Shown here piece by piece: positions 1 through 40,589 of a stretch of DNA of 40,589 nt. The stretch lies in the UHGV virus genome UHGV-0397188. The stretch is one strand, 5' to 3'. Source of the DNA: a virus. Both the position numbers and the translations under genes were made by a program. Positions within the stretch are counted from its first letter, which is position 1. Each line of letters starts with the position of its first letter. The notes below the pieces were generated by a model, which saw only the letters and a list, made by a program, of their open reading frames with translations, was not told where the DNA came from and did no database searches.

Positions 1-85
1 TTCCGGATACAACAACAAAACAACCTTTATTGCACGGGGTGTTGGAAATTGAATTTAAGTTTAGTTAACAGAGAGGAGAAAAAGC

Positions 86-613
86 ATGTTTGAGACAGGA
101 TTACAGTTATTTGCAGAGGCGGTATCTGGCAAGAAAATTGTATATTTGTACCGCCTTGCAGAAAAAGCGAAACAGGAAGCAGCAAAGAATCTTGCGTTTA
201 CAACGGAGAATGGAAGAACCAAGAGTAAGGATGCAGATTCTACTGCAACGAAAGACGGTACAATCCGTACACCAGGAGCTGCGGAGACAGAAATTACAGC
301 CACTGCGGTTTTGGCAAAAGGCGATAAATTGATCACAGAACTTGAGGACGCTATGGATTCCGATAAACTTCTTGAAATTTGGGAAGTAAACCTTGAAGAA
401 GCAGCGGAAGCGGGTCCGAATAAATTTAAGGGAATGTATTTCCAAGGATATCTCACAGAAGTTGAGGTCACGTCTTCTGCAGATGAGAATGTGGAAGTAT
501 CCCTTACTTTTGGCATCAACGGATCAGGTAAACGCGGAGATGTAACCGTGACAACGCAGCAGCAGGAAATCGCGAATTACGTGTTTAAGGACAGCGTGAA
601 AGAGGGGGAATAA
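86..613 (+). CDS. phage major tail protein (siphovirus MTP, TP901-1/phi13-like)
   Basis: ATG with GAGAGGAG RBS; 175 aa; sits immediately upstream of the tail chaperone pair and tape measure; sequence looks like a Firmicute phage major tail protein. Confidence 0.7.
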   Translation: MFETGLQLFAEAVSGKKIVYLYRLAEKAKQEAAKNLAFTTENGRTKSKDADSTATKDGTIRTPGAAETEITATAVLAKGDKLITELEDAMDSDKLLEIWEVNLEEAAEAGPNKFKGMYFQGYLTEVEVTSSADENVEVSLTFGINGSGKRGDVTVTTQQQEIANYVFKDSVKEGE

Positions 614-615
614 TG

Positions 616-676
616 CCCTCTGACGATGTAGCCTTAATCGGCAGAGGTAAAGTAGGAAAGGCAAAAGTAGGAAAAG
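616..676 (+). repeat. copy 1 of a conserved 61-nt element (7-bp hairpin plus a purine-rich tail shared with copy 2) directly 3' of the major tail gene
   Basis: By hand alignment 50 of 61 positions match 38852..38912 and the last 22 nt are identical. The hairpin arms are ccctctg (616..622) and cagaggt (642..648). The -1 frame is open from 589 to 681. Confidence 0.6.
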
Positions 677-692
677 AATAGATCATGTACAT

Positions 693-720
693 AGAGGGCG
701 GCAAGACCGCTCTCTTTTTA
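693..720 (+). terminator. rho-independent terminator after the major tail gene
   Basis: agagggcgg / ccgctctct stem followed by a TTTTT run. Confidence 0.55.
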
Positions 721-735
721 ATGGAGGAATAAAAA

Positions 736-1134
736 ATGATGGAATTAACAATTAACGGACAGGTGTACCAGTTTAACTTTGGAATGGGATTTTTGAGAGA
801 GATAAACAAGCAGACAAATGTGCCGATAGATGGAGCACCTGGAGTTAAAAAAGATGTGGGGTTCCGGTACGCGCTTATGAATTTGATGGATGGAGATCCA
901 GAAGCTCTTGTGAATATTCTTGATGTTGCGAATAAAGGGCAGAACCCAAGAGTAACAAGAAATCTGCTCGATGGTTATATCGATGACGAGAATACAGATA
1001 TCGATGAGCTTACAGATACAGTAATGGGTTTCTTAAAGAGTGCGAATGCTACGAAGAGGACGACGAAAGAGTTGGTGGATGCTGTGGAGAAAGAGAAACA
1101 GAGGATAGAAGAGGAAGAAGCACGGAAAAGATAG
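736..1134 (+). CDS. tail assembly chaperone (gpG-like)
   Basis: 132 aa ORF between major tail and tape measure genes; acidic C-terminus; classical position. Confidence 0.65.
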   Translation: MMELTINGQVYQFNFGMGFLREINKQTNVPIDGAPGVKKDVGFRYALMNLMDGDPEALVNILDVANKGQNPRVTRNLLDGYIDDENTDIDELTDTVMGFLKSANATKRTTKELVDAVEKEKQRIEEEEARKR

Positions 1135-1484
1135 TTGATGGTGTAGGGTTTGAAGAATACTACAAAGAAGCAGCTTTGAATTGTTTTCGGTATCTGGGTT
1201 TCAAGAGCTTTGAAGAAGTGGACAGGTTGACGATCCCGGAATACACCCTGCTTATGGAAGCTGTGCAGCTAAGAGAAGTAGATAAGGACTATCGAAATCA
1301 TCTGCAAGCATTCCTGAATTTTGCTGTGAAAGCAGAGAAAAAGGTCGGAAAGAATAAGACTAAACCAGTTTATCAGAGATTCAGAAAGTTTTTTGATTAC
1401 GAAAAAGAAGTAGATCGTGTGAGGAACCGAAAGCAAAAAAATGAAAGATTGGACATAATCGGCAGAATGATGAAAGGAGAGTGA
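736..1484 (+). CDS. tail assembly chaperone G-T fusion made by a programmed -1 frameshift at GGGTTTC (1026..1032)
   Basis: The downstream frame is open from 1008 to 1484 and overlaps the G ORF in the -1 register. A canonical X_XXY_YYZ heptamer G_GGT_TTC sits in the correct phase (zero-frame codons ggt and ttc at 1027 and 1030). This is the conserved G/GT arrangement of siphoviruses. Confidence 0.6.
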
Positions 1485-1488
1485 TGGC

Positions 1489-4400
1489 ATGGCAGAAAGT
1501 TTTTCCGTAAAGGCAATATTATCTGCGCAGGATAGAGGATTTACGTCTGCTTTCAAATCTGCAATGGGTACCGTAAGCAATTTAAAAAGCACGCTCACGA
1601 GTGGAATAGGGTTCGGGATCATGGCCGGAATTGGGCAAAAGGCATTTGGTGCTGTCACATCCAGTATTGGTGGTATGGTGTCAGAGTTAAATTCTTCCAG
1701 CGCTGCATGGAAAACATTTAATGGAAACATGTCGATGGTTGGCAAAGGCGCTGACGAGATTGCATCTGTAAAAAAGGAATTGCAAGAGTTTGCAGAAGAT
1801 ACGATTTATAGTGCATCTGATATGGCGAGTACTTATGCTCAGTTGAGTGCAGTTGGGATTAAAAGCGCGAACAAGCTTGTAAAGGGATTCGGAGGGCTTG
1901 CTGCGGCGGCTGAGAATCCAAAACAGGCAATGAAGACTTTAAGCCAGCAGGCTACACAGATGGCAGCAAAGCCAACAGTTGCATGGGCGGACTTTAAACT
2001 CATGATTGAGCAGACTCCGGCTGGTATATCAGCAGTCGCAAAAGAAATGGGTATGACTACCACGGAGCTTGTACAGAATGTGCAGGACGGGAAAATCGCG
2101 ACAGAAGATTTCTTCGATGCTATCGCAAAAGTCGGCACAAATGACGCGTTTACGAAGCTTGCAACAGAATATAAGACCGTAGATCAGGCGATGGACGGGT
2201 TGACTGAAACAGTAAGTAATAAACTTGCGCCATCATTCGATGTTTTATCTGGCCGAGCAATTAAGTCCTTGGACGGGATAATCAATAAAATTGGAGATCT
2301 TGATGGAGATGCAATCGCAGGGAAATTAACTGGATTTCTCGATAAAGCAAGTGGATACTGGAATGTTTTAAAGACAGAGGTTTCCGAAATAAAGGCTGCT
2401 TTTGGAGATGCCTTTTCTGCAATCGGAGAAGATTTGGGGAAGATTACTGGTGCATTTGGCTCCACGGAAAGCATCAGTTCTTTTGCTGGTGTAATGGACT
2501 CTGCGAGTGGGGCATTGCAAACATTTGCCGGATTCCTGAAAGAACATTCGGAGACCATCGCGAAAGTGATATCAAAACTCCCACAGCTTTTCGTTGCATA
2601 TAAAGGCTTTAAGATTGCGAAAAGTGTTGCTCCATTTGTAGGCACATTCACGAGTGCAATTGCCGGCCTTGCCAGAGCTGGAATAAGTAAAATCGCTGGG
2701 AAATTATTCGGAATTTCCAAAGGACAGAGAGCAGTTGAGGTATCGAGCAAGACGAGCGTAAAAGGAGTAACCTCTTTAAAAGAAGGCTTTAATTCACTTC
2801 AAAAAAGTGCTGGTATTGCCTTAATAGTAAGCGCCTTAGCTGGTTTTGCACTTGCGGTAAAACCGCTGGCAGAATTAGGAACAACCGCTGTTGCTCCGCT
2901 TGCTGCATTCGGAGTTGTTGTCGGTGGTTTAGCAATCATACTTGGAACTATGGGAAAGAAACTGCAGGAAAGTGCAGTTGGCATTGCGGTGTTTGCTGGT
3001 GCGGTATCAGCAATGGCATTATCCATGACACCTCTTGCTAAAACTGGTACAGACGGAGCTGTTGCAATGGGAACATTCGGAGTTGTTATCGGTGGTTTGG
3101 TTGCAGTATTTGCGGTATTTGGGACGGCTCTGACAGCTGCTATACCAGCGATGCTTGCTTTCGGCGCAACCATCCTTATGGTTGGTGCTGGAATGTCTCT
3201 GGCAACGCCTTTTGTTGAAGCACTAGGAAGCGTAATTCAAATACTTGGAGATGTTGTTGTTCAAGTAATAGGGGTAATCACTGGTGCTATCGTAGCTATC
3301 TTCCCAGTATTCGGAAATTTTGTGTCAACTGTTTCTGATTCAGTTAGCCAAATAGTATCAGTTGTTGGCAATACACTTGTAAATATTTTTAAAACTGCCG
3401 GGGACATCATTACAGGTGTTATTGATTCATTAGGGGATGGGTTTAAAAAAGTCACAGACGGGATTTCGAAAGTTATAGATTCAATTGGTGGTGGATTTTC
3501 CAGTGTTTTGGATTCTGTTGCTGGAATCATTGACTCAATCGGAAACTCTGCCAAAAATGCTGGCAAAGGATTCGAGAGCGTAGCTGACGGTATCAACACG
3601 ATTGCTAGTCTATCTATTGTAGATATAGCAAAGGCACTCGGATCGGTAGCTATTGGTCTCGGAGAAATTTCTGCAAAAGGAAAAGGAATTGGTACCGTTG
3701 CAGATGGACTTAACGGAGTTATTGGAGCAATTACAATTGCATCGGTGCAGATTTCAATGTTTTCAGGAACTCTTACGCAACTAAATTCAACGGCCGTTCA
3801 AATTCCTACTAGCATGGCTATGATTAGCGGAGCATTAGCAAGTTTTTCAATTCCTGTTATAGATACTGGCAGTATCATGGCAGCATTTGCTTCTATTAGT
3901 GCAGGTGCGGAAGCGCTGGTAGCACAACTGGATTCTTCGGCCGCGAAAGCCGGGGCGCAATTTTCAAAAGCGCTTACTAACGGTATGAATTCAGCTGCTA
4001 ATTCCGTGCAGCGTGGTGTTTCTAAAATTACGTCATCTGCTAATAAACTTATTTCAATGCTGACGAATATTGCAACGCAGGCAATGAGCCAATTTAATTC
4101 CGCTCTATCCTCCGGTGCAAGTAGGGCAACTTCTACGGCGAGATCAATGTCAACGTCCATTTTGTCAGCACTTAACAGCACTTCATCTGGTGCTTATTCT
4201 TGCGGCGTGTATATTGGACAGGGACTTGCAAAAGGCATGGCATCTACACTTGGATATATCAGATCAGTTGCAGCGCAAATGGCTGCGGCTGCAGATGCGG
4301 CAGTCAGGGCAAAAGCGAAAATTCACAGTCCTTCAAGAGTATTTGCCGGGCTGGGTGTCTATGTAGGAGAGGGATTTGCACTTGGAATTGAGTCGATGTC

Positions 4401-4662
4401 CAGAAAGGTTGCAGAAGCTACGCAGAGCATTGTGGAGATCCCAACATTATACACAGATATGAGGATGCGAGCTTCAGGTGCTTTGGATTCTGAACTTTCC
4501 GGTGATTATTCCTATAACAGAAATGTTACATACACAATCGTTGTGCCGGTTGAATATAACGGCAGAGAAGCAGCGCGTGTTACGGCGGAATTTACGCAGA
4601 AAGATCTGGAAAGACGTGAGAGCATGAAGATGAGACTGAAAGGAGAAAGAAGCCATGTATGA
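1489..4662 (+). CDS. tail tape measure protein
   Basis: 1057 aa; Ala/Gly-rich with hydrophobic central blocks; directly downstream of the chaperone pair; AAAGGAGAG RBS. Confidence 0.85.
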   Translation: MAESFSVKAILSAQDRGFTSAFKSAMGTVSNLKSTLTSGIGFGIMAGIGQKAFGAVTSSIGGMVSELNSSSAAWKTFNGNMSMVGKGADEIASVKKELQEFAEDTIYSASDMASTYAQLSAVGIKSANKLVKGFGGLAAAAENPKQAMKTLSQQATQMAAKPTVAWADFKLMIEQTPAGISAVAKEMGMTTTELVQNVQDGKIATEDFFDAIAKVGTNDAFTKLATEYKTVDQAMDGLTETVSNKLAPSFDVLSGRAIKSLDGIINKIGDLDGDAIAGKLTGFLDKASGYWNVLKTEVSEIKAAFGDAFSAIGEDLGKITGAFGSTESISSFAGVMDSASGALQTFAGFLKEHSETIAKVISKLPQLFVAYKGFKIAKSVAPFVGTFTSAIAGLARAGISKIAGKLFGISKGQRAVEVSSKTSVKGVTSLKEGFNSLQKSAGIALIVSALAGFALAVKPLAELGTTAVAPLAAFGVVVGGLAIILGTMGKKLQESAVGIAVFAGAVSAMALSMTPLAKTGTDGAVAMGTFGVVIGGLVAVFAVFGTALTAAIPAMLAFGATILMVGAGMSLATPFVEALGSVIQILGDVVVQVIGVITGAIVAIFPVFGNFVSTVSDSVSQIVSVVGNTLVNIFKTAGDIITGVIDSLGDGFKKVTDGISKVIDSIGGGFSSVLDSVAGIIDSIGNSAKNAGKGFESVADGINTIASLSIVDIAKALGSVAIGLGEISAKGKGIGTVADGLNGVIGAITIASVQISMFSGTLTQLNSTAVQIPTSMAMISGALASFSIPVIDTGSIMAAFASISAGAEALVAQLDSSAAKAGAQFSKALTNGMNSAANSVQRGVSKITSSANKLISMLTNIATQAMSQFNSALSSGASRATSTARSMSTSILSALNSTSSGAYSCGVYIGQGLAKGMASTLGYIRSVAAQMAAAADAAVRAKAKIHSPSRVFAGLGVYVGEGFALGIESMSRKVAEATQSIVEIPTLYTDMRMRASGALDSELSGDYSYNRNVTYTIVVPVEYNGREAARVTAEFTQKDLERRESMKMRLKGERSHV

Positions 4663-6187
4663 GTTTGTGGATACAAATAAGGCGGGGAGCAAGAGTTCCC
4701 TGCCGAGTGAGGCTCTGCAGATTGATGGGACATATATTGAAAATTTGATTGATGGATACAGAACTCTGTACGTGACCGGTCGTGAGCTTTTGGGATCGGA
4801 AATTTCGGAGAGAGAAATTGATCTTGTGGATGGGTCCGAGTATACGGGAAAGCGAGATACAACCAGAAGTATTACAGTTGGATACCAGTTGCTTTGCACA
4901 TCTCCTAGAGAGTTTCAGGAAAAATTCAACAAACTCTCTGGAATCTTAAATAAGGAACAGGCAAAGCTGATTTTTGCAGATGAACCGGATAAATATTTTA
5001 TCGGGACGAAATCAAGTGTAGGAGATGTGGAGCCAGGCAGATTGAACGTAAAAAGCGAATTTACTTTTTATTGTTGTGATCCACGGAAATATTCAGCAGC
5101 GGAAAAATCGTTTACTGCCCATCAGGAAAGCGGATATCAGACGCTTACTATTGTAAATGGTGGTACAGAATCCGTTCCGGTAAGCTACGATATCACTCAC
5201 AACCATGAAAATGGATTTATTGGGATTGCCAGTAAATACGGTGCAATACAACTCGGCAAGATCGAAGAAGCAGACGGCGAAGACTATAAGGCGTCAGAGA
5301 TACTGTCAGAGGGGTATAGCCTGTTTCAAGACGATCACGGTACTTCTCATCAAAATCCGGAGAATACCACACAAGGAACGCTGGAAGTGCGGGACGTTGC
5401 CGGATACAGCGTAATGGCTTTAAAGGGTGGGCAGGCTACGAACGGACACTGGAACGGCGGAATGAGAACACTTACTATCCCGGTTGACAGCGAGGGCAGA
5501 CGTGGGGCAAAGAACTTTTACTGTTACACGCAGCACTGGTTCGAGACTGGATTGATGGGACAGACGGGAGCACAGACTATTGCGTTTCTTACAGGGGAAA
5601 ATGAAGTGATCTGCTCTATGTCTATTAACAAGAGTGATACGGTTGGTAATACGGCGCATGTGGACTGGTTCGCACCACAAAACAAGAAGATCAAGACACT
5701 GGATTTCCAGCCGACAGCTTATGAGGGAAACCCGTTTAATTTAAAGATGGGTGGCGGTCATAATGATTTTTTAAAAGAGGGTGACAGGCTACGGATTTTT
5801 TGGTACGGTCAGTATTATTATTTTACTATCCCGGAGATTAAAGACATGGCGTGTGAGAAGATACAGGTCTGGATCGGGCAGTGGGGAGACCGGAATCTCG
5901 GGAATCAGCTGGTTACGCATAACTATCTTAAAAAAATCTGGTTCCGCAAAGATAACGTGGAAAAATACAGAGATGTGCCGAACCGGTATAAGTCCGGAGA
6001 TGTGGTCTATATTGATGGAAATGATACAGCGGTTTATGTAAACGGGATGAAGCGGATGGAAGATGAAATCCGAGGGAGTAAGCATTTTCTGGTACCGCCG
6101 GGAGAGACGGAGATCCAGTTCTCCTACTCGGCATTTAGCAGTCCGCCGCCAACGATTAAAGCAAAAATAAGGGAGGCATATTTATAA
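4655..6187 (+). CDS. distal tail protein (Dit / siphovirus tail component family), extended form
   Basis: Start overlaps the tape measure stop; the N-terminal region resembles phage tail family (Sipho_tail) proteins; 510 aa. Confidence 0.65.
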
Positions 6188-9100
6188 TGAATGAAATCAG
6201 AATTGCCGTACTGAATCCACATGACAGGGTGCTTGCATTTTTGGATAACACCCATCGAAACTCTATGCATTATTGGAACGATGAGCTCCATGAATATCTG
6301 CAGGGGACAGCGAATACATACGCATTTACGGTAAGTTCCAAACACGAGGATGCGGCGTATATCGTAGAAGGGAATAAAGTAGCCTTTGTATATAACGGAA
6401 AAGACTACTATCTGAATATCGTACATGTGGAAAAGGATGAATTTACAGTTACTGCGACAGCATGGTCTTTAAGTTTCGAATTGATCAATGAGAATGTGGG
6501 TGCGTACAAATCTGAAAGCGCAATGAGCTTTGAGGAATATGTAACTGCCTTTGATCCGGAACGTACCGTGCGGATCGGGATCAATGAAGTGTCAGATAAG
6601 CGGATTTCAAACGAATGGACAGGTGAGGCAACGGTACTGTCCCGTTTATTTTCCGTGGCGAATGTATTCGATGCGGAGATTGAGTTCCAGACTGTGTTAA
6701 ATGATGATTATTCACTGAAAGAAATTGTAATGAACGTGTATCGGGAACACTCAGACAATAACACGGGAGTTGGGGAGTTCCGGGGAGATATCAAACTGCG
6801 GTACGGGAAAAATGTTACCGGCATCCGGAAGGAATCCAGTATCGAAAATCTGTACACCGGTATCCGTCCAACAGGAAAGGATGGACTGACTATACAGGGA
6901 ATTGAGAAAGAAGAGCTGGATGAGAACGGCGTAGTAGAGTTTTATACACAAGGTCCAGATATCCGGGCGCCGCAGGCAAGGGACAGATTTCCATCAAACC
7001 TGATAAACAAGGAAGATGGATACATCTTTATGCCAAAATCCTACGATACGGATAACAAAGACAAACTGTACAGTATGGCGCTATCGGACTTGAGAACAGC
7101 ATCTGAACCGGTCGTGACTTATGATGTGACGGGATACTTTGATACCGCTATCGGAGATACCGTGGAGATCGAAGATGAGGAGTACGTTCCTACCTTATAC
7201 TTGAGTGCAAGAGTATCGGAGCAGGTTCGCAGTTTCACGAATCCGCAAGCAAACAAGACAGTCTTTACCAATTTTAAAGAGCTGCAGTCGGAAATCTCGG
7301 AAGATTTGCTGCAGAAAGTAGAGGATCTGATTAACAAAACAAAGATTTACACCTGCTCCATTGCCACAAACAACGGCATCATCTTTAAAAATGGTATCGG
7401 CAGCACTACTCTGACAGCTTACGCTTACGATAACGGCGTGGACGTCACGGGCAATCTGGAAATCCGGTGGAGTAAAGATGGGACAGAGTTTTACGTTGGC
7501 AAGAGTGTTACGGTAAATGCTACGGACGTGGATACAAAGGCGGTGTACTCATTTGAGGCTCTAGAAAATGGGATAAAACGTGGGTATTACGAGGTCACAA
7601 TCACGGATGTAATGGATGGAGAGGATGGAAAAGACGGGGAACAGGGTCCGCAAGGTGAGAAAGGAGAGCAAGGCGAACAGGGACCTCCGGGTCCACAAGG
7701 CGCTCCGGGATTGGATGGTATACAGGGTCCAAAAGGGGATCAGGGAATTCCGGGAAAAGATGGGAAGGACGGAAAAACACAGTACACCCACATTGCTTAT
7801 GCAAACAGCGCAGACGGTAGGACAGATTTTTCCGTGTCCGACAGTAATAGGGAATATATCGGAATGTATGTTGATTTTGCGCAAAATGACAGCGCAGACC
7901 CGACAAAATACGCATGGAGTAAGATCAAAGGCACAGACGGGGCGATCGGAACACCCGGAAAGCCGGGAGCTGATGGAAAGACCCCGTATCTACATATCGC
8001 CTACGCAAACAGTGCTGATGGAAAGACGGGATTTTCCACCACGGATGGTACAAATAAGCTCTATATCGGGCAGTACACGGATTATACACAGGCAGATAGT
8101 ACAGATGCTACGAAGTATACATGGACAAAAATAAAAGGAGAACAGGGGGAACGTGGGCTACAAGGGCTGCAAGGAGAAAAAGGCGAACAGGGGATTCCTG
8201 GAACAGCTGGTGCGAATGGAAAGACCAGTTATTTCCACATCAAGTATTCTTCTGTGGCAAAGCCGACAACGTTCAGTCAGATGACAGAGACGCCGTCTGC
8301 TTATATTGGAACTTATGTGGACTTTGTACAGGAAGATTCTACAGATCCTGCAAGATATACCTGGTCACGTTTCCAAGGAACCCAGGGTCCCCAGGGAACG
8401 CAGGGAATTCCGGGAACAAACGGCACAAACGGCAAGACAAGTTATCTGCACATTAAATATTCCAATGATGGAGGAAAAACGTTTACCGGAAACAGCGGAG
8501 AAGATGTGGGAACGCATATCGGTACTTGTGTGGATTACAATCAGTCCGATCCTGCAAGTGTTGGATCTTATAAGTGGGCGAAGATTAAAGGAGAACAAGG
8601 TGCTACAGGACCACAAGGAGCAACGGGACCACAAGGGCCGGCGGGGACATCAGGAAGAGGGATAAAAACCATTACAGAATATTATTTGATTTCTTCCGCA
8701 AAAACAGGAATTACAACAGCGTCAAGCGGTTGGAGTACATCAGTTCCGACGATGACAGCAACAAATAAATACTTGTGGAACTATGAAAAATTTACGTTTA
8801 CAGATAATACCACAGCGACCACTACGCCAAAAATAATCGGGATATACGGAGACAAAGGAACAACAGGAGCTACTGGTCCGCAAGGACCTCAAGGAAATGC
8901 AGGTGCAACAGGTCCCCAGGGGCCACAAGGAGCGACAGGCCCGAAAGGACCGCAAGGGGCAACTGGCGCAACGGGGCCGCAAGGAGCAACTGGAAACGGA
9001 ATAAAATCTATCACGAATTATTATCTTGCAACGGCAAGCGGAAGCGGTGTGTCGGCGTCCACATCAGGATGGACTACAACTGTACAAGCAATAACGGCGT

Positions 9101-10047
9101 CAAAAAAATATCTGTGGAATTATGAAGTTGTTACCTATACAAATGGTAGCACGTATCAATCAGCACCATGTATCATCGGAGCATATGGTGATAAGGGAGC
9201 GACCGGTGCTACAGGAGCAACAGGACCAAGTGGCATAATTGTATCTTCTACGGCTCCGTCAAATCCTAAAGTTGGCCAGTTATGGCAGACAGCAAGTGGA
9301 GAGCCGATTAAGAGATGGGATGGAAGTAGGTGGGTGATCCATTATATTTCTGTTGATAACTTAAACGCACAGACTTTAAGTGCGATAGCGGCAGATCTTG
9401 GAACTGTAACTGCCGGACTTATTAAGGATAAGAATGGAACAATGCTTATCGATGTTACATCCGGAAAGATTATTAGCAAGAAAATCGTGCAAGGAGCAGT
9501 GGAAAATGTTGCGTCATTGAGTAATGCGTATTTGGCTTTCTCCGGTAAGGCTCCGACAACAGATCGAGCTACTATGAGCGTGAACTTGCAAAACATCATG
9601 TTTACAAATGAAAATACGGGAAAAGCAACGACAATCCAGTTTGAGGATGAAATGATATATGCAAGAAATTCTGTATCCCCACGTATAAGCATATATGCGT
9701 ATCGCAATTACGATTCCGGCACCGTGAAAGGTCCATATACAAGCACAAACTCCGCAAATAACATCCGTGTAGAGTTAAAAAGGAGAGGGTGTATGGTAAC
9801 ATGTAATATCACAATGCTTGCACAATTTCCGAACAGCGGAAGTTTCGGAGCGTTTGATGAGGTGCGAATCCCTATTGGGTATCGCCCGGTGCTCGACATC
9901 AGAACACCTTACAACGAGGTGTCCGGCTCCTCGATCTTTGGGACCGGTCGATATATAATTGGAAAAGACGGTGGAATTACAATCTATGTCAATAATCCAA
10001 ATTGGACAGAGCGACATTTGTCTACCACATGGATTACGGAAGACTAA
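6187..10047 (+). CDS. tail-associated protein / tail fibre (Tal-like N-terminus; collagen-like Gly-X-Y tracts and tandem modular repeats; C-terminal receptor-binding region)
   Basis: 1286 aa immediately after Dit. It carries several Gly-X-Y runs. A module of about 47 aa ([12 protein letters not shown]...KYxWxKIKG) occurs four times and a module of about 70 aa (GIKxITxYYL...KYLWNYE...YGDKG) occurs twice. Confidence 0.7.
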
Positions 10048-10071
10048 AGGAACGAATATGGAGATAAGAGC

Positions 10072-10096
10072 AAGACCGTGATGGTCTTATTTTTAT
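10072..10096 (+). terminator. rho-independent terminator after the tail fibre gene
   Basis: aagacc gtgat ggtctt hairpin followed by ATTTTTAT. Confidence 0.5.
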
Positions 10097-10119
10097 ACTT
10101 TAAAAACCGGAGGGAAAAC

Positions 10120-10401
10120 ATGACAGAAAATGAAGTAGAAGTGAAACTTGCAGAGCACGGAAAAGAAATCGGCTCATTAAAGCATCGAATGAAAGAAGCA
10201 GAGGACGTTGTGAGCGTGGTACATCAATTAGCACAGGAGATGGTGGGGTTGACCAAAGAGGTTGGATTTATGAACCAGACTCTTGTACAACTCACTGCAA
10301 AGGTTACGCACCTTGAGCAAACTCCGGCCAAGAGATGGGATGGTGCTGTTACCGCTCTCATTGCAGCTATTATCGGTGCAGCCGCAGCAATGCTTTTTTA
10401 A
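10120..10401 (+). CDS. XhlA-like lysis-associated membrane protein
   Basis: ATG at 10120 with a GGAGGG RBS (the ORF track starts at a GTG at 10078). Coiled-coil N-terminus, a KRWD motif and a single C-terminal TM helix, as in PBSX XhlA. Confidence 0.55.
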   Translation: MTENEVEVKLAEHGKEIGSLKHRMKEAEDVVSVVHQLAQEMVGLTKEVGFMNQTLVQLTAKVTHLEQTPAKRWDGAVTALIAAIIGAAAAMLF

Positions 10402-10413
10402 GGAGGACGTGAA

Positions 10414-10662
10414 ATGAAAAAAATCAATTGGATTGTAAGAATTAAAAACAAGGCTTTCTGGGTAGCGCTGATCCCGGCAATCTTACTGTTGATACAGGCA
10501 ATTGCGGCAGTGTTTGGTCTTACCATCGACCTTGGAGACCTTGGAGATAAGTTATTGACTGTAATCAATGCACTCTTTGCGATTCTGGCGATCCTTGGTG
10601 TAGTGGTAGACCCAACAACACCGGGCACAGGAGATTCAGAGAGGGCGCTTACATATAAGTAG
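10414..10662 (+). CDS. holin (phi LC3 / Phage_holin_1-like)
   Basis: 82 aa; AGGAGG RBS; N-terminal 'INWIVRIKNKAFW' and C-terminal 'DPTTPGTGDSERALTY' motifs; two TM segments. Confidence 0.65.
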   Translation: MKKINWIVRIKNKAFWVALIPAILLLIQAIAAVFGLTIDLGDLGDKLLTVINALFAILAILGVVVDPTTPGTGDSERALTYK

Positions 10663-10670
10663 ATGGTTTG

Positions 10671-10700
10671 AGAGGGCTTGGAAACAGGCTCTCTTTTATT
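10671..10700 (+). terminator. rho-independent terminator (GAAA tetraloop hairpin plus T-run) after the holin gene
   Basis: A 10-bp stem agagggcttg / caggctctct around GAAA, followed by TTTTATT. Confidence 0.55.
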
Positions 10701-10731
10701 GTGCGACATCGCACGGAAAGGAGTTAAAATC

Positions 10732-10998
10732 ATGGGAAGCAAGGAATTTTTAAACATTTGCAAAGCAAAGGTAGCGGATTATTTTAATCAGAATAAAGAC
10801 AAGACTGATACATCTGACAACATGACGGTAGATGATGTGTTTGTGGTTTGGTATTGTAAGACACTGCAAAATCACAAGGCGCTGCTTAGTACGCCAGTGA
10901 GTGACGGTATGTATTATGAGATCACATACAATGGAGACAAAAACGAGTTATATTTTGATGCTTATAAAAAGTGGGAAAACATTAAATACGATATGTAA
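10732..10998 (+). CDS. hypothetical protein in the lysis cassette, flanked by duplicated palindrome-containing repeats
   Basis: ATG with a GGAAAGGAG RBS; 88 aa; no homolog I recognise. Confidence 0.45.
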   Translation: MGSKEFLNICKAKVADYFNQNKDKTDTSDNMTVDDVFVVWYCKTLQNHKALLSTPVSDGMYYEITYNGDKNELYFDAYKKWENIKYDM

Positions 10999-11032
10999 GT
11001 TGTGCGACATCGCACAGAGAGGAGGTGAGAAC

Positions 11033-11122
11033 ATGAGCGAACAGAACGAATTTGGCAGAGTATCCGCAGAGGAACTGGAAAAGGCATTTGAAACTGAAAA
11101 TCAGGAGGAAGAAAAAGAATGA
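11033..11122 (+). CDS. small acidic peptide (29 aa) translationally coupled to the endolysin
   Basis: Strong GAGAGGAGGTGAG RBS then ATG; the stop overlaps the amidase ATG (ATGA); very acidic C-terminus (ENQEEEKE). Confidence 0.35.
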   Translation: MSEQNEFGRVSAEELEKAFETENQEEEKE

Positions 11123-11925
11123 AAATTGGCTTAAGGGGAGGACACTCCCCAAATTGTAAAGGTGCAATCGGTCTGATCGATGAGCAGGCAGAAGTACGGA
11201 AGATCTACAATGAGCTTGTACCAATGCTACAGGCAGTCGGTCATACTGTGGTTGATTGTAATTCCAACGCATCCAATGTGTCCAGCGAGTTATCTGACGG
11301 AATAAATAAGGCGAATAGTGCCGGGTGCGATATTTACGTAACTTTGCACATGAATGCGGCAGGAGCGGAATCAGCTGGCGGTACAGAGGTGTGGTTATAC
11401 GATGCATCTAACCAGACAATGAACACGATCGCAAGCAATATCTGCCAGAATTTTGCAAATAAAGGATTTGCTAACCGTGGTGTAAAGTACAGTTCGGGAT
11501 ACCATGATCTGAATGCATCCAATATGCCCGGTATGATCGTAGAGACATTATTTTGCACCGGCACAGATGATGTAGCACGGTATCGTAGTTTAGGCACAAA
11601 AGGAATTGCTGAGCTGATTGCAAAGGCAATCGACAGTAGAGCGTCTGCATGCAGCGAACAAAAAAATAACCAGAATACAGGAATCGAACAGGAAGGAGAA
11701 GAAGAGATGAAATGTTTATTTACAGTAGAGGGAAAAGGTGCAGTGTATTATTTTGACGGTCAAAAAGTAATAACATTGGGTCATCCAGACGAATTAAAAA
11801 TCATCCAGCAGATTTACAAGGACAACAATGGTAAGGACATGCCGTGTTACAAGTGGAGTCCTAAAGCGCCATGGTATGCAAGGCTCATGTCGGTAATTTA
11901 CAGTAAAGAGACCACATCTATCTAA
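11119..11925 (+). CDS. N-acetylmuramoyl-L-alanine amidase endolysin (Amidase_3 / CwlA-like catalytic domain with a C-terminal binding domain)
   Basis: An N-terminal 'KIGLRGGHSP' motif and the later 'VTLHMNA' and 'VETLFC' motifs match the zinc amidase_3 pattern; located after the holin. Confidence 0.8.
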   Translation: MKIGLRGGHSPNCKGAIGLIDEQAEVRKIYNELVPMLQAVGHTVVDCNSNASNVSSELSDGINKANSAGCDIYVTLHMNAAGAESAGGTEVWLYDASNQTMNTIASNICQNFANKGFANRGVKYSSGYHDLNASNMPGMIVETLFCTGTDDVARYRSLGTKGIAELIAKAIDSRASACSEQKNNQNTGIEQEGEEEMKCLFTVEGKGAVYYFDGQKVITLGHPDELKIIQQIYKDNNGKDMPCYKWSPKAPWYARLMSVIYSKETTSI

Positions 11926-11931
11926 TAAAAT

Positions 11932-11958
11932 CCCCTCGGAGAGCAGATCTCTGAGGGG
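11932..11958. terminator. bidirectional terminator hairpin between the convergent amidase and integrase genes
   Basis: 11-bp stem cccctcggaga / tctctgagggg; A/T runs on both sides. Confidence 0.5.
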
Positions 11959-12080
11959 TGAATATTGTACCATTTTTACTTCTTTATAATAGGTAGAAAA
12001 ATAATTGTACGCTCTTGAGAAAAGGTTGACCTTTTTGCAACAACCGACAAAAGTCCAACAAACCCAGCAAAATCAAGGGT

Positions 12081-13556
12081 TTACGGCATGTGGTAGTAGT
12101 ATACTTTAAGTTCGTCTTCTTCTCGATCATAGACAATTTTCTCCACAACGCTTCTAAGCACCTCATTCTTGGTCGTCGCATCTACGGAATCGGATGAGAG
12201 AATATCGTACACATTTTTTACTCTCATCAACATATCATTGTCCTCATTTTTGGTGCTTATTTTCTCTTCTTTAAGCTCAGACAGTTGTTTTTCTAGACTG
12301 TCTTTCTCTCCCTGCACAATCCGTTTATTTTCCTTGTATTCTTCCATAGTATCAATTCCATTCATGTATGCCTCTTTGATTCTCTGCAGCTTCACGTCGA
12401 TTTTCTTTATCTGATCTTCCAGTATGGTTTTCAAGTCCGCAGTATCTTCCGTTTTAGCCTCAATCTTCCGGTAGGTTATTTTTCCAGTATCCAATACAGA
12501 CTTAATTGATTCCAATACCGCAGGCTCAAGCTTTAGAGAGCTTATGGAGTTCTTCGCCGCACATTTTCCCTTGGAGTATCCGTAACAGCGAAAATAGCAG
12601 TATGTCTGCTTATTGTTTTCAATCTTACAGGCAGTCATCGTCCTTCCACACGCTGGGCATTTAACGATCCCAGATAGCCAGTGCTTGTACGTGCTTGCCG
12701 GTCTCGCTCCACGTGGGCGGTATTCTCTCTTGTATCGCTCCTGTGCCTTATCAAACAATTCCTTACTAATGATTGCAGGTTGTTCTCCCTCAGCGATAAT
12801 CCACTCGCTTTCTGGCCGGATCTCTTTCGATTCATTAATCGTCCGATTCCACCGCACCATCCCGCAGTAAGTGGGGTTCTGTAGGATATATTCGATAGAC
12901 CTTCGTTCAAATTCTTTTCCGCGGGACGTTTTAAAGTTGCGACTATTCAAAAGCCGTGCGATTTCAAATAGTCCCATGTTGCTGTGCACATACTTTTCAA
13001 AAATCAGCTTCACAACTTCCGCTTCTTCTGGAACAATGACTGGCGGTTCTTTATGTGATACAATCTTGTACCCAAGTGGTGGGCGTGCTTGGTATCCACC
13101 TCGTTCCGCTTTTTCTCGCATTCCTCTTGTTACTTCTCCGGATAGACGGACAGAGTAATATTCATCCATCCACTCAATAATTCGTTCGATCAGAGAGCCG
13201 AATGGACCATCTACCAGTGGTTCAGAGATGCTTATTACGTCCACGTTATGCTTTTTCTTGAGCAAGGACTTGTATACAATACTTTCCTCTTGGTTTCGTG
13301 CAAATCGGCTGAATTTCCATACCAGTATGGCATCTGCCGGATGATCGGATGATTTCGCAAGACCAATCATTTTTTGGAACTCTGGGCGTTTATCCGCTTT
13401 TCTTCCGGATATTCCGAGTTCAAAAAAGATTTTCGATACTACATATCCGTGACTTTTCGCGTAATCTTTCAATAGCTTCGCTTGAGAATCCGGGGATAAT
13501 TCATCCTGTTTTCCTGTGGATACACGTACATATCCAAAGGCATATTTTGTTTCCAT
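12081..13556 (-). CDS. large serine recombinase (phage integrase)
   Basis: An N-terminal resolvase catalytic motif 'YVRVSTGKQ', a recombinase domain, a zinc-ribbon (CPACG...CYFRC...C) and a C-terminal coiled coil; AAGGAG RBS. Confidence 0.9.
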   Translation of the reverse strand: METKYAFGYVRVSTGKQDELSPDSQAKLLKDYAKSHGYVVSKIFFELGISGRKADKRPEFQKMIGLAKSSDHPADAILVWKFSRFARNQEESIVYKSLLKKKHNVDVISISEPLVDGPFGSLIERIIEWMDEYYSVRLSGEVTRGMREKAERGGYQARPPLGYKIVSHKEPPVIVPEEAEVVKLIFEKYVHSNMGLFEIARLLNSRNFKTSRGKEFERRSIEYILQNPTYCGMVRWNRTINESKEIRPESEWIIAEGEQPAIISKELFDKAQERYKREYRPRGARPASTYKHWLSGIVKCPACGRTMTACKIENNKQTYCYFRCYGYSKGKCAAKNSISSLKLEPAVLESIKSVLDTGKITYRKIEAKTEDTADLKTILEDQIKKIDVKLQRIKEAYMNGIDTMEEYKENKRIVQGEKDSLEKQLSELKEEKISTKNEDNDMLMRVKNVYDILSSDSVDATTKNEVLRSVVEKIVYDREEDELKVYYYHMP

Positions 13557-13921
13557 GCTATCATCTCCTTATTTAATTTTATGCAAAAATGAGTATAAAA
13601 ATAACAGCCAACGTGCGAACTGATGTTCCACTTGCATGACTGCTCCGAAGATGATACAATATTCTTGGATTTCAATCGCATATCTTCGGATATGTAGACC
13701 GCCTCAGTGTTGGTTGCACTGGGGCGGTTTTTATTAGCATAAACAAAATCGCTAATAACGTAAAAGACCCCGTATTGCTACGAGGTCTTCACATAATAAA
13801 CTGATATCTTCTTTTATGCCCCTAGGGCGATATTAGAAAAGAATACTCTCTTCTGTCAGTTCATTATAGAATATATTATGTCCGTAGTCAATAAAAATAT
13901 TACAGATCCCATAAAAACTGT

Positions 13922-14803
13922 TTAAAAAATATACAAATCTTTAATTTTTTGATTGATTTTTTCCATATTTTCTTCTGATAAAGACACTCCTGAAAGGACA
14001 CCTCTTATGTTGCGTGGGTCAAAGATTCGCATTTTACTAATAGTAGTAATTTGATTAACAAGCGCAATACTACCTTCTTTCATTCGTGATATTTCAAGTC
14101 CAATTTTATCCAGATATTCTTGTTGGGCTTTATTATGTGTTTTCTTATCTTGCCACAGTTGCTCTAATTTCCTGGTGGCATCTAAATATTTTTCTGCTTT
14201 TTGAAGTTCGTCTTGGCAGGCATCTTTATCATCGCTTTGTTTATATTTTTCAAGCGATTCACCCGCTAAATCGACAAGAACAGTAAAAGCTTTTTGTGCA
14301 GATAGTATTTCTTCTTGCTCGTCTTTTAATGCTTTTGAGATAGTATCATATTTGATTTTTAGTGAACGATATATTTCATTCCCTAAATCAACACTATTTG
14401 CATGAATTTCTTTATTATCTTTTTGGGAAGTAAGAGGAATAACAGTAACGACTGGAGAGTTATGCGCATTTTTATTGTCTAAGACAATACCATAATGCAA
14501 CCCTCCGTACTCATTACCTATGTTAAATCCGAAGTTTAATTTTACAATATTCCCACGTTTGTATGCTATGTTTCTAGTTGGTTCAAAGCTTTCTTCAAAG
14601 CCAATCATTCGAACATAGTCTTTGAGCCAATATGAAATTAAGTGAGCCTTTTTTAAATGTTGTTCGGATGAATCATTTATAAGACATTCAAGAAGATTAT
14701 TCAATGAACGAATAGCAGATTTTTTATTTTGTACAACATCTTCTTTTGCAAATTCTTTTGACAATGTAATTTTCCTCTCTTTCCTCTTTCCGTATTTTAA
14801 CAT
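13922..14803 (-). CDS. MazF/PemK-fold domain protein with N- and C-terminal extensions (293 aa; long coiled-coil C-terminal region)
   Basis: Residues about 80-165 ('KRGNIVKLNFGFNIGNEYGGLHYGIVL...VVTVIPLTSQ...SVDLGNEI') match the MazF/Kid/NdoA core pattern RGd[IV]...G.Eq.G.RP.lV......vVvPiTS. AT-rich. No clear RBS at the annotated ATG, so the start is uncertain. Confidence 0.55.
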   Translation of the reverse strand: MLKYGKRKERKITLSKEFAKEDVVQNKKSAIRSLNNLLECLINDSSEQHLKKAHLISYWLKDYVRMIGFEESFEPTRNIAYKRGNIVKLNFGFNIGNEYGGLHYGIVLDNKNAHNSPVVTVIPLTSQKDNKEIHANSVDLGNEIYRSLKIKYDTISKALKDEQEEILSAQKAFTVLVDLAGESLEKYKQSDDKDACQDELQKAEKYLDATRKLEQLWQDKKTHNKAQQEYLDKIGLEISRMKEGSIALVNQITTISKMRIFDPRNIRGVLSGVSLSEENMEKINQKIKDLYIF

Positions 14804-14880
14804 AACACATTCTATATAAACGCCGAAGCGGTTATATCATTTTAAGACCATCTTGAAATTTGCAAAATATATGTTCGAAT

Positions 14881-14909
14881 CATTGCAAAATAATAAAATA
14901 TCTATATAA
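14881..14909 (+). promoter_or_regulatory. putative sigma70-type promoter (attgca ... 17 nt ... tataat) for the membrane-protein gene
   Basis: TATAAT at 14904..14909 and a TTGCAA-like -35 element; an RBS and ATG follow at 14933. Confidence 0.3.
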
Positions 14910-14932
14910 TGAAAATACAAGGTGGTGTAGTT

Positions 14933-15346
14933 ATGAAAAAATTAAAAAGTAAAATAAAATATCATTCAGCTATAATTTTCCCAATATTTTGCTTTATATC
15001 ACTGTCAGTGATAGATAACAAGTATGGGTTACTTTCGAAAGTGCCAGAAAAGAAAATGGATGCGTTGATAGGGATTATAATATCTATAATAGGAATATTC
15101 TTAACGGTACTTACGATTTATCTATCATTTCCTAAAAACGATACTGTAAAACAAAGAATGAAAAATACAGGACATAATCATATTTTGTTAAGCAATATCT
15201 GTGTAGGGATCATGATTTTAAGTGTTGCTTTGCTGATTTGGTTGTTTACAAATTGTTATTCTATTGTTATTTGCCTGTTTTGTGCAGGCTTAGTGAATAT
15301 GCTTATTACGGGTTACTATATTTTAGTGCTTAGTGATTTTTCCTAA
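14933..15346 (+). CDS. small integral membrane protein (about 4 TM helices)
   Basis: ATG with a GGTGGTG RBS; hydrophobic segments; its 3' end overlaps the convergent gene 15323..16201. Confidence 0.5.
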   Translation: MKKLKSKIKYHSAIIFPIFCFISLSVIDNKYGLLSKVPEKKMDALIGIIISIIGIFLTVLTIYLSFPKNDTVKQRMKNTGHNHILLSNICVGIMILSVALLIWLFTNCYSIVICLFCAGLVNMLITGYYILVLSDFS

Positions 15347-16201
15347 ATGAAGATTTAAAAATTCCTCTAATTTATTTTTAATATAGTTGATATTTGTAGC
15401 GGTATCATCGGTCAATGCCAATGGTACTGTTTTTGTATACACAGATTCAATGAAATTTATAGTTTCATCGACTCCTAATTCATTTTTTCCATATAATTTT
15501 AATAATGGAATATCTTCCCGTGTGAAATTATTTTTTATTGATATTATCCTGTCTATCAAACGTGGATTATGTTTTTCTTCTAACTTGATTTTTATTTTAA
15601 ATTTTTTTGCTTGAAAATCAGAACCTAGTGATTCTTTTAAAGTTGGAATATCATCCATGCAGTTCGGCTTAGCAAATTCCATTTCAATCCAAGATGGATT
15701 TAGAATAGAGCTGGCTTCTCGTCTGATATCTTTTATCATTTCTGGGAAAATGCGTATTTTGGACATATTTCCAGATTCTTCCCAAATAAATTGACGTAAG
15801 GCCTCATGAATTTTTGATATTTTTTTGTTCGCAATTACTGCCATTCGATTATGGACGAAATCTATATAAAAAAAGGTATATGCTTCTAATTGCTCCCCAC
15901 TTTCGACAGTAGTGTATGGAACAGCTTCTTTAGTCAGCTTATTTCTTTTCTGTACAAAACTTGTCGCTCTTATAGTTTCATCGGTAGAGCAAGTTCCAAA
16001 CATTTTTTTATCGTCATACTCTTTTATGTCAAAAAATAATTTCTTTTTTTCAAATTCCATATCATAAAAATCTATTTGCGGAAAAGCAGATTTAAAAATG
16101 GCATATGTTGCTAAATTAAGATTATCTGAATTTAAGCCATTTACAGACCAACAAGGTTCTGGTTCTAAAACATAAAATTTTATCATCTTATGTACAGTCA
16201 T
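15323..16201 (-). CDS. hypothetical 292-aa protein (AT-rich accessory gene; candidate Abi or superinfection-exclusion protein)
   Basis: ATG at 16201 preceded by an AGGAG RBS (the ORF track's GTG at 16225 is inside the terminator). No recognisable domain. It lies directly downstream of the repressor-ImmA operon terminator. Confidence 0.55.
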   Translation of the reverse strand: MTVHKMIKFYVLEPEPCWSVNGLNSDNLNLATYAIFKSAFPQIDFYDMEFEKKKLFFDIKEYDDKKMFGTCSTDETIRATSFVQKRNKLTKEAVPYTTVESGEQLEAYTFFYIDFVHNRMAVIANKKISKIHEALRQFIWEESGNMSKIRIFPEMIKDIRREASSILNPSWIEMEFAKPNCMDDIPTLKESLGSDFQAKKFKIKIKLEEKHNPRLIDRIISIKNNFTREDIPLLKLYGKNELGVDETINFIESVYTKTVPLALTDDTATNINYIKNKLEEFLNLHLGKITKH

Positions 16202-16216
16202 AAAAACATCTCCTAT

Positions 16217-16248
16217 AAAAAACACCAGTTCGATAAAAGGTGTTTTTT
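16217..16248 (-). terminator. rho-independent terminator of the repressor-ImmA transcript (perfect 10-bp stem)
   Basis: aaaaaacacc / ggtgtttttt; on the minus strand the stem is followed by TTTTTTAT. Confidence 0.55.
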
Positions 16249-16258
16249 TATATAGGAA

Positions 16259-16699
16259 TTACACTATGCTTTTAAATTCCATAATCTTTTCATCATATCC
16301 AGCCAGTCTTGCAATCTGACTTTTCGTCATCCCTGGATTTTCATAGATTATGGAATCTGGTATCAGAAGTTCTGCGGCGAATGTGTTGGCTTCGTTTTCT
16401 TCTTTGAGCTTAGAAAATAATGTGCTTCCGTAGAAATAGCAATCATTTTTTCTGTGTAATTGAGAATGTCCCAATTCGTGACTCAAAATAAATTTCTCCA
16501 TGGGAGTTCCTATTATTTTTTGGTTAAGCATAATGCATTTTTGTCTTTTAATAAGTAAGTAGCAACCTAATACATCACCGATATCACATATTTGATAAAT
16601 TGTATTTGTGTAATCACATAATTCATATGGATTTCTTGTGCCGTATTTACTTGTTAAATTATCCACTATTGTTTTTACATCTTGCTTCAAGGTAATCAC
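16259..16699 (-). CDS. ImmA/IrrE-family metallopeptidase (anti-repressor protease)
   Basis: HELGHSQLH (HExxHxxxH) motif; starts with a GTG immediately after the repressor stop; classical ImmR-ImmA pair. Confidence 0.75.
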   Translation of the reverse strand: MITLKQDVKTIVDNLTSKYGTRNPYELCDYTNTIYQICDIGDVLGCYLLIKRQKCIMLNQKIIGTPMEKFILSHELGHSQLHRKNDCYFYGSTLFSKLKEENEANTFAAELLIPDSIIYENPGMTKSQIARLAGYDEKIMEFKSIV

Positions 16700-17116
16700 C
16701 TACTTTTTATTTTTGTTCGGATTAAACTTGACCTTGTTGATTTCCTTAACAGTAGTTACCAATGACTTTAATTGCTGTTCGAATAAAATTTTTGTTTCTG
16801 GGCTCATTTCAGTACCGTCGAAAAACAGTGGTGCCCCATCTTTTGCTTCTAATTTTTCCATTAAGTCATTTACTGTCTTGGAAATGTCACGCTCATCTCT
16901 CGTTGTCAATGATGCTGCATTATTCTGATGTTCCTCATAGAAATATGTTAATGGTACATCGAAGTAATCAGCTATCTTAGTAAGCTTCTCATCTTTTGGT
17001 TTACTTCGCCCATTCTTCCAATCAGAAAAAGTAGACTTAGTTATACCAGTAGCTTTCGCAACGTCCGCATCTTTACATCCTTTTTCATCTCTTAACTTGC
17101 AATAAATTTCATACAT
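16700..17116 (-). CDS. XRE-family HTH repressor (CI/ImmR-like)
   Basis: The N-terminal HTH 'TGITKSTFSDWKNGRSKPK' is paralogous to the Cro-like gene 17313..17498. The probable start is the second ATG, which has a GAGGTG RBS. It is divergent from cro. Confidence 0.75.
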   Translation of the reverse strand: MYEIYCKLRDEKGCKDADVAKATGITKSTFSDWKNGRSKPKDEKLTKIADYFDVPLTYFYEEHQNNAASLTTRDERDISKTVNDLMEKLEAKDGAPLFFDGTEMSPETKILFEQQLKSLVTTVKEINKVKFNPNKNKK

Positions 17117-17134
17117 AATACACCTCATAAAAAA

Positions 17135-17300
17135 TTCTGAAATCAGTACAAAAAAGTATTGACAAGTTCTGAAATCCGCACTATAATAAAGCTACAAAGT
17201 TCGGAAATCAAAACAGAATTGTAGCGCAATTCTTTGTCAATGTATCTGGTAAATATATTGTAACTGATTTCCGAACTAAAATCAATAGAAAGTTCGGAAA
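17135..17300. promoter_or_regulatory. genetic-switch operator array: five copies of a TTC[TG]GAAAT half-site
   Basis: Copies at 17135..17144, 17167..17176 and 17200..17209, a reverse copy at 17266..17275 and a partial copy at 17293..17300, in the repressor/cro divergent intergenic region. Confidence 0.55.
17159..17187 (+). promoter_or_regulatory. rightward early promoter (TTGACA ... 17 nt ... TATAAT) overlapping an operator copy
   Basis: Perfect consensus hexamers with a 17-nt spacer. Confidence 0.6.
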
Positions 17301-17312
17301 AGAGGTGAAAAA

Positions 17313-17498
17313 ATGTACGAAAAATATGCAGAGTTGCGTGATTCGAAAGAAATTACGGATTACAGAGTTGCTTCTGATACAGGAATTACGAAGTCTACGT
17401 TTACAGACTGGAAAACAGGGAGAAGTAAGCCGAAAGCAGATAAGCTAAAAATCTTAGCAGATTACTTCGGTGTATCAGTTGAGTATTTCTTGGAGTAG
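17313..17498 (+). CDS. Cro-like XRE HTH regulator
   Basis: 61 aa; AGAGGTG RBS; HTH nearly identical to the repressor N-terminus. Confidence 0.7.
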   Translation: MYEKYAELRDSKEITDYRVASDTGITKSTFTDWKTGRSKPKADKLKILADYFGVSVEYFLE

Positions 17499-17507
17499 GA
17501 GGAATTT

Positions 17508-17720
17508 ATGGCAGATGAATGGCTTGGAAGAGCAATCAATGATTACCTGACAGAAAGAGGTATCAAACAGATTTTTTTATCACAAAAAACAGGGATACCG
17601 AAACATAAGATATGTAGTTCGCTGAATGGCAAGAGACGGTTTACTTTTGAAGAATATGAGCTGATCTGCGGAGCCCTTAAAGTGAATACAGACAAGTTTA
17701 TCAAACCAAAGAAATTGTAA
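17508..17720 (+). CDS. XRE-family HTH protein
   Basis: GGAGG RBS; 70 aa; HTH signature 'QKTGIPKHKI'. Confidence 0.55.
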   Translation: MADEWLGRAINDYLTERGIKQIFLSQKTGIPKHKICSSLNGKRRFTFEEYELICGALKVNTDKFIKPKKL

Positions 17721-17731
17721 AGGAGGAAGAC

Positions 17732-17887
17732 ATGGATAATACAGTTAATCTTAAAATTAAGGTGAATGACTCTGAAATTGATAGTGCAATGGAGAAACTG
17801 GAACGTATCAGTAATCTATTGAAGGAAGTCAATTCATTGATCGGAGAATTGACTTCCGAGAAAATAAATCTAAATATCGAGATTTAA
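17732..17887 (+). CDS. small coiled-coil protein (51 aa)
   Basis: Strong AAAGGAGGAAGAC RBS then ATG; below the ORF-track size cutoff. Confidence 0.4.
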   Translation: MDNTVNLKIKVNDSEIDSAMEKLERISNLLKEVNSLIGELTSEKINLNIEI

Positions 17888-18082
17888 ATGGATGAGCTGT
17901 TTGCAATGTGGACATGTGTTTGATCCAATATGAGCATTTAAATTATGACCACAATGCGGACAAGTAACTTTATGAGTTCCGCGCATGATGGATGTTTTTG
18001 CCTGATCCATAACGGATTTCTTTAATTCGCGTTCAAAACGTCTCATGTCGGATTTGCTACCTAAGTTATATTTTCTTGCCAT
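17870..18082 (-). CDS. small zinc-ribbon protein (CPHCG...CPHCK)
   Basis: 70 aa on the opposite strand with two CxxC pairs. Confidence 0.4.
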   Translation of the reverse strand: MARKYNLGSKSDMRRFERELKKSVMDQAKTSIMRGTHKVTCPHCGHNLNAHIGSNTCPHCKQLIHLNLDI

Positions 18083-18287
18083 ATATTCACCACCTTTCTT
18101 ATTAAAAATGAGATACCTCTAATAAGATGGTACACCACAATATATGGAAAGTCAAATAAAAATCACGAAAAACACAACATAAAGTATGAAACATATGTTT
18201 TTATACAATATTTTGGTGACAACCAACCTTGATATTATATCACTTTTTGTATAAAAATCAAGAAAATCACAATATATAGGAGGACTA

Positions 18288-19064
18288 ATGAACAATTTAA
18301 CAGTATTCGAACAAAACGGTCAGCTACTCACCGACAGTAGAGAAGTAGCAATGATGGTGCAGATGAACCATTCAGATTTAATAAGAAAAATCAAAGGGTA
18401 CATGAAACATCTTAACGAAAGCAATTTTGCTTTGGTTGATTTCTTCATCGAATCAGCTTACACGGATTCAAAAGGAGAAGTAAGACCATGCTACCTCTGT
18501 ACAAAGAAAGGATGCGACATGATCGCCAACAAAATGACCGGAAAGAAAGGTGTCATTTTCACAGCTACATATATTGAAGCATTCGAGAAGATGAAAGATT
18601 TCATCGAAAAGGGAACACAGTACGTTGGCATTCCATTAAAAGAACAGGTGGAATCACTGGAAGTGGTAGCAAGCATGTTAAGAATGAACGATGCAAGCAA
18701 GTTGCTGATGCTGAAAGGGTTCTATGATTCTTACCATATTCCAACAGGATTCTTACCGAATTATGAGTTTAACGGCAATCGGGAAATGAAGTCACTCACA
18801 GCACTGCTGAAAGAAAATAATCTCGGAATCAGTGCAGTTCAGTTTAATAAGAAGCTTCTATCTGCTGGAATCTTGGAAGAAAAGGAACGCAAGTCAAGTA
18901 AGGGAATGGTGAAGAAGTTCAAATCACTGACGGAGAAAGGTTTGAAATACGGCGAGAATGCAGTCAGTCCTCATAATCAGAAAGAAGTGCAGCCGTTGTA
19001 TTACAGTGACACGTTTAATGAACTGTTTGATATGGTGATGACTGCTGACTTATCGGAATGGTAG
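18288..19064 (+). CDS. Rha-family phage regulatory protein / antirepressor
   Basis: N-terminal 'LTVFEQNGQLLTDSREVAMMVQMNHSDLIRKI' matches the Rha (phage_pRha) pattern; AGGAGG RBS. Confidence 0.6.
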   Translation: MNNLTVFEQNGQLLTDSREVAMMVQMNHSDLIRKIKGYMKHLNESNFALVDFFIESAYTDSKGEVRPCYLCTKKGCDMIANKMTGKKGVIFTATYIEAFEKMKDFIEKGTQYVGIPLKEQVESLEVVASMLRMNDASKLLMLKGFYDSYHIPTGFLPNYEFNGNREMKSLTALLKENNLGISAVQFNKKLLSAGILEEKERKSSKGMVKKFKSLTEKGLKYGENAVSPHNQKEVQPLYYSDTFNELFDMVMTADLSEW

Positions 19065-19096
19065 AGGGCAGAGTAGTAGGAAATGTGGTGATAAAA

Positions 19097-19303
19097 ATGG
19101 GAGCTACAAAGAGTTTAGCAAGGTATGTGCAAGAGAACTCAGTCAATCTTTCGGCAATGTCAAGAGAAACTGGTATTCCGTACATGGCGTTGTATGACAG
19201 CCTTGCAAATAAAAAAAGAGCTCGTCTGCTATCGTTTGATGAAGCACTTGTTATATGCAGATTTCTTGGAGTAAACCCGATGGATTTTGCGGAGGAAAAG
19301 TGA
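19097..19303 (+). CDS. HTH-domain protein (hypothetical)
   Basis: Internal ATG of ORF 19058..19303; the start is uncertain. Confidence 0.35.
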   Translation: MGATKSLARYVQENSVNLSAMSRETGIPYMALYDSLANKKRARLLSFDEALVICRFLGVNPMDFAEEK

Positions 19304-19306
19304 AAA

Positions 19307-19486
19307 ATGAAGATAGGCGTAGATACAGAAAACAGAGAAGAATATTTATTAAAAATTCTAAAAGAAGATATTCCGGTCAAGGAGATGGAAGAGCGTATTT
19401 TTAAAGAAATTGGAGAAAGACCTATTATAGATATGAACTGTGGGATGGAACCAGGAGTTTCAGGAAAGCCAGAATCTATTTTATAG
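19307..19486 (+). CDS. hypothetical 59-aa protein
   Basis: ATG ORF just below the track cutoff; overlaps the 3' end of the minus-strand gene by 11 nt. Confidence 0.25.
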   Translation: MKIGVDTENREEYLLKILKEDIPVKEMEERIFKEIGERPIIDMNCGMEPGVSGKPESIL

Positions 19487-20246
19487 ATTCTGACAAACCG
19501 AAAATATTTGAAATTTCGATTAATGCGCTACGACATTCTGCAGCGGAAATGGATATCCATTCCAGTAAAGCATCCGACAAAGAACTTGTATCACTTATAT
19601 TGCAGAGAAGTGGAACAGCACTCCAAGTATTCGGATGCGATTGAAAAATAGGAAGCAATCGGTTAGCTATATACGAATTCATATCTCGCAGATATGGATC
19701 AGAATCTAATTTTTTTGCAAGCTGTGTTTTTGGTGTTTTACAAAGCTGCGATATTTCAAATGGAATTGCTTTTTGCACATCATTTTCAACATAAGTTTTA
19801 AAACAAGGATAGTACAATTGTCCGTCTGCAGTCATTAGGTTAATGGCGGTATTTTGCCAATATTCGGAAAGTTTTGGTAAAAAATAGTATGACGAAAGTT
19901 CACAAATGGACTCTTCAAGCCATCGTAAATTCTGTTGTACTTTTCCATGAATGACTGTGTGACACATTTCATGAGCAAGCTGATATGCAAGTCGTGACCA
20001 CGAGGATGGATTTGAGTTCAAGATAATCAAATCTGACTCTTTAAAACAAGCGGGGCATTCCCGTTCCTTCTGAATAGTTATTGTGGTTGAAACGCTTTGT
20101 ATAGGGAGAACTTCGTTCATTACTCGAAGAAGCGTATCTATTACAAGCAACATATTTTCATCTGCTGTATCCGATTTACCGCAATTGAAATGAATTTGAG
20201 GAAAAGAATTAATAGAAATAAGCTTTCCCATTTTAAAAACCTCCAC
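19476..20246 (-). CDS. second ImmA-like HExxHxxxH metallopeptidase-domain protein (256 aa), opposite strand within the early block
   Basis: The 'LAHEMCHTVIH' motif has the same HExxHxxxH spacing as ImmA 16259..16699; the rest of the protein is unrelated; it has its own palindromic operator upstream. Confidence 0.5.
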   Translation of the reverse strand: MEVFKMGKLISINSFPQIHFNCGKSDTADENMLLVIDTLLRVMNEVLPIQSVSTTITIQKERECPACFKESDLIILNSNPSSWSRLAYQLAHEMCHTVIHGKVQQNLRWLEESICELSSYYFLPKLSEYWQNTAINLMTADGQLYYPCFKTYVENDVQKAIPFEISQLCKTPKTQLAKKLDSDPYLRDMNSYIANRLLPIFQSHPNTWSAVPLLCNISDTSSLSDALLEWISISAAECRSALIEISNIFGLSESIK

Positions 20247-20259
20247 ATTAAATGATTAT

Positions 20260-20292
20260 GAAAATATTTTAACATGAAGTTAAAATATTTTC
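20260..20292. promoter_or_regulatory. perfect 14-bp inverted repeat with a 5-nt spacer (GAAAATATTTTAAC atgaa GTTAAAATATTTTC), operator-like
   Basis: Located in the divergent region just upstream of the minus-strand gene that ends at 20246. Confidence 0.5.
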
Positions 20293-20561
20293 AAGTTTCA
20301 AAGGGAAACAAACCGATTTTAGAAAGGAGAAAAAATGAAAACAAGAAAAGATTTTTTAACAGATGAACAGGTAGAACAGGAAATTGAAAGATTGAATCAA
20401 TCTGATGCCGCACAGCTTTTTATATAGGAACAGCGCATTAAATATAAGAGGAGACAGTACCTGTATCAACTCAGATGCCATGAGAAGAGAGGAAAGCAGT
20501 TAATCCGTGACGGAGTGAAGATGGAACAGCTTGAGTTGATGGAAAAGGAGATGGAAGAGTG

Positions 20562-20702
20562 ATGTTGGAAGTACTTGGAAGTATCGCTACTATTGCAGCA
20601 ACAATAGTACAAGCTGTAAGCGTAGTGCGTCTTATGAAGATTGAAAAGGAACTGAATAAAATGTACAAAAGGAGATCAAATGAACAAATTAAAAGTAATT
20701 GA
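20562..20702 (+). CDS. small hydrophobic peptide (46 aa), hypothetical
   Basis: An ATG ORF with one TM-like segment that overlaps the start of the next gene; below the ORF-track cutoff. Confidence 0.2.
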   Translation: MLEVLGSIATIAATIVQAVSVVRLMKIEKELNKMYKRRSNEQIKSN

Positions 20703-21444
20703 AAATGATCTTGTCCCAGTATACGAGACAAGCACAGGAGAAAAAGTAGTATACGGCTCAGAGCTGCATGAAGTTCTGGGGGCACCAAGCGTTTACCGTG
20801 AATGGTCAAAACGCCGCTTAACGGATATTGATGCGGAAGAAGATGTAGATTTTACCACCGTAGAAATTCCTACGGTGTCCGGTGGTGCGCCAAAGAAAGA
20901 CCATATCATCAAACTGGATACTGCCAAAGAAATGGCAATGCTTGAGCGGAACGAAAAAGGAAAGCAAGTACGCAGATATTTCATCCGGGTAGAAAAGAAA
21001 TACAAAGCGGCATCTCTTGCCACACAAGAACTCTCACCGCAGTTACAGGTCATGATTAACTTGGAAATTGAGCAGAAGCGTCAGGCAGAGAAGCTTGAGC
21101 ACGTGGAAGAACGGATCGAAAGCATCCGTGAGGTTGTTGCAATCGATACAACGTCATGGAGAGAAGATACCGGAAGAATCTTGAGAAAAATCGGTATGGA
21201 GTGCGGAGACAGCAAGTCTTATCAAGATGTAAGAGCGGAATCCTATCAGTTGTTAGAAAAACGCATGGGAGTGAATGTAAAACAGAGACTCACAAACAAG
21301 CGCAGGAGAATGGCAGATGAGGGTGTTTGCAAATCCAGAAGAGACAAATTGAATTATCTTGATGTGATTGCTGATGATAAGAAACTGATTGAGGGATATA
21401 CGGCTATCGTAAAAGAGTTGGCTATTAAATACGGAGTGGCGTAG
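20680..21444 (+). CDS. AntA/KilAC-type phage antirepressor
   Basis: The N-terminus 'LVPVYETSTGEKVVYGSELHEVLG...YREWSKRRL' fits the AntA domain pattern; AAAAGGAG RBS. Confidence 0.6.
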   Translation: MNKLKVIENDLVPVYETSTGEKVVYGSELHEVLGAPSVYREWSKRRLTDIDAEEDVDFTTVEIPTVSGGAPKKDHIIKLDTAKEMAMLERNEKGKQVRRYFIRVEKKYKAASLATQELSPQLQVMINLEIEQKRQAEKLEHVEERIESIREVVAIDTTSWREDTGRILRKIGMECGDSKSYQDVRAESYQLLEKRMGVNVKQRLTNKRRRMADEGVCKSRRDKLNYLDVIADDKKLIEGYTAIVKELAIKYGVA

Positions 21445-21458
21445 CAGGGAGGATTGAC

Positions 21459-21644
21459 ATGGAAATTGTAATAGCAAGCATCATCTGCTCGATCATAACA
21501 TCAATCGTTACAAGTCTTGTGGTGACACGGGAGTCTATGAGCATTATCCAAAAAGCTGTTGATCATTTACTTGATGTCAACATGGACTTTGTCACCTCGG
21601 TGACAAACATGATAATTGATAGATTTGGAACGAATCACAAATAA
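21459..21644 (+). CDS. small membrane protein (hypothetical)
   Basis: 61 aa with a hydrophobic N-terminal half. Confidence 0.3.
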   Translation: MEIVIASIICSIITSIVTSLVVTRESMSIIQKAVDHLLDVNMDFVTSVTNMIIDRFGTNHK

Positions 21645-21646
21645 GA

Positions 21647-21844
21647 GTGGATGGACAACATATCTCGGACAATCCATCCGTCATACATATTAGAGAGGTG
21701 GTGCAAGTGACTATAAAAAACATCGTAGTAATCAACGGTAAAGAGGTGGAGATCAGAGATCTTCCGGACGCTGAATTATTTGCAGAAAAATTAAACCGGA
21801 AAGCTCTGACAGCAAGAAATTACACAGAAGAGGAAACCGCCTAG
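21647..21844 (+). CDS. hypothetical protein
   Basis: Co-directional ORF in the early block; start uncertain. Confidence 0.25.
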   Translation: MDGQHISDNPSVIHIREVVQVTIKNIVVINGKEVEIRDLPDAELFAEKLNRKALTARNYTEEETA

Positions 21845-21866
21845 GCGGTAGAAGGGAGGACAAGCT

Positions 21867-22052
21867 GTGAAAAGGCTGACAATCAATCATATTGAGAAAT
21901 TCATCCAGACGCTGGAATCCACAGAAAGGGTTGGTTGGTATTCTGAGGAGCAAAAGTTGCACGCAATCGCCTGTTTAAACAATTACTGCAGGGAACTGGA
22001 GTATCAAGGAAGAAAATCCGTGAAATTAAAGGAGGAAGAACATGGAAATTAA
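21867..22052 (+). CDS. hypothetical protein
   Basis: Co-directional ORF (61 aa). Confidence 0.3.
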   Translation: MKRLTINHIEKFIQTLESTERVGWYSEEQKLHAIACLNNYCRELEYQGRKSVKLKEEEHGN

Positions 22053-22230
22053 AGGAACCTACCACTGCCAGACCACTCAGCAACCCAACACTTTAAATAG
22101 CTGGGATATCCGGTCAGTATCGGTAGATCTGCCGGAAGAAGAGGACAAGCCTTATTGGATCAGAGCTGGTGCGATGGTGATCGGGTTTATCTTGGTGCTA
22201 CTGGCGTGGTATCTGGTGTTTGGGTATTAA
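22042..22230 (+). CDS. hypothetical protein with a C-terminal TM helix
   Basis: GGAGGAAGAACATG RBS; overlaps the preceding stop. Confidence 0.35.
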   Translation: MEIKGTYHCQTTQQPNTLNSWDIRSVSVDLPEEEDKPYWIRAGAMVIGFILVLLAWYLVFGY

Positions 22231-22317
22231 AAATGAGCACCTACAAAAAGGCTGGGGAGCCGTAGGTACTCTGACAAAAAATCAAGAATATAGTAACAGA
22301 TTTTAGGAGGATAAGCA

Positions 22318-22584
22318 ATGGATAGAGAAAAAATACATAAACTTTTAGACTTAATTCTTGAGATTCAAGAGCGTGGAGAAGGTAGGAATGGGTATCCGTA
22401 CGTAAACATTGAATTTTCGAACTACGGTAGCAGAATATTTTTAACCGCACAAGAAAACGGATTTGTTACTGATGGAGATTACGATTTGTTTGACGGTATT
22501 GCAACAGATAAGCAACTAGATGATGCAATTATTTTAGTTGGGGTATTGCTGGAAATGGCAGTGGACAAGACGGAGGACGAATGA
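22318..22584 (+). CDS. hypothetical protein
   Basis: AGGAGG RBS; 88 aa. Confidence 0.4.
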   Translation: MDREKIHKLLDLILEIQERGEGRNGYPYVNIEFSNYGSRIFLTAQENGFVTDGDYDLFDGIATDKQLDDAIILVGVLLEMAVDKTEDE

Positions 22585-22796
22585 TGTATGTAGGTATCGG
22601 ACCAGAGAAAGGAAAGAAAGTGCATGACGAAGATGCCTTTTCTTACGCCTGCGAACGAATAAACAATGGTACGGAAAGAGAACAGGAAACATTTATGCAG
22701 ATCATGAAAGAAGCTGAGAGTTTTTACATGGCGGTGGTCACAGTTGTGCTGTGGTATTTTTCCGGAAATTGGGTGTACGAGGAGGTGGCTCTATGA
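22581..22796 (+). CDS. hypothetical protein
   Basis: Start overlaps the upstream stop (ATGA). Confidence 0.35.
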   Translation: MMYVGIGPEKGKKVHDEDAFSYACERINNGTEREQETFMQIMKEAESFYMAVVTVVLWYFSGNWVYEEVAL

Positions 22797-22954
22797 TTAC
22801 GATGCAGCAGCGCAAGGAGAGAATTGAAGATCTATTGGATGAGCGTCTCGGGATGATTGAGAATGGGGAGGTGAATACATATTACCAGACAAGGGATATA
22901 GCAAATCTGACGCAGGCACTTTTAAATATTACAAGGATCATGAAGGAGGAATGA
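22751..22954 (+). CDS. hypothetical protein
   Basis: Overlapping or coupled ORF; alternative start codon. Confidence 0.3.
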   Translation: MVFFRKLGVRGGGSMITMQQRKERIEDLLDERLGMIENGEVNTYYQTRDIANLTQALLNITRIMKEE

Positions 22955-23682
22955 ATATGAATATATATCAAAAAATGAGTGCAATTACAGCAGAAATCAC
23001 AGCTGTTGCGAAAAATCTGAATGTAGGTTGGGGGCAAAATTCTTACAAGGCCGTAGGCGAAGCAGATGTTCTGGCCGCTGTAAAACCAATCGAAGAAAAA
23101 CACGGTGTTTACAGTTATCCTGTCAACCGACATATTATGGACACATCCGTTTTAACTTCAGTCAATTCAAAGGGCAACGAAGTTAGACAGTTATTTATGA
23201 GAATCGAAACTACATATAGATTCGTTAATGCTGAAATGCCAGAAGAGTACATTGACATCAAAACGTATGGTGATGGAGTAGATTCACAGGATAAGGCACC
23301 GGGGAAAGCGATGACATATGCGGATAAATACGCATTGTTGAAAGCTTATAAGATTATCACTGGTGATGATCCAGATCAGGAATGCAGCAAAGAACTGAAA
23401 GGAAAAGCAGCCAAACCTGCAAAATCATGTAAATCAGAAGCGACAGTAAGGCAATTAGAATCAAAAGAGTCCGGCGAGCAGTCAAAAAACACGAGTAATG
23501 AGCTATTAAGCAGCGCAGAACGCTCTGCTATTGAGAGTCGATGTAAGGAAGATGGGGTTGATGCAGATAAGTTATTATCTTTGTACAGCCTTAGCTCATT
23601 CGAAGGAATGAAATATAAACATTACGATAATATTTTGAAAAACTGGGAAAAAGTAAAAGAAAAATGCGGAGGTGCAAAATAA
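22951..23682 (+). CDS. ERF-family single-strand annealing protein (recombinase)
   Basis: The N-terminal 'IYQKMSAITAEITAVAKN...' and the overall organisation resemble ERF; followed directly by an SSB gene. Confidence 0.5.
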   Translation: MNMNIYQKMSAITAEITAVAKNLNVGWGQNSYKAVGEADVLAAVKPIEEKHGVYSYPVNRHIMDTSVLTSVNSKGNEVRQLFMRIETTYRFVNAEMPEEYIDIKTYGDGVDSQDKAPGKAMTYADKYALLKAYKIITGDDPDQECSKELKGKAAKPAKSCKSEATVRQLESKESGEQSKNTSNELLSSAERSAIESRCKEDGVDADKLLSLYSLSSFEGMKYKHYDNILKNWEKVKEKCGGAK

Positions 23683-24095
23683 TGAACAGCGTAAATTTAA
23701 CAGGTAGATTAACCAGAGATCCAGAAATCAGATATACAGATGCAGGGCTTTCGATTGCAAGATTTTCCATTGCTGTAGACAGGAGATTTTATAAGGACGG
23801 TGAGCAATCAGCGGATTTTATAAACATCGTATCATTCGGAAAAACAGCAGAATTCATTGAAAAGTGGTTTAAGAAAGGGACGAAAATTGAAGTATCCGGA
23901 AGAATTCAGACAGGATCATATGCAAACAATGACGGGGTAAAGGTTTATACAACAGACGTTGTTGCGGAGCAAGTCGGTTTCGCAGAGAGTAAGAACTCGC
24001 AAAATTCAGGAGCTAACAGAGTATCAGAATCACATGATGATGGGTTCGTAAATATTCCGGACGGAGTAATCGACGAAGAAATGCCGTTTAATTAG
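23682..24095 (+). CDS. ssb: single-stranded DNA-binding protein
   Basis: 'VNLTGRLTRDPEIRYT...G..ARFSIAV.R' OB-fold signature; GGAGGTG RBS; ATG overlaps the ERF stop. Confidence 0.85.
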   Translation: MNSVNLTGRLTRDPEIRYTDAGLSIARFSIAVDRRFYKDGEQSADFINIVSFGKTAEFIEKWFKKGTKIEVSGRIQTGSYANNDGVKVYTTDVVAEQVGFAESKNSQNSGANRVSESHDDGFVNIPDGVIDEEMPFN

Positions 24096-24106
24096 GAGTG
24101 ATTTTA

Positions 24107-24610
24107 TTGGTTATACAAATAGACAGTAGGGAAAAATCGAGAGCGATTAAAAAAATCATAAAAACATTTGATGAGAAAGGCGTGAAGCATCCAGTATCTA
24201 AGTTAATGGTCGGAGATTATATGAACTATGACAACCCACGTCTTGTCGTTGACAGAAAACAGAATTTAACAGAGGTGTGCTGCAATGTTTGTCAAGACCA
24301 CGAAAGATTCAGAAGAGAACTGGTGAAAGCAAATGAAAATGGAATTAAAATCATATTTCTTGTTGAGCACGGAAAAGATATTGAAACTTTGGAAGATGTT
24401 ATCTGGTGGGAAAATCCGAGGGGTGCGAAGCGGCAACGGAACAAAGAAACAGGGAAATGGGAAACTGTTAAGACGAAAGCAATGACCGGAAGAACTCTGT
24501 ACAAAGTCCTATGTACCATCCAGAGGAAGTATGAATGCGAATTCTTGTTTTGCGAGAAAAACGATACCGGAAAGAAGATTATTGAGTTATTGGACGAAAG
24601 ATATGAATAA
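24107..24610 (+). CDS. ERCC4-type nuclease-domain protein
   Basis: 'IDSREK', 'GDY' and 'VVDRKQNLTE' are spaced as in the ERCC4/XPF nuclease motif; a TTG start after TAGGAGTG is likely. Confidence 0.45.
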   Translation: MVIQIDSREKSRAIKKIIKTFDEKGVKHPVSKLMVGDYMNYDNPRLVVDRKQNLTEVCCNVCQDHERFRRELVKANENGIKIIFLVEHGKDIETLEDVIWWENPRGAKRQRNKETGKWETVKTKAMTGRTLYKVLCTIQRKYECEFLFCEKNDTGKKIIELLDERYE

Positions 24611-25094
24611 AGAAGAGATTAAACATTCACACAGCATGAGAGAGATTGTGGAAAGATATGGGTTCCATGTAAATCGGGCGGGGTTTATTCACTGCCCGTT
24701 CCACAAAGGAGACAAGGGAGCATCATTAAAAATCTACCCAGACAGCTTCCATTGTTTCGGATGCGGAACAAATGGAGATATCTTTACATTCGTGCAGCTA
24801 ATTGATCATGTCGATTTCAAAGAAGCGTTCCAGAGTCTTGGTGGAACTTATGAAAAGCCGACATTCCAGTCGAAATTGGCGATATACAGGAGCCGGAAGA
24901 AGGCAGAACAGAGAAAGCGAGAAGAGGAAAAGCTTCGGAAAAAAAGAGAGCTGAATAATGTTCTGATTGATGTGTACCGCGATTATATGAATAAATCAGA
25001 ACCGTTCAGCGAGGTATGGTGCGATTGCTGCAATGCTCTGCAATATCAGTTGTACTTATACGAAATATTAAACGAGAAGGAGGCGAGAAAGTGA
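24603..25094 (+). CDS. CHC2 zinc-finger (DnaG primase-type) domain protein
   Basis: 'CPFHKGDKGASL...FHCFGCGTNGD' matches the CHC2 primase zinc-finger pattern; the start overlaps the previous stop. Confidence 0.6.
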   Translation: MNKEEIKHSHSMREIVERYGFHVNRAGFIHCPFHKGDKGASLKIYPDSFHCFGCGTNGDIFTFVQLIDHVDFKEAFQSLGGTYEKPTFQSKLAIYRSRKKAEQRKREEEKLRKKRELNNVLIDVYRDYMNKSEPFSEVWCDCCNALQYQLYLYEILNEKEARK

Positions 25095-26950
25095 AAGAAA
25101 TAAACGAATTTGATGCAGACAGCATATTGGATGATGAAGTTTTCATTGAATTATTTGAAATGGAAGATCCGATTCTCCGATCAAAAACAAAAGTGCAGCT
25201 TATCAGAAGAGCGAAACAGCTGGGCGTCAAGTCGGATTTTGAAGAGATTTTGAAAGGATACAATCAGGCTGACCGAGAAATGAAGAGACAGGAACGGGAA
25301 AACAGAACTGTTTGCACAGTAGATAACTATACGAATTTCACAGGACCTCACGATCGTATGTATTGCGGCGCCTGGATTGCGGATGATCGCGGCGTGTTCG
25401 CACAGAATTCCGGAAGGGTCGATGAAGTAGCTTGCTACCACCCGATCCTGCCAGTAGAGCGGCTGCGAAACTTGGAGACCGGGGAAGAGCAAATAAAACT
25501 GTCGTACAGGCGAAATAACCAGTGGCACGATATTGTGGTCCCCAAAACGATGATCACATCAGCGAATAAGATCGTGGCATTATCCGGAAGAGGGATTGCA
25601 GTTACGTCAGAAAATGCAAAATTGCTAGTCAAGTATCTGGCTGACGTAGAAAATGGAAACGATGATTACATAGATGTGCAGTATTCCACTAGTAAACTTG
25701 GGTGGATTAATGATCAGTTTATCCCCTATGATACTGATATTATTTTTGATGGGGACAATCGGTTTAAGCAGACCTTTGAAAGCGTGTCGGAGCATGGCAG
25801 TTTCGATGTGTGGTTGAATCACGTTCGAGAACTGAGGGAAACTGGAAGAATGGAGGTAAAATTCCTGTTGGCTGCATCATTCGCAAGTGTGCTGGTTTAT
25901 ATTCTGGGTGGACTCCCTTTCTTCGTGGATCTGTGGGGTGAAACTGAGGGCGGAAAGACAGTCTCTCTCATGGTAGCCGCATCTGTGTGGGCGAATCCAG
26001 ACGAAAGCAGATATATTGGAGACTTTAAAACAACGGACGTTGCACTGGAAGCGAAAGCGGATATGCTGAATCATCTTCCGATGTTTCTGGACGATACGAG
26101 CAAAACATCCGCAAGAATCAGGGATAACTTCGAGGGAATTGTTTATGATCTGTGTTCCGGAAAAGGAAAGAGCCGGTCAAACAAAGACCTCGGAATCAAT
26201 CGAGAGAATCGGTGGCGGAATGTAATGATCTGCAACGGTGAGAGACCGCTTAGCAGCTACGTCAGTCAGGGCGGTGCAATCAACAGAATTCTGGAGGTTG
26301 AGTGTGGTGAAAAGATTTATCAGGATCCGCAGAAGACAGCGGAGACGGTAAAACGGAATTACGGACATGCGGGCAAGAAGTTCGTGGAAATCATCAAAGA
26401 AATGGGAGAAGATGAAATTCGTTCTATCCAGAAAGAGTTTCAGAAGGAATTATTTAACACGGATAAGATGCAGAAGCAGAGTATTTCACTTTCTATTGTT
26501 CTGACAGCCGATAAAATAGCCACAGATTTTATTTTTAAGGATGGGCAGTATATTTCAATGGACGAAGCGAAACAGGTGCTTATAGACCGAAATGAGCTGT
26601 CTGACAATGAGCGGTGCTATCACTTCATTCAGGACAAAGTAGCGATGAACGGTCAGAGATTTGATACAGTTACTAACTGTGAAAAATGGGGGATTCTTGA
26701 AAATGGATATGCTATTTTTTACAGTTCAGCCTTTGACCAAGTATGTAAAGACGGTGGATTTTCGAAGAAGTCTTTTCTTTCGTGGGCGGATAAAAAGGCA
26801 TTGATACAAGTGCAGGCAGGACGGCAGACAAAAATAAAAAAAATAAATGGAACATCAGCGAGATGCGTCTGGTTGAAATTGGATGAAAGCATGGATTCTG
26901 ACGGATTTGTAAAGGTTGAAGATGCGCAAGAAGAGCTTCCGTTTAAGTAA
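25091..26950 (+). CDS. phage replication protein with a Walker A/B NTPase core (primase-helicase / D5-P4-like)
   Basis: GTG start after AAGGAGG; 'GETEGGKTVSL' Walker A and 'MFLDDTSK' Walker B-like motifs; follows the CHC2 protein. Confidence 0.5.
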   Translation: MKEINEFDADSILDDEVFIELFEMEDPILRSKTKVQLIRRAKQLGVKSDFEEILKGYNQADREMKRQERENRTVCTVDNYTNFTGPHDRMYCGAWIADDRGVFAQNSGRVDEVACYHPILPVERLRNLETGEEQIKLSYRRNNQWHDIVVPKTMITSANKIVALSGRGIAVTSENAKLLVKYLADVENGNDDYIDVQYSTSKLGWINDQFIPYDTDIIFDGDNRFKQTFESVSEHGSFDVWLNHVRELRETGRMEVKFLLAASFASVLVYILGGLPFFVDLWGETEGGKTVSLMVAASVWANPDESRYIGDFKTTDVALEAKADMLNHLPMFLDDTSKTSARIRDNFEGIVYDLCSGKGKSRSNKDLGINRENRWRNVMICNGERPLSSYVSQGGAINRILEVECGEKIYQDPQKTAETVKRNYGHAGKKFVEIIKEMGEDEIRSIQKEFQKELFNTDKMQKQSISLSIVLTADKIATDFIFKDGQYISMDEAKQVLIDRNELSDNERCYHFIQDKVAMNGQRFDTVTNCEKWGILENGYAIFYSSAFDQVCKDGGFSKKSFLSWADKKALIQVQAGRQTKIKKINGTSARCVWLKLDESMDSDGFVKVEDAQEELPFK

Positions 26951-26952
26951 AA

Positions 26953-27152
26953 GGTTACCAGTTACCATGGTTACCATCGGTTTTCACTCACATATGTCTT
27001 TTATAAAAGTGGGAAATAAAACACATGAAGCACTCTATATAGGAAAAGTAGTGGTAACTTGGTAACCATAGCTAGAAAATGCCTATAAACACAGTAAATA
27101 CAAGGGTTTTAACGGTTACAAAAAAATGTAACTTTAAATTAATTTTGGTAAC
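26953..27152. repeat. iteron-like array of at least 7 GTTACC/GGTAAC half-sites in both orientations (candidate replication origin)
   Basis: ggttaccagttaccatggttaccatcgg (26953..26980), gtggtaacttggtaaccat (27051..27069), cggttaca (27113..27120) and tggtaaca (27147..27154); immediately downstream of the replication gene. Confidence 0.5.
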
Positions 27153-27164
27153 AAAGGAGCGAAT

Positions 27165-27368
27165 ATGCACGAAAAAATAACAGATATCCAGAATTTGTTC
27201 TGGAAAGCGTATAAAAATTATAAAGGTACCGGCTCAATGAGTCAATACAATGCAGATGTCGATGGGATTATTGAGAAGTACAGGGATGATCATGTTATGT
27301 TGAATTTCTGCAAAAACTTGGCAATATCATGGGCACCGGTTATCAATGAAATGAAAGAAGATGATTAA
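27165..27368 (+). CDS. hypothetical protein
   Basis: AAAGGAG RBS; 67 aa. Confidence 0.4.
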   Translation: MHEKITDIQNLFWKAYKNYKGTGSMSQYNADVDGIIEKYRDDHVMLNFCKNLAISWAPVINEMKEDD

Positions 27369-27704
27369 ATGCAGGAAAGAAAAAGAGATTTATACGAGCC
27401 GTATTTGGACGAAATAAAGCAAATGCTTAAAGAGGGGTGCATAATTACCCATATATACAAAGAAATTTCGAAAAAGAGCGGAATCGATGCCGATATCAGG
27501 ACGATGAAGCGTTTTATGAAAGAAAGAGGATTGATTCAAGAATCGGAGTATGAAAAGACCGAAATCAATAAATTGATAAAGGATAAGTTTAAGGGAATCG
27601 GTGAATACATGGATTTTTATGAGCGCTGGGTAAAGCAGAGTTGCAGCATAAACCGCACAATCCAGAATCCAAACCGGATATTGATGCGGAGGTATTTACA
27701 GTAA
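27369..27704 (+). CDS. hypothetical protein
   Basis: ATG overlaps the upstream stop (TAAATG). Confidence 0.4.
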   Translation: MQERKRDLYEPYLDEIKQMLKEGCIITHIYKEISKKSGIDADIRTMKRFMKERGLIQESEYEKTEINKLIKDKFKGIGEYMDFYERWVKQSCSINRTIQNPNRILMRRYLQ

Positions 27705-27706
27705 GC

Positions 27707-27859
27707 TATGAAAAAAAAGAAAGAGAATCCGAAGAAAAATGAAGTACATATCTGTTCTTCCTGCGGACGGGAAATTATCGGAGATTTTGAGTATGTAAAG
27801 ACAAAGAGAGGGACGGAATTGTATTTTTGTAAAGATATGAGGTGTAGACATGGGAAAAG
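27707..27859 (+). CDS. small zinc-ribbon protein (50 aa; CSSCG...CKDMRC)
   Basis: ATG ORF below the track cutoff; two Cys pairs. Confidence 0.25.
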
Positions 27860-28233
27860 TTGATGATTATACAGCAGGTAGATCACAGGGATTGATTCTG
27901 GCAAGGGAGATTGTAAAAAAAGACGGTATCGAGGGACTGGAAAAAGAAATCCAGTTTCGGAATATCACAGGAATCAACACAGCCTTAACCAGAAAAGAGC
28001 TGAACATTGCCTGCGAGAAGATTAAAAACATGACACTGGACACAATGATGGTGATCGCAGTCGCAACGCTGCATGATGAGTTCGGTTTTGCTGGGAAACG
28101 GTGCAAGAGATTTATCGACAGAATGAACCTGAAAGCAGAGTGTCTGGTGGACGATATGGCAACATGGGATGAATATACGAGGATGATAAAAGATGAGATT
28201 GGAATTGAGATGACGATACGGAGGAATGACTAA
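27850..28233 (+). CDS. hypothetical protein
   Basis: 127 aa; GAGGTG RBS. Confidence 0.4.
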   Translation: MGKVDDYTAGRSQGLILAREIVKKDGIEGLEKEIQFRNITGINTALTRKELNIACEKIKNMTLDTMMVIAVATLHDEFGFAGKRCKRFIDRMNLKAECLVDDMATWDEYTRMIKDEIGIEMTIRRND

Positions 28234-28415
28234 TGCCAAAAGTGAAAGAAACGCGCTTGCGAAAAGGCGACGCGATCAAATGCGCTGATGCAGAGGATTG
28301 CGTGAGGACAATGAATGAGTTGGCGGTCTGCGGGATAGAGACGGATTTCCTGTATGAAAAAGATGGAGAGAGCGGTTTATGGTTGGAAATAACGGGAGGA
28401 AAATTAGATGGATGA
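28233..28415 (+). CDS. hypothetical protein
   Basis: Start overlaps the upstream stop. Confidence 0.3.
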   Translation: MPKVKETRLRKGDAIKCADAEDCVRTMNELAVCGIETDFLYEKDGESGLWLEITGGKLDG

Positions 28416-28719
28416 GAAGAAAGTTAGAGAAGCGATAGAAAGAATACACAAAATGCGAGATGCGTACAATGCAACATTGCGCTCACTTCCGCAGAAAACG
28501 AGAGAAAGAAGTGATTATAACAATTATGTCGATGCATTTCTAGTAGCAATCGAAGCATTAGAAAAGCAGTTGCCGAAGAAAGTAGAAAACTGGAATGGAC
28601 AAGCGTCGTGTCCTAGATGCAAAAGACTGTTTGGAAATATGGCAGATATAGAAATGTTTTGTTATTGGGATTCTGATTGCTGCAATCATTGTGGCCAGAG
28701 ATTAGATTGGAGTGAGTAA
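28408..28719 (+). CDS. zinc-ribbon protein (CPRCK...CCNHCGQ)
   Basis: Coupled start; Cys clusters. Confidence 0.35.
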   Translation: MDEKKVREAIERIHKMRDAYNATLRSLPQKTRERSDYNNYVDAFLVAIEALEKQLPKKVENWNGQASCPRCKRLFGNMADIEMFCYWDSDCCNHCGQRLDWSE

Positions 28720-28942
28720 CATGGAAGAATTAAAGAAATGCCCGTTTTGTGGTGGAGAAGCAAGAATAAAAATGGAAAGAAAAAATAATGTTGGTTGGAC
28801 TATTTGGTGTGAATGCAAAAAATGTTATGCAAAAGCAGAAGGATATTGTCCTAGTATGCAAAATGCAGACAACGCACTAAATAGTATTAATACTTGCAAA
28901 ATAAATGCAATCGAAGCATGGAATAGGAGATGGAATAAATGA
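28712..28942 (+). CDS. Lar-family restriction alleviation protein
   Basis: 'KKCPFCGGEARIKME...WTIWCECKKCYA' matches the Lar-family pattern. Confidence 0.55.
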   Translation: MSNMEELKKCPFCGGEARIKMERKNNVGWTIWCECKKCYAKAEGYCPSMQNADNALNSINTCKINAIEAWNRRWNK

Positions 28943-29262
28943 AATACAAAATAGGTCAAATCCTAACATCAAATTGTGATATAGAAGTAGAGAAGATGTT
29001 TGGAGAAAAAGTAATTATTCCAAAAGGGAATAAAATAATTATTGGAGCTGACGAATTTGCACATCATTTAAAAGATGGAATGATTCAACCTTTACAGAAA
29101 GATACTATTGTCGAAGAATATGATACAGAGGGAATAGCAGAATACTTAATGAAAAAACTGTCTGAAGTATTTCCATTAGAAGAAATGCTTGAAGATTATG
29201 GTATTGAAAAAGAAGAATTTGAAGAAGAAATTGGTTTTTTCTTAGATGATATAGGATTTTAG
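28939..29262 (+). CDS. hypothetical acidic protein
   Basis: Coupled start; 107 aa. Confidence 0.35.
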   Translation: MKYKIGQILTSNCDIEVEKMFGEKVIIPKGNKIIIGADEFAHHLKDGMIQPLQKDTIVEEYDTEGIAEYLMKKLSEVFPLEEMLEDYGIEKEEFEEEIGFFLDDIGF

Positions 29263-29274
29263 GAGAGTGGAATA

Positions 29275-29760
29275 ATGGAGAACGTACTAGAGAAGATCTT
29301 GGAAGAGATAAAAGAAGCATTTGACGAAAACATAGACGACATAGAAGATTCAGCAGGCATTCATCATTTTGCGATAGATAGTTTTACTGCATGGTATATT
29401 GCAAGAAAAATCATCCGTTCTCACATGGACGATGTTCCGAAGTGCGGAGAATGCAGCAGAAAAAAGTTGTATCAGATCGGATATGAAGACGGGAAGAAAG
29501 ATAAAGACTGGATTTCAGTAGAAGATAGATTGCCAGAAGATGATGATATGAGATTCTATATGTGTATTGTCGAAAATCACGAAGAGGATTTGCCGATGTT
29601 CTGCCAGTATGATAGTGAATATGGATTTGGATTTTGGCATGATATTTACGATTCGACAAGTTTAGGATTCGTTGATACGGTGTTTGAAACAAATGATGAA
29701 TTGGGGTATGAAAAGGTTGTAGCATGGCAGCCACTACCAGAACCTATGAGAAAGGAATAA
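29275..29760 (+). CDS. DUF551-like phage protein
   Basis: The 'WISVEDRLPEDD' motif is typical of DUF551. Confidence 0.45.
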   Translation: MENVLEKILEEIKEAFDENIDDIEDSAGIHHFAIDSFTAWYIARKIIRSHMDDVPKCGECSRKKLYQIGYEDGKKDKDWISVEDRLPEDDDMRFYMCIVENHEEDLPMFCQYDSEYGFGFWHDIYDSTSLGFVDTVFETNDELGYEKVVAWQPLPEPMRKE

Positions 29761-29762
29761 CG

Positions 29763-29924
29763 ATGGACATTATAATCACAATCGCATTCCTAGCCCTGTA
29801 TTACATCCTGGGGCTGGGAACCGTGATTACTTTAAAAACAGGAATCGAAGAGGAAGTAGAACTTGAAGGAGCAGATTACCTTCTGGCTGGAGGATTCCCA
29901 ATACTGCTATTTGTGGTTTTTTAG
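29763..29924 (+). CDS. small membrane peptide
   Basis: Internal ATG of ORF 29724..29924; TM helix. Confidence 0.3.
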   Translation: MDIIITIAFLALYYILGLGTVITLKTGIEEEVELEGADYLLAGGFPILLFVVF

Positions 29925-29959
29925 ATTGGATAGCGCGGAAGATAGTGAGGTAAGAAAAT

Positions 29960-30547
29960 ATGAGAAAATTTAACTGGGATGAATTTAAAAATAAAGACAA
30001 TAAGATTGCAGTGCGCTGCAAGACCGAGGAAGAGGCGAAAGACTTATGCAAGCAGATGCACGAACATGGAATGAAGTGGTGTAACGGAGAAAGTTATTTG
30101 AAAAATACAAATTATAATGTGCACGAAGGAACGTGTTATTACGGAGGCGGAGAATATTCGACTTGTGATTTTGCAGAAAAGTACAATTATAAAATCTTGG
30201 AATGGAGTGATTACATGCAGAAAGAATTTGCGAAAGCGGATTTAAAAGACGGAATGGTAGTGGAATACAGAGATGGAGATAGAAGATTAGTAATTGATAA
30301 ATATTTGATCGGGAAGAAAGCTCATTATGAGTTAAGCACATACAACGAAAACTTGGAAGACGGATATCCTGGATTGACTATCATGAAGGTATTCAAGATT
30401 CGCCAAAGAGCAATTTTAGAGAGGATATTAGACGATGATAATCTCGAACTCATCTGGGAACGCACCGAGCCGAAGAAAATGACCGTGGAAGAAATGCGAC
30501 AAAAGCTTGAAGAGCTGACAGGAGAGGAAATTGAGGTAACGGAATGA
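29960..30547 (+). CDS. hypothetical protein
   Basis: 195 aa; GGTAAGAAAATATG RBS. Confidence 0.4.
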   Translation: MRKFNWDEFKNKDNKIAVRCKTEEEAKDLCKQMHEHGMKWCNGESYLKNTNYNVHEGTCYYGGGEYSTCDFAEKYNYKILEWSDYMQKEFAKADLKDGMVVEYRDGDRRLVIDKYLIGKKAHYELSTYNENLEDGYPGLTIMKVFKIRQRAILERILDDDNLELIWERTEPKKMTVEEMRQKLEELTGEEIEVTE

Positions 30548-30584
30548 ACAGGGAAACCATGAGACGCAGGAAGGAGAAGAGAAA

Positions 30585-31028
30585 ATGCTAATTGAAGATA
30601 AAGTGCAGATAGAAGCAGTGAAAACAAGATCGTATATGATGGGCGAGATAGACGGAAAAGTGATGATTACGCAAGGTAGATATATTGTATTTGTGAAGAA
30701 AGAAGATTTCTTGCTCGACATAGATAAGCAGAAGAAATTGCCAGAAGATGGGGTGAAACATTTTTCCACAGAAAATATTCAGAGCCAAATGAGGGCGGCC
30801 AAGTTGTCAAACAGAATGCTTACAACTGGCAAAAGCATTCTGAGAGCAATAAGAGACGAGACAACAGGGGAATACGCTTGGTTTGATAATAAATATTTGA
30901 AAATGTTTGACGGATGCACGCCAAATCTTATTAAATACCAAGGAAACTCTGAATACTACGATGCCGTGTTTACACGCTACGGAGAAATAATAGGCATCAT
31001 ACTTCCTGTGAGGGTGAGTGAATGGTGA
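30585..31028 (+). CDS. hypothetical protein
   Basis: GGAGAAGAGAAAATG RBS; 147 aa. Confidence 0.4.
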   Translation: MLIEDKVQIEAVKTRSYMMGEIDGKVMITQGRYIVFVKKEDFLLDIDKQKKLPEDGVKHFSTENIQSQMRAAKLSNRMLTTGKSILRAIRDETTGEYAWFDNKYLKMFDGCTPNLIKYQGNSEYYDAVFTRYGEIIGIILPVRVSEW

Positions 31029-31064
31029 TAATAAGCTAGATGCAGAAAGGAGACAGCGGACATC

Positions 31065-31274
31065 ATGAAGAAAATAGAAGCATACACTATGGCAACGAGA
31101 AAGCCCTGTGAGACCGCTTTAAAGCAACAGGAGCATAAAGCCTTTGCCTGTGATTTTAAAAGCCGTGAGAGGACGAATAAGGACGCTGTGGAGTACATAG
31201 CAGAGAAATACAACATAAAAGATCCTGTTCCGGGAGGTGATAGAGTTGGACAAGAAAACACTGAAAAAGTATAG
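31065..31274 (+). CDS. hypothetical protein
   Basis: GGAGACAGCGGACATCATG RBS; 69 aa. Confidence 0.35.
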   Translation: MKKIEAYTMATRKPCETALKQQEHKAFACDFKSRERTNKDAVEYIAEKYNIKDPVPGGDRVGQENTEKV

Positions 31275-31659
31275 ACCGAACAAAGATAGACTTATCCGGA
31301 TTGAGAACCAGATACAAGAACTCAGTGAACGGGAATCGACTGTTGTCATGGGGAAGGTAACGGGATCTAGCGCAGATTTTCCGTACACCGAAGTGAGAAC
31401 ATCTGTACAAATGTATGATCCTTACGAGGAAGAGAATATAAGACGTCAGATCAGAAGAAAAGAAGCGGACAGGCTGCGGATTCTGAAAGAGCAAAAAGAA
31501 GTCGAGGACTACATAAATGGGATTGATGATCCGGAGATTAAGGAGATATTCGAGTTGCACTATCTTGAGGGGAAAACCCAGCAAAAAGTCGCAGATGAAA
31601 TTGGATATACCCAGGCGCGAGTATCGCAGATTATAAGCGCACAGCTTAAAGATTTATAG
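31246..31659 (+). CDS. ArpU-family / sigma-70 region-4-like late transcriptional regulator
   Basis: C-terminal 'ELHYLEGKTQQKVADEIGYTQARVSQI' is a sigma region-4 HTH. About 140 aa directly upstream of terS, which is the classical ArpU position. Likely a TTG start after GGGAGGTG. Confidence 0.55.
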   Translation: MDKKTLKKYRPNKDRLIRIENQIQELSERESTVVMGKVTGSSADFPYTEVRTSVQMYDPYEEENIRRQIRRKEADRLRILKEQKEVEDYINGIDDPEIKEIFELHYLEGKTQQKVADEIGYTQARVSQIISAQLKDL

Positions 31660-31740
31660 CATTTATATTTTACTTATGCTATAATTATTCTAGAACGATT
31701 GTATATTGTTCTAAAACAATCTTTCCAAACATTCAGAACA

Positions 31741-31780
31741 CCGCCGGACTTTTACCCTTTCTTGTCTGGCGGTGTTTTTA
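31741..31780 (+). terminator. rho-independent terminator (ccgccgga ... tctggcgg then TTTTT)
   Basis: 8-bp stem including one G·T pair, followed by a T-run. Confidence 0.5.
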
Positions 31781-31781
31781 T

Positions 31782-31897
31782 GCCGTGGTCAGTTGGGACA
31801 AGCAGGTTCGATCCCTGCACACGGTTTTGTGATGTAAGGTTTGCGGCTTACCAGCTGGGGGTTGCTGTGGGAGTGCACACCGGCTTTACATCACAAA
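31782..31897 (+). ncRNA. candidate structured non-coding RNA: a tRNA-like minihelix (acceptor stem plus T-arm, no anticodon arm) followed by a long perfect hairpin
   Basis: gcagg TTCGATC cctgc T-arm (31802..31818) flanked by ccgtg/cacgg; 12-bp stem tttgtgatgtaa / ttacatcacaaa (31826..31897). Confidence 0.3.
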
Positions 31898-32019
31898 TGG
31901 TACCAAAACGCAGATATCCGCAGATCTGCAAAACAAACAAAAATAGATTCAGCAATCTATATTTAGTGTCAGTACCCGAGTGCGGATAGGGTAAAGGGTG
32001 TCAATAAAAGGCATCCTAC

Positions 32020-32092
32020 GGGTGTATAGCTCAATTGGTAGAGCAATCGGCTGTTAACCGATGTGTCGTAGGTTCGAGTCCTGCTATACCCG
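32020..32092 (+). tRNA. tRNA-Asn (anticodon GUU)
   Basis: Manual fold: acceptor GGGTGTA/TATACCC, D-arm GCTC-AATTGGTA-GAGC, anticodon stem ATCGG/CCGAT with loop CTGTTAA, T-arm GTAGG-TTCGAGT-CCTGC, discriminator G; 73 nt; no encoded CCA. Confidence 0.8.
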
Positions 32093-32253
32093 TTGTGGAC
32101 TACTGCAAGTTACTCCTTTTTCCTATAAATTTTGATTGTGTACTTGGTTATTTTGGTTTTGTTGCTGTTATAATTCTTTCATTTTGCAGTAGTCCTAAAT
32201 TCTTAGCATCCAGAGATGGGTGCTTTTATTATGCTTAAAAGGTGGTGAGTCCT

Positions 32254-32823
32254 ATGACAGAAAAACAGAAAATATTTGCAGATGAGTACTTGATTGATCT
32301 AAATGCCACACGGGCTTACCGCGCGGCGTATCCGAATTGCAAAAAAGATAGTTCGGCAGATGCAGCAGCGAGAAAATTACTCGGAAATACTCGGATTCAA
32401 ACATATATCACAGAACGAATGGAAGAACGGCAGAAACGAACGGAGATCACCCAGGACATGGTGCTACAGGAACTAGCTGCGATTGCTTTTTCCAAGGCTT
32501 CTGACTACGCGAAAGTAGTTGAGAAACAGGCTACAGCAGAAGTAGATGGAAATATTATTCCACTCGTAGGAGAGGACGGAGAACCGATTCTGTATCGGAC
32601 CGTAGAATTGGAACTTACAGATAACCTTACGGAGGAACAGCAGCGAGCCCTCGGAACGATTAAAAAGGGGCGCGATGGATTGGAACAGAAGCCCTGCGAC
32701 AAGGTAAAGGCGCTTGAGCTTCTCGGCAGACATTTAGGTATGTGGAATGACAAGCTGGATGTAGCAGGAGATATGGACATGAAGATTGTAGTAGACTATG
32801 GTGATGAGGATGAAGAAAGTTAA
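32254..32823 (+). CDS. terminase small subunit
   Basis: 'KIFADEYLIDLNATRAYRAAYPNCK' is typical of terS; AAAAGGTGGTGAG RBS; precedes terL. Confidence 0.75.
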   Translation: MTEKQKIFADEYLIDLNATRAYRAAYPNCKKDSSADAAARKLLGNTRIQTYITERMEERQKRTEITQDMVLQELAAIAFSKASDYAKVVEKQATAEVDGNIIPLVGEDGEPILYRTVELELTDNLTEEQQRALGTIKKGRDGLEQKPCDKVKALELLGRHLGMWNDKLDVAGDMDMKIVVDYGDEDEES

Positions 32824-34066
32824 TGTTGGATTTAACAGAAATTTCAAAGAGTTTAATGAGTGCAAGAAACGATATCGACTGGCAAAAGGCTCTGCCGGAT
32901 CCGGAAAGTCGGTAAACATTGCACAGAATTTTATCATCAAACTTGGTGATCCGAAGTACAAAGGTGCGAATCTTCTGTGCGTCCGGAAAGTAGACACAAC
33001 AAACAAAGATAGTACTTATGCGGAGTTGAAGAGTGCAATATACAAGATATACGGGGATAAAGCGGGATTATTCTGGCAGATCAGAAGCAATCCAATGGAG
33101 CTGATCTCTAAAGTAACTGGAAATAAAGTGATTTTTCGAGGAATGAAAGACGATGGACAGCGAGAAAAAGTAAAGTCCATCACATTCGATGTCGGAAAAT
33201 TAACATGGATATGGATTGAAGAAGCAACGGAGCTATATGAAGCGGATGTCGATATTCTCGATGACCGACTCAGAGGTGACTTGTCATTCAATCCATTTTT
33301 GTATTATCAGATCACGTTCAGCTTCAATCCGGTGTCAGCAACGCACTGGTTAAAAGCAAAATATTTCGACATAAAAAGTGATGATGTATACACACACCAG
33401 TCTACGTACCTGCAGAACCGGTTCATAGATGAAGCGTATCACCGGCGCATGATGATGCGTAAAGAACGGGATCCTGATGGATATCGGATTTATGGACTCG
33501 GTGAATGGGGAGAAACTGGCGGTCTGATTCTTACAAATTATGTGGTCGAGGAATTCAACACATCTTCTGATCGATTTGATTACATGGTAAATTCACAGGA
33601 TTTTGGATTCAACCATGCGAACTGTATCGGGGAGATTGGATTCAAGGATGGAGATATCTACTTATGCCGGGAATTGTATGTATTTGAAAAAGATACGTCC
33701 GAAATCATACAGCTGGCTGAGGGAAAATTCCAGAAGCGAATTACCATGTATTGCGATTCTGCCGAGCCAGACAGGATTAAGATGTGGCAGAAAGCAGGAT
33801 ACAGAGCATGTCCGGTCAAGAAAGAGCCGAACAGTGTAAAAGCGCAGATTGATTATTTGAAGCAGCATACCATACATATCCATCCGTCTTGCGTAAACAC
33901 GACTAAGGAGATTCAGCAGTGGAAATGGAAAAAGGATGAGAAAACGAACACATTCACGGATGAGCCAGTGAATTTCTTTGATGATGCAATGGCGATGCTC
34001 AGGTATTCTATTGAGCAAGAGAGAAAAGGTAAGGTGAAGTTAAAGACCTTTAGAGGAGGAATATAA
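32798..34066 (+). CDS. terminase large subunit (PBSX/Terminase_3 family)
   Basis: Walker A 'GSAGSGKS'; a nuclease-domain acidic residue pattern; 422 aa; overlaps terS. Confidence 0.85.
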   Translation: MVMRMKKVNVGFNRNFKEFNECKKRYRLAKGSAGSGKSVNIAQNFIIKLGDPKYKGANLLCVRKVDTTNKDSTYAELKSAIYKIYGDKAGLFWQIRSNPMELISKVTGNKVIFRGMKDDGQREKVKSITFDVGKLTWIWIEEATELYEADVDILDDRLRGDLSFNPFLYYQITFSFNPVSATHWLKAKYFDIKSDDVYTHQSTYLQNRFIDEAYHRRMMMRKERDPDGYRIYGLGEWGETGGLILTNYVVEEFNTSSDRFDYMVNSQDFGFNHANCIGEIGFKDGDIYLCRELYVFEKDTSEIIQLAEGKFQKRITMYCDSAEPDRIKMWQKAGYRACPVKKEPNSVKAQIDYLKQHTIHIHPSCVNTTKEIQQWKWKKDEKTNTFTDEPVNFFDDAMAMLRYSIEQERKGKVKLKTFRGGI

Positions 34067-34067
34067 A

Positions 34068-35426
34068 ATGAATGGGAAAAGACCATACAGATTGCCGGAA
34101 CCGCTTTTATGTTCCGCTGATAAAGAAATCAATATGACATTGATAGACGAATACATTAGAAAGCATGAAGAACGAATGCCAAGGTACAGATACCTTGAGA
34201 ATCTATACAAAGGATTCCATGATGTATTCCGTCTTCCGGAAAAGGAGTCATGGAAGCCGGATAACCGACTGGCAGTGAATTTCCCAAGGTATATCACAGA
34301 GACCTTTTTGGGATATGCCTATGGGATTCCAGTTAAAAAATCACATCCAGACGAAAAAATAAAAGATGCGATCCTTGAATTTGACCGGGATAATGATATC
34401 TCTGACCAGGAATATGAGTTGGCGAAGAAGTGCTGTATCTACGGACATGCATTCGAGTATTTTTACCAGGACGAAGAAGCAAAGACAAAGACAGTAGTCT
34501 GCAATCCAAAAGAACTGTTTGTTGTCTACGATGATACCGTAAAGAGCCGCGCTCTATTTGCTGTCAGATATGGGAAAAAAGACGATAATGTCACAAGGTA
34601 TGGCGAGATACTTACAAGGACAGAAATTATCCCATTTGACGGAGAAAAGATGCAGGAGGGAATGCCGAACCCATATGGTCGCATCAACTGTGTTGAATAT
34701 GTACTGAACGATGAGAGAATCGGTCTGTATGAAGAAGTTGCCGGCATGGTAGAAACATACAACCGAGTGATCGGAGAAAAGGCGAATGATGTAGATTCTT
34801 TCGCAGAAGCGTATCTTGCAGTGCTGGGCGCCGAACTGGACGAGGAAGGCGTTTATAAAATTCGCGACAACCGGATTATAAACCTTTATGGTACAGACAA
34901 TGCAAAAGATATTATCGTGCAGTTTCTTGGCAAACCTACGGCAGACGGAACACAGGAAAATCTTTTGAATCGGCTCGAGGATTTGATTTATCAGACAAGT
35001 ATGGTAGCGAATATCTCAGACGAATCGTTTGGAAATGCCTCCGGAACTTCTCTCGCATACAAATTACAGTCCATGAGCAATCTTGCACTAACATTTGACC
35101 GTAAAGTTGAAAAGTCCATGAGGAAACGATATAAGCTGTTTTGCTCCCTTGCAACGAATGTGTCAGATCGGGACGCATGGAAAGATATTGATTTTACAAT
35201 GAGCAGAAATATCCCAAAGAATCTCCTTGAAGAAGCGCAGACAGCACAGGCGCTTGAAAGCATCGTGTCCAAGGAAACGCAGCTGCAGGTCCTCTCGATC
35301 GTTAAGGATGTTTCAGAGGAGATAGATCGAATGGAGAAAGAGGAAGAAAAGAAGCAGCAAACAATCGTAGAGAAGCGGATGTTCGGAGGTGCGGCAGATG
35401 AGCAGCAGGACGTACTGGAAGAATAG
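34068..35426 (+). CDS. portal protein (SPP1 gp6 family)
   Basis: GAGGAGG RBS; 452 aa; follows terL; sequence resembles the SPP1 portal. Confidence 0.8.
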   Translation: MNGKRPYRLPEPLLCSADKEINMTLIDEYIRKHEERMPRYRYLENLYKGFHDVFRLPEKESWKPDNRLAVNFPRYITETFLGYAYGIPVKKSHPDEKIKDAILEFDRDNDISDQEYELAKKCCIYGHAFEYFYQDEEAKTKTVVCNPKELFVVYDDTVKSRALFAVRYGKKDDNVTRYGEILTRTEIIPFDGEKMQEGMPNPYGRINCVEYVLNDERIGLYEEVAGMVETYNRVIGEKANDVDSFAEAYLAVLGAELDEEGVYKIRDNRIINLYGTDNAKDIIVQFLGKPTADGTQENLLNRLEDLIYQTSMVANISDESFGNASGTSLAYKLQSMSNLALTFDRKVEKSMRKRYKLFCSLATNVSDRDAWKDIDFTMSRNIPKNLLEEAQTAQALESIVSKETQLQVLSIVKDVSEEIDRMEKEEEKKQQTIVEKRMFGGAADEQQDVLEE

Positions 35427-36678
35427 AGAGGAAGAACAGCGGAAGAAGAATATCAAGGACGAAGCTGAATACGCGAAAGAGATTGAGAAGATCTATGCGA
35501 ACATGATGGATGAAATCCAGAAAGAGATCAATGGATTTTACACGCGATATGCAAAAGCAGAGGGAATCACAATTGCAGAAGCGAAGAAGCGAGTATCCAA
35601 AATGGACATTGATGCGTACAGCCGGAAGGCGGAGCAGTATGTAAAGGATAAGGATTTTTCGAAGGAAGCCAATGAGGAAATGAGACTCTATAACGCAGCT
35701 ATGAAGATTAACCGGCTTGAAATGCTGAAAGCAAATATCGGAATGCATCTTGTCGGTGGATTTGATGAGCTTCAGAAGTATTTTGACCAGATCCTGACGG
35801 AGAAAACGCTGGAAGAATTTGAAAGGCAGGCTGGAATTCTTGGCAAATCCATTCAGAACAATGCGAAGATGGCACATGCAATTGCAAATGCTTCATTCCA
35901 CAATGCAAAATATTCGGACCGTATTTGGATGTATCAGGATATGCTTAAAGCCGAATTATCGAAACTCTTACAAACAGGTCTGATACAGGGAAAGAATCCA
36001 AGAGTATTGGCAAAACATCTTACCAAACTGTTTGGAGTAAGCCGGGAAAATGCAGAGCGACTGATGATAACGGAACTGTCAAGGGTGCAGGCAGAAGCGC
36101 AGAAACAGTCTTATATCCGCAATGGATTTGATGAGTATGAGTTTATCGCGGAGCCGACAGCCTGCCAGATCTGCAGGGCTTTAGACGGAAAACATTTCAA
36201 GGTATCGAAAATGATGCCCGGAGAAAATGCACATCCAATGCATCCACGCTGCCGGTGCAGTACAGCGGCATATACGGATGATAAAGAGTATCATGAGTGG
36301 CTGGACGGGTATTCTGAACATGGGATGAACTTTGAAACTTGGAAGAAGAGGGTTGAAAAGAAAACGGATTCTGGTATAATAAAGGCAGATAGAACAGTCA
36401 GCGGACATTCTGGTCCTCCTAAAATGGCAGAGGCGGGAATGGTAATAGATCACATTGGAAAAGATGGAAAAGTAGATGTAAGAGCTTTTTACGGAGAGTC
36501 AAAATTAAAATATAAAGATATCCATACAACTGCGCATGGGAATCCCAAGCAGCATCCTTATGGAGAACATGGGGAACACGTACATGATTATACATGGGGA
36601 GAAGACGGCAGACTGAAGGATAAGACAACTCGCGAATTAAGCGAAGAGGAAAGAAAGGAGAATGGGGATATATTATGA
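35398..36678 (+). CDS. head morphogenesis protein (SPP1 gp7 / Mu F-like)
   Basis: 'EPTACQICRALDGKHFKVSKMMPGENAHPMHPRCRC' is the conserved gp7-family core; ATG after GGAGGTG. Confidence 0.8.
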   Translation: MSSRTYWKNREEEQRKKNIKDEAEYAKEIEKIYANMMDEIQKEINGFYTRYAKAEGITIAEAKKRVSKMDIDAYSRKAEQYVKDKDFSKEANEEMRLYNAAMKINRLEMLKANIGMHLVGGFDELQKYFDQILTEKTLEEFERQAGILGKSIQNNAKMAHAIANASFHNAKYSDRIWMYQDMLKAELSKLLQTGLIQGKNPRVLAKHLTKLFGVSRENAERLMITELSRVQAEAQKQSYIRNGFDEYEFIAEPTACQICRALDGKHFKVSKMMPGENAHPMHPRCRCSTAAYTDDKEYHEWLDGYSEHGMNFETWKKRVEKKTDSGIIKADRTVSGHSGPPKMAEAGMVIDHIGKDGKVDVRAFYGESKLKYKDIHTTAHGNPKQHPYGEHGEHVHDYTWGEDGRLKDKTTRELSEEERKENGDIL

Positions 36679-36914
36679 ATAAAGATGAATTAAGACAAAT
36701 TTTATCTGAGTGTTGCAATGATATTTCTTTCTCTTACAGAGGATTGTCATCTGGAGTGACAGTTGAAGTTCATAATTATGTTCCGACATATCAAGTGTGG
36801 CATGGCGATGACGTGAAAGAGTATGATAATGTGGATAAAGTTATGAATGATAAATTTTATAGTGGAAAGTCGTTAAACGATCTAGTAAAAGAAGTAGAAA
36901 TTGAAGCAATGTAA
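36675..36914 (+). CDS. hypothetical protein (AT-rich moron within the head module)
   Basis: 79 aa; visibly lower GC than its neighbours; followed by a terminator. Confidence 0.4.
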   Translation: MNKDELRQILSECCNDISFSYRGLSSGVTVEVHNYVPTYQVWHGDDVKEYDNVDKVMNDKFYSGKSLNDLVKEVEIEAM

Positions 36915-36915
36915 T

Positions 36916-36947
36916 ACCATCGGTCGAGCGGGCTGATGGTATTTTTA
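36916..36947 (+). terminator. rho-independent terminator (accatc ... gatggt then TTTTT)
   Basis: 6-bp stem, 13-nt loop, T-run. Confidence 0.45.
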
Positions 36948-36971
36948 TGCGCATTTTGGAGGTGATGTAAT

Positions 36972-37259
36972 TTGATTGAGGTGAGAATCCGTCCAGAGCG
37001 AATTGAAATCTCTGGACACGCCGGGTACACAGAACCTGGAAAAGACATTGTTTGTGCTGGCGTTACGGCGCTTACGCAGACGCTGATCCAGTCGATTGAT
37101 GACTTAACGGATGATGAAATAGAATACAGAATATCTCCCGGAAAGGCTGAGATAGAATACAGGAATCTGTCAGAGAAATCAAAAACTCTGGTGGATTCCT
37201 TTTTCGTTGGCATTCGCTTGATTGCCGATGAGTTTCCGGATTATGTAGCAATTATGTAA
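36972..37259 (+). CDS. Prp-family cysteine protease (ribosomal-processing protease homolog)
   Basis: 'IEISGHAGYTEPGKDIVCAGVTALTQT' carries the Prp catalytic His and Cys signature; TTG start after GGAGGTG. Confidence 0.7.
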   Translation: MIEVRIRPERIEISGHAGYTEPGKDIVCAGVTALTQTLIQSIDDLTDDEIEYRISPGKAEIEYRNLSEKSKTLVDSFFVGIRLIADEFPDYVAIM

Positions 37260-37342
37260 TTCGCGCCCAAGTCTTGAAGGCGTAAAAAGCTAGGGGAAAG
37301 GACCATGAAGAATGTCATTAAACTTTTAGGAGGTAAAGAAAA

Positions 37343-37918
37343 ATGAAGAGCAGGATGTTTAGAATGCTGCAGTTATTTGCAGAAGAAACCGTAGATCACA
37401 CAGCAGAACCTGATGCGGTGAAAGATAGTGTTAATCCGGAAAACACATCTGATGATAGCGGGGAAGAAAAAAAGTACACAGACAAGGATGTGGATGCGAT
37501 TGTAAACAAAAGATTCGCAAAATGGAAAACTGAGCAGGAACAGGCGGTAAAGAGTGCTAAGGAAGAGGCAGAAAAGCTGGCAAAAATGAATGCTGAGCAG
37601 AAACAGAATTACGAGATCGAGAAGTTGCAAAAAGAGAATGAAAAACTGAAGCAGGAGGCTGCAAAGGTTGAGCTTAGCAGAAGCGCCACAGGCATTCTTG
37701 CAGAAAAAGGAATTGAAGCAACGCAGGATGTTCTTGATTTTGTTGTAGGGAATGACGCTGATGATACGAATGCAAAAATTGATAAGCTTGTAAAAATCGT
37801 GGAATACCAGCTTAAGAAAGCCGAGATCGCCAGAGCAACCGGAACTACACCAAAAACCATGACGAACTCAGGAAGCCAGTTGTCTGAATTTGAAAAGAGA
37901 CTTGCAAAGTATAAATAA
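37343..37918 (+). CDS. scaffolding protein with an N-terminal Prp-cleavable leader (MKSRMFRMLQLFA|EE)
   Basis: Coiled-coil, acidic, immediately upstream of the capsid gene; GGAGGTAAAGAAAAATG RBS. Confidence 0.7.
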   Translation: MKSRMFRMLQLFAEETVDHTAEPDAVKDSVNPENTSDDSGEEKKYTDKDVDAIVNKRFAKWKTEQEQAVKSAKEEAEKLAKMNAEQKQNYEIEKLQKENEKLKQEAAKVELSRSATGILAEKGIEATQDVLDFVVGNDADDTNAKIDKLVKIVEYQLKKAEIARATGTTPKTMTNSGSQLSEFEKRLAKYK

Positions 37919-37931
37919 GGAGAATGTGAAG

Positions 37932-38849
37932 ATGAAGAATAGAGAATTTATGATGTTACAGTTATTTGCGGCAGGAGACAACAATGATATGCCGATAAGG
38001 AGCTACCAGCTTGAGTTTAAAAGTCTTTTGCAGGCAGTATTTAAAAAGATGTCCTATTTCGCGGATTTTTTCGGCGGCGAACTTGAGGCACTGGATGGAG
38101 TCAGAGAAAACGAAACAGCCTTTTATGTAAAAACATCAGACATTCCGGTTGTGGTTGGAACTGGGTACGATAAAACAGCTACGAAAGCTTTTGGAACGGG
38201 AACCGGTAATTCTAGCCGTTTCGGAGAAAGAACAGAGATTATTTACACTAACACACCGGTTAATTACTCTTGGGGATGGAATTTCCATGAGGGGATTGAC
38301 CGACACACGGTAAACAATGATTTTGACGTTGCGGTAGCAGATCGCTTGGAACTGCAGGCGAGGGCTAAGACAAAGCAGTTTAACAAGCAGCACGGAAAAT
38401 TTATTTCCACATCTGCCGGAAAAACTTTAAGTGTTACTGATTATACAGAAGACAATGTATTAAAGCTGTTTAATGAGCTGTCTAAGTATTTTAACAACAT
38501 CGAAGCAGTTGGAACGAAAAAAATTAAGGTTTGTTCCGATCTGTACAATGCCGTTGTGGATCATCCTCTGAATACGACTGCTAAAAACTCTACTGTAAAC
38601 ATTGATGGCAATGAGGTTGTGAAGTTCAAGGGATTCCTTGTAGAGGAGATTCCGGATGAGCTCTTCCAGTCCAAAGAATGTGCCTATGCATATATTGCCG
38701 GAGTTGCAAAAGCATTTACTGGAATTAACACAGCGAGAACGATCGAATCCGAGGATTTTGACGGTGTAGCTTTGCAGGGAGCTGGTAAGGCTGGAGAATT
38801 TATTCCGAATGACAACAAGAAAGCTGTAGTTAAAGTGTCGGTGGGGTAG
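37932..38849 (+). CDS. major capsid protein with an N-terminal Prp-cleavable leader (MKNREFMMLQLFA|AG)
   Basis: ATG after AAGGAG (the ORF track starts at 37890); 305 aa; position after the scaffold gene; leader homologous to the scaffold leader. Confidence 0.75.
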   Translation: MKNREFMMLQLFAAGDNNDMPIRSYQLEFKSLLQAVFKKMSYFADFFGGELEALDGVRENETAFYVKTSDIPVVVGTGYDKTATKAFGTGTGNSSRFGERTEIIYTNTPVNYSWGWNFHEGIDRHTVNNDFDVAVADRLELQARAKTKQFNKQHGKFISTSAGKTLSVTDYTEDNVLKLFNELSKYFNNIEAVGTKKIKVCSDLYNAVVDHPLNTTAKNSTVNIDGNEVVKFKGFLVEEIPDELFQSKECAYAYIAGVAKAFTGINTARTIESEDFDGVALQGAGKAGEFIPNDNKKAVVKVSVG

Positions 38850-38851
38850 TA

Positions 38852-38912
38852 CCCACTGACGATACCGCCTTGATTGGCAGTGGGAAGATCGGAAAGGCAA
38901 AAGTAGGAAAAG
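38852..38912 (+). repeat. copy 2 of the conserved 61-nt element, directly 3' of the major capsid gene
   Basis: Hairpin cccactg (38852..38858) / cagtggg (38878..38884) with a compensatory change relative to copy 1; the -1 frame is open from 38834 to 38918. Confidence 0.6.
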
Positions 38913-38939
38913 CGAAATAATATAACGGAGGTAGTAGAT

Positions 38940-39296
38940 ATGGCATATACACCAACAACATGGAGCGATGGAGACGTTATTACAGCAGAGAAACTGAATA
39001 AGTTAGAGCAGGGCGTGAAGAATGAGCAGGTAGGACCAGCAGGACCAGCAGGACCAGCAGGAGCAAAAGGCGATCCAGGAGTAGCAGGACCGAAAGGCGA
39101 CAAGGGAGAACCGGGCGCACAGGGACCTGCAGGACCAAGTTACACTCTTCCAGCGGCGAATAAAACAACGCTCGGCGGTGTGAAACAGATGGCTTTGATC
39201 GAAGATTTGTCCACAGAAACAGCAACTGACCTGAAAAACAAAATCAATGCGATTCTTGCGGAGATGAAAAAACAGGGGATTATGGCGAATTCGTAA
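38940..39296 (+). CDS. small collagen-like repeat protein (GPAGPAGPAGAKGDPG...)
   Basis: GGAGGTAGTAGATATG RBS; 118 aa; 22 Gly-X-Y triplets; 'TTWSDGDVITAEKLNKLEQGV' N-terminus. Confidence 0.6.
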   Translation: MAYTPTTWSDGDVITAEKLNKLEQGVKNEQVGPAGPAGPAGAKGDPGVAGPKGDKGEPGAQGPAGPSYTLPAANKTTLGGVKQMALIEDLSTETATDLKNKINAILAEMKKQGIMANS

Positions 39297-39310
39297 GGAG
39301 TTGAAATTGA

Positions 39311-39637
39311 ATGTTGGATGATTTAAAAATTCTTCTGGGAATTGACGTTTCCGATAGGGATTCCGATGAAAAGCTTTTACTGATTCTGGAATCTGTGCGA
39401 AATCGTTTGAAACTGCTTCTTGGTGGCATGGAAGTGCCATCGAGTATGCAGCATATCGTTACGGATGTGGCAGTGATCCGGTTTAACCGCATTGGCTCTG
39501 AGGGCATGTCCTCACATAGCGTGGCTGGAGAAAGTACTACGTACAATGAAAATGATTTTTCCGCCTATATGGACGAAATACAAGCGTATCTTGACTCTGT
39601 AGACGGGGTAAAACGTGGGAGGGTGCGATTCCTATGA
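39311..39637 (+). CDS. head-tail connector / DNA-packaging adaptor (gp6-like)
   Basis: Position and size; 'LLGIDVSDRDSD...LILESV' resembles phage gp6-like connectors. Confidence 0.5.
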   Translation: MLDDLKILLGIDVSDRDSDEKLLLILESVRNRLKLLLGGMEVPSSMQHIVTDVAVIRFNRIGSEGMSSHSVAGESTTYNENDFSAYMDEIQAYLDSVDGVKRGRVRFL

Positions 39638-39948
39638 GGTATGATAAAGCTGTATATTTTCAGACGGTAGAACATGGAGCGTACAATCCAGATACTGGTG
39701 ATTACGCAGATGACCACGTGACGGAAGTGAAGAAGTACGGAAGCGTTTCAGATACCGGAACAGAAACGATGAACCTGATTTATGGCAGCATTAAACAAGG
39801 AAGTCTTACAATTCAATTGCAGACTCATTATGCAGAAATATTCCACCGGATCAGAGTCGGAAGGAAAGTGTACGGAGTGGATTTTGAGCGGAAACTTCGA
39901 ACAAAGCATGTGTTTGTAGTATCGGAGGTGCAAAGTGGCAGAAATTAA
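39634..39948 (+). CDS. head closure / head-tail joining protein
   Basis: Coupled start (ATGA); position in the connector module. Confidence 0.45.
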   Translation: MRYDKAVYFQTVEHGAYNPDTGDYADDHVTEVKKYGSVSDTGTETMNLIYGSIKQGSLTIQLQTHYAEIFHRIRVGRKVYGVDFERKLRTKHVFVVSEVQSGRN

Positions 39949-40270
39949 GTTTGAGGGAATTGTGAAGATGAGCAAAGGTTTAAAAAAGCGTATGGATATG
40001 AGTACAGTGAAGACCACCGTAAAATTGAACGGCTCTGAGATGCAAAAGAAAGCACAGAGGAAGGCTCCGGTAGATACTAGCAATCTTAAGAACAACATCG
40101 GCTTGGAGATTTCAGACGGTGGAATGACTGCCACCGTAGAGTCAACAGCTGATTATTCTGTGTACGTGGAACTAGGAACCCGCTTCATGGAAGCACAGCC
40201 ATATATGAAGCCTGCATTTGAGGAGCAGAAGAAACAGTTTGAAAAAGATTTACAAAAGCTTGTGAGGTGA
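39935..40270 (+). CDS. HK97 gp10-family tail component
   Basis: 'QRKAPVDTSNLKNNI' matches the HK97 gp10 family signature. Confidence 0.6.
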   Translation: MAEIKFEGIVKMSKGLKKRMDMSTVKTTVKLNGSEMQKKAQRKAPVDTSNLKNNIGLEISDGGMTATVESTADYSVYVELGTRFMEAQPYMKPAFEEQKKQFEKDLQKLVR

Positions 40271-40273
40271 GAC

Positions 40274-40589
40274 ATGGATCCACAGCAAGAATTATTTACA
40301 GAATTACTTACAGAGATCAAAGCATTAGGATGTGACGTATATGATGGCTTCTTACCGCCGGATGGTACGCCGTATCCTTTTGTTTATCTCGCAGATAGCC
40401 AACAGTCAGATGATGCCAATAAAACGGCTGTGTTTGGCAATGTGTATCAGACAATTCATGTCTGGCACAACAATCCAAGACAGAGGGGAACGGTGTCAAA
40501 AATGCTGCTGGCGATCAAAAGCGCATGCAGAAGACTGGATCATACCGAAAATTTTGCATGGAATGTCCGGAATGTAAACCAGAGGATAC
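40274..40589 (+). CDS. tail completion-type protein, 3'-truncated by the window edge
   Basis: An ATG ORF open to the end of the window; expected position before the major tail gene, which is at the window start. Confidence 0.4.
   Translation, partial: MDPQQELFTELLTEIKALGCDVYDGFLPPDGTPYPFVYLADSQQSDDANKTAVFGNVYQTIHVWHNNPRQRGTVSKMLLAIKSACRRLDHTENFAWNVRNVNQRI

What the first reader, a model, noticed from the sequence alone, without database searches (positions are those of the whole stretch)
13922..14803. A solitary MazF/PemK endoribonuclease-fold domain inside a 293-aa protein, with no adjacent antitoxin
Residues about 80-165 reproduce the Kid/MazF/NdoA core (KRGNIV..F....GNEYGG...GIVL...VVTVIPLTS...SVDLGNEI). 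Canonical toxins of this family are about 110 aa and are always preceded by a small MazE/PemI antitoxin gene. Here the fold is flanked by an N-terminal extension of about 80 aa and a predicted coiled-coil C-terminal region of about 125 aa. No small upstream ORF exists on the same strand. A fused or self-contained MazF-like module of this kind could act as an abortive-infection effector. Alternatively, one of the extensions could serve as a cis antitoxin.
Basis: partly seen in the sequence, partly recalled or inferred. Interest (0 to 1): 0.7.

Follow-up and report, generated by a model that had tools for sequence, protein, structure and literature searches.

The report
Phage MazF-like RNase with partner RNA

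Summary

No protein antitoxin exists in the window or recurs across 79 related loci. However, 72 of 79 loci (91%) have a near-consensus promoter within 80 nt (mostly 30 nt) after the stop codon, and 71 of 79 add a terminator, typically giving a transcript of about 95 nt. Only 1.2% of other genes in the same loci have both. In 49 of 72 RNAs there is a shared core: a 4-bp GC hairpin, exactly 8 nt, then AGA(C/U)A. It is in no Rfam family and shows no complementarity to the toxin mRNA.

The best reading is a type III-like toxin plus RNA-antitoxin (abortive infection) module built on a MazF-family toxin with inverted gene order. Function is untested.

The parts
13922..14764 (-). Long MazF/PemK-family protein gene, probable 280-aa product starting at TTG 14764. 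The mechanical ORF extends to ATG 14803 (293 aa).
   Evidence: ORF; RBS GAGAGGAAAA upstream of TTG; homologues ~280 aa; Pfam PF02452 49 bits; phrog_1412 E 2.6e-47 over residues 31-292.
14579..14764 (-). N-terminal helical hairpin (residues 1-62 of the 280-aa form; helices 7-30 and 34-59) with near-invariant W46, E57, F60.
   Evidence: AF2 secondary structure; conservation; retained in Streptococcus and Staphylococcus phage relatives.
14378..14578 (-). First part of the MazF barrel (residues 63-129): G-x-E85-x-G-G-L-H90-Y loop and P110-L-T112-S113 motif.
   Evidence: hhalign to E. coli MazF: E85=E24, H90=R29, T112=T52; invariants; His in 60 of 67 and Arg in 7 of 67 at position 90.
14084..14377 (-). 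Antiparallel helical hairpin (residues 130-227; helices 130-175 and 180-227) inserted into the MazF fold. It is the most variable region.
   Evidence: AF2; entropy 3.1 bits against 1.6 for the core, length 50-109 aa; 56% identity where the core is 83-84%.
13925..14083 (-). Last part of the MazF fold (residues 228-280): strands 232-249 (GSIALVNQITTISKMRIF) and terminal helix 264-279.
13863..13891 (-). Near-consensus sigma-70 promoter TTGACT-N17-TATAAT of the small RNA, starting 30 nt after the stop codon.
   Evidence: 11 of 12 consensus matches; invariant in alignments; an equivalent promoter is present in 72 of 79 loci.
13762..13856 (-). Predicted ~95-nt small RNA. 5' hairpin P1 (13835-13854); core hairpin GCCC-uag-GGGC (13818-13828); 8-nt spacer AUAAAAGA (13810-13817); AGAUA (13805-13809); intrinsic terminator (13763-13790) plus U-run.
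   Evidence: MFE -30.4 kcal/mol, z -4.61. P1 sequences differ between loci while each still folds into a 5' hairpin, and the terminator has compensatory pairs. The core occurs in 49 of 72 RNAs against 0.5 in shuffles and once in the whole window. No Rfam family matches.
13557..13761 (-). Separate conserved non-coding element (part B) between the RNA and the integrase start. It tracks integrase genes and is not part of the MazF/RNA module.
   Evidence: Present upstream of tyrosine and serine integrases with or without the long MazF.

Best explanation
The gene and the ~95-nt RNA gene just downstream form one two-part module carried in the lysogeny region of a temperate phage. The protein is a MazF-family endoribonuclease enlarged by an N-terminal helical hairpin and a long helical hairpin inserted into the barrel. 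The RNA is made in excess from its own strong promoter, and it probably also forms the 3' end of the toxin mRNA, because no terminator separates them. The RNA presents a small GC hairpin followed, at a fixed 8-nt distance, by a single-stranded AGA(C/U)A that resembles a MazF substrate (ACA).

I propose that the RNA binds the protein directly, with the single strand lying in the active-site groove and the hairpin docked on the protein, and so acts as an RNA antitoxin in the manner of type III toxin-antitoxin systems. When an infecting phage shuts off host transcription or the RNA otherwise decays, the RNase is freed, cuts cellular and phage RNA, and aborts the infection.

Shown here: the fold, the conserved active-site region, the lack of a protein partner, the family-wide linkage to the RNA, the conserved RNA core, and the absence of antisense complementarity. 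Inferred: RNA-protein binding, toxicity, neutralisation, the trigger, and any role of the helical additions.

For: No protein antitoxin: no recurrent small ORF in 79 loci; none in the window; no MazE/Kis-like ORF among 399 window ORFs.

RNA linkage: promoter after the stop codon in 72 of 79 loci and promoter plus terminator in 71 of 79, against 7.2% and 1.2% for 415 other genes. It persists in proteins down to 34% identity, and in Streptococcus and Staphylococcus phages. Conservation stops exactly at the terminator when no integrase follows. RNA-first scans give a long MazF upstream in 32 of 46 and 8 of 8 contigs, at constant spacing.

RNA core: hairpin + 8 nt + AGA[CU] in 49 of 72 RNAs against 0.5 +/- 0.6 in shuffles; sharp spacing peak at 8; the innermost pair covaries; AAGAC enriched, 40 observed against 5.9 expected. 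Some versions carry duplicated hairpin units (L105, phage 92).

Not antisense: cognate and non-cognate duplex energies are equal.

Precedent: type III toxins share the MazF/Kid fold and act in abortive infection (PMC5086642).
Against: No experiment shows that the RNA is transcribed, binds the protein or neutralises it. Gene order and promoter layout are the reverse of every described type III system, and the window's RNA is not a tandem repeat array. The RNA occurs without a long MazF in several phage lineages: phiRg519T2-like phages with a DUF4429-SHOCT gene, L142 and L128. About a third of the RNAs (the AGAAUAC classes) lack the GCC-hairpin/AGAC core. The protein is not notably basic, so no RNA-binding surface is evident. 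Linkage alone would also fit an RNA that is the enzyme's substrate or a co-regulated phage sRNA. A named Rfam family, 'pemK RNA' (RF02913), exists. It does not match these RNAs, but I could not read its description.
Confidence: 0.5

Rival explanations
1. Dedicated RNA-protein pair that is not a toxin-antitoxin system. The long MazF is a specific processing or binding factor for this sRNA (or the reverse), and together they regulate phage lysogeny functions such as integrase expression or host genes.
For: The same linkage data apply. The position is constant, at the repressor-integrase end of the lysogeny module. The RNA persists in phages that have replaced the MazF gene, as expected if the RNA has a function of its own. 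The catalytic Arg is replaced by His in most members.
Against: The whole MazF active-site region is invariant or near-invariant, and His and Arg interchange at the catalytic position. That pattern fits a working nuclease of the toxin family. The module also occurs next to ordinary host genes with no integrase.
Confidence: 0.2
2. One reading: a self-contained, single-chain toxin in which the N-terminal hairpin or the inserted coiled coil acts as a cis antitoxin or sensor (as in CapRel-SJ46, EzeT or HepS), and the downstream RNA is incidental.
For: Both helical additions are universal in the family. The insertion evolves fastest, as sensor domains do. Solo toxin-domain defence proteins on prophages exist: HepS (PMC13043305); CapRel and EzeT as summarised in PMC10865869.
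Against: It does not explain a promoter-RNA-terminator unit in about 90% of loci with a conserved sequence core. The additions have no homology to any antitoxin. The two ideas are not mutually exclusive, since the helical parts could bind the RNA or sense phage proteins.
Confidence: 0.12
3. The RNA unit is only a transcriptional punctuation element or leader, that is, a strong promoter plus attenuator for downstream genes such as the integrase, or an antisense (type I-like) regulator of the MazF mRNA.
For: In the window and many loci an integrase follows, with a further conserved leader. The terminator module is re-used in other contexts (L104, L118, L132, L138).
Against: The unit is kept, with sharp boundaries, where host genes follow and no integrase is present. 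A conserved hairpin-N8-AGACA core is unnecessary for punctuation. There is no cognate complementarity to the MazF mRNA.
Confidence: 0.08

Closest known systems
Type II MazEF / PemIK (Kid-Kis) toxin-antitoxin toxins
   Different: 280 aa instead of ~110. It has an N-terminal helical hairpin and a 50-109-aa helical hairpin inserted in the barrel. The catalytic Arg is replaced by His in most members. There is no MazE/PemI-type gene, and a small RNA gene sits alongside instead.
Type III toxin-antitoxin systems (ToxIN, AbiQ, CptIN, TenpIN)
   Same: An endoribonuclease toxin with a MazF/Kid-like core next to a small structured RNA gene bounded by an intrinsic terminator. They occur on mobile elements, and an abortive-infection role is known for ToxIN and AbiQ. 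Possible parallel to pseudo-ToxI: orphan RNA copies in other phages.
   Different: The toxin belongs to the PemK family, not ToxN/CptN/TenpN. The RNA lies downstream of the toxin with its own strong promoter, instead of upstream in one operon. It is usually one or two hairpin units, not an array of 34-45-nt tandem repeats. Processing and closed RNA-protein assemblies are unknown here.
Single-chain or solo toxin-domain phage defences (CapRel-SJ46, EzeT, HepS)
   Same: A toxin-type catalytic domain with extra, fast-evolving domains; prophage-encoded; no protein antitoxin.
   Different: Those proteins are self-regulated, whereas this family has a conserved RNA partner. The catalytic domains also differ (toxSAS, zeta kinase, HEPN).
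Rfam RF02913 'pemK RNA' motif
   Same: By its name, a structured RNA associated with pemK genes. I recall it as coming from Firmicutes, but that is unverified.
   Different: Its covariance model does not match the window or any of 16 diverse related loci, at gathering score or at E <= 10. Its description and genomic contexts could not be read here.

Membership tests
Type II MazF/PemK toxin | PemK/MazF (SH3-like barrel) fold and sequence family | tested here: met
Type II MazF/PemK toxin | Catalytic Arg (E. coli R29) and Thr (T52) | tested here: inconclusive
   The Thr is kept: T112, T/S in 69 of 81 sequences, with S113 invariant. The Arg is replaced by His90 in the window and in 80 of 81 or 60 of 67 sequences, and one clade keeps Arg. 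Mapping by hhalign.
Type II MazF/PemK toxin | Small (~110 aa) single-domain protein | tested here: not met
   280 aa with two helical additions.
Type II MazF/PemK toxin | Cognate protein antitoxin gene (MazE/PemI) adjacent in an operon | tested here: not met
   No recurrent small ORF in 79 loci; none in the window; no MazE/Kis similarity in any window ORF (low sensitivity).
Type II MazF/PemK toxin | Sequence-specific endoribonuclease activity and growth inhibition | not testable with these tools
   Needs expression and cleavage assays.
Type III toxin-antitoxin system | Endoribonuclease toxin with a MazF/Kid-like core fold | tested here: met
   fold relationship of ToxN to Kid/MazF from PMC5086642.
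Type III toxin-antitoxin system | Toxin belongs to the ToxN/AbiQ, CptN or TenpN sequence families | tested here: not met
   Only PemK_toxin is hit in Pfam, and there is no PADLOC hit.
Type III toxin-antitoxin system | Adjacent non-coding RNA gene | tested here: met
   A promoter-RNA-terminator unit in 71 of 79 loci against 1.2% of other genes; conserved core.
Type III toxin-antitoxin system | Antitoxin is a tandem array of direct repeats | tested here: not met
   The window RNA has one core unit plus an unrelated 5' hairpin. Two repeated units occur only in some relatives (L105, L081, phage 92).
Type III toxin-antitoxin system | Order promoter - antitoxin repeats - terminator - toxin in one operon | tested here: not met
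   The RNA lies downstream of the toxin with its own promoter. Definition from PMC5086642.
Type III toxin-antitoxin system | RNA binds and inhibits the toxin and is processed by it | not testable with these tools
   Needs biochemistry or protein-RNA complex prediction.
Fused / solo toxin defence proteins (CapRel-like, HepS-like) | Self-contained: no partner gene needed | tested here: not met
   Conserved RNA partner.
Fused / solo toxin defence proteins (CapRel-like, HepS-like) | Cis domain autoinhibits the toxin and senses a phage protein | not testable with these tools
The only supporting data are that the insertion is the fastest-evolving region.
Rfam RF02913 pemK RNA | Match to the family covariance model | tested here: not met
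   No hit at gathering score in the window or in 16 loci. No hit at E <= 10 in three RNA classes.

The most novel reading that the evidence does not exclude
This is the first MazF/PemK-family toxin controlled by an RNA antitoxin. It would be a fourth, architecturally inverted family of type III-like toxin-antitoxin / abortive-infection modules, widespread in temperate phages of Firmicutes, including gut Lachnospiraceae, Streptococcus and Staphylococcus aureus phages. The RNA would act as a hairpin-anchored pseudo-substrate, and orphan copies of the RNA in other phages would serve as anti-defence decoys.
Probability: 0.4. Interest if true: 0.85.

Novelty: new variant of a known kind. Interest (0 to 1): 0.75.

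Why it matters
MazF is the textbook type II toxin, defined by its protein antitoxin MazE. A large phage-borne branch of the family that has dropped the protein antitoxin and is instead tied to a conserved small RNA would blur the type II / type III boundary. It would show how one RNase fold can switch between protein and RNA control. It would also add a common, currently unrecognised candidate defence module: PADLOC gives no hit, PHROGs labels the family an "antitoxin", and NCBI labels it a type II toxin. The module sits in prophages of gut commensals and of S. aureus and streptococcal pathogens. The conserved RNA core (hairpin, 8 nt, AGACA) makes the idea directly testable with simple genetics and binding assays.

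Tried and rejected
1. Whole 365-nt gap as a MazF-specific RNA. Rejected. The 3' half (part B) follows integrase genes of both types and occurs without the long MazF. Only the 5' ~130 nt (promoter plus RNA) goes with the MazF gene.
2. I first concluded from phiRg519T2 that the whole gap was an integrase leader. That was overturned by loci without integrase that keep the RNA with sharp boundaries.
3. Protein antitoxin. Clustering all ORFs of at least 35 aa within 700 nt in 79 loci gave only XRE repressors (28 loci) and integrases. The small antisense ORF clusters lie in conserved DNA and were judged spurious. A phmmer search with MazE/Kis sequences against all window ORFs found nothing.
4. Antisense (type I-like) control. 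No cognate advantage in duplex energy (the first attempt, timed out).
5. Known RNA families. Rfam at gathering score and at E <= 10 found nothing relevant.
6. RNAalifold on a MAFFT alignment missed hairpin P1 through misalignment. P1 was assessed per sequence instead.
7. Protein positions tracking RNA class. Only residue 84 (Ser/Asn, next to E85) stood out, phylogeny confounds the comparison, and I did not rely on it.
Contacts of the N-terminal hairpin and the dimer interface therefore could not be examined.
9. Literature. Nine searches found no functional study of this long form or of a MazF-RNA pairing. The supplement of Weinberg 2017 was not held.

Full report
**Setting.** The window looks like a temperate phage genome. 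It has tail and lysis genes, a serine integrase (12081-13556, -), an XRE repressor and an ImmA/IrrE peptidase (16259-17128, -), a divergent Cro-like gene, and replication and packaging genes. The finding's ORF (13922-14803, -) lies between ImmA and the integrase, on the repressor's strand, in a low-GC stretch (0.31 against about 0.42).

**The observation.** The ORF is real. Pfam PemK_toxin scores 49.2 bits against a 23.1-bit cut-off, but in two stretches. PHROGs family 1412 covers residues 31-292 at E 2.6e-47 and is labelled, oddly, "antitoxin mazE-like". PADLOC has no hit. Homologues are numerous: 1,164 hits in the 90%-identity cluster database, and 1,054 clusters at 50% identity with E <= 1e-3. 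They are typically 240-290 aa, and NCBI names some of them "type II toxin-antitoxin system PemK/MazF family toxin". Most are about 280 aa. In the window a TTG at 14764 preceded by GAGAGGAAAA gives exactly that length.

**Anatomy.** An 81-sequence alignment gave an AlphaFold2 model with pLDDT 94.9 and pTM 0.84. In 280-aa numbering (add 13 for the 293-aa ORF) the layout is:
- helices 7-30 and 34-59;
- strands 72-128;
- two long antiparallel helices, 130-175 and 180-227;
- strands 232-249;
- helix 264-279.

The fold is therefore complete, and the "coiled coil" is an insertion within it, not a C-terminal extension. Conservation follows this layout. Entropy is 1.6 bits in both core halves, 2.3 in the N-terminal hairpin and 3.1 in the insertion, whose length ranges from 50 to 109 aa. 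Among relatives at 60-85% overall identity, the core is 83-84% identical and the insertion 56%. Shorter relatives in Streptococcus and Staphylococcus phages keep the same three-part design.

**Active site.** E85 (= E. coli E24), P110, L111, S113 and K244 are invariant. Q238 and R246 are near-invariant. T112 (= the catalytic T52) is Thr or Ser in 69 of 81 sequences. The catalytic Arg (R29) is His90 in the window and in most members, but one clade has GSEQGGLRY, the canonical MazF motif. His and Arg interchanging at this one site within an invariant loop argues for a working catalytic centre. Activity itself is untested.

**No protein antitoxin.** Homologue neighbourhoods show the gene immediately upstream of an integrase of either the tyrosine or the serine type, and downstream of repressor/ImmA genes, with variable genes between. 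In other loci it is the last gene of an element and lies next to host genes. Clustering every ORF of at least 35 aa within 700 nt in 79 species-representative loci found no recurrent small partner. It found only XRE repressors (28 loci) and integrases. The window has no plausible small ORF beside the gene, and no ORF anywhere resembles MazE or Kis.

**The partner RNA.** The 365-nt gap before the integrase is more conserved than the protein (82% DNA identity against about 70% protein identity) and holds an invariant TTGACT-N17-TATAAT promoter. I first attributed the whole gap to the integrase, because its 3' half recurs upstream of integrases in phages that lack the gene. A motif survey then split the gap in two.

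The 5' part is a sharply bounded unit that follows the long MazF gene whatever lies beyond it, and similarity stops exactly at the terminator. A motif-independent test confirmed this:
- In 72 of 79 loci (proteins 34-70% identical to the window's) a promoter with at most one mismatch per hexamer starts 0-80 nt after the stop codon, mostly within 30 nt.
- In 71 of 79 a hairpin plus T-run follows, at about 90-110 nt from the -10 box in most; nine loci gave 30-50 nt. The median RNA length is 93 nt.
- Among 415 other genes in the same loci, 7.2% have such a promoter and 1.2% have both.

Terminator stems and 5' hairpins differ completely between clades, so the unit is old and is not recently shared DNA. 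Streptococcus phage Javan166 and Staphylococcus phage 92 have it too, and in phage 92 it consists of two near-identical hairpin repeats.

Searching viral contigs by RNA signature alone gave two estimates. With the terminator signature, a long MazF lay directly upstream on the same strand in 32 of 46 contigs. With the variant-2 core, it did so in 8 of 8. The exceptions are a few phage lineages in which another gene (DUF4429-SHOCT, a DnaQ-like exonuclease) or ImmA precedes the RNA.

**RNA features.** The window RNA (13762-13856, -) folds into a 5' hairpin, a small GC hairpin and a terminator. Its MFE is -30.4 kcal/mol with z = -4.6. Across classes there is a shared core: a 4-bp GCCN/NGGC hairpin, exactly 8 A/U-rich nucleotides, then AGA(C/U)A. 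It is present in 49 of 72 RNAs, against 0.5 +/- 0.6 in dinucleotide shuffles. The spacing peaks at 8 (49 RNAs, against 11 each at 7 and 9), and the innermost pair covaries. AAGAC is enriched, 40 observed against 5.9 expected. The strict core pattern occurs once in the 40.6-kb window, at 13806-13828. The commonest form, AGACA, contains ACA, which from general knowledge is the classic MazF site.

The RNA shows no better pairing with its own toxin mRNA than with unrelated ones, so an antisense mechanism is unsupported. No Rfam family matches. An Rfam family called pemK RNA (RF02913) does exist but does not hit these RNAs, and I could not read its description.

**Interpretation.** The data fit a two-part module, a MazF-family RNase plus a dedicated small RNA. 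It most resembles type III toxin-antitoxin systems, whose toxins share the MazF/Kid fold, whose antitoxins are structured RNAs ending at a terminator, and which act in abortive infection (PMC5086642). It fails several defining features of type III: the toxin sequence family, the tandem repeat array, and the gene order with a single promoter. I therefore describe it as working like, but not belonging to, the known type III families.

Its place on the repressor strand of the lysogeny module fits expression in lysogens and a role in excluding other phages. Orphan RNA copies in other phages could be decoys analogous to pseudo-ToxI. Solo RNase defences such as HepS (PMC13043305), and fused toxins such as CapRel-SJ46 and EzeT (as summarised in PMC10865869), show that the helical additions might also sense phage proteins.

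None of the functional steps has been shown. The main rival is a non-toxic RNA-protein pair with a regulatory role.

**Verdict.** The fold observation is confirmed and the domain layout corrected. "Solitary" is wrong in an interesting way. I found no functional study of the protein family, though it is already annotated by domain, and the RNA partner and its conserved core match no Rfam family and appeared in none of my nine literature searches.

Noticed in passing
window 13557-13761 (- strand), also L001, L007, L013, L014: A conserved ~200-nt non-coding element directly upstream of integrase genes of both tyrosine and serine type, in Lachnospiraceae phages including R. gnavus phiRg519T2 and Roseburia phage Jekyll. 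It has invariant blocks TTGTATCATCTTCGG, GCAAGCGGAAC and GGCTGTTATTTTTATAC. On the opposite strand there is a possible promoter (TTGCAT-N17-TACAAT) and terminator, which would give a convergent small transcript. No Rfam family matches.
   Followed up: partly
L015 3840-3926 (- strand), Streptococcus phage Javan166: The known S. pyogenes sRNA Spy779816 (Rfam RF02589, 76 bits) lies on the opposite strand between the MazF-associated RNA and the integrase. This is the same relative position as the window's part B element.
   Followed up: no
L013 (phiRg519T2), L098, L099, L103, L109, L111, L124, L142, L128: Orphan copies of the MazF-associated RNA in phages that lack the long MazF gene. They lie downstream of a DUF4429-SHOCT gene, a DnaQ-like exonuclease gene, or directly after ImmA. 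They could be remnants or anti-defence decoys.
   Followed up: partly
window 14883-15346 (+ strand): A divergently transcribed gene for a ~137-aa multi-pass membrane protein. The likely start is ATG 14933 with RBS AAGGTGG, and the promoter is TTGCAA-N16-TATAAT at 14883-14910. There are only faint hits (PADLOC PDC-M67B E 0.0036; SLATT-like). It is not conserved next to the long MazF in other loci.
   Followed up: partly
window 15323-16225 (- strand): A 300-aa ORF between ImmA and the long MazF with no Pfam, NCBIfam or PADLOC hit. The same slot holds unrelated genes of 194-470 aa in related phages, so it looks like a variable cargo slot. The whole 14-17 kb stretch has low GC (0.31).
   Followed up: partly
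PHROGs family phrog_1412: The family that covers this architecture is labelled 'antitoxin mazE-like', although the fold is the toxin (MazF). RefSeq phage records have inherited the label.
   Followed up: yes
window 32020-32092 (+ strand): A tRNA gene (Rfam 69.9 bits) just upstream of the packaging genes.
   Followed up: no
L035-L040, L050 (long MazF homologues): One clade of the family has Arg instead of His at the catalytic position (GSEQGGLRYAI), identical in pattern to canonical MazF. It offers a natural comparison for testing the role of His90.
   Followed up: partly

Follow-up and report, generated by a model that had tools for sequence, protein, structure and literature searches.

The head module of the phage genome considered here raises the question of whether a phage can bring its own Prp protease to the maturation of its virion proteins and, if so, which proteins this enzyme would trim and where. 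Prp trimming of phage proteins is so far known from one system, that of 80alpha, in which the host enzyme cuts the capsid and scaffold proteins at F↓A (the arrow marking the cut); a phi13 tail protein bears the motif as well (PMC5744158). The window, i.e., the whole stretch of DNA analyzed (40,589 nucleotides), is the complete, circularly permuted genome of a temperate siphophage of a human-gut Lachnospiraceae host. The putative protease and the genes leading up to it are as follows, the first four being assigned by Pfam and PHROG:

32242-32823, plus strand: small terminase
32798-34066, plus strand: large terminase
34068-35426, plus strand: SPP1-type portal
35389-36678, plus strand: Mu-F-like minor head protein
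36675-36914, plus strand: 79-aa ORF without functional assignment, directly upstream of Prp
36972..37259, plus strand: Prp-family cysteine protease gene (95 aa, TTG start, predicted catalytic His16 and Cys28)

A Prp-family protease among the head genes

Sequence comparison confirms the product of 36972-37259 as a predicted full-length Prp-family cysteine protease with intact catalytic residues. Its TTG start lies 7 nt 3' of a ribosome-binding site (GGAGGTG), and the protein matches Pfam PF04327 (Peptidase_Prp, MEROPS C108) with E=2e-21 and 76.5 bits for a gathering score of 27, over residues 1-92 and profile positions 1-89 of 90, that is, over the full length; it also matches PHROG 4478 ("peptidase", 2e-28). 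The segment GHAG...DIVCAGVT aligns with the catalytic His22/Cys34 region of Staphylococcus aureus Prp (SaPrp; 4peo/7kld), and in the phmmer alignment to these structures His16, Cys28, Gly23, and Asp25 correspond to SaPrp His22, Cys34, Gly29, and Asp31. The equivalents of these four residues are invariant in the alignment of phage Prps, whose sequences are 27-35% identical, and all of the 143 unique viral Prp ORFs that had been collected via the Cys motif alone contain a GH[AS] His motif. One alignment (A1), in which the N-terminal stretch of SaPrp is provisional, served for search patterns only, the catalytic alignment being independent of it. With regard to structure, sequence matches in the PDB include Streptococcus mutans SMU.848 (E=4e-9), SaPrp, and S. 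pneumoniae Prp, and the AF2 model (pLDDT 89.4) shows the succession of secondary elements E-E-H-E-E-H-E that defines the Prp fold (beta-beta-alpha-beta-beta-alpha-beta); the top 14 PDB matches retrieved with this model by Foldseek are all Prp (2g0j with TM 0.91, 7kld with 0.83, 1s12 with 0.82). The His/Cys signature of Prp that the sequence-only reading had recognized in this gene is thus upheld by the Pfam match, the alignment to SaPrp, and the predicted fold, and the catalytic His and Cys, on whose presence in an alignment that reading had staked its claim, are both in place.

Although the protein belongs to the Prp family by score, by its His/Cys dyad with accompanying Gly and Asp, and by predicted fold, it is not an orthologue of the housekeeping ribosomal Prp. 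It falls below every cut-off of the NCBIfam equivalogs for ribosomal Prp (best score 41.5 bits for a cut-off of 171), its identity with the host Prps sampled does not exceed 41%, and its gene is flanked by minor head and scaffold genes, outside any rplU-prp-rpmA operon. In a neighbour-joining tree, the nearest neighbour of a phage Prp is another phage Prp in 175 of 177 cases and a large all-phage clade is present; since this tree rests on about 97 columns and is of low resolution, only these two results are used. Together, identity, nearest neighbours, and NCBIfam scores suggest that the phage gene is no recent capture from a host. A near-identical Prp is also encoded on metagenome contigs, and the best prophage match among the matches listed (from a genome-collection scan based on a narrower alignment) is 69% identical.

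As for other proteases, none of the head-module genes has a Pfam or PHROG match to a canonical prohead protease (HK97 gp4, ClpP, S49), and a search of the window for a second head protease returned none, the sole other protease-like gene being the following:

16259-16699, minus strand: ImmA-type metalloprotease, adjoining the repressor in the lysogeny switch

A small ORF just upstream of Prp, present in the window and in phages Fontainebleau and BL3, was considered as a conserved partner gene, an idea that was dropped because the three small proteins match no common PHROG family.

Predicted leaders on scaffold, capsid, and tail proteins

Three structural genes of the window begin with a putative Prp-type leader, two of them directly downstream of the protease gene and the third at the other end of the window as written:

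37343..37918, plus strand: head scaffolding protein (191 aa; DUF4355 1.4e-30, PHROG 172 2.2e-40)
37343-37378, plus strand: predicted scaffold leader, residues 1-12, MKSRMFRMLQLF; predicted mature N-terminus AEETVDH
37932..38849, plus strand: major capsid protein (305 aa; PHROG 840 3.9e-119, the profile beginning at residue 16)
37932-37967, plus strand: predicted capsid leader, residues 1-12, MKNREFMMLQLF; predicted mature N-terminus AAGDNNDMPIRSYQ
86..613, plus strand: major tail protein of the TP901-1 family (175 aa; PHROG 238 1.2e-51, TIGR02126 92.6 bits for a cut-off of 37)
86-112, plus strand: predicted tail leader, residues 1-9, MFETGLQLF; predicted mature N-terminus AEAVSGKKIV

The scaffold protein starts with MKSRMFRMLQLFAEE and the capsid protein with MKNREFMMLQLFAAGDNND; for the latter, a longer ORF opening at TTG-37890 was rejected because homologues and the ribosome-binding site favour ATG 37932. 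Prp is established to cleave between F and A (PMC5744158, PMC9405229), and the predicted cut sites are MKSRMFRMLQLF↓AE, MKNREFMMLQLF↓AA, and MFETGLQLF↓AE, from which we infer that leaders of 12, 12, and 9 residues would be removed from scaffold, capsid, and tail protein, respectively. On this point, the sequence-only reading was right in placing Prp-type leaders on the two genes that follow the protease and in giving AAGDNN as the mature capsid end, which agrees with F↓A cleavage; however, its leader length of 13 has to be shortened to 12 because of the established cleavage position, and the cut that it had drawn after the Ala (LQLFA↓) contradicts both that position and its own mature end. Nor is the motif confined to 36972-38849 or the system to the head: a third predicted substrate, absent from that reading, is the major tail protein (86-613).

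Several observations support the peptide nature and the predicted boundaries of these leaders. A six-frame translation of the window contains LQLFA 3 times, for an expectation of 0.05 (300 shuffles) to 0.07 (residue frequencies), and all three occurrences lie 5-8 residues from the initiator Met of scaffold, capsid, and tail protein, with none elsewhere in the six frames. The leaders have the L-Q-x-F at the extreme N-terminus and the small residue (Ala) after it that are expected of Prp substrates, whose consensus is MLxx(D/N)LQ(F/L)F↓A(S/H)KK (PMC9405229), but P5 is occupied by Met, Met, and Gly instead of Asn or Asp. In the capsid protein, it is Ala13 with which the initiator Met of homologues lacking a leader (PBC1, TMW 1.591 P1, Sabazios, Q33, A25) lines up, and position 1 of the TIGR02126 profile falls on residue 10 of the tail protein, i.e., on the predicted P1'. 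A start of the leaderless homologues at this very position argues that the mature protein lacks the tag, and supports removal of the leader in vivo indirectly. The scaffold leader, for its part, is kept in relatives and absent from the homologous scaffolds of the Prp-less phages PBC1, BCJA1c, and A25.

On this basis, the best explanation of the whole, which we consider likely, is that the phage Prp recognizes x-L-Q-x-F↓A and trims the scaffold, capsid, and major tail proteins. In the late operon, the Prp gene follows those of the portal and the minor head protein and immediately precedes that of the scaffold, which is the usual slot of a prohead protease; its product would recognize the N-terminal tag and take 12, 12, and 9 residues off its three substrates, presumably by the His/Cys mechanism with which S. 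aureus Prp processes L27 and the 80alpha capsid and scaffold proteins. The three predicted substrates are the most abundantly made proteins and self-assemble; the leader would be a portable add-on, the mature proteins beginning where their leaderless homologues do. A phage-borne enzyme could then make the protease available when the late genes are expressed, in a corresponding dose, and relieve the leaders of exact mimicry of host L27. As for the leader itself, its probable role is to delay or coordinate the folding and assembly of the protein, by analogy with what has been suggested for 80alpha, where its role is called unclear by the discovering group (PMC5744158; 2025 and 2026 preprints).

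Pairing of Prp with leaders across phages, and competing explanations

Relatives of the phage Prp are encoded on at least 588 IMG/VR contigs. Among the matches listed are 150 distinct Prp loci in a phage context, each with at least 5 kb of downstream flank; at least one leader gene lies downstream in 137 of them, and 87 have three, the range being 1-3 structural genes; the 13 loci in which a strict [LM]QxF search found no leader may have variant motifs or different substrates. In 105 related loci, again among the matches listed, N-terminal LQxF motifs number 263 on the gene strand versus 5 on the opposite one, and the tail-protein leader is present in 69 of 105 close relatives as well as in distant phages. 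A sample centred on the capsid protein comprises 34 phages with both Prp and leader, none with Prp and no leader, 9 with a leader and no Prp, and 20 with neither (Fisher p=7e-10, these and the other co-occurrence counts and statistics ignoring kinship among phages), and the capsid homologues of the last 20 begin exactly at the predicted cut site. The pairing persists down to Prp identities of 30-45% (Brochothrix BL3, Latilactobacillus, and Acutalibacter phages), and leaders are found on non-homologous capsid proteins (types of ~300 aa and ~392 aa) and on major tail proteins from four separate PHROG families. Such recurrence in hundreds of phages, and on non-homologous proteins, implies that the pairing is no coincidence of one genome. 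Ruminococcus gnavus phages were set aside as Prp-less comparators; they are uninformative because only a head-fibre gene is common and their different head module has a canonical prohead protease.

The competing explanation that survives best, unlikely as we judge it, is that the ribosomal Prp of the host is the main or sufficient enzyme for the leaders, the phage copy being a dosage booster or a guard against competition with L27 maturation late in infection, in which case head maturation would still rely on the host. Indeed, L27, which lies immediately downstream in the 49 host-type prp loci, carries in Lachnospiraceae a leader reading M(M/L/F)KMNLQ(L/F)F↓AHKKG (e.g., MMKMNLQLF↓AHKKG in Blautia and MMKMNLQFF↓AHKKG in Mediterraneibacter), and since L27 and phage leaders agree at P4-P1', host Prp might cut the latter too. 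Leader-bearing phages without Prp also exist (the 9 of the capsid-centred sample, BCJA1c, and 80alpha [PMC5744158]). Against this explanation, however, every Prp-carrying phage of the capsid-centred sample (34/34) has the leader, the specificity of a Prp is adapted to the L27 leader of its own species according to a review (PMC9405229), and leaders are relaxed where the phage carries Prp whereas they remain L27-like where it does not: P5 is Asn or Asp in about half of the 190 unique leaders found beside phage Prps, P2' is acidic rather than basic, and one clade of Prp-carrying phages, of the Acutalibacter type, uses F↓D, when the Prp-less leader phages resemble L27 closely (P5 Asn/Asp in 8/9, P2 Phe/Tyr in 9/9). 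In this comparison, the invariance of P4, P3, and P1 is partly by construction because the search pattern fixed these positions. We infer from the sequences that cleavage would occur, at F↓A, through the phage rather than the host enzyme. The independence of head maturation from the host enzyme, as put forward in the sequence-only reading, is plausible at most, given that NLQLF↓A is found in Lachnospiraceae L27 leaders as well; what the phage copy brings may be extra capacity or specificity instead of strict independence. Maturation, moreover, may not require cleavage at all, since in 80alpha capsid-protein cleavage is dispensable and it is the presence of the scaffold leader alone that is needed (PMC5744158).

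It is considerably less probable that the phage Prp acts chiefly on a host target (L27, or a leader-bearing protein such as FlhB) for takeover or rescue, the structural leaders being a separate matter. L27 is the established substrate of the Prp family, LQLF↓A is common to it and to the phage leaders, and an L27 protease encoded by a mobile element, Rrp, rescues a prp deletion (bioRxiv 10.64898/2026.08.10.744006); yet the phage gene is part of the late head operon, where its putative substrates are encoded right behind it, is missing from related phages with leaderless proteins, and, as a late gene, is probably silent in lysogens.

Even more improbable is that the leaders are permanent assembly or targeting signals, or that the Prp homologue is a non-catalytic chaperone binding them. 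In 80alpha, assembly needs the presence of the scaffold leader rather than its removal (PMC5744158). However, all 143 unique viral homologues keep the catalytic His and Cys, and the start of leaderless homologues falls exactly on the predicted P1', both of which speak against this reading. Finally, the 11 identical nucleotides common to the three gene starts might suggest that the repeated CAGTTATTTGC is a nucleic-acid signal (a translational or RNA element) and not a peptide motif, a scarcely credible reading that we rejected because the 228 distinct leaders use 6/6 Leu, 2/2 Gln, 2/2 Phe, and 4/4 Ala codons, which places the constraint on the protein, the motif being always N-terminal and in frame.

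Comparison with known proteases, and significance

The trimming of virion proteins by the phage Prp, if genuine, would combine features of several known systems. With host Prp (YsxB, MEROPS C108) the phage enzyme shares family, fold, His/Cys dyad, and the logic of an N-terminal LQxF↓A, whereas the host gene lies in the rplU-prp-rpmA operon and the phage gene in a head module. Prp enzymes act as homodimeric, sequence-specific endopeptidases on LQxF↓A, an activity to which the predicted substrates of the window would correspond. Scaffold and capsid carry leaders in the window as in 80alpha, but, in contrast to L27 and 80alpha, the window has three tagged substrate classes, a Met or Gly in place of Asn/Asp at P5, and an acidic P2' in place of His/Ser-Lys-Lys. 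The canonical prohead proteases (HK97 gp4, ClpP-like, S49-like) are likewise encoded between the portal gene and those of scaffold and capsid, and the predicted job is common to both, namely the trimming of head proteins in morphogenesis; they are, however, serine proteases of unrelated fold that remove a delta domain or the whole scaffold, when the cysteine protease of the window is predicted to remove a tag of 9-12 residues and to act on the tail tube protein too, a substrate that prohead proteases are not known to have. In 80alpha, cleavage takes place before the procapsid is complete (PMC5744158). The capsid-maturation cysteine protease of Cp-1, stated to be the sole other member of MEROPS clan CR, is also phage-encoded and removes an N-terminal extension of a capsid protein (PMC9405229), but, in a comparison by description only, it belongs to another family, removes ~40 residues, and serves a podovirus. 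Lastly, Rrp (SP_1145) of S. pneumoniae TIGR4, a mobile-element-encoded alternative bL27 protease (bioRxiv 10.64898/2026.08.10.744006), resembles the window Prp, as predicted, in being a horizontally carried protease acting on an L27-type leader, and differs from it by its Ntn-hydrolase/proteasome-like fold, its low specificity, and its ribosomal rather than virion target.

A phage-encoded Prp is described nowhere in the searchable full-text literature, a mention in Wall et al. (2015, 2017) being possible, and databases already contain the family (PHROG 4478, "YsxB-like"). The family also exposes annotation errors: the record of Dorea phage DO134P1 omits the Prp gene, and in Latilactobacillus phage TMW 1.1365 P3 a miscalled Prp start removes the catalytic His. 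Phages with their own Prp offer a natural experiment, in which no leader, a leader without enzyme, and a leader with enzyme are found within one capsid family, the third state having one tag on scaffold, capsid, and tail-tube proteins alike. To our knowledge, E. coli lacks Prp, and a Prp-free E. coli makes the role of the leader, the co-evolution of protease and tag specificity, and the coordination of head and tail by one protease testable.

Beyond this genome, phage Prps and L27-like leaders may form a widespread virion-maturation system of Firmicutes siphophages, in which a tiny, diverged protease co-evolves with portable tags of 9-25 residues that scaffold, capsid, and tail-tube proteins of unrelated families acquired time and again, thereby coordinating head and tail assembly and freeing the phage from the specificity of host Prp; we advance this wider reading tentatively, as possible but somewhat doubtful. 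The finding is also relevant to the use of Prp as a narrow-spectrum antibiotic target, since many horizontally mobile Prp paralogues recognizing an L27-like site are present in gut Firmicutes: if the system were indeed widespread, prophage Prps recognizing LQLF↓A could serve as a reserve for L27 processing and thereby blunt Prp-targeted antibiotics.

The Prp gene and its genomic setting

The window (40,589 bases) is a complete, circularly permuted temperate siphophage genome, whose closest public record is MT835606, an unannotated human-faecal phage contig with 94.6% nucleotide identity across the head region.

Gene layout of the window
86-10047: tail genes (major tail protein, chaperone pair, tape measure, Dit, 1286-aa fibre)
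86-613: major tail protein (PHROG 238; TIGR02126, TP901-1 family)
11119-11925: endolysin, downstream of the tail genes
12081-13556, minus strand: serine integrase
After the integrase, before the head module: repressor with ImmA-like metalloprotease, anti-repressors, recombination and replication genes
32242: small terminase, first gene of the head module
32798: large terminase, head module
34068: SPP1-type portal, head module
35389: Mu-F-like minor head protein, head module
36675-36914: 79-aa ORF of unknown function (PHROG 15041), directly upstream of the Prp gene
36972-37259: Prp gene, head module, between the 79-aa ORF and the scaffold
37343-37918: scaffold (DUF4355, PHROG 172)
37932-38849: major capsid protein (ATG at 37932; PHROG 840)
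38940-39296: collagen-like head fibre with a Gly-X-Y stretch, 3' of the capsid gene
From the head fibre to the window end: connector genes

The ORF at 36972-37259 is a Prp gene, as the sequence-only reading had proposed. It has a TTG start with a GGAGGTG ribosome-binding site 7 nt before it, and its product matches Pfam Peptidase_Prp over its full length (E=2e-21; 76.5 bits, threshold 27), PHROG 4478 "peptidase" (2e-28) and the sequences of solved structures from S. mutans (SMU.848, 4e-9), S. aureus (4peo/7kld) and S. pneumoniae (a homologue). In the alignment to these structures, GHAGYTEPGKDIVCAG of the window Prp pairs with GHADHGEYGHDIVCAG, so that His16, Gly23, Asp25 and Cys28 correspond to His22, Gly29, Asp31 and Cys34 of the S. 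aureus enzyme (SaPrp), and the catalytic Cys and His are both present. The AlphaFold model (mean pLDDT 89.4) points the same way, all 14 of its best PDB fold matches being Prp-family structures with TM-scores of up to 0.91. The gene occupies the same position as the canonical prohead proteases of other phages, and Pfam/PHROG annotation of the window genes revealed no other head protease, in the head module or elsewhere. A small ORF also lies just upstream of Prp in Acutalibacter phage Fontainebleau and Brochothrix phage BL3; no family shared with the window's 79-aa ORF was detected, the Fontainebleau and BL3 proteins having no PHROG match.

Elsewhere in the genome, the right edge cuts off an ORF that begins at 40275 (40275-40589), and the 3' end of an ORF at 1-66, with its stop near 66, precedes the major tail gene; judged by their position, after the tail-completion genes and before the major tail gene, these are probably one neck/tail gene split by the window edges. 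The layout of the adjacent ORFs at 736-1134 and 1176-1484, which match the N- and C-terminal parts of tail assembly chaperone PHROGs, suggests the programmed frameshift usual for such chaperones. On the minus strand, the region 16259-17128 pairs an ImmA/IrrE-type metalloprotease (PHROG 87) with an HTH repressor, the usual protease-repressor lysogeny switch, which has no relation to virion maturation. The same strand carries, between these lysogeny genes and the integrase, an ORF of 293 aa (13922-14803) with PHROG hits to "antitoxin MazE-like" and "MazF-like growth inhibitor" families, possibly a defence or toxin-antitoxin moron. The early region also holds two paralogous anti-repressor (Ant/Rha-like) genes, at 18288-19064 and 20680-21444.

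Leaders on scaffold, capsid and tail proteins

The scaffold and the major capsid protein begin with the Prp-type leaders that had been noticed from the sequence, MKSRMFRMLQLFAEE and MKNREFMMLQLFAAGDNN (the latter from ATG 37932), yet this pair is incomplete, since a six-frame search located a third LQLFA copy at the N-terminus of the major tail protein (86-613), MFETGLQLF|AEAVSGK. These are exactly the three copies in the six-frame translation of the window, when about 0.05-0.07 would be expected by chance, and a relaxed motif pattern added no further N-terminal candidates. As Prp cleaves the Phe-Ala bond (PMC5744158; PMC9405229), the scaffold and capsid leaders are 12 residues long, and not 13 with a cut after LQLFA as first drawn; the mature capsid end then predicted, AAGDNN..., is nonetheless correct under an F|A cut. 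In the tail protein, the TIGR02126 profile begins at residue 10, which is the predicted P1'.

Pairing of protease and leaders across phages

We drew one IMG/VR sample by homology to the capsid protein rather than to the protease, retaining loci with at least 4.5 kb upstream.

Capsid leaders and upstream Prp genes in the capsid-centred sample
Prp gene upstream: leader on the capsid protein, 34; no leader, 0
No Prp gene upstream: leader on the capsid protein, 9; no leader, 20

The association is strong (Fisher's exact p=7e-10), for loci that are not phylogenetically independent. The 20 leaderless capsid proteins, like those of GenBank phages PBC1, TMW 1.591 P1, Sabazios, Q33 and A25, start M-(A/G/T/P/S)-..., with an initiator Met that falls opposite Ala13 of the window capsid protein; on this alignment, they are natural "pre-cleaved" versions that fix the predicted cut site. 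Leaders without a phage Prp within 5.5 kb upstream were found in nine IMG/VR loci (L337, L339, L341, L345, L348, L349, L353, L364 and L368) and likewise, without a phage Prp, in Bacillus phage BCJA1c (L230). Tags of Prp-less phages closely mimic Bacillus-type L27, as L(N/D)(L/I)Q(F/Y)F|A (e.g., LRLDIQFF|A, LNLQYF|A), and those of Prp-carrying phages are looser. The leader-bearing, Prp-less phages look like users of the host enzyme in the style of staphylococcal phage 80alpha.

Scanning IMG/VR with the protease itself returned at least 588 viral contigs with a relative. Among the matches listed, the Prps of 105 loci share 64-98% identity with that of the window; in these loci, an N-terminal LQxF motif occurs 263 times on the gene strand and 5 times on the opposite one, with at least one leader gene in 101 loci and three in 69. 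Whenever a locus has three, they encode a scaffold (~190-210 aa), a capsid protein and a tail protein (~170 aa), and the tag is kept on two unrelated capsid types, that of the window (~300 aa) and another of ~392 aa (...GLQVF|AAP). The triple pattern also accompanies Prps only 30-45% identical, in Brochothrix BL3 (MNLQLF|AE, MNLQKF|AA, MDLQKF|AG), Latilactobacillus phages, and Acutalibacter phage Fontainebleau and its relatives, where the third carrier falls into four major-tail-protein PHROG families (238, 158, 1407 and 820). After deduplication of the matches listed, 186 distinct phage-context Prp loci were kept. Downstream sequence of 5 kb or more was available for 150 of them, which had three leader genes in 87 cases, two in 28, one in 22 and none in 13.

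All six Leu, both Gln, both Phe and all four Ala codons are used at the motif, so it is the peptide that is under selection. Invariance at P4, P3 and P1 is partly by construction, these positions being fixed in the search pattern; at the free positions of 190 unique leaders, P1' is Ala in 170, P5 mostly Asn, Asp or Gly, and P2' acidic. In the Fontainebleau clade (L002 and L189-L196), NLQLF|D, with Asp at P1', is found on at least two of the scaffold, the capsid and a third protein, probably a tail protein. The Fontainebleau Prp carries Asn at the Asp31 equivalent and a longer loop past the catalytic His; these tags and residues may reflect protease-substrate co-variation.

Host, novelty and proposed function

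A host-side scan of one genome per species yielded prophage-type and host-type loci. The prophage-type Prps, at most 69% identical among the matches listed, belong to Lachnospiraceae and neighbours (including Faecalicatena contorta, F. fissicatena, Hespellia stercorisuis, Mediterraneibacter, Anaerostipes and Blautia producta), a placement that agrees with the isolated Dorea phage DO134P1 and with the head-fibre gene, which resembles those of R. gnavus phages. This gene (38940-39296) is 84-92% identical in nucleotides to Ruminococcus gnavus phage head-fibre genes despite otherwise unrelated head modules, which indicates that it was exchanged recently between mosaic genomes and hints at the host. 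Host-type Prp genes have L27 directly downstream, with leaders that include MMKMNLQLF|AHKKG (Blautia), MMKMNLQFF|AHKKG (Mediterraneibacter) and MLKMNLQLF|AHKKG (Lachnoanaerobaculum); phage tags therefore have P4-P1' in common with the L27 of their likely hosts, but differ at P5 (Asn in L27, Met/Gly in the tags) and at P2'-P4' (His-Lys-Lys versus acidic). No sampled host Prp exceeds 41% identity to the window Prp, which scores far under the cut-off of all 11 NCBIfam "ribosomal-processing cysteine protease Prp" equivalog models (best 41.5 versus 171 bits). Another phage sequence is the nearest neighbour of 175 of 177 phage-context Prps, and a rough NJ tree recovers an all-phage clade of 112 unique sequences. 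By sequence comparison, the window Prp is a member of the Prp family, neither a ribosomal orthologue nor a recent host capture.

It is already known that Prp processes L27 and that host Prp cuts the 80alpha capsid and scaffold, the motif also being present on the phage 80 capsid protein and the phi13 tail protein (PMC5744158; PMC9405229; PMC9261936); the Cp-1 capsid protease has been placed in the same MEROPS clan (PMC9405229). The phage family is itself in databases, as PHROG 4478 "peptidase", "YsxB-like protein [Caudoviricetes sp.]" and "cysteine protease" at NCBI, and "YsxB (DUF464)" at JGI, and a protein search gave 1007 clusters at 90% identity. In the searchable literature, we found no description of phage-encoded Prp, of its link to leaders or of the triple substrate set, although the primary 2015/2017 papers may contain a remark; the discovering group's 2025 and 2026 preprints mention host Prp and "some staphylococcal bacteriophages" only. 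The window is one unremarkable representative of a large family that is catalogued but undescribed. In public records, the Prp gene of Dorea phage DO134P1 (L001, OP172779, ~3962-4249) is unannotated and lacks an in-frame ATG/GTG/TTG start, and in Latilactobacillus phage TMW 1.1365 P3 (L004, OQ240257, 3944-4258) the annotated start (MDIVCAG...) drops the catalytic His, the real one lying 29 codons upstream, behind an AAGGAGG site.

Taken together, we consider it quite likely that the window gene encodes an active Prp-family protease that cuts the scaffold, capsid and tail leaders. A catalytically competent Prp would be made from the phage late operon, presumably in low, catalytic amounts given its weak TTG start, and would cut at F|A, removing tags of 12, 12 and 9 residues from the scaffold, capsid and tail-tube proteins. 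Recognition would follow SaPrp, where P1 Phe stacks on the catalytic His, P3 Gln organises a flexible loop and P4 Leu sits at the dimer interface (PMC9405229). The tag may coordinate the folding or delay the self-assembly of the three polymerising proteins that are most abundant, since assembly of 80alpha requires the scaffold leader but not cleavage of capsid or scaffold (PMC5744158). The core of the sequence-only reading is supported, but strict independence from host Prp, which it also claimed, is unproven. A phage-borne Prp plausibly gives the right dose at the right time and, because leaders beside phage Prps resemble L27 less than the leaders of Prp-less phages do and one clade has shifted to F|D, it plausibly relaxes the need to mimic the L27 leader of each host.
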